Source: Macrostomum lignano
Lineage: Eukaryota
Reading direction: 5' to 3'
DNA length: 64,000 nt
Assembly: GCA_002269645.1 (NCBI GenBank)
Contig: NIVC01001497.1
Coordinates: 214,766 to 278,765, forward strand
This document shows, one piece after another, positions 1 to 64,000 of the stretch. The translations under genes and the position numbers were made by a program. The notes under the pieces were generated by a model. It was not told the origin of the DNA and ran no database searches. It worked only from the letters and a program-made list of their open reading frames with translations. Position 1 is the stretch's first letter. Every line of letters starts with the position of its first letter.

Positions 1-135
1 GGATTTGAGATGGATTCCAGGGGGATTTAAGATGGTTTCATGGGGGGATTTGAGATGGTTTCCATGGAGGATTTGAGATGGATTCCAGGGGGGATTTAAG
101 ATGGTTTCATGTGGGGGATTTGAGATGGTTTTCAT
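1..135. repeat. Degenerate ~20-22 bp minisatellite (GGATTTGAGATGGTTTCCATGG-like)
   Basis: Visible tandem units at the window start. Confidence 0.8.
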
Positions 136-248
136 GGCGGGGGGGGGCGATGTGAGGCGGATCCAGGATAGTGTAAAAGAACGGTTCGAGTTGACTATAG
201 AACTAAAAGACTGAAGCCGGTTATAACAACACTAATAAGATAGTTAAA

Positions 249-3200
249 TCAGGAAACCCCTCGCAGCTGCGTGACCAAACCGATGACTTTGTCGACCGCC
301 TCCTCAGGGCTGGCCAGCACCGGCACGTTGGCCCGATTGGCCACGTCCAGCAGGTACAGCCGGCCCCGATTGTAGTCCTTGACGGCGTCCGCCGACAGGT
401 CGCAGCCGTCCCCGTCGCCGCCGCCGCCGCCGGCCGGGTACAGCTGCACGTGCAGCACGACTCGCCCGCAGCGGCCGATAAAGTGAGCGGCCTCGAGCAT
501 CGCCGCGGTTGACCAGGAGTCGCAGGTGATTACAAATAGCAGCACAAGGCTCTGGTCGCGGGCGCCGGATTCGTAGGATAGAAACCGGGACGACCAGTTT
601 GACACCTGGATTCGGTTGAGCAGGGAACAGAGTAAGTCCCCGCAGTTACCTTGAGAGTATTTGCTTTGAAACTCACTACTAAATTTAATATTTATCACCA
701 GAATCTCCCATTCCTCATTACCAGAATCTTCTATTCCTCATCACCAGAATCTCCCATTTTTCATAAGCAGAACCTCCCATTCCTCATAACCAGAATCTCC
801 CATTCCTCATCACCAGAATCTCCCACTCCCCATTACCAGAATCTCCCATTCCTCATAACCAGAATCTCCCATTCCCCATCACCAGAATCTTCCATTCCCC
901 ATCACCAGAATCTCCCATTCCTCATCACCAGAATCTTCCATTCCCTATCACCAGAATCTCCCATTCCTCATCACCGGAATCTCCCATTCCCCATCACCAG
1001 AATCTCCCATTCCTCATCACCAGAATCTCCCATTCCCCATCACCAGAATCTCCCATTCCTCATAACCAGAATCTCCCATTCCTCATAACCAGAATCTCCC
1101 ATTCCCCATCACCAGAATCTTCCATTCCCCATCACCAGAATCTCCCATTCCTCATAACCAGAATCTTCTATTCCTCATCACCAGAATCTCCCATTTTTCA
1201 TAAGCAGAACCTCCCATTCCTCATAACCAGAATCTCCCATTCCTCATCACCAGAATCTCCCACTCCCCATTACCAGAATCTCCCATTCCTCATAACCAGA
1301 ATCTCCCGTTCCTCATCATCAGAATCTCCCATTCCTCATAACCAGAATCTTCCATTCCCCATCACCAGAATCTCCCATTCCTCATAACCAGAATCTCCCA
1401 TTCCCCATCACCAGAATCTTCCATTCCCCATCACCAGAATCTCCCATTCCTCATCACCAGAATCTTCCATTCCCCATCACCAGAATCTCCCATTCCTCAT
1501 CACCAGAATCTCCCATTCCCCATCACCAGAATCTCCCATTCCTCATCACCAGAATCTCCCATTCCCCATCACCAGAATCTCCCATTCCTCATAACCAGAA
1601 TCTCCCATTCCTCATAACTAGAATCTCTCATTCCTCATCACCATAATCTCCCATTCCTCATAACCAGAATCTCCCATTCCCCATCACCAGAATCTCCCAT
1701 TCCCCATCACCAGAATCTCCCATTCCCCATCACCAGAATCTCCCATTCCCCATCACCAGAATTGCTGATTGAATCGCCCCTCACCTGGGGATTATAATAG
1801 GAGATGCCGGCAGCCTGCAGCCTGGGTATCGCCGCATCGTCACGCCAGCGGCTCCGGCCGCACGTGCCGCCCAAGAAGACGTCATAGATTGGCGCGGCCG
1901 CCGACAGGGCAGACGCCGGTCCAGTTAAAAGCCGCTTAGCAAACGCCAGCGGCCAGGCCAGCGCAGACCAGAGCCAGTCGGTCCAGTCCTCGCGGCCGGA
2001 CTCGCTAGAGTACAACAGACACAGGTCGGCAAAGCTCACAGCCTGGCCAGGCTCGGGCAGCACCGACATGTCGAAACTGTCGCAGTCGTTGCGCCGACGC
2101 CCAATAACGCCGCCGCCGACGCCGCCGCTCATTGTCTCCAGGATGAGGCCGGCTGCGTCAGCCGAGATGCGGCCAGTCCGGCCAGTGTCGTGACAGCGGA
2201 ACAGCTCCCAGAGCAGGGTGAGGGTGCGGCTGACCGGAGCGGCCGAGTCCCACACTGGGCTGACGCCGTCATCTGGTGACAGCTTGGTTACCGACTGCCT
2301 CTGTTGAATGAGCGCGAAGTTATGGGGAGTGCGGAATGTTAACCAGAATCTATAGATATATTGATTGTGAATTCATCGATTTTTCATTTTCTAATTTTCT
2401 AATCGTGGTCTCTAATCCCCTAATTGTGGTCTCTAATTCACTAATTGAGGTTTCTAATCCCTAATTGTGCACACTAATTGTGGTCTTTAATCTCCTAATT
2501 GTGGACTCTAACCCCCCATTTTGATTTCTAATCCACTCATTGTGGTTTCTAATCCCCTAATTGTGAACTATAAATCCCAAATTGTGGTTTCTAATCCTCT
2601 AACTGTGGCTTCTAATTCCCTAATTTTGCACTCTAATCCCCCTAATTGTGGCTTCTAATCACCTAATTTTGCACTCTAATCCCCTAATTGTAGTATCTAA
2701 TTCCCTAATCCTGACCTCTAAGCCCTTGATTGTGGCCTCTAATCCCGTAATTGTGGTCTCTAATTCCCTAATAGTCCGTTTTTCATCAGATCCCAACTAT
2801 CGGCTATTTTTTCAAATCCCCTAATTATGAACTCTTTTACAGGGTCCCCAGATTTCAGATCAGATTCCGAGACTTGTTGCTTCAGACACTTGAGCAAAAA
2901 AACTTACAGGCTTCTTAAATCCCTCTCACCTGTTTGACAAGAGTTTTGACAGCCTGCAGCGCGGCTGGCAAGCTGTCAAACACGGGAATTTGACAGCGCT
3001 CAACCAGATCGATGAGGAATAGGAGACTGCGATGGATCGACTCCTGCTCCCTGTTTTAAATAAAAGTTGCATTTATGACATTTGCAATATCGCTGAAAAT
3101 TCATGACTCAGATGTACTCAACACCCATCAACCATTGACCAAGATTTACCATCGGCAATTGGCAATGCGGCTCTTGCCAGTGGTGCAGGCGTCCGGTATA

Positions 3201-5290
3201 ACCAGCACCAGGTTGCGGCCTTGGCCAGCTAAGTAGGCCGACTCAACAATAGAGGCGATGCCCCTGGTGCGCGGGTCCAGCACAAACAGAAGCACAGAGG
3301 CGTTGTCCTTGGCTGTGTTCTCAATGTCGATCAGTTGCGGGTACCACGAGTCCACTTGCTGCGAGATTTGGGAGGGGGGGCGGATGGCTCTAGGGATTGA
3401 AATTACAAAGTTTAAAGTAGCGTCTGTGCTAGCTATGGAGTTTATTAAAGTCATGTATGAGTATTATGCGACAGTCACGCAGGTATTTGTCATGCAACAT
3501 CATTTGAAGATAGCAGTCAGTTGAAGGTCACGAGATGGTAAGTGATGGCCAGTTGAAGGTCATGAGATGGTTAAAGTGATGGCTATTTGAAGGTCACGAG
3601 ATGGTTAAAGTGATGTCCATTTGAAGGTCATGAGATGGTTAAAGTGATGTCCATTTGAAGGTCACGAGATGGTTAAAGTGATGTCCATTTGAAGGTCATC
3701 AGATGGTTAAAGTGATGTCCATTTGAAGGTCACGAGATGGTTAAAGTGATGTCCATTTGAAGTTCATCAGATGGTTAAAGTGATGTCCATTTGAAGGTCA
3801 CGAGATGGTTAAAGTGATGTCCATTTGAAGTTCATCAGATGGTTAAAGTGATGTCCATTTGAAGGTCACGAGATGGTTAAGGTGATGGCTATTTGAAGGT
3901 CACGAGATGGTTAAGGTGATGGCTATTTGAAGGTCACGAGATGGTTAAAGTGATGTCCATTTGAAGGTCATGAGATGGTTAAAGTGATGTCCATTTGAAG
4001 GTCACGAGATGGTTAAGGAGATGGCCATTTGAAGGTCACGTGATGATCATTGACGTTAATCTCACAATAAAGATCTCTTGTTAGACAAGATCAGACACAG
4101 AAGCCAGAGACTCACCGGGTTATAAAAGCTTATCCGTTCTTTGACTAGAAACGGCACGGCGGTGTCGCTGCGCCACGTGGTCGGATTGCAGGCTCCGCCT
4201 AGAAACACGGAGCAGCGCGGCTCGTCGCTTAGCAACGGCCTGCCGCCGCCGCCGCCGCCGCCAACGACGACGACTCCGCGCCGTAGACTGGGACGGCGCC
4301 ATCTGCCGAAGCCGACACCGACGCTAGATCTTCGACGATAAGCGACGCTTGGACCCCCGGCCGGGGCCGATGCGCCGATGCTGAAGCGACTTTTCTTGCG
4401 ACGATTTTTCAGACAGCCGACCAGCACGCAGAATAGCTCGAATGAGAAGCCGCCGCCAAGTCCGCAGCCGTTGGACCGACTTTGCCGGCTCCTGCTGGCT
4501 CGGAGTGCCGCTTTCAGGCTGACCGGGAAATCGCTGCACTGCAGCTCCAGTACTGTGGGGGGGCGGTATGTTTGAGTTTAATTTAAAATGAATTTTAAAT
4601 ACGAGGTCATGGCAAAAACGTGAATAGAAGAATCTCGTTCACGTTTTTCATGAATTTTTTTTCTCGCTTGGGATCAGATTGGCTTTTGTCAGTTATCGTG
4701 ACGCTAGTCCGTAAAGAGGCAAGCAGTCATGCTTATTCCGATGAAGCTTTCAGCACGCAGGTATACGCTCACACTCACACACGCTTATATACACACACTC
4801 TCTCACATACGTTTACACACGGTGAAACTCGCTCAAACCCGCTCACACACATTCACACACGCTCACACATGCTCATACACGGTCATTCACGCTCACACAC
4901 GCTCATACATGTTCAGAACGCTCACACACACGCTCACACTCTCACACACGCTCACACTCTCACACACGCTCACACACTTTCACACACACTTTGTGTACAA
5001 AAGTACAGCAAAATTAGCAAATTTAGGACACTCACTCTGCGACCTGCTAGGATAGATGCCAAACCGATGGGCAGCCTTTTGAATTCGTTGCACCAGAGGG
5101 CCGCCTCGGTCTGTCCGGGCCGCGCTGTCCAATTCGTAGCGATCGAATGCCGCCCTGAGCTGCCTGGCGAGTTTATTTTAGTGTGTGTTGGTTTTTTTAA
5201 ACTACTTATATGAATCAATAAATCAGTAGCTAAGTACGAATATAACATCAAGAAGTTATTCTATTCTTACTGTAAAAACTTCGATTTCAT
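249..5290 (-). CDS. raw: Raw homolog: two EF-hand-like regions and two nucleoside 2-deoxyribosyltransferase-like domains; 7 exons
   Basis: Exons 5271-5290, 5036-5163, 4116-4552, 3150-3358, 2930-3050, 1785-2300, 249-605; all GT-AG with matching phases. Motifs VFLGGACNPTTWR..A.P.L....ISFYNPQV..W and VFLGGTCGRSRWR...IP.LQ..GISYYNPQVSNW, plus LLFVLD..TRGIASIVE.AYL, match Drosophila Raw as recalled. Confidence 0.88.
694..1761. repeat. 23-bp minisatellite CACCAGAATCTCCCATTCCTCAT (raw intron 6)
   Basis: Direct reading of the tandem units. Confidence 0.95.
2392..2830. repeat. Degenerate ~21-bp minisatellite CTAATCCCCTAATTGTGGTCT (raw intron 5)
   Basis: Direct reading. Confidence 0.8.
3521..4040. 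repeat. 34-bp minisatellite TTGAAGGTCACGAGATGGTTAAAGTGATGTCCAT (raw intron 3)
   Basis: Direct reading. Confidence 0.95.
4765..4990. repeat. CA-rich low-complexity repeat (raw intron 2)
   Basis: CACACGCT/CACACTCT units. Confidence 0.8.
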
Positions 5291-5549
5291 CTATTGGCAA
5301 TAAAGTGGGCAATTAGGTCCGTAGCTACTTTTAAAACTTTAAAACAGTTTTAATTAACAAGCTAGGCGCAGTATAAGTGCACCGCTTGTTGACAGCGCGC
5401 CTGTCTCTGACATACAGTGCTGACAGTGGGCTTTTATAACAGAACTGAAAGTTTACGAATAAATAATTAAAAGGAATTGATGTATAATTAGAATAAATAA
5501 TTAAAAGGAATTGATGTATAATTAGCTAACCTTATCATTTTGGTTTGAT

Positions 5550-6276
5550 TGGGAGGTGGAAGACCTGGGAGAGTGGTGGAGGATCTGGGAGGGTGGTGGA
5601 GGACCTGGGAGGGTGGTGGAGGACCTGGGAGGGTGGTGGAGGATCTGGTAGGGTGGTGAAGGATCTGGGAGGGTGGTGAAGGATCTGGGAGGGTAGTGAA
5701 GGATCTGGGAGGGTAGTGAAGGATCTGGTAGGGTGGTGAAGGATCTGGGAGGGTGGTGGAGGATCTGCAAAGGTGATGGAGGATCTGGGAGGGTAGTGAA
5801 GGATCTGGTAGGGTGGTGAAGGATCTGGGAGGGTAGTGAAGGATCTGGGAGGGTGGTGGAGGATCTGCAGGTGTGAAGGATCTGGTAGGGTGGTGAAGGA
5901 TCTGGGAGGGTGTGAAGGATCTGGTAGGGTGGTGAAGGATCTGGGAGGGTGGTGGAGGATCTGGGAGGTGGTGGAGGATCTGGGAGGGTAGTGAAGGATC
6001 TGGGAGGGTAGTGAAGGATCTGGTAGGGTCGTGAAGGATCTGGTAGGGTGGTGGAGGATCTGCAGGGTGGAGGATCTGGAGGGTGTGAGGATCTGGGAGG
6101 GTAGTGAAGGATCTGGGAGGGTCGTGAAGGATCTGGGAGGGTGGTGGAGGATCTGGGAGGGTGGTGGAGGATCTGCAAAGGTGATGGAGGATCTGGGAGG
6201 GTAGTGAAGGATCTGGGAGGGTAGTGAAGGATCTGGGAGGGTACTGAAGGATCTGGGAGGGTCGTGAAGGATCTGG
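5550..6276. repeat. 20-bp G-rich minisatellite GGAGGATCTGGGAGGGTGGT
   Basis: Direct reading; lies between the raw 5' end and the CFAP157 3' end. Confidence 0.95.
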
Positions 6277-7054
6277 TCCTTCACTTAGCCAGCACTTAAC
6301 TACTATTCGCTAAAAATTCACATATTTCTAATAAGCTAAATCTCTTTGCACAGAGACACACCCAGAAAAGAGATAGGCAGACACAGTGAATTGAAGCAAA
6401 ATGTATTATTTCAGAAAATAGAACGTTGTTTTGTTAAAAGAACTTGCGCCTCTTTGCAGTTTATTTTATAGCGAATCAATAGTGTATATAAAAAAACAGT
6501 ATAGTTATTGAACAAGGCTTAAGAAATAGTGTACATAAAAATCAAATCAATAAACTGTATTTTTCAGAGGCGGCACACATTGTATTTTACACTAGTAGTA
6601 TTTATCACAGAAGGAATTTAGGACGGAACCGCAAAATATATTACTACTAGTAGATCAAACGAGGCGGAAAACCAAATAGGAAGGGAAGTTTAAGTAAGGT
6701 AGCCGAATAAAGAGTTGGAGTGAGAAGAATAGAGAAATAAAAAAGTTTTGCTACAGCTTTTAAAGTACACACAGTGAATTTCTCCAATCAGTTGCATACT
6801 CAATGGACCTCTCCCTTTTGGCCATAGACTATGAAGAGCAAGTCTTAAAAACAGCTTGATTCTCCTACTACTAAGATTGCCTACTGAACAGTAGCAAGTA
6901 AAGAATATAAAGCTAATTTCTTTTAGTGTGTTAAAAGTTCAACTCACGCGAACTTTCCCAGTGCTTGAAGTGCGTTTAACAATGAAAATCCTTAACTATA
7001 GCATAATTTAGTCTCAATAAAACATCCCAGTCGAGATTCCTCCAGTTTCTCTAT

Positions 7055-10000
7055 TCATAGCAGCCGCATCAAGCTGCTAGGCGTGCCGGAGGCGGCGGCA
7101 GCGTTGCCCCCGTGTCCGGCGCCGCTAGTCGCTTTGCTGCCGGTGCCGCTGGAACGCATCCGGCCTCGACTGCCAGCGGCTGCGGCAGCGGCGGCTGCAG
7201 CCTCCGCCTCCTGCTGCTGCCGCTTCCTATTGAGCAAGTAGGCCTGATAAGCGCCAGGCGGCAGCGTCGCCGAGGCGTCCGTCCGTTTAGCGGCCGATTC
7301 GCGCACCTTGTCCTGAAAGGTCGGGATCTTCTGGCGCGGCCTAGGGATCAACTGCAGCGAGCCCGGCTTGCAATGGCTCGGCACGCCGACCTCAGGCAGC
7401 GTATCGGCCGAAGCTGCCGTCTCCGCCGCCGGGGCCTCGTCGTCATCGTCTGCATCGGCGATCTCGTCCAGCGGCACATCCTCCTCAGTGTGGTGCGTCA
7501 CCGCCGTGTCCGGTCGACTGGCCGATCGCCGCTCGGCCGCCGTAGTCGGCAACCCGGCCACCGCCTCGGCCAGCAAGTCGCGCAGCCGACGCAGCAGACG
7601 TTCGCCGTCGGCCTCGCCGACAGGCATCTGCAGTGCCTGTTTGAGAATATCGGCTGCGGCGCTGACGCCGGCCCGGGCGGCCTCGTTCTCGGCTTCGGCT
7701 CTGCTGAGATCGTCCTCGGCGGCCCGTTTCAAGGACTCCTGCTCGTCCAGCTGTTGGGCCAGCGATTCGATCTCTTCGCGCTGCTCTTCTACCTATATAA
7801 ATTTTAGATTATTGAGATTAGACACTGTACTCGTTGTTGCACGCGTAATTGTTTTGTTTTCCTGTTAATTTATTGACTTTTTGCAGTGCTTTTTTGCATG
7901 ATCTCTACCCCACCACTCCCTTCATCTCTACCCCACCACTCCCTTCATCCCTACTACACTACTGCCTTCATCTCTACTCCATCATTCCCTTTATCTCTAC
8001 TCCACCACTCCCTTCATCTCTACTCCACCATTCCCTTCATCTCTACTCCACCATTCCCTTCATCTCTAATCCACCATTCCCTTCATCTCTACTCCACCAT
8101 TCCCTTCATCTCTACTCCACCACTCCCTTCATCTCTACTCCATCATTCCCTTCGTCTCTACTCCACCACTCCCTGTATCTCTACTCTACCACTCCTTCAT
8201 CTATCTGTCATACATCACTACCTGTGCATTCCTAATCAGAAGAATTCTCCCCCTCCGCACTTGAATTGCCCGGAAACAAGCAGCAACGAAGACTCAGAAA
8301 GACAAACAAGAAGCCCCGTAACCGCACCTGAACGCGCAGGTTTTCGCTCTCCCGTTCCATGGCTTCCATTTCGGCCTCGCGTCGCTTGAACTCGTCAACA
8401 AGCAGGTCGAGCTCCTTCCGTTTCTGGCGCAGCATCAGTATGATGCGCTGGTGGCAGGCAAACTTAGTGGCCGACTCTTTCTGGCCGCGCTCCAGCTCCG
8501 CTATGCGACGGCGCTGCTCGCGAAGGCGCTTACGAATCTCCGCGTTCTCCTCCATCAGCTCCACCTGATCACGGGTTGGTTGTATAATCTGTATTGTCTC
8601 TAACAAATCACAATAGGCTTAATTTAGGTTTAAAAATAGAAATTAATAGCAATACACATAGCACCTTCACGCTGACTCCTGAGCACATTCAACAAGCTCG
8701 CCAATACTGTACGCAGGCACGCACTCATACACACGCTCACACAGGGTGTACAACAGCTCTATCTATTCGTCAGACATGTACACTCTCTTGGGGGCTGGCC
8801 CTCAAGGGCACGACAACCCATCGGCCAATTTTTGTGCACACGAGCCCCAAATGAACGCGTTTGCGCACGGAATCGAACCACGGGCTCGTGACGCGAGAGT
8901 CAGACCCGTTTACCTCTGAGCTGCTCCTCCCCCAATACATCAATCATTTGAAATTTAATTTAAAAAGTTGCATATTTCATAGAGCTGCTAGCCTATTACA
9001 GCTTCATTTTGCACTCGCTTACGGTGCTTGTCTAGAGACATACTCAGCCGTGAACTAATAATAATAACTGATTACACCTGCACTGACGGGCAGATTTGCA
9101 ACTGGCAGCTCAGCCGCAGCTATTAATTGCGCAGCGCATCTGAAGGCTGCGTACCGATGTTCAGTCCAAGGATTGGGGGGTCGTCTCCATACACAGTCTC
9201 AACTACCCCAGCTAATGCTGGCACCCATTTTACAGCTGGGTGAACTGACCCACTAACTTGCTCACCTGTTTCTCAGACATCTTGAACATCTGCGATTGTA
9301 TAGACACATTCTCTCGAATAGTTCGCTTAGTAGTTTCGGCCATTTGTTTGTTAGAAACTTTGCGAAAATCCGCCGCCACGTGGTTAACTCGGGTCACCAT
9401 GTCCTTTTTAAGCCGGTCTCTGTCCAGCTGGCGGGGTTAAACAAACAATCGTAGAATAAAATCACAAATTTAAATGGAAAATTTGACATAAAAAGTAACA
9501 AAAAAATCAGTGATAATTTCCTACCAGATTTTTAGCGTGAATCCTCTGCTTAGCAGCCTCGTGATCCTCCAGCATCTTGTTAAACTCCTCAGTGAGCGCA
9601 TTGTACCTGGCTATGATGACTTCGCGATCCCGTTTAAACTCTTCTAACGAGGCTAATTTGGTTGCGGCCAAGTTGTTCTCGCTGGTCAGCTGGTCCTTCA
9701 TCTCCTGGAACTCGGTGCGAAGCCGCTGCAACAGCTGCTCCCATTCTTCTTTTTTCTGCTCCTTGAGCTGGCGCTGACCGGTGAGTCGGTCCTGCAGCTC
9801 GGCAATTTCGTCGTCCCTCTGCTCCATGGTCTTCTTGAGAAAGGCGACCGAGTCTTGGCGAGTCTTGCTGCTGTCCTCGAATGCGCTGAGCAGCTGGCTG
9901 TTCACCTGCTCGAGCTGGCGGTGCTTCTCCTGGTAGCGAGCGAGCCGGCGCTCCCAGTCCTGGATGTGCTCAAGCAGCTGCTCAAGCGACAACTCGTAGC

Positions 10001-10094
10001 TATAATCTGGCCCCTCCTCTTCTTCTTGCTCCTCGGCTTCGTCTTCTCGCTTGCCTTTGCTAGCCTTCTTGCCAGCTTTCTTCTTTGGCGGCAT
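7055..10094 (-). CDS. CFAP157: Cilia- and flagella-associated protein 157 (coiled-coil); 4 exons, ~568 aa
   Basis: Exons 9525-10094, 9266-9427, 8328-8564, 7055-7792 (all phase 0). Motifs IQDWERRLARYQ, VAFLK, EFQEMKDQLTSEN...KLASLEEF, LDRDRLKKDM..RVN.VA.DF, ETTKRTIREN, HQRIILML match recalled human CFAP157. Confidence 0.9.
7900..8200. repeat. 23-bp minisatellite CTCTACTCCACCATTCCCTTCAT (CFAP157 intron 3)
   Basis: Direct reading. Confidence 0.92.
8700..8932 (-). mobile_element. tRNA-derived SINE family B candidate
   Basis: Minus strand GCAGCTCAGAGGTAAA..GGTTCGATTCC (A/B-box-like); downstream TTTGGGGCT..TTGAGG.CCA.CCCC.AAG..AGTGTACATG shared with 28797-29070. Confidence 0.55.
9062..9248 (-). 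mobile_element. SINE family A, 5'-truncated copy in CFAP157 intron 2
   Basis: Shares CAGCTCAGCCGCAGCTATT..CATCTGAAGGCTGCGTAC..CCCCAGCTAATGCTGGCACCCATTTTACAGCTGGGTGAACTGA with 29940-30360. Confidence 0.78.
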
Positions 10095-10184
10095 CTTTTC
10101 TTTTCAAAGGCTGATTGACGTGCAGATAGTTGATTAATATTTGGTGGCTGACGAGCATGCAACAGGAGGTTAAGTGCTTTATGT

Positions 10185-10690
10185 TAATACGAGGGTGTCC
10201 ATTCAGCGTGTGTCTCTTAGTATCTATCTATGTGTCCTAGCATCCGTCTATGTGTCCGTTTTAGTGTCTCTTAGTATCCATCCATGTGTCCTAGCATCCG
10301 TCTATGTGTCCGTTTTAGCGTGTCTTAGTATCCATCCATGTGTCCTAGCATCCGTCTATGCGTCCGTTTTAGTGTGTCTTAGTATCTATCCATCCATGTG
10401 TCCTAGCATCCGTCTATGTGTCCGTTTTAGTGTCTCTTAGTATCCATCCATGTGTCCTAGCATCCGTCTATGTGTCCGTTTTAGCGTGTCTTAGTATCCA
10501 TCCATGTGTCCTAGCATCCGTCTATGCGTCCGTTTTAGTGTGTCTTAGTATCTATCCATCCATGTGTCCTAGCATCCGTCTATGCGTCCGTTTTAGTGTG
10601 TCTTAGTATCCATCCATGTGTCCTAGCATCCGTCTGTGTGTTTCAGTGTGTCTTAGTATCCATCTGTGTCCTAGCATCCGTCTATACACC
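10185..10690. repeat. 54-bp minisatellite upstream of CFAP157
   Basis: GTGTCTTAGTATCCATCCATGTGTCCTAGCATCCGTCTATGTGTCCGTTTTAGT units. Confidence 0.92.
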
Positions 10691-10931
10691 GTTTGAAATA
10701 AAGCAGAAAGAAGACAACCGCAGAAGCAGAAGCCCAGCTGCAAGCCAACTACGCATCAGCTCTCATCTCATATCAAGCCGACGTTTGGGGGTGTTTCAAA
10801 AGTAACGAGAATTTTGTTATAATCCATAAAAATAAAGACTTTCTGTGACAATATTTGCGTTCTCCGAGATTTTATTTGGTAATATTCAATAATATCCCGT
10901 AAAGTCTTTATGTCTATGGTTTATACGAGAT

Positions 10932-11028
10932 TACACATGCCTTTTTCGGGAGTTATTTTCATAAATCCCTCGGGCCTCAGGCCCTCGTGATTTATACAAA
11001 TAACTCCCTCAAAAGGCATGTTTAATCT
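10932..11028. repeat. Imperfect ~100 bp palindrome (MITE-like hairpin)
   Basis: GATTACACATGCCTTTTTCGGGAGTTATTT..ATAAATC..GGGCCTCAGGCCC..GATTTAT..AAATAACTCCCTCAAAAGGCATGTTTAATC. Confidence 0.65.
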
Positions 11029-12647
11029 GATACATAACTTTTGATGGGATGTACGTATGAACCTGAAATTTTCACCCAACAATATGAACAACTAAAAGCT
11101 TTATATTTTAAGCCTTATATAGCTGCAAGCAACTGTGTAACCGTAAATGAAAATCCATGCCTCGAGATTGAAGATTACGATTTTTGTCTATGGCAAAAAG
11201 ACTCAAAAAGTTTAAAATTTGAAGGCGTTTAAACTTCAAATTGTTTGAAGTTTAAACAATTTGAATTTAAACAATTAATGGTTGTTTAAACAATTTAAAC
11301 AACCATAGACAATTGCAAAAAAGCAATTGTCTATGGTTGCTGAGTCTATGGAGCAAACACACATGGGAAGGAATCGGTTTGCGCGCAGTGTTCAGCCTGG
11401 CTAACATTAGTCTATGGCCAAAACTTGTGTTGAAATCAACAGGCTCTTATGGATTCTTGTGCAGTCAACTTTCATGGGAGAGTCAATTGCTTGTTTGTCT
11501 TTTTCTCACTTTTTTTCTCTAACCTTTATGTACATAACACTGGCCTGTTCACACGCGCTCCTTCGAATAAACTTTTTCTTGACCACATCATGGAGCTGAG
11601 ATCCGCAGCTTTCATTTGAATCAAGTTACAATTGAAACGGACTGAAATTATGTCCGCTAGAAGACATAGTAGCAAGGGTTCCGGAACTTTTGACGGACAG
11701 TAGTTTCAGTGCATTATTGCAGTGTGTGAATTCTCATAAACGGTGATCACATCAGCTGCAAGCTGGAACCCGCACTCATCGGGGTCAGGCAATAATTCAT
11801 TGGGTAAACAATAGCGCTAAACTCTGTGCATGCAATCCCAAATACAGGAAAAGAGCCCGGCGTGGGCTACAGCATGTACATGTATACGCTTCACTGCCAA
11901 TCCAGTTTTTTTCGGATAGAGAGGAGATGGGAAAGAGACTTTTGGTTGAGGCTTAATCGCTAGGCAAATATGCATACCTAATGTGTACCCACATCAGTAC
12001 GGGCTTAATTACCTAAATGTATGTACACTCAGTGTCGCTAACAGGAGGCAGTAATGCCGGATACAGAATACGAAACAATTCTGCATCAAACAGGTGCTTG
12101 CATATTAATGGCAGTATCTACTAAATTGGGAAATAATTTTATACCTATATGTGCGAGGATAGATCAAATTGGATGAAACCTAATGTTGTTGCTAAGGGAA
12201 AATCTTGATAATAATTGTGGTAGCTAGCGTGCAAGTGCACTACAAGAAATGCATATACGAGTATACGCCAGGTCGCGTACAGCAGAAGCTCAAGCCTATA
12301 CGTAGGCAGTATTAAAATTGAAACACAGCAGCAGATAGGTATGAGAGGCTGAATGCAGCAACTGTAAACTAGCCAATGAACAACTGCCTGTATAGCCTCT
12401 AATTGCATCTCACTGGCTGCCAAGCGCAGGGGAAGCTGCAGAAGAAACAAAGAGAGGAATGATAGCAGCATATAAGATATTTCTGCCAAGCTGTCCAACA
12501 GAGCGCCTGAAAACGCAGCAAGCGAACAGGACTAGTTCGTCAAACACTTCTTATTAACAATAGGAGCATTTGAAGCGGCTATAGCGAGTAGATTTCTAAG
12601 GCGAGACTTAACTGTAACTAAAGAGCGCACAAGCCCCCAACGCAGCC

Positions 12648-15085
12648 ATGGCTGACAGTGACGCGCGTAAGTGGCTGCTCTGCTTCTTTTGCGTACACAT
12701 TTCTGTCATAGTTTTCTTCTTTCAGTTCTTTTCAGTTCGTTCATTTCTAACTAATTTCTTTTGCTGCTAGTGATGATTGTGATGATACTTTTTTACATTA
12801 ACGAACTTCAACGAACCACGGTCAACTTGTCATAGAGTTACGAAACAACACCTCCTATTCAACACAGAACTGAAGGCAGTATTCTCTTATTTTGATCGGG
12901 ACGGCACTGGCAAGCTGGATGTTAACGAGATTCAAGAGGTGCTTAACGCACTCGGACAGTGCATGACGCCAGACGAAATCAAGGAAATTATGCAGAAGGA
13001 GGACATTAATTGTAAGCTGAATTTATCAACTAATTTAGCACGATTTTGTCTGCCTTATAAACAATAAATTAAAAACCCACAGCTGACGGAGCAATGGACA
13101 TCAAGGAGTTCATTTCGTTCTTCAAAAAATATGGCAAAGAAGCTAATAAAATAAGTCGGGAGATTCGCGACGCCTTCAAGGTAACGCTTTTATTCTTCTG
13201 TCAAATTGCTTAATAAAACGTGCCCATTGGCACGTTGGCAGCAAGTTTCAAAATAATCGAATTTTAAGGACGTCAAGATACGAGTATCAGCGATTCTTTC
13301 CGAAAATCTGGACTTTCAAATACGCGATCTTTTTAATTTTTCGAGTTTAAAAAATTTAAACCAACGGTTTCCCGATCGTGCAAGTTGTCAATCATAGTAC
13401 GCTCGTTTTTTTCTCTTTATCATTAGATTAACCGCCCTTCGTAACTTTTATGAAAAAAGCTTGATATTTTGTCTTGAAGACATTGGACAAAGTGCTTTGA
13501 ATTCCGTATGCCTTGAAATATGCTAGTACTTTATACAGCCGTTCTATTGATAGTCTTAATTCTATTAATCCACGTCTCACTACAGAAATTCGACAAGCAA
13601 GGTCGCGGCTACCTGACCCAGGCCGACTTGGAGAAGATTCTGACCCAGACTGGCGCATTTCCATTCAGCAAGGAGGAGGCCGAGATGTGCTTTAAAGCAT
13701 TCGACACCAACAAGGACGGCAAGATGGACTACGAAGGTAATAAATAATACGGATCGAACTTATGTTGTCAAACTAGGAAGGGTCTTCAGATAGTTTAAGA
13801 TATTTCAAGTCCTTAGTATAACAAGAGTTATACCCCTCTAGTGGTGTCCCTCCGGTGTTAAACCCGTCTAGTGGTATGTCCCTCCAGCATTATACCCATC
13901 TAGTGGTATGTCCCTCCAGCATTATACCCATCTAGTGGTATGTCCCTCCAGCATTATACCCATCTAGTGGTATGTCCCTCCAGCATTATACCCATCTAGT
14001 GGTATGTCCCTCCAGCATTATACCCATCTAGTGGTATGTCCCTCCAGCATTACACCCATCTAGTGGTATGTCCCTCCAGCATTATACCCATCTAGTGGTA
14101 TGTCCCTCCAGCATTATACCCATCTAGTGGTATGTCCCTCCAGCATTATACCCATCTAGTGGTATGTCCCTCCAGCATTATACCCATCTAGTGGTATGTC
14201 CCTCCAGCATTATACCCATCTAGTGGTATGTCCCTCCAGCATTATACCCATCTAGTGGTATGTCCCTCCAGCATTATACCCATCTAGTGGTATGTCCCTC
14301 CAGCATTATACCCATCTAGTGGTATGTCCCTCCAGCATTATACCCATCTAGCGGTATGTCCCTCCAGCATTATACCCATCTAGTGGTGTGTACCTCCAGC
14401 ATTATACCCATCTAGTGGTGTGTACCTCCGGTGTTATACCCCTCTAGTGGTGTGTCCCTCCGGTGTTATACCCCTCCAGTGTTATGCCCCTCCAGCATTA
14501 TACCCCTCTAGTGGTATGTCCCTCCGGTGTTAAACCCCTCTAGTGGTATGTACCTCCGGTGTTATATCCCTCTAGTGGTATGTCCCTCTGGTGTTATACC
14601 CATCTAGTGGTATGTCCCTCCGGTGTTATACCCCTCTAGTGGTATGTACCTCCGGTGTTATACCCCTCTAGTGGTATGTCCCTCTGGTGTTACACCCCTC
14701 TAGTGGTATGTCCCTCCGGTGTTATACCCCTCTAGTGGTATGTACCTCCGGTGTTAAACCCCTCTAGTGGTATGTCCCTCTGGTGTTATACCCTCTAGTG
14801 GTATGTCCCTCCGGTGTTATACCCCTCTAGTGGTATGTCCCTCCGGTGTTATACCCCTCTAGTGGTATGTACCTCCAGTGTTATGCCCCTCCAGTGTTAT
14901 ACTCATTCAGTGTTATACCCCAGCAGTGATATATCCTCCAGTTTTTCAGTGAGTAATGCTTTTTTAAAGAAATTCTAATAATTCTTTATACCCACAACCC
15001 AAACTATATTGTTGCAGAGTTTGCCAACTTCCTGTGTGCCATCTGCCCGAGCTTTGACGATCTGGAGAAGCTGAACAATAAGTGA
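12648..15085 (+). CDS. Calmodulin-like four-EF-hand protein; 5 exons, 159 aa
   Basis: Exons 12648-12666, 12868-13011, 13083-13180, 13586-13736, 15018-15085. Loops DRDGTGKLDVNE, DINSDGAMDIKE, DKQGRGYLTQAD, DTNKDGKMDYEE. Too divergent to be calmodulin itself. Confidence 0.88.
13830..14940. repeat. 32-bp minisatellite CCTCCAGCATTATACCCATCTAGTGGTATGTC (EF-hand gene intron 4)
   Basis: Direct reading. Confidence 0.95.
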
Positions 15086-15587
15086 AAAAGCGTGAATTCA
15101 ATGACAGTAGAAATGAACCTATCAGTAACAGCCACGCCAGTTCAAAACTATTTTGACCTATACCATGCTAATCCAACACGTTTGCCTAAAAAAAGACCCT
15201 ACCTAAACATTGGCTAATTTGCTTCTGTTAAAACATTTAAAATAAATAGATAAACAACAAAAGTAATAAAAACGCATTGTGACTACTGTTAGTAGTGCAA
15301 AATTCAAGATTTACTTTCTTTCAATTAACCACGCAAAAGGAAGAGCAACACTACAGGCAACAATGGGTTTGGTTACTTCACATGGCAATGACTAATAAAC
15401 GTCAGGCTGCTATAAAAACTACTCAGCACCAAGTTAGTACTGTTTAGTAGATAGAAGAGTTAATATAAAGCAATAAAATTCTAACAACCGGATTTAACAG
15501 ATTTGCGACTGCAGATAAATTTGAAACGGGTCATGATTAGCAAGAAAAAATGCGTTATTACACACACACACACACACAGAGAGAGAA

Positions 15588-17488
<1,901 letters not shown>

Positions 17489-17934
17489 GCACACAGAGGG
17501 GACACACTCACACAGACACAATCAATCTAGCACAGACTGATGAATTCAATTGGACTAAATTAAATTAATAAATTGCACTTTAATAAAATATTCTGCGGTA
17601 AGCAGGCTGGGGAAACAGCGATTCAGTGGTTAAAAAGTATATAAATGGTATTGGTGAATTACTTGTGCTTCACAGCAAGCAAGTGCAAGTAAATCTGATT
17701 TAATTGAGGCATGCAGCATAGGATCATGACAAAACCGGATGGTGAAGGGGTTACAAGTTCACTTCGCTATTGCTGATCTTGAGCTCACTGAGAATATGAA
17801 AAGAAGACAACCTAATATCGAGAATATGGATGACTACATCTCCGAGACCTTTACATCATAAATTATCTCATGCTCTCTCTCTCTCTCTAGATGACTAAAG
17901 GATCACGGAACCTCGAGATAATTCCACGATGTTC

Positions 17935-18255
17935 AGATCATCTCTTGATCTTTTCTAACTACTGCAGATCTTTAGATCATCTCTTGATCTAGTCTAACAA
18001 TTGCAGATCTTTAGATTATCTCTAGATCTAGTCTAACAATTGCAGATCTTTAGATCATCTCTAGATCTAGTCTAACAATTGCAGATCTTTAGATTATCTC
18101 TAGATCTAGTCAAACAATTGCAGATCTTTAGATTATCTCTAGATCTAGTCTAACAATTGCAGATCTTTAGATTATCTCTAGATCTAGTCTAACAATTGCA
18201 GATCTTTAGATTATCTCTAGATCTAATCTAACAAAGCCAGAGATCTTCAGATCAA
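17935..18255. repeat. 39-bp minisatellite CTAGATCTAGTCTAACAATTGCAGATCTTTAGATTATCT
   Basis: Direct reading; 3' of ALG3. Confidence 0.9.
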
Positions 18256-18395
18256 CTTTAAAATCTATTCTCAAGATTAAAACAACACGGATAGCTTATA
18301 CTAAGCCTGTAATATCATTATACAGTACAGTAGCTACTAACCAACAATACACCGAAACAATGCCAATAAAGTTAACAAAACTACTAACAAATCAA

Positions 18396-19742
18396 TCAAT
18401 CAGTTTTGACAGCAGCTGGTCGCAGCAGGCGCAGCATTAGCAACACTATCATGACAGCGTGACAGCAGTGCAACAGGCCGCTACTAAAGCTAGTTGACGG
18501 ATAGGTGTTCCAGCACAGCTCTATACAGCCTAGCAACAGTAGCTGAGGAGCGGCGGGCAGCCTGCACCGCCAGACCAGATAGTGCAAACTGTGAAAATAC
18601 CAAACGTAGAACTGATAATGCAGCGATCTGGCACAGACAACGCCGATAAAGTTACTAACAAACAGCACGCAGGCAATGTCTTCAACTGTTGGCAAAACTG
18701 TCTCTCCTCGCTGTTTCTCAGCCGCTTGTAGAGGATGGAAACGAATTAATCGACTAATAGAGAGCCGGCGAGTTCTGGCGTAGGCCAATAGAAAGACCAA
18801 CAGCAGGGTCAGATGGACAGTCAGCAGGCCAGCGTGGAACAGCCGATTATGAAAGACAGCCTCGGGCAGGAAGCGCCAGTTCACCGTCCATTTAAACAGG
18901 AATTGTCTGGAGAATTCGAAAGCCCGGCCAAGGTAGGCGGACGTGCTGTAGGTGAGAAACGGGGCGCCTAGCAACAGTTGGATTAGGGCGCAGACAGACA
19001 GCTGGCCGGCCACCTCCCAGACGTGATGACGCATGAGCAGCAGCAGAAGAAGACCCGGCGCGTACAGCAGGATGTTCATCTTAACGGACACGGCCAAGCT
19101 GTACAGCACACAGCCAACGGACCAGCGATCGTATAGGAAGCAGAGCAGAGCGGCGTGAAAGAATAGCATAGCAACTGGATCGTTGAATAGACGCAACAGG
19201 TGGATAGAATGCACTCGATAGGATAGGCAGCACATGAACACTAACAGGTAGGGCGGTACCCGGCCAATACGGCGGTAAATTAGCAGAACAATAGCAGTAT
19301 TGGTCAGGTAGATAGCAGCGAATGCGCACTGAGCAATGAGTATCTGACTGCCCCGATCTGTCAAATAGTACAGAGCCGAATAAAAGTACACGAATCCGGC
19401 CGGATACACGAGAGGCCCGGTGTCGCCGCTAAGCAGACGATAGTCTCTAGTACCATTTAGGAAGCCTTCAACTTCTTGCATATAGGCTCGCCAATCGATT
19501 TCTGTGTACGGCACGCGCCAGACGATCAGGGCGCAGACAAGAATTTCGGCTAGTAGCAGCGGCACCGCAACCAAACCGGTTGCGCCCGGTTCCGTTAGCA
19601 GATAGCGCGCCCATTCTACTGGGGTACGCGAGGCCAGCTTTTGTCGGCAAGAATTTATTAGAGAGCGAAGGCTGCCGCTAGCAGACGAGGAAGCTGACGC
19701 CGCCGATTTCGGCTTGGCTGGTCGACGGGGCGGCGGAGCCAT
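18396..19742 (-). CDS. ALG3: Dol-P-Man:Man5GlcNAc2-PP-Dol alpha-1,3-mannosyltransferase; single exon, 448 aa
   Basis: VPYTEIDWRAYMQEVEGFLNGTRDY..L.GDTGPLVYPAGF, RVHSIHLLRLFND, SVKMNILL, FEFSRQFLFKWTVNWRF, ARSLHYQFYVWY. ATG at 19742 is preceded by a pyrimidine-rich AG. Confidence 0.97.
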   Translation of the reverse strand: MAPPPRRPAKPKSAASASSSASGSLRSLINSCRQKLASRTPVEWARYLLTEPGATGLVAVPLLLAEILVCALIVWRVPYTEIDWRAYMQEVEGFLNGTRDYRLLSGDTGPLVYPAGFVYFYSALYYLTDRGSQILIAQCAFAAIYLTNTAIVLLIYRRIGRVPPYLLVFMCCLSYRVHSIHLLRLFNDPVAMLFFHAALLCFLYDRWSVGCVLYSLAVSVKMNILLYAPGLLLLLLMRHHVWEVAGQLSVCALIQLLLGAPFLTYSTSAYLGRAFEFSRQFLFKWTVNWRFLPEAVFHNRLFHAGLLTVHLTLLLVFLLAYARTRRLSISRLIRFHPLQAAEKQRGETVLPTVEDIACVLFVSNFIGVVCARSLHYQFYVWYFHSLHYLVWRCRLPAAPQLLLLGCIELCWNTYPSTSFSSGLLHCCHAVMIVLLMLRLLRPAAVKTD

Positions 19743-19839
19743 CGGATGCGGCTGGAAGATGGGTGAAGTGAGGCTGCGATTAATAAGCGTCATCACGATT
19801 GTAAGAGACAATTTAAAGTGATTCCGGAGACAATCTGGG

Positions 19840-20362
19840 GCGATTCTAAGAGGCAACTCAAGTCGATTCTAAGAGGCAACTCAAGGCGATTCTAAGAGGC
19901 AGCTCAAGGCGATTCTAAGAGGCAGCTCAAGTAGATTCTAAGAGGCAACTCAAGGCGATTCTAAGAGGCAACTCAAGGCGATTCTAAGAGGCAACTCAAG
20001 GCGATTCTAAGAGGCAACTCAAGTAGATTCTAAGAGGCAACTCAAGTCGATTCTAAGAGGCAACTCAAGTCGATTCTAAGAGGCAACTCAAGTCGATTCT
20101 AAGAGGCAACTCAAGGCGATTCTAAGAGGCAACTCAAGGCGATTCTAAGAGGCAATTCAAGGCGATTCTAAGAGGCAACTCAAGTCGATTCTAAGAGGCA
20201 ACTCAAGTCGATTCTAAGAGGCAACTCAAGGCGATTCTAAGAGGCAATTCAAGGCGATTCTAAGCGGCAACTGAAGGCGGTTCTAAGAGGCAACTCAAGG
20301 CGGTTCTAAGAGGCAGTTTAAGGCGATTTTAAGAGGCAGTTTAAGGCGATTTTAAGAGGCAA
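19840..20362. repeat. 23-bp minisatellite GATTCTAAGAGGCAACTCAAGGC
   Basis: Direct reading; between MORN3 and ALG3. Confidence 0.95.
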
Positions 20363-20932
20363 TTTTAAGGGAAATCTTTAAACTTAAGAAAAACGAATTG
20401 CAAAACTAATCACTAAAATTATTCAAATTAAAATATAGAAAAACAAAGGCACGTAACAGATTTATTCTGAAACTACACAAATAAGAAATTAAATAAGGAA
20501 AAACATATAAAAGGCACGGTAAGATAAATAAATAGAAAAATAAATATTTCCACACCATAGTCCCTAATATTTTAGTAAGAATAGGCCAGAGACAAGTTAT
20601 TAAGTTAGTTAATTCAGGCAGTTATAAAAATTTACATAGATACGGGTAAAATCGGGTCCCAGTGTGTTATCACAGATATTGATAGATCTCAAAAAACATT
20701 AAAGGACGTTACAGAAAAACCAAAACTTATTAAAAAAGAATAAATTTCAATCGGCGATTAAAACGGCGTTGGAATATATGGACGGATTTGGTGGTAAAAA
20801 AGTACACGCGTACATGTACACAGCAGATACGGGGATCAGTAGGTAACAGTACATAAAGCAAGTCTCTACATTATCGAACCAGTAGTGTACTTTAAGAGTG
20901 CATCAGCTATGCTATCCAGTACAGTTGAATAA

Positions 20933-22733
20933 TCAATCGTCCTCTGGGCAGAATGTCTCAGCGGCATCTTCCAGAACCTTCTGCGGATCGGCCAGCTTAA
21001 TCTGATAATGATGACGATGGGGTATAATAAGGGATTTAGAAGTTCGTGAACAGACGGTGTAGTACGTTTTGTAATACATTAAGAGCCCTAGTAAGTCTCA
21101 TTACGAAAATAAGGCTTCTTAAGCAGCATCTCTGAACTAGGATTATTATCCCAACCCAGTACCAACTCTGCATTGGGATTATAACCCATCTGGCACCTAC
21201 CTTGTACTGGGATTATTATCCCCCCAGCACCTACTTTGTATTGGGATTATTATCCCACCCAACACCTATTTTGTATTGGGATTATTATCCCACCCAACAC
21301 CTACTTTGTATTGGGATTATTATCCGACCCAACACCTATTTTGTATTGGGAATATTATCCCACCCAACACCTACTTTGTATTGGGATTATTATCCGACCC
21401 AACACCTATTTTGTATTGGGAATATTATCCCACCCAACACCTATTTTGTATTGGGATTATTATCCCACCCAACACCTACTTTGTATTGGGATTATTATTC
21501 CACCCAACACCTACTTTGTATTGGGATTATTATCCCACCCAACACCTACTTTGTATTGGGATTATTATCCCACCCAACACCTATTTTGTATTGGGATTAT
21601 TATCCCACCCAACACCTACTTTGTATTGGGATTATTATCCGACCCAACACCTATTTTGTATTGGGAATATTATCCCACCCAACACCTACTTTGTATTGGG
21701 ATTATTATCCGACCCAACACCTATTTTGTATTGGGAATATTATCCCACCCAACACCTATTTTGTATTGGGATTATTATCCCACCCAACACCTACTTTGTA
21801 TTGGGATTATTATTCCACCCAACACCTACTTTGTATTGGGATTATTATCCCACCCAACACCTACTTTGTATTGGGATTATTATCCCACCCAACACCTACT
21901 TTGTATTGGGATTATTATCCGTTTATTTGTAAAGGTAAAAATATCACGTGCAAGGCTACCTTTGCGTTGGGATAACAATGTCCCACCAATGCCTACTAGA
22001 GCAATGGGATAGTTTCGCAGTATCTAGAAAGCCCATCATCATCAGCTGCACTCACCTCAGAGATGGGATACTGAGTAGGATTAGCCGCCTCCTCCCGCCC
22101 GAAGTCGCTCATAGCTCCGCACTTGGCCACGTCGTCCTTCCAGACGCCCTCATAGATCTGGCCAGTGCTCAGATAATAAAACTTGCCCGGCCCGTTCTTT
22201 TTATCGTCGCGCCATTCGCCTTCGTAGCGGTTCTCGTTCGGCAACCGCAGCATGCCCTGGCCGCAGCGCTGGTCGTTAAGCCATTCGCCTTCGTACACGG
22301 ACCCGTCTGCGTAGTACATCCGGCCCCAGCCGCTGCGCTTATCGGCGTAAAATTCGCCCTCGTAATATTCGTTCTCGCCGTACCAATTCTCGCCGTAGCC
22401 GTGCCGCTTGTCGGCCTTCCAGCCACCAGAGTACTGCTTCTTATAGCCGGCACCATTGGGGAGTGGCACGCTGTACACGCCGAATCCGCAGCGACGACCG
22501 TCACGCCAGTCGCCTTCGTACATGGCGCCTGTGCCTTTCCACACCTGGGTGCCGCGGCCTTGCTTCTTATTGGCCTCCCATTCGCCAGTGTATTCGTCGC
22601 CTCGAACCGAATAGATTGTATTGCGTAATCCGGCTTTGTCAGCCTTTCTATCCCATTCTTTCCACAGCGGCTCGGATTGAATATCGCGCCTATGCGGCAT
22701 GCCTTGACGATTATTTCTGCTGCTGTTGGCCAT
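20933..22733 (-). CDS. MORN3: MORN repeat-containing protein 3; 2 exons
   Basis: Exons 22056-22733 (start may instead be the ATG at 22700, MPHRR) and 20933-21001 (IKLADPQKVLE..). LWKEWDRKA, GRGTQVWK..GAMYEGDW, RSGWGRMYY..G..YEGEW, AKCGAMSDFGREEA..PTQYPI match recalled MORN3. Confidence 0.95.
21135..21920. repeat. 35-bp minisatellite TTGTATTGGGATTATTATCCCACCCAACACCTACT (MORN3 intron)
   Basis: Direct reading. Confidence 0.95.
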
Positions 22734-22848
22734 GCAGTGTAGATAAATATAGTGTTTGAGTTTTGCTTCACTACTACTTAATAGTAGCATTTATTGGATA
22801 TTGTTCAAGGATGTTGCAAAGTACAATGTTGATGATTGTAGAAGACCT

Positions 22849-23205
22849 GAGAAGGGCTGCTAGCAACGTGAGAAGGGCTGCTAGCAACGTGAGAAGGGCT
22901 GCTAGCAACGTGAGAAGGGCTGCTAGCAACGTGAGAAGGGCTGCTAGCAACGTGAGAAGGGCTGCTAGCAACGTGAGAAGGGCTGCTAGCAACGTGAGAA
23001 GGGCTGCTAGCAACGTGAGAAGGGCTGCTAGCAACGTGAGAAGGGCTGCTAGCAACGTGAGAAGGGCTGCTAGCAACGTGAGAAGGGCTGCTAGCAACGT
23101 GAGAAGGGCTGCTAGCAACGTGAGAAGGGCTGCTAGCAACGTGAGAAGGGCTGCTAGCAACGTGAGAAGGGCTGCTAGCAACGTGAGAAGGGCTGCTAGC
23201 AAAGT
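22849..23205. repeat. 17 x 21-bp near-perfect array GAGAAGGGCTGCTAGCAACGT
   Basis: 357 bp = 17 units; only the last unit differs. Confidence 0.97.
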
Positions 23206-23664
23206 TTAAAAGCAATTTTTTAAAAGAATAAAATACAAGCAAAGCTAGGCACAGTCAATAAAGTCGTTCGACAATAATTTTTATTGAAATGGCACATTAC
23301 AATTAAAAAATGAACAAATGTACTTTTTTACAGAACATGGCATATACGGTCGTAGTACTTAACACTTAGATAAGAGCCCATTGAAAGTGAGACTATTGGT
23401 AATATTATAAATTACTTTGAGTTTATTGTCTGCACGATAAGCAGTCTTCAAATTTTCACTGATGTAGAGCCGCAGGTTGCGTAGGGTAAAGAATTCAATT
23501 TATACCAGTCAGGTTTATCAAACCTTTTAAGGTATACAAAATGCTAAAAATAACGGATGAAGTTAATGAAGCTGAATACACTTTGAATGCCAACACTTAA
23601 TAAGCAATGTAATAAAATATTACTAGTAGTGACCTAGAGGCCCAGAATTTGTTTCGTATCTCAT

Positions 23665-24420
23665 AGCAAACCGGAAGTGACTTTAAATCTCTCGAAACTG
23701 ATCAATTGTTACTAACCGGAAGTGATTTTAAATCTCTCAAAAACTGATCAATTGTTACTAACCGGAAGTGACTTTAAATCTCTCAAAAATTGATCAATTG
23801 TTACTAACCGGAAGTGACTTTAAATCTCTCAAAAATTGATCAATTGTTACTAACCGGAAGTGACTTTAAATCTCTCAAAAACTGATCAATTGTTACTAAC
23901 CGGAAGTGATTTTAAATCTCTCAAAAATTGATCAATTGTTACTAACCGGAAGTGACTTTAAATCTCTCAAAAATTGATCAATTGTTACTAACCGAAAGTG
24001 ATTTTAAATCTCTCAAAAATTGATCAATTGTTACTAACCGGAAGTGACTTTAAATCTCTCAAAAACTGATCAATTGTTACTAACAGGAAGTGATTTTAAA
24101 TCTCTCAGAAACTGATCAATTGTTACTAACCGGAAGTGATTTTAAATCTCTCAAAAACTGATCAATTGTTACTAAACGGAAGTGATTTTAAATCTCTCAA
24201 AAACTGATCAATTGTTACTAACCGAAAGTGATTTTAAATCTCTCAAAAACTGATCAATTGTTACTAACCGGAAGTGATTTTAAATCTCTCAAAAACTGAT
24301 CAATTGTTACTAACCGGAAGTGACTTTAGATGTCTCAAAACTGATTAATCGCTACCAACCGGAAGTGACTTTAAATCTTTCAAAACCGATTAGTTGTTAC
24401 AAACCGGAAGTGACTTCAAA
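23665..24420. repeat. 46-bp minisatellite containing ACCGGAAGTG
   Basis: Period 46 (23761 to 23807); ~17 units. Confidence 0.95.
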
Positions 24421-24589
24421 TACAATATATAAAAAAACTGATGGCTCATTAACTAACCGGAAAGTAAACGGTATCTAGCCTAAAAAACGAAGGTTTTTTT
24501 AATAACCGGAAGTGGCATTAGAATTTGAATAACTGATGAGTAACAGAAAGTGGCATAATCGGATCCCATAAAATCCACAGATTAAAGTC

Positions 24590-27289
24590 TTAATCCCACA
24601 GTCTAATAGTGCCGTCCCAACCGGAAGTGACAACTTTGCTAGTCTCGTACGGCAGCCAGGCAGATGACACGCACGGTCCGTCGTGTGCCTTCCACCTGGT
24701 GACAATGCGCTGCTTCTTCCAATCCCAGATAAACAATTTGCCGTCTCCGTCGCCAGACATTAGAAATTTCATATCGGGCGAGAAATCGATTGAGCAGGCA
24801 TAGCCGGCGGCCATGTGGCCTTTGAAGCATTTCTTCTTCATTTGTTTCATGCCTTTGTGCACGTTGAACACGACAATCTGATTGTCTAGCGATTGGCACA
24901 CCAGCCATTTGCCGTTCGGGCTCAGCGTAACAGCCGGCATGGAGTGCATGGACGGGTCGCTGACATTGTTGTAATCAACCGGGATGTCCCATTCCCACAT
25001 GCGCAGGCTCTTATCGTCCGAGGTGGATACGAATCGTTTATTATCGTCAATAAACGTGATGGTATTCACTGAGCCAAGGTGCCTGTCGTATTCTTGAGTC
25101 ACCTCGCCGGTTCGAGTGTCCATGCAGATGATCTTTTTATTATTGCAGCCGGCTAGGAAAAAGTTGGCCTTATCCGGGTCCGGGTTGAACTTGACGCAGT
25201 AGGGCACGTGACCGAGGTCCCAGCGGTCCACGCACTTGCCCGTCTCCGTGTCCCACAGCTTCACGTAGCGATCGTAGGAGGCCGACAGAAATTGGCTGCC
25301 GTCGTGACTGCAAGCGGGGAGATGGAGTTTGTTTGATATAATATAATCCTAGCTATACTGATGCTTATTTCGGGACACTAGCGACACTGTTTCGGGGAAA
25401 TAGCGACACTGTTTCGGGGAAATAGCAAAACTGTTTCGGGGTAATAGAGACACTGTTTCGGGGAAATAGCAAAACTGTTTCGGGGTAATAGAGACACTGT
25501 TTCGGGGTAATAGCGACACTGTTTCGGGGAAATAGCGACACTGTTTCGGGGAAATAGCAAAACTGTTTCGGGGAAATAGCGACACTGTTTTGGGGAAATA
25601 GCAAAACTGTTTCGGGGAAATAGCGACACTGTTTCGGGGAAATAGCAAAACTGTTTCGGGGTAATAGCGACACTGTTTCGGGGAAATAGCGACACTGTTT
25701 CGGGGAAATAGCGACACTGTTTCGGGGTAATAGCGACACTGTTTCGGGACACTAGCGACACTGTTTCGGGGTAATAGCGACACTGTTTCGGGGAAATAGC
25801 GACACTGTTTCGGGGAAATAGCGACACTGTTTCGGGGAAATAGCGACACTGTTTCGGGGAAATAGCGACACTGTTTCGGGGAAATAGCGACACTGTTTCG
25901 GGGTAATAGCGACACTGTTTCGGGGTAATAGCGACACTGTTTCGGGGTAATAGCGACACTGTTTCGGGGTAATAGCGACAGTGTTTCGGGGAAATAGCGA
26001 CACTGTTTCGGGGAAATAGCGACACTGTTTCGGGGAAATAGCGACACTGTTTCGGGGAAATAGCGACACTGCTTCGGGGAAATAGCGACACTGTTTTCAG
26101 GTTATAGCGACACTTTCGGGACACTAGCGACACTGCTTTGTGAGACTATCAAGGCATTTAATTAAATTGTGCTTCATGCATACTCGTAAGTTGGCCTAAG
26201 GGGGCGGGGTTTCATGTAGGATTATCCTTTATCAGGCAACAAATTTTTGATAATTTTTGCTACAAAAATAATGCAACACAAAACCCACCTGAAGCAGGCA
26301 TCCCGAACTGCCTGCCGATGTCCGGAATAGGTGCGCAATAGCCGGCGCTCCTTGTACAGTTCGAACAGCTTGAGCTTGGAGTCCATGCCGGCCGATAGCA
26401 GCAGGTGGCCAGTGCGCGGGAACAGGCGGATAGCAGCCACGCCGCGATCATGCGCTTTAACCCATTCATGCAGCTGCCGTTTCGGTAGGAAGCACTTCCG
26501 GGGCCCCTCGTCTGACCGGAAATTAACGCCGGCATCGCGCGGCGGCTCCAGCAAGCTTCGGCCCTGATAGTCGGCCATAGCCGGCACGTGCATAGTGGTC
26601 TTCTCCTCCACCGGGGTCTCCTCCGGCCGGCGCTTGTTCTTGGCCTTCTTAGCCAGGTACTCCTGCATGTACTCGCGATCCTCCTCTGGCGGCGCCGCTA
26701 CCAACGCTTCGTCAACGAATTTACCCCACGGCCCCAGATAGCCTTCAATATCGGCCGGATCATTGTTAGTCCGCCGTTTCCGATTGTCGCCCGGCCGCTT
26801 CTTGACGCCTTCAAAGACTGTGACTGCGCCGCTGGCGGCGCCTCTGGCCGTGTTGCCAACCATAGAGTCGGCGTCGATGCTGGGATCTGCGGCGTAGCCG
26901 TAACTATGAAAAGTTCGACGCTGCGTCTCGAAATGAAAATCGTTCATGTGGCTGGGCTCAACAAAGCCGGTTAGGGTGTTTTTTGGCGCGGTCGACTTGC
27001 CGGGCACCTGCGGCCCGAGCACAGGAGCGAACAGCTCGTCAGCCTTGGGATTGTAGGCCAGCTCCTTGCACGTGGGATCTAGTGCCGGTCGGGAATCCCT
27101 AGTGGCCTGTTCGATTCCGCTAACGTCGGGCGTGAGATCGAGCTTGGGCACTAGCGAGCTGTGCGTCACTGGCCGGGTTGATAGAGACGGCTGTGATGGT
27201 TGCTGCTGCAGCGGCTGAGCCTGGGGCGCAGAATCCGGTTCGCCTTCGTCAGAGGAAGCCTCATAGGAGACTAATGATGCGGCTGCCAT
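24590..27289 (-). CDS. CDC40: Pre-mRNA-processing factor 17 (WD40); 2 exons, 572 aa
   Basis: Exons 26289-27289 and 24590-25307 (phase 2, FS|HDGSQFLSASYDRYVKLWDTETG). FETQRRTFHSYGYA.DPS, GYLGPW, EYDRHLGSVNTITF, WEWDIPVD, MHSMPAVT, FKGHMAAGYAC, CGWDG-like WD end. Confidence 0.97.
25368..26136. repeat. 22-bp minisatellite CTGTTTCGGGGAAATAGCGACA (CDC40 intron)
   Basis: Direct reading. Confidence 0.95.
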
Positions 27290-27384
27290 CCTTCATGCAA
27301 TAGAAGAGCAGGGAAGTTCATTACAATAGTTAGTACGAGCAGAAATGTTGCCTAGAGAATTCAACTTGGATACCATGTGTGCTG

Positions 27385-28285
27385 GGATCATGAGATGCTG
27401 GGATCATGAGATGATATCATGTGATGCTGATAGCATGTGATGCGAAGATCATGTGATGCTGATAGCATGTGATGTTGATAGCATGTGATGCTGATAGCAT
27501 GTGATGCTGATAGCATGTGATGCTGATAGCATGTGATGCTGATAGCATGTGATGCTGATAGCATGTGATGCTGATAGCATGTGATGCTGATAGCATGTGA
27601 TGCTGATAGCATGTGATGCTGATAGCATGTGATGCTGATAGCATGTGATGTTGATAGCATGTGATTCTGATAGCATGTGATGCTGATAGCATGTGATGCT
27701 GATAGCATGTGATGCTAATAACATGTGATGCTAATAACATGTGATGCTAATAACATGTGATGCTGATAACATGTGATGCTGATAGCATGTGATGTTGATA
27801 GCATGTGATTCTGATAGCATGTGATGCTGATAGCATGTGATGCTGATAGCATGTGATGCTAATAACATGTGATGCTAATAACATGTGATGCTGATAGCAT
27901 GTGATGCAGATATGATTTGACGCAGATTATGTGATAGTGAAATCATGTGATGCTGAGATCATGTGAGGATGGGATCATGCAATGATGAGATCATATGATG
28001 CTGATAGCATGTGATGATGAGATCATGTGATGCTGACAGCATGTGACGCTGATAGTGAAATCATGTGATGCTGAGATCATGTGATGCTGACAGCATGTGA
28101 CGCTGATAGTGAAATCATGTGATGCTGAGATCATGTGATGCTGAGATCATGTGAGGATGAGATCATGTGAGGATGAGATCATGTGATGCAGATATGATTT
28201 GATGCAGATTATGCGATAGTGAGATCATGTGATGCCGAGATCATGTGATGCTGAGATCATGTGATGATGAAATAATGTGAATGAT
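27385..28285. repeat. 16-bp minisatellite CATGTGATGCTGATAG upstream of CDC40
   Basis: Direct reading; degenerates rightwards. Confidence 0.93.
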
Positions 28286-28796
28286 GTGATGCTTTGGTCA
28301 TGTGATTAAGTCAGGCTGTGATATTGTCAGTGACACTAACTAAACGGCTACTTTGAGTATTAGAATAAGTTTAGGTAATTTAATTATTATGCACTAGCTT
28401 TTGTATGCAAAGATTTGAAAGAAAAAAGTAAAGCCAAAGAATTCTGCTATTCGTAGCCAATAACAGTAGCGATATAAGTATTTATATGCAATTAATATCA
28501 GGTATGAACTGCGCGGAATGGTTTCATTAAAAAAGCAAAAAAACATATTTAAGCAAATTAATACAGGTGCAGAAAAACCTTTAACCGATCCCCAGCCACC
28601 AGGTGAAAGTGTGCGGCAAGGAATACGAAAGTTTAAAAATACAGGATTAATAACCCTTGCCTAGCTGACATAGTATAGTTAGCAAGTAATCAGAAAGCAG
28701 GTAAAAATGAAGGACTAGAGATATACCGCAGGCGCATGACATAATCAGGTACAGAATTGGCAGAGATGTTAATTTCAACTTTCACAGCAATGTTGG

Positions 28797-29070
28797 CCGT
28801 AGCCCAGTGGTTAAGCGCGGCGCTCTGATGCACCAGCGGCCCAGGCTCGATTCCAAGTGCAGTCACATTAATTTGGGGCTGAATTGGAATCTCGGCTTGG
28901 CTTTGCTTGTGCAATTAACGCTTTTGAGGACCAACCCCCCCCAAGGCACAGTGAAGTGTACATGCCTAACGATAAATAAAGTTACGTGTGCCTGTGAGTG
29001 TGTGCCTGTGCGTATGACTGCGTACGTATCCGCGCGCTTGTGTGCCTGCTCAGGGGAGTCGGTGGAATGG
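28797..29070 (+). mobile_element. tRNA-derived SINE family B candidate
   Basis: TAGCCCAGTGGTTAAG..GGCTCGATTCC head; body shared with 8700-8932; a short related piece at ~31005-31040. Confidence 0.55.
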
Positions 29071-29797
29071 GCAGCAATGCCTCTCGCCGGTTGTCCCATG
29101 CACTGGAATATTGCTAAACGAAAATTGAAAATTCCCAATAGCAGAATTTGTACAATTTAGTGGCACAATAAAAACAAACAATAAGGGTTAATTAATACAT
29201 AAATTACAATCATTCTCATAATACCGTAAAAACCACCTCAGAAGAAAGAAGAAACAAAGGCATACACAGTCTAAACGATTGAGTCCGTTTTTGTTAAACA
29301 GCACTGGCCCGACTTTGGCGATATGTAGCGAAAGTAATAAAAAACAAAGACAAAATTTTGGGGAGATTACACTGTTCAATTAGAAAAAAATCAATATAAA
29401 AACTACCTAGATTTTTAACGATAACTTTAAATTTAACCAAGGCGTCTGACTTATCATAATTGAGCTGGTAACGATCTCCAAGATTCCAAAAGCATTGCAT
29501 TGAAAAGCTGGACAGAATGGCAACAAAGAAAAAAAATTGATAAATAGAAAAACAGAGAACGGAGAGCGGCGGTGCAATTCTGGGGTACTTTTTGATACTA
29601 ATTTGATAAACAATTTTTATAACAAAGGTTGCCCAGCACCGCACAACAGGAGGAAAATAATTAAAAAATAAGATCTAGTCGCCAAATTATTGATCGATTG
29701 AAATAGACCGAACTGCAGATTTTGATGCGCTGAATAACCAACAGCCAAGAATTTCGGCGACGAAGTCAATTCTGCTTTTCAGTCTGCTTGAGAAACT

Positions 29798-31191
29798 TCA
29801 GTCTTGATTTGCCTGCGCTTCGGCCCGTAGCTGCTCAATCTTCTTCATTGGCAGAGACTGCGGCACTTTGAATATTTGCTGAAAGTTAAAGCAATGCATT
29901 ACATTCAATAATAATAATCATAATCATCATTATCATTGACTACACCTGCCCCAATCGGGCCAGATGTGCAACCGACAGCTCAGCCGCAGCTATTGCGCGG
30001 CGCATCTGAAGCTGGGTTTATTTTTTGTGCGTAGAGTGTGCATATGCACCTTAAATTTAAAAATTGCACCCTGAAATTGAAATGTAGGTGCAGTTTAAGT
30101 GCAGTCTCATAACATATATTTCTATTAAAGCCTCATCTGCACTGCTTTAAAATAAGAAAAAAATGCACTTTGAGCCTTAAAATTGCACTATGAAAGTGAG
30201 CATAGGGTGCGATTTTGCACCTTGTCTCTGGCAAAAAAGAAAACCCTGATCTGAAGGCTGCGTACGGCTGTTCAGTCCAAGGACTGGGGGGTCGCCACAC
30301 ACACCCTCAATTACCCCAGCTAATGCTGGCACCCATTTTACAGCTGGGTGAACTGAAGCAATGCAGAGTTAAGTGTCTTGTTCAAGGACACAGATTGTTT
30401 CAGTGGGATCAGGAATCGAACCCCTGACCTTCAAGTCGTGAGTCCGACACTCTAACCACTAGGCTACAACCTTGTATGTCACTGAAATCAGTTACTAGTG
30501 TGTCACTGAAATAAGTCACTAGTGTGTCACTGAAATCAGACGCCAGTGTGTCACTGAAATCAGTTACTCTTGTGTCACTGAAATCAATCACTAGTGGGTC
30601 ACTGAAATCAGCCTCTAGTGTGCCACTGAAATCAGTTGCCAGTGTCACAACCTACTATTTTAGAAAGTAAGTTACAAAATGAAGCAAGGCATCTCACCGG
30701 AATGAAGGTGTGACAGTGCAGCACATTCCGGTCCTGCACCATCTGTTGGAAAACTTTAATCGCGCTGGGCAGGTCTCGACAACCCAGCAGGGCGTTCTGA
30801 TTCAGATGGATCAGCGTCAGGGCTACGCGGAACAACACTTTGGAGCCTTCGAAGAACAGCACGTCCCAGATGCGGTAGACGGTCTGTGGGAATTTACGAG
30901 CGTACAGTCACTGTTGTTTATCAGTTCTCATTCCCAGCTCCATTTCATATCTACCGCGAAAGCTATCTGTTGGCCAGGGGGGGGGGCTTGTCTTGCAATT
31001 CACACAAGACGCCAACCCTCAAGGCACAGAGTGTACATGTACATGCTAGAATCAGGGCCGCGGTACAACCAAATGACTAACAAACAAACTAACTAACTGA
31101 CTAACTAACTAACTAACTGACTAACTAACTAACTGACTAACTAACTAACTGACTAACTAACTAACTGACTAACTAACTAACTGACTAACTG

Positions 31192-31250
<59 letters not shown>

Positions 31251-34200
31251 GACTAACTGACTAACTAACTAACTGACTAACTAACTAACTGACTAACTAA
31301 CTAACTGACTGACTAACTAACTAACTGACTAACTAACTGACTAACTAACTAACTAACTAACTAACTGACTAACTAACTGACTAACTAACTGACTAACTAA
31401 CTGACTAACTAACTAACTAACTATCTGACTAACTAACTAACTAACTAACTGACTAACTAACTGACTGACTGACAAACTAACTAACTGACTGACTAACTAA
31501 CTAACTAACTGACAAACTAACTAACTGACTAACTAACTGACTAACTGACTAACTAACTGACTAACTAACAGACTAACTAACTAACTAACTGACTAACTAA
31601 CTGACTAACTAACTAACTGACTAACTGACTGACTAACTAACTAACTGACTAACTAACTGACTGACAAACTAACTAACTGACAAACTAACTAACTGACTGA
31701 CTAACTAACAGACTAACTAACTGACTAACTAACTGACTAACTAACTAACTGACTAACTAACTGACTAACTGACAAACTAACTAACTGACTGACTAACTAA
31801 CAGACTAACTAACTGACTAACTAACTGACTAACTAACTAACTGACTAACTAACTGACTAACTGACTAACTGACTAACTAACTAACTGACTAACTGACTGA
31901 CTGACAAACTAACTAACTGACTAACTAACTGACTAACTGACTAACTGACTAACTAACTGACTAACTAACAGACTAACTAACAGACTAACTAACTAACTGA
32001 CTAACTAACTGACTAACTAACTAACTGACTAACTGACTGACTAACTAACTAACTGACTAACTAACTGACTGACAAACTAACTAACTGACAAACTAACTGA
32101 CTGACTAACTAACTAACTGACTAACTAACAGACTAACTAACTGACTAACTAACTGACTAACTAACTAACTGACTAACTAACTAACTGACTAACTAACTGA
32201 CTAACTAACTAACTGACTGACTAACTAACTGACTAACTAACTGACTAACTAACAGACTAACTAACAGACTAACTAACTGACTAACTAACTGACTAACTAA
32301 CTGACTAACTGACTAACTAACTGACTAACTAACTGACTAACTAACAGACTAACTAACTGACTAACTAACTAACTGACTAACTAACTGACTAACTAACTGA
32401 CTGACTAACTAAATAACTAACTGACTGACTAACTAACTGACAAACTAACTAACTGACTGACTAACTAACTAACTGACTAACTAACAGACTAACTAACTGA
32501 CTAACTAACTAACTGACTAACTAACTGACTAACTAACTGACTAACTGACTGACTAACTAACTAACTAACTAACTAACTGACTAACTGACTGACTGACTGA
32601 CTAACTAACTAACTGACTGACTAAATAACTAACTGACCAACGAACTAAACTATATAAATAACTAATTAACTACGAGCTACTACTGCTGTTGCAAAATCAA
32701 CCCGCATACCCCATTGCAAATCTGCCAGCGGATTCTGCAATCATTTTAGCTAAAACACGCACCTCAACAGGCAGCACATCCGCGTAGAGGCAGATGAACC
32801 ATTTAAGCGTCACCATGGGAAACGTGACGCCATAATCTTTCATAAATTTGTGCACCTGAGGCAGTTTCTCTTGAACCAATCGGCCAAGCACGTAGCACTC
32901 AGCCTGGAAGCTGGCCATGCTGGGCTGATAGTAACCGGGCAAAATTCGATTCACCAAAGTGTCCAACAGCCAGAAGGCTTTCTCTTCGTCTTTAACCACG
33001 AGTAGCATGAGCGCTGTTACGTAATTCAATCCCTGGCAATAACCAACTGCCGGATTCTTCTTGCCAAAGGCGTACAACACGTTAAATAGAGCTTGCATCT
33101 GCGACTCGCTGTTGCCAAATTCTTTAAAGTGCACATTCTCCGGGAATGTTCTGTGCAGATCGAGTCGCACCTGCGGCGCGCAATAAAACTAAACATTTAA
33201 TTAATCATTTCCTATATTGACACCTACTTATAGTAGTGTAAAATGTGTCGCGAGTTATTAAGAGTACATTGATGAAGCTGATACACAATAAAAGTGACGC
33301 TGTTAGTGAAAATAAAGGACGAGAAATATGAAATACTTACGAGCAAATATGAAATTTATACTAATTGCTACAGCTTGATATTCAACGCGACACATTGGCC
33401 TTCGAGAGATAGTCAGTAAGCAAATCTATTACAAAACAGCAGGAAATATGACTTATTAAGATAATTACACTTATAATTTATACACATATTACGGAGTCGC
33501 TAGTATGTCACTCAAATCTATAATGAGTCACTAGTGCGTCACTGAAATCTACTACATTGAGTCACTACTGTGTCACTGAAATCTACTATATTGAGTCACT
33601 AGTGCGTCACTGAAATCTACTACAGTGAGTCACTAGTGCGTCACTGAAATCTACTATATTGAGTCACTAGTGCGTCACTGAAATCTACTATATTGAGTCA
33701 CTAGTGCGTCACTGAAATCTACTATATTGAGTCACTAGTGCGTCACTGAAATCTACTACATTGAGTCACTAGTGCGTCACTGAAATCTACTATATTGAGT
33801 CACTAGTGCGTCACTGAAATCTACTATATTGAGTCACTAGTGCGTCACTGAAATCTACTATATTGAGTCACTAGTGCGTCACTGAAATCTACTACAGTGA
33901 GTCACTAGTGCGTCACTGAAATCTACTATATTGAGTCACTAGTGCGTCACTGAAATCTACTATATTGAGTCACTAGTGCGTCACTGAAATCTACTATATT
34001 GAGTCACTAGTGCGTCACTGAAATCTACTACAGTGAGTCACTAGTGATTCACTGAAATCTACTATATTGAGTCACTAGTGCGTCACTGAAATCTACTATA
34101 TTGAGTCACTAGTGCGTCACTGAAATCTACTATATTGAGTCACTAGTGCGTCACTGAAATCTACTACATTGAGTCACTAGTGATTCACTGAAATCTACTA

Positions 34201-34984
34201 TATTGAGTCACTAGTGCGTCACTGAAATCTACTATATTGAGTCACTAGTGATTCACTGAAATCTACTATATTGAGTCACTAGTGCGTCACTGAAATCTAC
34301 TACATTGAGTCACTAGTGATTCACTGAAATCTACTATATTGAGTCACTAGTGTGTCACTGAAATCTACTACATTGAGTCACTAGTGATTCACTGAAATCT
34401 ACTACAGTGAGTCACTAGTGATTCACTGAAATCTACTATATTGAGTCACTAGTGCGTCACTGAAATCTACTACAGTGAGTCACTAGTGATTCACTGAAAT
34501 CTACTATATTGAGTCACTAGTGTGTCACTGAAATCTACTACAGTGAGTCACTAGTGCTTCACTGAAATCTACTATATTGAGTCACTAGTGTGTCACTGAT
34601 GCATACAGATGTGTCACTAAAGCCTAACTGTACTTTAGCCAGTTGCTGCGGCGACATAAGCCGATGCCCTGCCAGACCCCAGCCGCTCACCTGATTGGCC
34701 ACAGCATCATCCTCGGCCACATTGCCCAGCAGGGTTTTATAGTAACCAGGCCGCTCATTAAGCCTGCCCTGCGCCCCGGAGACCAGCATCCAGACATCGG
34801 AGCGCAATTCTCTCGGTATGCCTTTGCGAATGAATCGTTTCAGCTTGCCGCTGCGACTCTGCAGCTCGGACTGGTTGAGGCTCTGCCAGCGGCCAGACCG
34901 CCTGTCCAGCACAGAGGCGTAGTCGCCAACAAATTCATTGAAAGCTCGTCGTTCATCGTCGGTCAGTTCGAAGCCGTAATCCAT
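29798..34984 (-). CDS. GRTP1: Growth hormone-regulated TBC protein 1 (Rab-GAP, TBC1D6 family); 4 exons, ~322 aa
   Basis: Exons 34691-34984, 32763-33170, 30698-30883, 29798-29878 (all phase 0). DYGFE, KRFIRKGIP, VWMLVSGAQ, RLDLHRTFP, VGYCQGLNY, LPVETVYRIWD.LF.EGSKVLFRVALTLI, CHTFI. The start codon is less certain than the rest. Confidence 0.92.
29905..30471 (-). mobile_element. tRNA-derived SINE family A, full-length copy interrupted by a MITE
   Basis: Head GGTTGTAGCCTAGTGG..GGTTCGATTCC (A and B boxes); body GTGTCCTTGAACAAGACACTTAAC..CAGCTGTAAAATGGGT; (ATT/ATG)n tail; two further copies in the window. Confidence 0.8.
30012..30248. mobile_element. hAT-type MITE (8-bp TSD) inserted in a SINE
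   Basis: ATCTGAAG duplicated at 30004-30011 and 30249-30256; imperfect TIRs CTGGGTTTATTTTTTG / CAAAAAAGAAAACCCTG; the SINE copy at 9062-9248 lacks the insert. Confidence 0.75.
30475..30648. repeat. 24-bp minisatellite TGTCACTGAAATCAGTCACTAGTG (GRTP1 intron 3)
   Basis: Direct reading. Confidence 0.85.
31077..32670. repeat. (AACT/GACT)n tetranucleotide microsatellite (GRTP1 intron 2)
   Basis: Direct reading. Confidence 0.97.
33505..34600. repeat. 34-bp minisatellite GTCACTGAAATCTACTATATTGAGTCACTAGTGC (GRTP1 intron 1)
   Basis: Direct reading; ~32 units. Confidence 0.96.
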
Positions 34985-35254
34985 GTGCTCTGAGGTTGTT
35001 TTTAATGCTAATCTATCAACTTTAATCTCGTGACCTATAAAATGCTTGATAGCTCGCCAATTGAAGTGTTTCATAACCTTGAAACTTCATAAAATTAATT
35101 AACATTTATTGGATTAGCCATCCACATTTGGGATAATATAAATACATACATACACAAATCTGTTTATAGTATTGTACATTTCCCCTCATTTTCTCAACAA
35201 TGGTAATCAATTAGCACCTTGAAGCTTCAAAATTATTTTATTCAAGGCTAGTAA

Positions 35255-35543
35255 TACAAGGGACATCCCAAAATCTCTTTGTAATTGGTTTTTAACTCTC
35301 AAGAATGTAAAGATATTGCATTGAAACCCTACACAAACCTGACTGCAAATTATTTCAGTGTATTTATAAAAATTTCAGATTAAAACATTGATCATTTTGA
35401 GTAAAATTGCATAATTTGTGTAGCTAAGTCATGTAACTGCACATTGCCTTTTTGGTGTTCACAATCTGCACCAAGTGGTACCATGGTAAATGAATATTTC
35501 CTAGCATTCACCATTCACTGAGACTTTTGGGATAACCCTTGTA
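35255..35543. mobile_element. Short non-autonomous mariner-type element (MITE)
   Basis: TIRs TACAAGGGACATCCCAAAA and TTTTGGGATAACCCTTGTA; TA at both ends; no CpG inside. Confidence 0.7.
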
Positions 35544-36599
35544 ATGTCTAAAGTCAATCAAAAAGCTAATATTCTTACTTTCTAGGTCTAACTGAATGGC
35601 TAAGACTATATAATTAAAAATTTATATAATTTTTAGATAAAAAGAAGTAGTTCAGAATGAAATATAAAATAGATAAAAAAATAAATCAAAGTTTATCAAT
35701 AGCTATTCAAAGTTTACACCTTAAAATATAATAAATATTATGTATCCATATAGGAATTAGAATAACTAATAACTAGTAACTAGTGGCACTATAAATTAAA
35801 TAAATTAAAGCCAGTTTTGCCTATGGTAATTTTTTTAATTTAATAAGCTAATTATTAACATTATATTGAGCCTCAACAAAAGCTTAAGAGATTTTGCCAT
35901 TAAGTAGAAAATGGAACTAAGGTCTATGCTCTTCTGTGTTCTGTCATAACAATACTAGATATCTATATATAAATACTATCCAACCTATTTAATTTAATTA
36001 GTATAAATTGTGACAGACCAAAGATGCATAATAAATTTGATAGCCTTTTAAACAAAAAATTGATTATGAATCAAAGATTTTTTATTTTCTTTTTCTGGGT
36101 AAATTACAAAATAAAGTTGTAGCCTAGGTAATGTAATTTCAAAGACAATATGTTATGAATATTTGATGCAAAGCCATATATTGCAATCGATTTTTTGTAT
36201 ATAATAATATACTAATATAATGTATATAATAATATAATAATAAACTTAAAACCATTATCCTATGTTTATCTTACCTACAATATTTATGGAATATCAAAAT
36301 TCTTTTTATATAGATATAAAATACCCCATTATGTTTTTATGCAATATTTTAGTAGATTATTATGCTTTTATAACAAAAGTCAAAAATAGCCAAATGAAGC
36401 CAAAGGCCAATAAGTATATATTATATACACTGGTTTTATTAATAGTTATTTCATAAATCTACTGACAAACATCTCTAGTTTCTCTTCTATTTTTTCATTG
36501 AGTTGATATTTTAGTCAGGCTTTAAAGCTCATAATAGTTATATCTATTATCTATGGAAAATCTTCTTTCTAGCTTTAATAAAGATAAAAAATCTTGTAT

Positions 36600-38160
36600 C
36601 TTTCATACAACCCTCTTAAGCCACCATAGAGAAAAGTGACTTTTTGAAGTGTAATAGGCCTATCATTGTGGAAATAACCATTAAGAAGTGGGCTAATATC
36701 TTATTCTGGGCTAATAGATTACTCTTTGTTTAGATGCTTTATAAATATATCCCTTAGTTAAAAACATAGTATATTGAATGCTCTAAATGATGATAGTTGC
36801 ATGATCCTTTGGCAACTTTTAAAACTCTTTGGAGATATCTATGAAGAGCATTTATATTGCATCATTGCTGATCATCTCAATATGACATAAGTTGTTGCTT
36901 GATGGATCATGGGTTTCCAAACTTTTAATATTGGTCTAGTTGCAAGAGAGAATTTATATCTGCAACTAATTTCTAAATGCTTATTGAAATAAGCCCATTT
37001 TTATTTGTCAACTAGCTAGTGACTAGTGATAAATCATGGTTTTATTACTATAAACAAGGACCAAGCAACAAAGTAACATATGAAAGGCATATAATAAAGA
37101 TCTACCTATCAAGGCTAAGACTATAATTTGCTAAGAAGCATATGACAATAGTCTTTTGGGACAAAAAAGGCATCTTGCTAATTAAATGGCTACTAAAAAG
37201 AAAAATTACCAATTTTGGCCTAATATTACTATGAAATCAGAGAATGGCTACATGAAAAGATCAAGAATTAGAGTTATTGCTATATAATGATTACCAAGGG
37301 CATAGTGCTACAATATATAGTAATAACAATTCTAAGCTACATATTGATACTTGCAATGAAGCTCTAGACAATATCAAGAGACTAGGCTTTGAGCTTCTGT
37401 CTTACCTTGCCTATTTTCCTGATTTGCCCCTTAGTGAATATTAGTTATTACTTTACTTAAAATGAAAAAGATACATTGTAGTCATCATTATAGAAGCCTT
37501 TTAAATCTTGGCTTTGCTAGGGGCCTACCAACCAGTGGTTGCAAAGTAGGCTAGCTATCCTATAGAATTGTTTGTTAAACTTACTATATGCACTTTTTAA
37601 GCTATTTATATGAAACTTTCTAAAAATGAATATTTTTATTATGCCAACATTTTAGAAGTGTTTTGGTATTAAAATATTTGTTAGTTCAAGGGCTAGACAA
37701 ACCTCTTGGTAGCACAATCTAGGTCATTTGCTAGCCATTTTCAAGTGGAAAGCACTTTATATAAAATATTTGCATTGCAGCTTAGCAGCAAAATTTCAAA
37801 CCCAAAACCCCTCTCTTTTTATGCCAGACACATTTTTGCCAGTGACATTAGCATACTCATTAATAGTTAGTTGTTAAAATTGAGAAAAACCTAGAAATTG
37901 CAATAAAGTTAGGTTGCAACCCTCCATGATGGAATTTAAATGCCAAAATACTTCTTAAATGTTGGCATAATAAAAATATTCATTTTTGGAAAGTTCCATG
38001 TCAATAGCTAAAAAATGTGTACATAATGAATTTAATAAACAATTCTGCAGGATAGCCCATAGGCCTATCTTCAAATAATTCTTTGCTCAAGGCATCAGCA
38101 AGCTACCAGAAATATGGCACAAATGTGTTCAGCCCTGGGGAAACTATGTTGTGAAGTGTG
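36600..38160 (+). pseudogene. Heavily C->T/G->A-mutated mariner transposase relic interrupted by a MITE
   Basis: Fragments: IIADHLNMT*VVA*WI (~36861), LVTSDKSWFYYY (~37015; cf. IVTGDESW), KHMTIVFWDKKGILL (~37135), LGFELLSYLAYFPDLPLSEY* (~37382; cf. LGFELLPHPAYSPDLAPSDY), GISKLPEIWHKCV (~38091). Confidence 0.82.
37554..38056. mobile_element. MITE-like element with ~120 bp inverted arms nested in the mariner relic
   Basis: 37554-37675 is the reverse complement of 37934-38056 (about 17 differences); it separates the YSPDL region from the C-terminal KLPE.W motif. Confidence 0.75.
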
Positions 38161-38551
38161 ACTATGAGTATAACATTGATTATTAAGAATTATTGTTTTT
38201 ACTTGTTTAGAAAAATGGGGAGGTGTTGCTCGCTTAGCTAGGGCCTAATGCTTATGTGCTAAGCTATATAATTTGAGGGGCCAATTTGCTGGCCCCTATT
38301 GCCATTTTTCTATGTGGCCACTCTATATTATATAGCAATTGTCATTGAAAGCATTTGGCATTGTTGTATCTGCACCCGACCCAATTGCTTGTACCACTAG
38401 GCCCTACCTGAAATAGATTTACTAGAACTGCCTTGCCAGGCATATTATAATTATAACAATCCTATACACTGAAACTAGTGGACTATGCACTATACTAACA
38501 ATAAACAGACTCCTGATATAGTACAGGTGATAGACTAAGCCTAGCCTAGAT

Positions 38552-38623
38552 AGTTACTGTAGGCGTAGAGTCGTAGACCCGCATAGTCCATATACTAATC
38601 CATATACTAAAAATGGTCTGTCG

Positions 38624-38681
<58 letters not shown>

Positions 38682-39285
38682 TTGATTTTAGCAAAAATGG
38701 CTCAACCGATTTTCTTCGAACTTGCACTGTTCGATCAGAAATTTTCCCGTGACAGTACATGCATCGTGGCTAAGAAATTGCATGATGCTAAAGGGATTAA
38801 ATATTCGAAAAACATGCTTTTTTGCAAAGGTCAAGCATCGAAATGCATTGTAAGAATGCTAGCAGAAAAACTGACTGGTTGAATTCTGATTCTAAAATAG
38901 ATTGCATCACAATACACAAGACACTCCATTGAATTGCGTCACAGCGTTGAGTGTGAAAGCATAGCATAGTACTCAATTTATATTGCGTTACCATATTGTT
39001 AACTTTTATAGAGACTGGTACTGACTTGCCTAAGAAATTGATTATGTCATAACTCGTAACTGCTTCGTGACTTTTTACTCTACCTGACTTTGTGTGAGTG
39101 TTGAATTATATAAGTGGTACAAATTCACTGATTACTTCGATGAGAGCTAGCCTAGAGCTGAACAGACCAGACTGCTAATGCAGCAACCTGGGTTCGAATC
39201 TAAGTAGTTTAAAAGTAGTAGTGTAAAATTTTTTATTAAAAGCTTTTTTTTATTAAAAGCTAAATTAAAAACACTTAGATTACTG
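38552..39285 (+). mobile_element. Possible HINE/DINE-1-like (non-autonomous Helentron) element
   Basis: GTTACTGTAGGCGTAGAGT..TATACTA, then (GT)n, then GCTCAACCGATTTTCTTCGAACTT, resembling the HINE layout as recalled; its 3' ~430 bp recurs at 40469-40830. Confidence 0.45.
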
Positions 39286-40454
39286 CACTCCATAAGCCAA
39301 GGATTATTGCTATTAATAAACCAAGGATTACTGCACTTGATTAATCAAGGATTATTGCTATTAATAAACCAAGGATTACTGCACTTGATTAATCAAGGAT
39401 TATTGCTATTAATAAACCAAGGATTACTGCACTCGATAAACCAAGGACTATTGCTCTTGGCAAACCAAGGATTACTGTACTCAATAAGCCAAGGATTATT
39501 GCTATTAATAAACCAAGGATTACTGCACTTGATAAGCCAAGGATTATTGCTATTAATAAACCAAGGATTACTGCACTCAATAAGCCAAGGATTATTGCTA
39601 TTAATAAACCAAGGATTACTGCACTCAATAAGCCAAGGATTATTGCTATTAATATACCAAGGATTACTGCACTCGATAAACCAAGGACTATTGCTCTTGG
39701 CAAACCAAGGATTACTGCACTCAAGAAGCCAAGGATTATTGCTATTAATAAACCAAGGATTAATGCACTTGATTAATCAAGGATTATTGCTATTAATAAA
39801 CCAAGGATTACTGCACTCGATAAGCCAAGGATTATTGCTATTAATAAACCAAGGATTACTGCACTCGATAAGCCAAGGATTATTGCTATTAATAAACCAA
39901 GGATTACTGCACTTGGCAAACCAAGGATTACTGCACTTGATAAGCCAAGGATTATTGCTATTAATAAACCAAGGATTACTGCACTCAATAAACCAAGGAC
40001 TATTGCTCTTGGCAAACCAACGATTACTGCACTCAATAAGCCAAGGATTATTGCTATTAATAAACCAAGGATTACTGCACTCGATAAGCCAAGGATTATT
40101 GCTATTAATAAACCAAGGATTACTGCACTTGGCAAACCAAGGATTACTGCACTCGATAAGCCAAGGATTATTGCTATTAATAAACCAAGGATTATTGCAC
40201 TCGATAAGCCAAGGATTATTGCTATTAATAAACCAAGGATTACTGCACTCGATAAGCCAAGGATTATTGCTATTAATAAACCAAGGATTACTGCACTTGG
40301 CAAACCAAGGATTACTGCACTCGATAAGCCAAGGATTATTGCTATTAATAAACCAAGGATTACTGCACTCGATAAGCCAAGGATTATTGCTATTAATAAA
40401 CCAAGGATTACTGCACTTGGCAAACCAAGGATTACTGCACTTGATAAGCCAAGG
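39280..40454. repeat. 24-bp minisatellite with alternating A/B units (48-bp higher order)
   Basis: CCAAGGATTATTGCTATTAATAAA alternating with CCAAGGATTACTGCACTCGATAAG. Confidence 0.95.
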
Positions 40455-40468
40455 AAATTTTTGACTTG

Positions 40469-40830
40469 AAATGCATTGTAAGAATGCTAGAGAAAAACCT
40501 GACTGACTGAATTTCAATTCTGATAAAGATTGCATCACAACAAGTAGAAAACAGTGCCGAAGAAATGCACACACGACTTGATTTAAATTGTGTAACCAAT
40601 ATTGCTAACTTGAATTGAAACTGATACTGGCTGACTGAGAAATTGATTATGTCATAACTTTTTACTCTAATTGACTTGCTGTAAGAATTGAATTATAAGG
40701 GCCACAATTCATGTTCTCCAATTGAAAAGAGATAGCCTAGATGTGAACAGACTGAACTGCTAATGTAGCAACCTGGGTTCGAATCTTAGTAGTGCAAAAT
40801 AATTTTTTATTAAAAAAGCCTTAAAAACAC
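40469..40830 (+). repeat. Diverged direct copy of 38841-39285, ending in a tRNA-Ser-like remnant
   Basis: Shared GAAATGCATTGTAAGAATGCTAG, GAAATTGATTATGTCATAACT and TAGCCTAG..ACTGCTAATG.AGCAACCTGGGTTCGAATCT. Confidence 0.75.
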
Positions 40831-40834
40831 AGAA

Positions 40835-42470
40835 TGCTAAACATTAAAGAGCCACCATGCCAAACATAAAAGAGCCATGATGTTGAACATTAAAGAGCCA
40901 CCATGCCAAACATAAAAGAAGCACCCTGTCAAACATATACGTGACTCCATGTCAAAGATTAAAAAGCCACCATGTCAAATATTTAAGAGCCACCATGTCA
41001 AACATTTAAGAGCCACCATGTCAAACATATATGTGACTTTATGTCAAACATTAAAGAGCCACCATGTCAAACCTAAACAAGCCACCATGTCTAACATTTA
41101 AGAGCCACCATGTCAAACATTTAAGAGCCACCATGTCAAACATTAAAGAGCCACCATGTCAAACCTAAACAAGCCACCACGTCTAACATTTAAGAGCCAC
41201 CATGTCAAACATTTAAGAGCCACCATGTCAAACATTAAAGAGCCACCATGTCAAACATTTAAGAGCCACCATGTCAAACATTTAAGAGCCACCATGTCAA
41301 ACATAAAAAGGTATACCATGAAGAACATTGAAGAGCCACCATGTCAAACTTTAAAGAGTCACCATGTCGAACATTAAAAAGCCACCATTTTGAACATTAA
41401 AGAGCCACCATGTCGAACATTAAAAAGCCACCATGTCAAACATTGAAGAGCCACCACGTCAAACATTAAATAGCCACTTTGTAGAACATTAAAGAGCCAC
41501 CGTGTCAAACATAAAAGAGCCACCAGGTTAAACATTAAAGAGCCACCATGTCAAATAATAAAGAGCCACCATGTCAAACATAGAAGAGCCACCATGCAAA
41601 ACATAGAAGAGCCACCATGTCAAAACATAAAAGTGCTATCATGTCAAACCTAAAAGAGCCACCATGTCAAACATAAAAGAGCCACCATGTCAAAGATTTA
41701 AGAGCCACCATGTCAAACATATATGTGACTTTATGTCAAACATTAAAGAGCCCCCATCTCAAACATTAAAGAGCCACATTTTTAATTTCGAACATTAAAA
41801 AGCCACCATTTCGAACATTAAAGAGCCACCATGTCATAAATTTAAGAGCCACCATGTCAAACATTAAATAGCCACTTTGTCGAACATTAAAGAGCCACCG
41901 TGTGAAACATAAAAGAGCCACCATGTCAGACATTAAAAAGCCACCATATCAAACATAAAAGAGTTACCAATTAGAACAAAAAACAGCCACCATGTCGAAC
42001 ATAAAAGAGCCACCATGAAGAACATTAAACAGCCACCATGTCAAAGATTTAAGAGCCACCATGTCAAACATATATGTGACTTTATGTCAAACATTAAAGA
42101 GCCACCATTTCGAACATTAAAGAGCCACCATGTCAAACATTAAATAGCCACCATGTCAAACATAAAAGAGCTATACCATGAAGAACATTAAAGAGCCACT
42201 TTGTCGAACATTAAAGAGCCACCATGTCAAACATTAAAGAGCCACCATGTCAAACCTAAAAGAGCCACCATGTCTAACATAAAAGAGCCACCATGTTAAA
42301 CATTAAAGAGCCACAATGTCAAGCAATAAAGAGCCACCATATCAAGAAGAGCCACCATGTCAAACATAGAAGAGCCACCATGTCAAACATAGAAGAGCCA
42401 CCATGTCAAACATAGAAGAGCCACAATGTCAGACATTAAAGAGCTACCATATCAAACATAAAAGATACAC
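40835..42470. repeat. 23-bp minisatellite AAACATTAAAGAGCCACCATGTC
   Basis: Direct reading; heterogeneous units. Confidence 0.93.
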
Positions 42471-42556
42471 AATTTCAAACGTAAAAGTAAGCGAATTTTA
42501 AAGGAGCCACTATAATGCTAAGGAAATTGTCGCACTAGCTACTTATTGTCTGGTGG

Positions 42557-43494
42557 ACCTGTATAACTTTCGCCGACACATTTTCAGACAGATTTTCCGA
42601 CACTTTTTTGCGACACTTAAAATGTTGCAAAAAGTGTCGGAAAAAGTGTCGCAACGGTTAACTTTCACTGACACATTTTCAGACAGATCTTCCGACACAT
42701 TTTACAACACTTAAAATGTCACAAAAAGTGTCGGAAAAAGTGTCGCAAAAGTTAACATTCGCCGACACATATTTTCCGACACCTAAATTAATGCTGCAGT
42801 GTCTGATGCTTTACTTCTGCCAACACATCTTCCGACACTTAAAATGTCACTTCTTAGAGCGAGGTCATATACATATAGCTACATGTATGCACAAAGTATT
42901 TCGAAAAAGTTAGTATCTATAACGTTCGAAAATTTGGACATTAATTAGATCAAGCTTTTGATTCGGATTACTTTGGAGTGCCGTACTACGATTATCTGAT
43001 ATTCTGACTTCACTGGCATTTAGTATTACGTATTTACTTAGTAATTATAGCTAGCATTTTTTTGTATTAATTTGACTGCAAATACATTTAACACTGAAAA
43101 TATCATGCCCTCAATAACAATACATACTGTTTGTAATCAGAAAATGCCAACTATTACATGTACATATACATGTAATGTATATCAATTGATGCAACTAAAT
43201 GATGCGCAACACTGCAGTCTGCTGCAGTACCTTAACAAACATACATGAAGCTAACATGAATAGTACGAGCTACATGTACGATGTACATGACCTCGCTTTA
43301 AGAAGTGACATTTTAAGTGTCGGAAGATGTGTTGGCAGAAGTAAAGCATCAGACACTGCAGCATTAATTTAGGTGTCGGAAAATATGTGTCGGCGAATGT
43401 TAACTTTTACAACACACTTTTTGCGACATTTTAAGTGTCGCAAAAAAGTGTCGGAAAATCCGTCCGAAAATGTGTCGGCGAAAGTTATACAGGT
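42557..43494. mobile_element. Foldback/MULE-like non-autonomous element with long modular TIRs and 9-bp TSD
   Basis: Ends ACCTGTATAACTTTCGCCGACACA / TGTGTCGGCGAAAGTTATACAGGT; GTCTGGTGG duplicated at 42548-42556 and 43495-43503; internal CCGACAC/GTGTCGG subrepeats. Confidence 0.85.
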
Positions 43495-43499
43495 GTCTG

Positions 43500-43830
43500 G
43501 TGGATGCTTGCTATTTGGGGATGCTATCTATCTGGGGGATGCTTGCTCTCTGGGGGATGCTTGCTATCTGGGGGATGCTTGCTATCTGGGGATGCTTGCT
43601 ATCTGGGGGGTGCTTGCTATCTGGGGGATGCTTGCTATCTGGGGGATGCTTGCTATCTGGGGGATGCTTGCTATTTGGGGATGCTATCTGGGGGATGCTT
43701 GCTATCTGGGGGATGCTTGCTAATCTGGGGGATGCTTGCTATCTGGGGGATGCTTGCTATCTGGGGCATGCTTGCTATCCGGGGGATGCTTGCAATCTGG
43801 GGGATGCTTGCTATCTGGGGGATGCTTGCT
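43500..43830. repeat. 18-bp minisatellite TTGCTATCTGGGGGATGC
   Basis: Direct reading; starts at the foldback TSD. Confidence 0.92.
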
Positions 43831-45202
43831 GTCTTTGGATGATTTCTTTTTGCATTGCACTATATTTGAGTATTTTGTCTGTTTTTGTGAAGGCTTTATT
43901 TGGCGATCTTTTTGTTACTTGTAGAGAGCAGAGATTCTATACAGATGCCCCCCAACGGGGGGCGAAGATTGCTAGTTTTAACTAAAATTAAAAACTGACT
44001 TGTTTAAATTGCATAGGATTCTAAGTTCGAAGCTCTATATAGGGTTTAGTATAATTTATAGTAAATTTTATAATGATTTAACATAGTGCTAAACTGCTAA
44101 TGCTTTACATGCATTTATTTCAAAGTAGTTACTTTAAAGTTAAATTCTTAATGAATCTTGTAAAATTTTAAAATTAGATTGTCGCAATTATTTCATTCGG
44201 TCGCCAAAAACACACGAGGTAGAACAATTAATATCCATGAATAGAAAGTTTTCAAAGCTTTGTTGGTCATATAAATGATTAAGTCTTTTTATTTGACCAA
44301 ATATAGTTTAACTTTACATCATCGCGCTTCTCTTTGTTATAACGGGTCACTTGTAAATAAAAAAATTTCCATTTTGAAACCTATATTCTTTTGCTGTTCG
44401 AGCCTAATTCCACGGGTGCATTTGTCCTGCGGTTTACTATGACTATGAGAGAGATCCGATCTAAATAAAATTAAAGTGTGGACATAAGCTAACGCTTGTT
44501 TACTTTTTATAGTTTTAATTTTTTTTTAATATTATTGAAATTTGGACTTTTTGTGCATAGTTATCGTACACATGTACTCATATACAACTATTTTTAGTTT
44601 TCAGTAACAGCAAATAGATTCAGCTAATTCATAATTGCAACTTTTCAGTTTTCGGTAACAGCAAATAGATTCAGCTAATTCATAATTAAAACTCATTCCA
44701 GTTTAGTTGCCTATTCTACTAACTTAAAATTCCGAAATTTTGAATAGTCTGAAAAGGCCCACTTTTCAATGATGTGCTTTATATGCTGTAAAATGGGAAA
44801 TTAATACTATTGGGCTGAAAGCAATAAAAAAATAGACATTTATAGTATCATGCATAAAATCTGCAATTTATTTGAAAGTCACAGCTCTCTCTATTTCACT
44901 AATATTCATCAACCTATATTGTAATCCAAGCTGATAAATTAAATTTCAGTTTATTTCAATCTGATAAAGCATGTAGCATCAATTTCAATAGGGTTAATAG
45001 TTGTTTTATTTTCCTTTCATTTTATTGTCTCAAACATTTTCTTTTTACTATTAGCTAAGTAAAGATAATTTTTTACTGGTAGATAGTGTAATAAGAACAA
45101 ACAGGATACATTTTTACCAGATAAAAACTTAGGTTAGAGCTTGAATTTCTAACTCGTGATTTTCAGCAATTAGAGTTAATAACTTTCTGTTTCAGATCAG
45201 CC

Positions 45203-46957
45203 ATGGGCATTGGCGTCATGGTGTGGAGCTTGCTAACTAAATTTCTTTTCTGTGAAATCCTCGGCTTAGTAGCGCTATTTATGCTGCCATTTATTGAGTC
45301 CCAGCGTTGTAAAAGTCTGCTCGAATCGAGATTTTTTTCTGCATTGGACCAACGACGAGATGTCACGTTCATTTGCCTCTTTGTGCCACTGTCTGCCCTC
45401 ACCGTTCATTCCACTTGGCAGCTTGTCAGATACCCACTGCCCGCTGCCGATGCGGCCAAACTGACGGATCTGCTTGCTTTGCAAAGTGACACATTCATAG
45501 TTGGTTCTGTCACGCTGCTCTGGCTTGTAATTTGGTGTACTGCTCGCCTTATCTCTAGGTATTGTTATGATCGGAATTCCAGCAGTTAAATTTAAACCAT
45601 TACTTACAAGACTCCATTATGGGCAAGCACGGTATAGACTACTTAGTTTATAGTAGCATAAAGAGTAGCATAAATTTGTTTAGTTATCTTGCCAATGCAT
45701 GCTCGATATCCTACTGTAGCTGAAACATCGGCGACCCAGATAACAAAACAGAGAAGAGCACTAAGACCCATCTTAAGTCCAAGAATACCCATCTCAAGTC
45801 CAAGAATACCCATCTCAAGTCCAAGAATACATACCTGAAGTTCGAGAATCCCAATCTCAAGTCCAAGAGTGCCCCCTCAAGTCCAAGAATACCCACCTGA
45901 AGTTCGAGAATCCCAATCTCAAGTCCAAGAATACCCACCTCAACTCCAAGAATACCCACCTCAACTCCAAGAATACCCACCTCAGGTCCAAGAATGCCCA
46001 CCTCAAATCCAAGAATACATACCTGAAGTTCGAGAATCCCAATCTCAAGTCCAAGAGTGCCCCCTCAAGTCCAAGAATACCCACCTGAAGTTCGAGAATC
46101 CCAATCTCAAGTCCAAGAATGCACCCCTCAAGTCCAAGAATACCCACCTGAAGTTCGAGAATCCCAATCTCAAGTCCAAGAATGCACCCCTCAAGTCCAA
46201 GAATACCCACCTGAAGTTCGAGAATCCCAGTCTCAAGTCCAAGAGTTCGAGAATCCCAGTCTCAAGTCCAAGAATGCCCACCTCAGGTCCAAGAATTCCC
46301 ACCTCAAATCCAATAATACATACCTAAAGTTCGAGAATCCCAATCTCAAGTCCAAGAATACCCACCTCAAGTCCGAGAATCTCAATCTCAAGTCCAAGAA
46401 TACCCACCTGAAGTCCGAGAATCTCAATCTCAAGTCCAAGAATACCCACCTCAAGTCCGAGAATCCCAGTCTCAAGTCCAAGAGTACTCATCTCAGCTCT
46501 AAGAATCCCTCATCTGACCAAAAGTCAATCCCCATCGCACAGGCTCGGCACCTTAGAATCCGAGCTGACTACAGCGCGTCAAAGGCTGGCTGATGGTGCC
46601 GCAGCTGTGGCCATCGCCACTGCGGCCGCCGCGGCTGCCAGTCCCACTGGAAATTCATCGTCTAGCGGAGCTCCCCGACGTGCAGCAGCGGACGCAGCGG
46701 GCGAGTCGAGCCGTCGCCACAGCATGGCGGTGGTGGTGGAGGCCGCGGTGGAGGCGGAGCGGACTCGGCGAGAGCTGGCGGACACTCGTGTCGCCCTGGA
46801 ACGGGCCCTGGAGCGGCTGCATCGCGCCGAGCTCGACTTGTCGGCGATGCGTCGTCAGGCTGAAAGCACGAGCCGGGCGTTCGACGAACTGCTGGAGGAG
46901 CACAACCGGCTGCAGATGGCGGTGGCCGGCGGCCAGCAAAGAAAGAAAGACACCTGA
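45203..46957 (+). CDS. BAP31/BAP29-like ER membrane protein (3 TM segments, coiled coil, KKXX tail); 2 exons, ~256 aa
   Basis: Exons 45203-45558 and 46543-46957 (phase 2). N-terminal LPFI..QR.KSLL.SR with three hydrophobic segments; C-terminal AMRRQAES....FDELLEEHNRLQ.AV.G..RKKDT resembles the BAP31 tail. Confidence 0.8.
45765..46510. repeat. 21-bp minisatellite with 63-bp higher order (BAP31-like intron)
   Basis: CTCAAGTCCAAGAATACCCAC / CTGAAGTTCGAGAATCCCAAT. Confidence 0.93.
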
Positions 46958-46967
46958 GTGCGCTGTA

Positions 46968-47200
46968 CTCAGCAACTCAAATCCCCTTGGCTGTCAATCA
47001 GCAACTCAAATCCCCCTTGGCTGTCAATCAGCAACTCAAATCCCCCTTGGCTGTCAATCAGCAACTCAAATCCCCTTGGCTGTCAATCAGCAACTCAGAT
47101 CCCTTTGGCTGTCAATCAGCAACTCAAATCCCCTTTGGCTGTCAATCAGCAACTCAAATCCCCTTTGCTGTCAATCGCTTAACAACTCAAATTCCTTGGC
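46968..47200. repeat. 29-30 bp minisatellite CAGCAACTCAAATCCCCTTGGCTGTCAAT just after the BAP31-like stop
   Basis: Direct reading. Confidence 0.9.
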
Positions 47201-47819
47201 TTTCAATTGCCGTCTAGAAGCACACCAGGAACCAAGTTATGGTTCAAAAAAGTTCTGTCAATTTCAACGAAAAAAAACAAATCCCTTTTGCCTTTGAATA
47301 AATTTCCTACAGTATACCAAAAATATCCCAAATTCAGGAACGAACTTTCACGGCCAGAGCCATTAATGCAAATATTATAAGACCTGCGATTTGGCTTTGT
47401 TACTCGTATAATCACATAATTGCACTGCTTACTTTTGTACTGGAACTCCGTTCCCTATAAAAAGGACACGCGCACTTATCAATTAAAATGCAAATAACAG
47501 GCATTCCTGCATCTTTATGGCAGCTTCATCCGTGTTTTTACTCGTAACTAGCTAGAATGTATAGACAGCATCATTGCTATCGTAGCTTGACTTTGCTAGA
47601 AGCCTTCATTTGGAATGAAATTATCAGATAGTTAGCTAGTCAATGCTTCTTTATGAGAACTGTACAATAAATTCTGCAAGTTTGATTAAATTCTTAACAT
47701 TTTCAGCTTTATTTTCCCAGTTGGAATTCCTAGTATGTTTCTTTATACATTAACGTATGCAGTGGCGTGAGCTGGAGGTTTAATTGGAGGGTTGCAAATA
47801 AAATGGGCACCGGAAAGGG

Positions 47820-48490
47820 AGGGCGCCATTGTCTCTGGGGGGGGGGAGGGAGAGCGCCACTATCTCTTGGGGGGGGGGCGCCACTGTCTCTTGGAGGGGG
47901 CGCCACTGTCTCTTGGGGGGGGGGGGTTGGGGGCGCCACTGTCTCTTGGAGGGGGCGCCACTGTCTCTTGGGGGGGGGTTGGGGGCGCCACTGTCTCTTG
48001 GAGGGGGGCGCCACTGTCTCTTGGAGGGGGCGCCACTGTCTCTTGGAGGGGGGCGCCACTGTCTCTTGGAGGGGGGCGCCACTGTCTCTTGTTGGGGGGC
48101 GCCACTGTCTCTTGGAAGGGGGCGCCATTGTCTCTTGGAAGGGGGCGCCATTGTCTCTTGGAGGGGGCGCCACTGTCTCTTGTAGGGGGGCGCCACTGTC
48201 TCTTGGAAGGGGGCGCCATTGTCTCTTGAGGGGGCGCCACTGTCTCTTGGGAAGGGAGAGCGCCATTGTCTCTTGGAGGGGGGGCGCCACTGTCTCTTGG
48301 AGGGGGCGCCACTGTCTCTTGGAGGGGAGCGCCACTGTTTCTTGGAGGGGGGGCGCCACTGTCTCATGGAGGGGGGGGGCGCCACTGTTTCTTGGAGGGG
48401 GCGCCACTGTTTCTTGGAGGGGGCGCAACTGTCTCTTGGAAATGGAGGGCGCCATTGTCTCTGGGGGGCGCCACTGTCTCTTGGGGGGCG
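47820..48490. repeat. ~22-bp GC-rich minisatellite GGGGGCGCCACTGTCTCTTGGA
   Basis: Direct reading; variable G-run length. Confidence 0.93.
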
Positions 48491-49604
48491 TCACTACCCC
48501 TGTAGTGTACGCCCTCTATCGCCTCTGGCTCTCTCTGCCAACGTGCACTGGCACTGGTTATTGCGTAACATAGTAGCCGCAGGTCGGCAATGAATGTATA
48601 TACTTCAGTAATAAGTCGAATATTTAGTAACCGCAGGATGCTACGTCCAGTTTTGTAGGAGCGCCATTTTTGGGGCCATCAAGGGGGGTGGTCCTCCTGA
48701 CATGTATACATTCGACATGACTAGCGATCTCTTATTAAATATTGGTGTTTTAAACACTGAAATATATAAGCTAGATATGTGTCGATAAATTTCGCATAAA
48801 GGCTTTTAATGCGAAATGCATTTTGTTAAATTGAGTTTTTTGTTTTTTTCATTCTACATATTCTACAATATCTCACCTCGGAATTTCCGGATTTTACTTA
48901 GAGCAAGCGTGTGTTTTGTTCGAGATAGATCCACAATTTATCTAGAATAAACTACTAAAAGTAGCTGGAGTGTTTTCTAAACAGATTTATCGAAGATTTG
49001 CCTTTTCGAGAAAAACTTACGACATAAAAATGCGTCTGGAAAATAATTAGCGCCATTTGCCTGAAATTTGTCACGCACATTCCTTACAAAAGCGTTACAA
49101 TATACATATGAAAAATTCTTCAAAATTGTACAGTAAGACAGAGTTCCTTAGCCTCAGACACAAGCCCAAAGGATAATAGTTTTAACCTCATTTATCTAAT
49201 AATTTTACTCAAGCTAATTATACTGGCTATGTCCCAGAATACTACTATGATAAACTCTCAAAAAACAACTCTATAAACTTCATAAGGAGTCTGTAGTTAG
49301 TTCAAAAAGGACAGGAACGGCCACAAACAAGAGACCACCAAGTTCATGAGTGTGTTTTTGTTAGTTCTCTCATACATGTATGTATGGTGACTGTACCCCT
49401 CTCAGGTCGCTGTGTGACTCAAGCAAGGCTTTTAAAAGCAGAGATAAGCACAAGAAAGGCCGAATTTGAAGAAAAAAATTGATACGCGTTATTTTCGGCG
49501 TATTAGATTTCTTCTGTTACGAGAAACAAAAAATCAAAGTGTAACAGAATTGAATTTCTGGAAAAATCTAACATTGCATTGACAATTTGAATCGAAGCAC
49601 CAAA

Positions 49605-52600
49605 TTTCCTCCTTCCTTTAGAAAGCTCCTCCTTCCTTCAGGAAGCTCCTCCTTCCTTCAGGAAGCTCCTCCTTCCTTTAGAAAGCTCCTCCTTCCTTTA
49701 GAAAGCTCTCCTTCCTTCAGAAAGCTCCTCCTTCCTTCAGAAAGCATCTCCTTCCTTTAGAAAGCTCCTCCTTCCTTTAGAAAGCTCTCCTTCCTTCAGA
49801 AAGCTCCTCCTTCCTTCAGAAAGCATCTCCTTCTTTTAAAAAGCTCCTTCTTCCTTCAGTAAGCTCCTCCTTCATAAAGCTCCTCGTTTCCCTTCAGAAA
49901 GCTCCTCCTTCCTTTAGAAAGCTCCTCCTTCCTTCAGAAAGCTCCTCCTTCCTTCAGAAAGCTCCTCCTTCCTTCAAAAAGCATCTCCTTCTTTTAAAAA
50001 GCTCCTCCTTCCTTCAGTAAGCTCCTCCTTCATAAAACTCCTCGTTTCCCTTCAGAAAGCTCCTCCTTCCTTTAGAAAGCTCCTTCCTTTAGAAAGCTCC
50101 TTCCTTTAGAAAGCTCCTCCTTCCTTCAGAAAGCTCCTCCTTCCTTTAGAAAGCTCTCCTTCCTTCAGAAAGCTCCTCCTTCCTTCAGAAAGCATCTCCT
50201 TCTTTTAAAAAGCTCCTCCTTCCTTCAGTAAGCTCCTCCTTCATAAAGCTCCTCGTTTCCCTTCAGAAAGCTCCTCCTTCCTTTAGAAAGCTCTCCTTCC
50301 TTCAGAAAGCTCCTCCTTCCTTCAGAAAGCTCCTCCTTCCTTTAGAAAGCTCCTCCTTCCTTCAGAAAGCATCTCCTTCTTTTAGAAAGCTCCTCCTTCC
50401 TTTAGAAAGCTCTCCTTCCTTCAGAAAGCTCCTCCTTCTTTTAAAAAGCTCCTCCTTCCTTCAGTAAGCTCCTCCTTCATAAAACTCCTCGTTTCCCTTC
50501 AGAAAGCTCCTCCTTCCTTTAGAAAGCTCTCCTTCCTTCAGAAAGCTCCTCCTTCCTTCAGAAAGCTCCTCCTTCCTTTAGAAAGCTCCTCCTTCCTTCA
50601 GAAAGCATCTCCTTCCTTTAGAAAGCTCCTCCTTCCTTTAGAAAGCTCTCCTTCCTTCAGAAAGCTCCTCCTTCCTTTAGAAAGCTCTCCTTCCTTCAGA
50701 AAGCTCCTCCTTCCTTCAGAAAGCATCTCCTTCCTTTAGAAAGCTCCTCCTTCCTTTAGAAAGCTCTCCTTCCTTCAGAAAGCTCCTCCTTCCTTTAGAA
50801 AGCTCTCCTTCCTTTAGAAAGCTCTCCTTCCTTCAGAAAGCTTCTCCTTCCTTTAGAAAGCTCTCCTTCCTTCAGAAAGCTCCTCCTTCCTTTAGAAAGC
50901 TTCTCCTTCCTTTAGAAAGCTCTCCTTCCTTTAGAAAGCTCCTCCTTCCTTTAGAAAGCTCTCCTTCCTTTAGAAAGCTCCTCCTTCCTTTAGAAAGCTC
51001 CTCCTTCCTTTAGAAAGCTCTCCTTCCTTCAGAAAGCTCCTCCTTCCTTTAGAAAGCTCCTCCTTCCTTTAGAAAGCTCTCCTTCCTTTAGAAAGCTCCT
51101 CCTTCCTTTAGAAAGCTCCTCCTTCCTTCAGAAAGCTTCTCCTTCCTTTAGAAAGCTCTCCTTCCTTCAGAAAGCTCCTCCTTCCTTCAAAAAGCATCTC
51201 CTTCTTTTAAAAAGCTCCTTCTTCCTTCAGTAAGCTCCTCCTTCATAAAGCTCCTCGTTTCCCTTCAGAAAGCTCCTCCTTCCTTTAGAAAGCTCCTTCC
51301 TTTAGAAAGCTCCTTCCTTTAGAAAGCTCCTTCCTTTAGAAAGCTCCTTCCTTTAGAAAGCTCCTCCTTACTTCAGAAAGCTCCTCCTTCCTTTAGAAAG
51401 CTCTCCTTCCTTCAGAAAGCTCCTCCTTCCTTCAGAAAGCATCTCCTTCTTTTAAAAAGCTCCTTCTTCCTTCAGTAAGCTCCTCCTTCATAAAGCTCCT
51501 CGTTTCCCTTCAGAAAGCTCCTCCTTCCTTTAGAAAGCTCCTCCTTCCTTCAGAAAGCTCCTCCTTCCTTCAGAAAGCTCCTCCTTCCTTCAAAAAGCAT
51601 CTCCTTCTTTTAAAAAGCTCCTCCTTCCTTCAGTAAGCTCCTCCTTCATAAAACTCCTCGTTTCCCTTCAGAAAGCTCCTCCTTCCTTTAGAAAGCTCCT
51701 TCCTTTAGAAAGCTCCTTCCTTTAGAAAGCTCCTCCTTCCTTCAGAAAGCTCCTCCTTCCTTTAGAAAGCTCTCCTTCCTTCAGAAAGCTCCTCCTTCCT
51801 TCAGAAAGCATCTCCTTCTTTTAAAAAGCTCCTCCTTCCTTCAGTAAGCTCCTCCTTCATAAAGCTCCTCGTTTCCCTTCAGAAAGCTCCTCCTTCCTTT
51901 AGAAAGCTCTCCTTCCTTCAGAAAGCTCCTCCTTCCTTCAGAAAGCTCCTCCTTCCTTTAGAAAGCTCCTCCTTCCTTCAGAAAGCATCTCCTTCCTTTA
52001 GAAAGCTCCTCCTTCCTTTAGAAAGCTCTCCTTCCTTCAGAAAGCTCCTCCTTCTTTTAAAAAGCTCCTCCTTCCTTCAGTAAGCTCCTCCTTCATAAAA
52101 CTCCTCGTTTCCCTTCAGAAAGCTCCTCCTTCCTTTAGAAAGCTCTCCTTCCTTCAGAAAGCTCCTCCTTCCTTCAGAAAGCTCCTCCTTCCTTTAGAAA
52201 GCTCCTCCTTCCTTCAGAAAGCATCTCCTTCCTTTAGAAAGCTCCTCCTTCCTTTAGAAAGCTCTCCTTCCTTCAGAAAGCTCCTCCTTCCTTTAGAAAG
52301 CTCTCCTTCCTTCAGAAAGCTCCTCCTTCCTTCAGAAAGCATCTCCTTCCTTTAGAAAGCTCCTCCTTCCTTTAGAAAGCTCTCCTTCCTTCAGAAAGCT
52401 CCTCCTTCCTTTAGAAAGCTCTCCTTCCTTTAGAAAGCTCTCCTTCCTTCAGAAAGCTTCTCCTTCCTTTAGAAAGCTCTCCTTCCTTCAGAAAGCTCCT
52501 CCTTCCTTTAGAAAGCTTCTCCTTCCTTTAGAAAGCTCTCCTTCCTTTAGAAAGCTCCTCCTTCCTTTAGAAAGCTCTCCTTCCTTCAGAAAGCTCCTCC

Positions 52601-53310
52601 TTCCTTTAGAAAGCTCCTCCTTCCTTTAGAAAGCTCTCCTTCCTTTAGAAAGCTCCTCCTTCCTTTAGAAAGCTCCTCCTTCCTTCAGAAAGCTTCTCCT
52701 TCCTTTAGAAAGCTCTCCTTCCTTCAGAAAGCTCCTCCTTCCTTCAAAAAGCATCTCCTTCTTTTAAAAAGCTCCTTCTTCCTTCAGTAAGCTCCTCCTT
52801 CATAAAGCTCCTCGTTTCCCTTCAGAAAGCTCCTCCTTCCTTTAGAAAGCTCCTTCCTTTAGAAAGCTCCTTCCTTTAGAAAGCTCCTTCCTTTAGAAAG
52901 CTCCTCCTTACTTCAGAAAGCTCCTCCTTCCTTTAGAAAGCTCTCCTTCCTTCAGAAAGCTCCTCCTTCCTTCAGAAAGCATCTCCTTCTTTTAAAAAGC
53001 TCCTCCTTCCTTCAGTAAGCTCCTCCTTCATAAAGCTCCTCGTTTCCCTTCAGAAAGCTCCTCCTTCCTTTAGAAAGCTCCTTCCTTTAGAAAGCTCCTC
53101 CTTCCTTTAGAAAGCTCCTCCTTCCTTCAGGAAGCTCCTCCTTCCTTTAGAACGCTCCTCTTTCCTTCAGAAAGCTCCTCCTTCCTTCAGAAAGCTCCTC
53201 CTTCCTTCAGAAAGCATATCCTTCTTTTAGAAAGCATCTCCTTCTTTTAGAAAGCTCCTCCTTCCTTCAGAAAGCATCTCCTTCACTGCAGAAAACTCCT
53301 CGTTTCCATT
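49605..53310. repeat. 3.7 kb pyrimidine-rich ~20-bp satellite AGAAAGCTCCTCCTTCCTTY with kb-scale internal duplications
   Basis: Direct reading; marker variants (CAGTAAGC, CATAAA, CGTTTCCC) recur in the same order. Confidence 0.97.
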
Positions 53311-53329
53311 CAGGAAGCACTTCCTGCGC

Positions 53330-53430
53330 CCTGGAAGTGGCGTCCAATTGAAGCGCACCAGCGAACCCCTTGAACGCCCATCTTGCATTTAGTGGGCTGA
53401 GATTGGCTGGCGAGACGGGGCGGGGCTGAT
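53330..53430 (+). promoter_or_regulatory. Candidate core promoter of the GPCR gene
   Basis: GGAAGTG, CCAAT, ATTGG and GGGGCGGGG (GC box) clustered ~90-190 bp upstream of the ATG at 53520. Confidence 0.4.
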
Positions 53431-53519
53431 GGAGTAGCATCAATTCATATATTATACGAGCAAGATTAATAATACTCTCCGTGGAAATCCAATTGTTCGC
53501 TAAACTCGATCAAGTCGCA

Positions 53520-63771
<10,252 letters not shown>

Positions 63772-64000
63772 GAATTAATTAGCTCAGCTAAAGAGAATAA
63801 AGTGGTGAAACTGGACGGATGTAGAAATCCTGTAGAAGGGTGAGAAACTCTTTGTTACCTAGAATATCGCCTGAAGGCTGGTTTTGCCAGAAAAATGCGC
63901 TACGGAGATCGGAATTGTTTTCAGAAGCAAATTAAATAATTCTATCTTTCATCAATACAACTCTCTTTGTAGGATTGGGAAAATTGTATAAATCTTTATG

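What the first reader, a model, noticed from the sequence alone, without database searches (positions are those of the whole stretch)
35057..38563. 3.5 kb transposon block with near-total CpG loss and a RIP-like C->T signature in an animal genome
Seen: a manual scan finds only about 3 CpGs (near 36188, 38231, 38377) in ~3.5 kb, where roughly 80 would be expected if GC is near 30%. The exons and repeats on both sides are CpG-rich, and the borders are sharp. The block holds a mariner relic and two MITEs. Changes from conserved mariner motifs are mostly C->T or G->A, many outside CpG context: TGDE->TSDK (act Agt gat Aaa), PHPAYSPD->SYLAYFPD (cac->tac, cct->tct/ctt, tct->ttt), R->stop (cga->tga). 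Established: CpA->TpA hypermutation of repeats is the hallmark of fungal repeat-induced point mutation (RID/DIM-2); in animals only CpG decay after methylation is the norm. Inference: this lineage may have a targeted repeat-mutating system (dense CpG plus CpA methylation followed by deamination, or a cytidine deaminase) acting on defined TE domains.
Basis: partly seen in the sequence, partly recalled or inferred. Interest (0 to 1): 0.88.

Follow-up and report, generated by a model that had tools for sequence, protein, structure and literature searches.

The report
CpG-stripped dead transposon island in flatworm
A 3.5 kb stretch of dead transposons in a Macrostomum-like flatworm has lost almost every CpG and much of its G+C, but the mutation pattern fits ordinary methylation-driven CpG decay plus AT-biased ageing, not a fungal-style repeat-mutating system.

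Summary
Window 35057-38563 has 3 CpGs where 77.5 are expected (o/e 0.04, GC 29.7%). AT-rich unique DNA elsewhere in the window has CpG o/e 0.76-1.1.

The window comes from a relative of Macrostomum lignano, a lineage reported to keep DNMT1 and DNMT3.

I found an intact relative of the dead mariner (P0121/L001, 52% GC, 62 CpGs). It aligns at the DNA level (67.6% identity), and four outgroups polarise the changes. On the relic lineage the changes are C>T 61%, C>A 21% and T>C 4%.

- All 43 aligned CpGs are destroyed.
- Non-CpG C>T rates do not depend on the 3' base: CpA 0.31, CpT 0.32, CpC 0.25 (p=0.35).
- Transversions make up 35-39% of changes.
- C>T and G>A events are interleaved at random along the strand.
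- The composite RIP index is negative.

A simulation shows that 7-15x faster transitions at CpG, the usual 5-methylcytosine effect, reproduce the near-zero CpG count.

One anomaly remains. GC->AT bias on the relic lineage is about 11-13:1, against about 2:1 among tandem-array variants in the same window.

Verdict: an old, probably germline-methylated transposon graveyard. It is a new example of a known kind and of modest interest.

The parts
35057..38563 (.). CpG-free, AT-rich block in the intergenic DNA between a RabGAP-TBC gene (minus strand) and a Bap31-like gene (plus strand, 45203-45589)
   Evidence: 3 CpGs against 77.5 expected, GC 29.7%, GpC o/e 1.74. Neighbouring genes from Pfam.
35057..36436 (.). 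Left part: unclassified AT-rich DNA (GC 25.5%, 1 CpG)
   Evidence: No Pfam hit in any of six frames. CpG o/e 0.04.
35256..35542 (.). Candidate Stowaway-like MITE with TIR CAAGGGACATCCCAAAA / TTTTGGGATAACCCTTG and TA on both sides
   Evidence: Inverted pair I5. Flanking TA read from the sequence. Copy number could not be tested.
36437..37500 (+). Dead mariner, 5' part: 5' TIR, UTR and most of the transposase frame, with many stops and frameshifts
   Evidence: Aligns to L001 positions 14-1117 at 67.6% identity. P0121 E=3e-30. Pfam Transposase_1.
37501..38061 (.). Nested foldback or MITE insertion that interrupts the mariner frame. It has 0 CpG. Arms are 37554-37675 and 37934-38056.
   Evidence: 122 aligned positions with 17 mismatches, 13 of them transitions. 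The break in the L001 alignment is seen.
38062..38255 (+). Dead mariner, 3' part: the transposase C-terminus FFAQGISKLPEIWHKCVQ..., the stop codon and a degraded 3' end
   Evidence: L001 1167-1248 aligns to window 38077-38158 at 84%. The 3' TIR aligns poorly.
38256..38563 (.). Right part: unclassified DNA with 1 CpG (o/e 0.08)
34559..34985 (-). First coding exon of the RabGAP-TBC gene. It is CpG-rich, and its putative start codon lies about 70 bp from the block's left edge.
   Evidence: ORF. The downstream exon 32697-33170 hits RabGAP-TBC at E=1e-38. The start-codon choice (MDYGFEL) is an inference.
39278..40455 (.). 24/48-bp minisatellite 0.7 kb to the right of the block. Its one CpG column is mostly decayed.
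   Evidence: The column reads TA 19, TG 13, CG 10, CA 6 across 49 units. CpG C>T is 0.29 per site against 0.046 at non-CpG sites.
60200..61190 (+). Comparison element: a young mariner of another subfamily, nearly intact, in an intron of a class C GPCR gene and not CpG-depleted
   Evidence: One in-frame stop, 69 CpGs in 1243 bp. Pfam Transposase_1 at 1e-29. 7tm_3 exons on either side.

Best explanation
The block is an old intergenic transposon graveyard in the genome of a macrostomid flatworm. It holds a dead mariner of the P0121/L001 family, a foldback MITE nested inside that mariner, probably a second small MITE, and unrecognisable AT-rich DNA. Two ordinary processes acting in place over a long time explain its composition.

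(1) CpG sites mutated by C>T/G>A transitions about 7-15 times faster than other cytosines. This is the classical footprint of germline 5-methylcytosine deamination. The lineage is reported to keep DNMT1 and DNMT3.

(2) All other cytosines and guanines decayed towards A/T on both strands, without dinucleotide preference (C>T 61%, C>A 21% of polarised changes). This took a roughly 50% GC element down to about 31% GC.

Because new CpGs can arise only through the rare AT->GC changes, the two processes together drive CpG to almost zero.

What is shown: the substitution spectrum, the loss of all ancestral CpGs, and the sufficiency of about 10x CpG hypermutability. What is inferred: that methylation is the cause, and that the domain is or was methylated in the germline. 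The sharp edges are explained by a selected coding exon on the left and younger repeat modules on the right, which is also an inference.
For: Organism. The ALG3 ORF is 81% identical to the M. lignano protein. M. lignano keeps DNMT1 and DNMT3 and has low-level 5mC (PMC11292947 and PMC9246332; PMC10658182).

Ancestral state. The five intact relatives have CDS GC of 44-56% and CpG o/e of 0.60-0.75. The relic is sister to L001: 68.7% nucleotide identity against <=54% to the others, and transversion distance 0.111 against >=0.226.

Spectrum. L001->relic differences are C>T 180, C>A 63, T>A 35, T>C 19, C>G 14, T>G 13. Polarised with 4 outgroups, 117 relic-lineage changes are C>T 71, C>A 24, T>A 8, C>G 5, T>C 5, T>G 4.

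CpG. All 43 aligned L001 CpGs are destroyed. C>T is 0.51 per CpG cytosine against 0.30 at non-CpG cytosines (odds ratio 2.5, p=1.6e-4). The block has a TpG+CpA excess of +53.5 against about 74 missing CpGs.

Simulation with the measured non-CpG rates. With k=1, 32 CpGs remain in the 1339-bp proxy. With k=5, 5.5 remain and P(<=1) is 0.035. With k=10-15, 1.1-1.6 remain (o/e 0.03-0.04), as observed.

In-place action. The adjacent minisatellite shows its CpG column decaying, whereas arrays elsewhere keep 79-94% CG at most CpG columns (53% and 62% in two arrays). C after G is the least mutated cytosine in the relic (0.20 against 0.31-0.41). GpC excess is also a feature of the host's unique DNA (1.3-1.6).
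Against: The GC->AT to AT->GC per-site ratio on the relic lineage is about 11-13, with a rough 95% range of 7-29 (95/287 against 9/295). Among tandem-array variants in the same window it is about 2.25, or 1.4 in a cruder count. Plain host-wide neutral decay therefore does not fully account for the non-CpG cytosine loss, unless arrays are a poor control because of gene conversion or amplification of variants.

Exons in the window have CpG o/e near 1. Any methylation here is therefore not the gene-body type usual in invertebrates.

No methylation data exist for this genome. DNMT presence is taken from the literature on a related species.

The 600 bp directly right of the block (38681-39277) keeps CpG o/e 0.78, so the putative methylated domain is not uniform.

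The ancestor is approximated by a single sister element at 68% identity.
Confidence: 0.66

Rival explanations
1. A domain-restricted cytosine hypermutation regime that goes beyond CpG. The TE island would be subject to methylation or deamination of cytosines in all contexts, or to locally poor repair of deaminated and oxidised bases. Cytosines in general would then decay several times faster there than in the rest of the genome, with CpG fastest of all.
For: The relic-lineage GC->AT bias is 11-13:1 against about 2:1 in tandem-array variants. The equilibrium GC implied by the relic's rates is about 7%, while the host's unique non-coding DNA sits at 30-40%. There is a mild 5' neighbour effect, CpC 0.41 > ApC = TpC 0.31 > GpC 0.20, p=0.002. 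The borders are sharp.
Against: There is no 3' context preference (p=0.35) and no strand clustering. C>A transversions rise as well, which a cytidine deaminase or a methyltransferase does not explain. The control is noisy, with per-array ratios from 0.1 to 21.6. Only one relic was measured. The neighbouring minisatellites show CpG-specific decay without an elevated non-CpG bias (ratio 1.95).
Confidence: 0.15
2. A RIP-like or AID/APOBEC-like repeat-targeted editing system. An enzyme would recognise repeats and deaminate cytosines in a preferred dinucleotide context.
For: C>T/G>A is the largest class of change. TpA/ApT rose from 0.59 in L001 to 0.97 in the relic. The block is an AT-rich TE island with sharp edges, like fungal RIP isochores. 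There is a mild CpC preference.
Against: CpA is not preferred over CpT (0.31 against 0.32). The substrate index is 1.47-1.61 and the composite RIP index is negative. Transversions are 35-39% of changes. C>T and G>A events are randomly interleaved, with no long same-strand runs beyond chance. The nearly intact second mariner in the same window is untouched, with 69 CpGs and one stop.
Confidence: 0.06
3. Foreign or chimeric origin. The 3.5 kb would have decayed in a different, AT-rich and heavily CpG-methylated genome. It would then have reached this position by horizontal transfer, or through an assembly error or contaminant join.
For: The composition changes abruptly at both ends. The block has no similarity to the rest of the window. 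Its dinucleotide distance to host segments is 0.15-0.27, against a host-host mean of 0.13 and maximum of 0.22. Its substitution regime differs from that of the host arrays.
Against: The block shares the host's unusual GpC excess. The left edge runs straight into the 5' end of a host gene, and host repeat modules follow on the right. The adjacent host minisatellite shows CpG decay in place. No TIRs or target duplication bound the block. Nested insertions are what a resident graveyard looks like. Read-level support cannot be checked here.
Confidence: 0.08
4. The elements were natively CpG-poor and AT-rich, so no CpG-specific process is needed.
For: Some transposons and MITEs are AT-rich from the start. 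The left 1.4 kb and the MITEs have no reference copy to compare against.
Against: All five intact relatives of the mariner carry 37-59 CpGs per roughly 1.06-1.2 kb CDS at 44-56% GC. Polarised changes place the loss on the relic lineage. With no CpG hypermutability, 32 CpGs would remain in the 1339-bp proxy, and k<5 is rejected.
Confidence: 0.03

Closest known systems
CpG decay of germline-methylated transposon relics (5-methylcytosine deamination), as in vertebrate genomes and in invertebrates that methylate TEs
   Same: CpG o/e falls to near zero. There is a matching TpG/CpA excess, and ancestral CpGs are replaced by TG/CA. CpG hypermutability of about 10x is sufficient, and both strands are affected equally.
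   Different: The surrounding genome, including exons and other non-coding DNA, is not CpG-depleted, so the effect is confined to an island. Depletion (0.04) is deeper than the roughly 0.2 typical of mammals (my knowledge), because AT->GC back-mutation is very rare here. Methylation itself was not measured.
Fungal repeat-induced point mutation (RIP; RID, DIM-2) and the AT-rich isochores it produces
   Same: An AT-rich, sharply bounded island made of dead transposons. C>T/G>A is the commonest change, and premature stops arise from CGA.
   Different: There is no CpA (or any other) 3' dinucleotide preference, and the substrate index is not depleted. Transversions are 35-39% of changes. Mutations are not strand-coordinated. 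A nearly intact mariner nearby is unaffected.
AID/APOBEC cytidine-deaminase editing of retroelements and DNA
   Same: An excess of C>T, and a slightly higher rate at cytosines preceded by C.
   Different: The context preference is at most twofold. There are no clusters and no strand bias (C>T 95 against G>A 85; C>A 29 against G>T 34). C>A changes rise as well.
Mariner (Tc1/mariner superfamily) elements of the P0121/L001 lineage
   Same: The relic aligns at DNA level across the 5' TIR, the UTR and the transposase frame. It shares exclusive derived bases with L001 (49 columns against 8-16 for the other relatives).
   Different: The relic is dead, with many stops and frameshifts, a nested insertion and a degraded 3' end. 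It has 31% GC against 52% in L001.

Membership tests
RIP (repeat-induced point mutation) | Changes are almost exclusively C>T/G>A transitions | tested here: not met
   Ts/Tv is 1.59. Transversions are 125 of 324 differences and 41 of 117 polarised changes.
RIP (repeat-induced point mutation) | Strong dinucleotide preference (CpA>TpA in Neurospora-type RIP) | tested here: not met
   C>T fractions are CpA 0.31, CpT 0.32 and CpC 0.25, p=0.35. Polarised values are 0.27, 0.22 and 0.18, p=0.41.
RIP (repeat-induced point mutation) | RIP indices: TpA/ApT >=0.89, (CpA+TpG)/(ApC+GpT) <=1.03, composite index >0 | tested here: not met
   For the block the three values are 1.00, 1.47 and -0.48. For the relic they are 0.97, 1.61 and -0.64. 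Only the first index passes. Host AT-rich DNA also reaches 0.85-0.97 on that index.
RIP (repeat-induced point mutation) | Acts on duplicated sequence, with a RID/Masc1-type methyltransferase present | not testable with these tools
   The window holds no second copy. The proteome of this species is not available.
5mC-driven CpG decay of a methylated domain | CpG o/e far below that of flanking and comparable DNA | tested here: met
   0.04 against 0.76-1.10 in AT-rich unique host segments.
5mC-driven CpG decay of a methylated domain | Ancestral CpGs converted to TpG/CpA faster than other cytosines mutate | tested here: met
   43 of 43 aligned CpGs are lost. C>T is 0.51 against 0.30, p=1.6e-4. TpG+CpA excess is +53.5. 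The simulation requires k>=7.
5mC-driven CpG decay of a methylated domain | DNMT1/DNMT3 present in the organism | not tested
   Reported for M. lignano (PMC11292947, PMC9246332). This window's species is a relative (81% ALG3 identity), and its own genes were not examined.
5mC-driven CpG decay of a methylated domain | 5mC actually present on this DNA in the germline | not testable with these tools
   This needs bisulfite or nanopore data.
AID/APOBEC editing | Strong 5' context motif (TC, CC or WRC) and strand-coordinated clusters | tested here: not met
   The 5' effect spans only about twofold (CC 0.41, GC 0.20). The runs test gives z=0.19.
Tc1/mariner transposon (the relic) | Homology to a DD(E/D) mariner transposase | tested here: met
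   P0121 E=3e-30 over 98% of the query. Pfam Transposase_1 E=5e-5 at 23.5 bits, just under the 24-bit cut-off.
Tc1/mariner transposon (the relic) | Terminal inverted repeats and a TA target duplication | tested here: inconclusive
   The 5' TIR aligns to L001's TIR. The 3' TIR is too degraded to place, so the TA duplication cannot be read.
MITE (the nested element 37501-38061) | Short, non-coding, long inverted arms, multi-copy family | tested here: inconclusive
   The arms span 122 nt at 86%, and there is no ORF or Pfam signal. Copy number is unknown, with 0 hits in the window and in the metagenome scan. The exact ends and target duplication are not resolved.

The most novel reading that the evidence does not exclude
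In this flatworm lineage, methylated TE islands undergo a domain-restricted decay of cytosines in every context, with CpG fastest. This would make them several-fold more AT-biased than the rest of the genome. It would be an animal counterpart, in outcome, of fungal AT-isochore formation, but reached by a gradual process that is neither context-specific nor strand-specific (all-context methylation, or locally deficient repair of deaminated and oxidised bases).
Probability: 0.15. Interest if true: 0.65.

Novelty: new member of a known kind. Interest (0 to 1): 0.3.

Why it matters
Genome-wide methylation patterns have been described as unknown for any free-living flatworm (PMC9246332). This block is an evolutionary footprint suggesting that in a macrostomid, CpG methylation has acted on an intergenic transposon island, while the neighbouring exons kept normal CpG. 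That differs from the gene-body pattern usual in invertebrates, and it gives a concrete place to look with bisulfite or nanopore data. It also removes a more exciting but wrong reading, an animal RIP system. The unexplained excess of GC->AT change outside CpG is a modest lead on regional mutation bias.

Tried and rejected
- **Left half of the block:** a six-frame Pfam scan of 35001-37000 found no domain (one search failed on stop codons).
- **Other copies in the window:** neither the block nor the L001 family has another copy there.
- **Metagenome pattern scans:** both scans, for the MITE core and for the mariner 5' UTR, returned nothing. No family consensus from the same genome could be built.
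- **Source assembly:** an exact-protein look-up of a window ORF, meant to identify the assembly, found nothing.
- **Wasik et al. 2015** (the M. lignano methylation data) is not held in the library.
- **Second mariner as a control:** none of the 240 fetched proteins is a close relative of it (best 37% identity), so it could not serve as a second polarised control.
- **Tandem-array control:** the first version, using fixed-register slicing, gave Ts/Tv below 1 and was probably polluted by register shifts and higher-order repeats. A wrap-around alignment replaced it.
- **MITE arms:** the mismatches could not be polarised, and none has the YR/YR pattern that would mark an old CpG.
- **tRNA-like motif:** ARAGORN and Rfam found nothing in the window, including the GGTTCGAATC motif near 39190 and 40780.
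Full report
**1. The observation**

Window 35057-38563 is 3507 bp at 29.7% GC. It contains exactly three CpGs, at 36188, 38231 and 38377, against 77.5 expected from base composition. That gives o/e 0.039 and P about 1e-24 to 1e-29. The whole window has GC 43% and CpG o/e 0.69.

Other long CpG-free stretches in the window are simple tandem arrays whose repeat unit lacks CG. Non-tandem AT-rich segments with GC 0.30-0.40 have CpG o/e 0.76-1.10. The block is therefore a real local anomaly in complex sequence.

Every sub-part of the block is CpG-free. The left edge abuts a CpG-rich coding exon (28 CpGs in 457 bp). The right edge is followed by sequence with o/e 0.78, then by minisatellites with o/e 0.26-0.29.

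**2. Organism and setting**

A single-exon ALG3 ORF (18396-19856, minus strand) is 81% identical to the Macrostomum lignano protein and at most 57% identical to other animals. The window therefore comes from a macrostomid flatworm related to M. lignano.

The window is gene-dense, and nearly every intron or spacer holds its own minisatellite. The block lies in a roughly 10 kb spacer between two genes:
- a RabGAP-TBC gene on the minus strand, with exons at 32697-33170 and 34559 to about 34985;
- a Bap31-like gene on the plus strand at 45203-45589.

Reviews state that M. lignano keeps DNMT1 and DNMT3 and has low-level 5mC, and that methylation patterns in free-living flatworms are unknown. The primary paper is not held in the library.

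**3. Anatomy of the block**

- **35057-36436:** unclassified DNA at 25.5% GC, with no protein signal in any frame. It includes a plausible 287-bp Stowaway-like MITE at 35256-35542 (pair I5; TA on both sides, read).
- **36437-37500 plus 38062 to about 38255:** a dead mariner on the plus strand.
- **37501-38061:** a foldback or MITE nested in the mariner, with 122-nt arms carrying 17 mismatches, 13 of them transitions.
- **38256-38563:** unclassified.

No inverted repeats or target duplication bound the block as a whole. It is not one discrete insertion.

**4. An ancestral reference**

A search with the relic's conceptual translation found one intact transposase, P0121 (355 aa, E=3e-30). It is encoded on 1.3-1.4 kb contigs L001-L003.

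The DNA of L001 aligns to the relic across the 5' TIR, the UTR and the reading frame, at 67.6% identity over about 1050 positions. L001 has 51.6% GC and 62 CpGs.

Four further relatives, L004-L007, have CDS GC of 44-56% and CpG o/e of 0.60-0.75.

The relic is clearly sister to L001, which makes polarisation with the four outgroups valid:
- nucleotide identity 0.687 against <=0.54 to the others;
- transversion distance 0.111 against >=0.226;
- 49 exclusive shared bases against 8-16.

**5. The substitution spectrum**

L001->relic differences are C>T 180, C>A 63, T>A 35, T>C 19, C>G 14 and T>G 13, with Ts/Tv 1.59.

Polarised to the relic lineage, 117 changes are C>T 71, C>A 24, T>A 8, C>G 5, T>C 5 and T>G 4. 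The L001 lineage has only 25 changes, mostly T>C.

C>T by 3' neighbour is CpA 0.31, CpC 0.25, CpT 0.32 and CpG 0.51. The three non-CpG classes do not differ (p=0.35; polarised p=0.41), while CpG is higher (p=1.6e-4).

All 43 aligned CpGs of L001 are gone.

The 5' neighbour has a modest effect. At non-CpG sites the C>T fraction is CC 0.41, AC 0.31, TC 0.31 and GC 0.20, p=0.002.

The plus strand shows 95 C>T and 85 G>A events, interleaved at random (92 runs, 90.7 expected). C>A (29) and G>T (34) are likewise balanced.

RIP indices for the relic are TpA/ApT 0.97, (CpA+TpG)/(ApC+GpT) 1.61 and composite -0.64. L001 itself gives 0.59, 1.52 and -0.94.

The cytosines involved sit in CpA, CpC and CpT contexts alike.

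**6. Is ordinary CpG hypermutability enough?**

I evolved the L001 element in silico with the measured non-CpG rates and a multiplier k for transitions at CpG.

| k | CpGs left in the 1339-bp proxy | Note |
|---|---|---|
| 1 | 32 | |
| 5 | 5.5 | P(<=1) = 0.035 |
| 10 | 1.6 | o/e 0.04 |
| 15 | 1.1 | o/e 0.03 |

The relic has 1 CpG in 1258 bp. A multiplier of about 7-15 therefore suffices. This is the order usually ascribed to 5mC deamination in mammals (my knowledge). The depth of the depletion comes from the rarity of AT->GC changes, which create new CpGs.

The block's TpG+CpA excess (+53.5) is of the same order as the roughly 74 missing CpGs.

**7. Did it happen here?**

The 24/48-bp minisatellite 0.7 kb to the right has one CpG column. 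Across 49 units it reads TA 19, TG 13, CG 10 and CA 6. That is C>T 0.29 per CpG site against 0.046 at non-CpG sites. CpG columns in most arrays elsewhere keep 79-94% CG, though two arrays keep only 53% and 62%. Pooled, they show C>T of 0.047 against 0.032. This suggests CpG hypermutability at this locus in host-generated sequence. The evidence is limited, because it rests on one column and another non-CpG column is also polymorphic.

The relic's preferential retention of GpC matches the GpC excess of the host's unique DNA (1.3-1.6). These points favour decay in place over import of an already decayed fragment. Read-level continuity cannot be checked here.

**8. The residual anomaly**

On the relic lineage, GC->AT changes affect 95 of 287 sites and AT->GC changes 9 of 295. 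This is a per-site ratio of about 11, or about 13 after correction for multiple hits, with a rough range of 7-29.

Variants in 19 tandem arrays outside the locus give 0.0475 against 0.0211, a ratio of 2.25. The two arrays next to the block give 1.95.

The control is imperfect. Ratios per array range from 0.1 to 21.6, variants can be amplified, and gene conversion may favour GC. Taken at face value, though, cytosines outside CpG decayed about five times more one-sidedly in the block than array variants suggest.

The absence of any 3' context preference, the absence of strand clustering, and the accompanying rise in C>A argue against a specific deaminase or CpH methyltransferase. They fit general spontaneous damage (deamination, oxidation) in DNA that is poorly repaired, or that is not subject to GC-biased conversion. 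I keep this as the novel case, at about 15%.

**9. Comparison with known systems**

The block behaves like a germline-methylated transposon relic undergoing CpG decay. It meets the sequence-level criteria for that (section 6). Direct methylation and DNMT presence in this species remain untested.

It fails every testable criterion of RIP except the uninformative TpA/ApT index. It also fails the motif and cluster criteria of AID/APOBEC editing.

A nearly intact mariner of another subfamily sits 22 kb away, with one in-frame stop and 69 CpGs in 1243 bp. Transposons are therefore not mutated on arrival.

**10. Verdict**

The RIP-like interpretation is not supported, and the part of it that invokes dense CpG methylation followed by deamination is the best explanation.

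This is a new example of a known kind. It has some value as a pointer to TE- or intergenic-targeted methylation in a macrostomid flatworm, and it leaves a modest open question about regional GC->AT bias.

Noticed in passing
window 1-64000 (e.g. 15588-17488, 49607-53301, 31076-32672): Almost every intron and spacer carries its own minisatellite or microsatellite. There are about 39 arrays with units of 2-48 bp (one of 166 bp), including (ATAG)481 and a 20-mer repeated 189 times. Together they fill roughly 40% of the window.
   Followed up: partly
window 60200-61190 (+), flanked by 58237-58677 and about 61300-61480: A nearly intact mariner of a different subfamily (one in-frame TGA, 50% GC, 69 CpGs) sits in an intron of a class C GPCR (7tm_3) gene. 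It is a useful contrast to the decayed relic.
   Followed up: partly
window 38840-39214 and 40468-40799: Two copies (71% identical) of a roughly 350-bp unit, each followed by a different minisatellite (39278-40455 and 40839-42487). Both carry a GGTTCGAATC motif like a tRNA B-box, but ARAGORN and Rfam find no tRNA. This may be a SINE-like or composite repeat family. Four of the first copy's 8 CpGs are TG in the second.
   Followed up: partly
whole window, unique segments (e.g. 10686-13826, 28271-30476, 43835-45765): GpC is over-represented (o/e 1.3-1.6) in unique DNA throughout the window. In the mariner relic, cytosines preceded by G are the least mutated (0.20 against 0.31-0.41). This looks like a host-wide neighbour effect on cytosine mutation.
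   Followed up: partly
window 39278-40455: The single CpG column of the 24-bp unit is present as TA, TG, CG and CA in both sub-units of the 48-bp higher-order repeat. This suggests recurrent CpG decay within a young array.
   Followed up: yes
loci L001-L003 (JGI 3300022723, 3300022725; Logan SRR23862445): An apparently active full-length mariner, with an intact 355-aa transposase, perfect-looking TIRs and TA flanks. It encodes an identical protein in three independent samples of unknown host, and it is the closest living relative of the relic.
   Followed up: partly
window 18396-19856 (-): ALG3 appears to be encoded by a single uninterrupted exon of about 420-486 codons. This is unusual next to the intron-rich neighbouring genes.
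   Followed up: no
window 49607-53301 and 694-1762: Two arrays show a very one-sided GC->AT variant spectrum (ratios 21.6 and 6.0), unlike the other arrays (median about 1.8). Mutation bias, or variant amplification, is heterogeneous between arrays.
   Followed up: no
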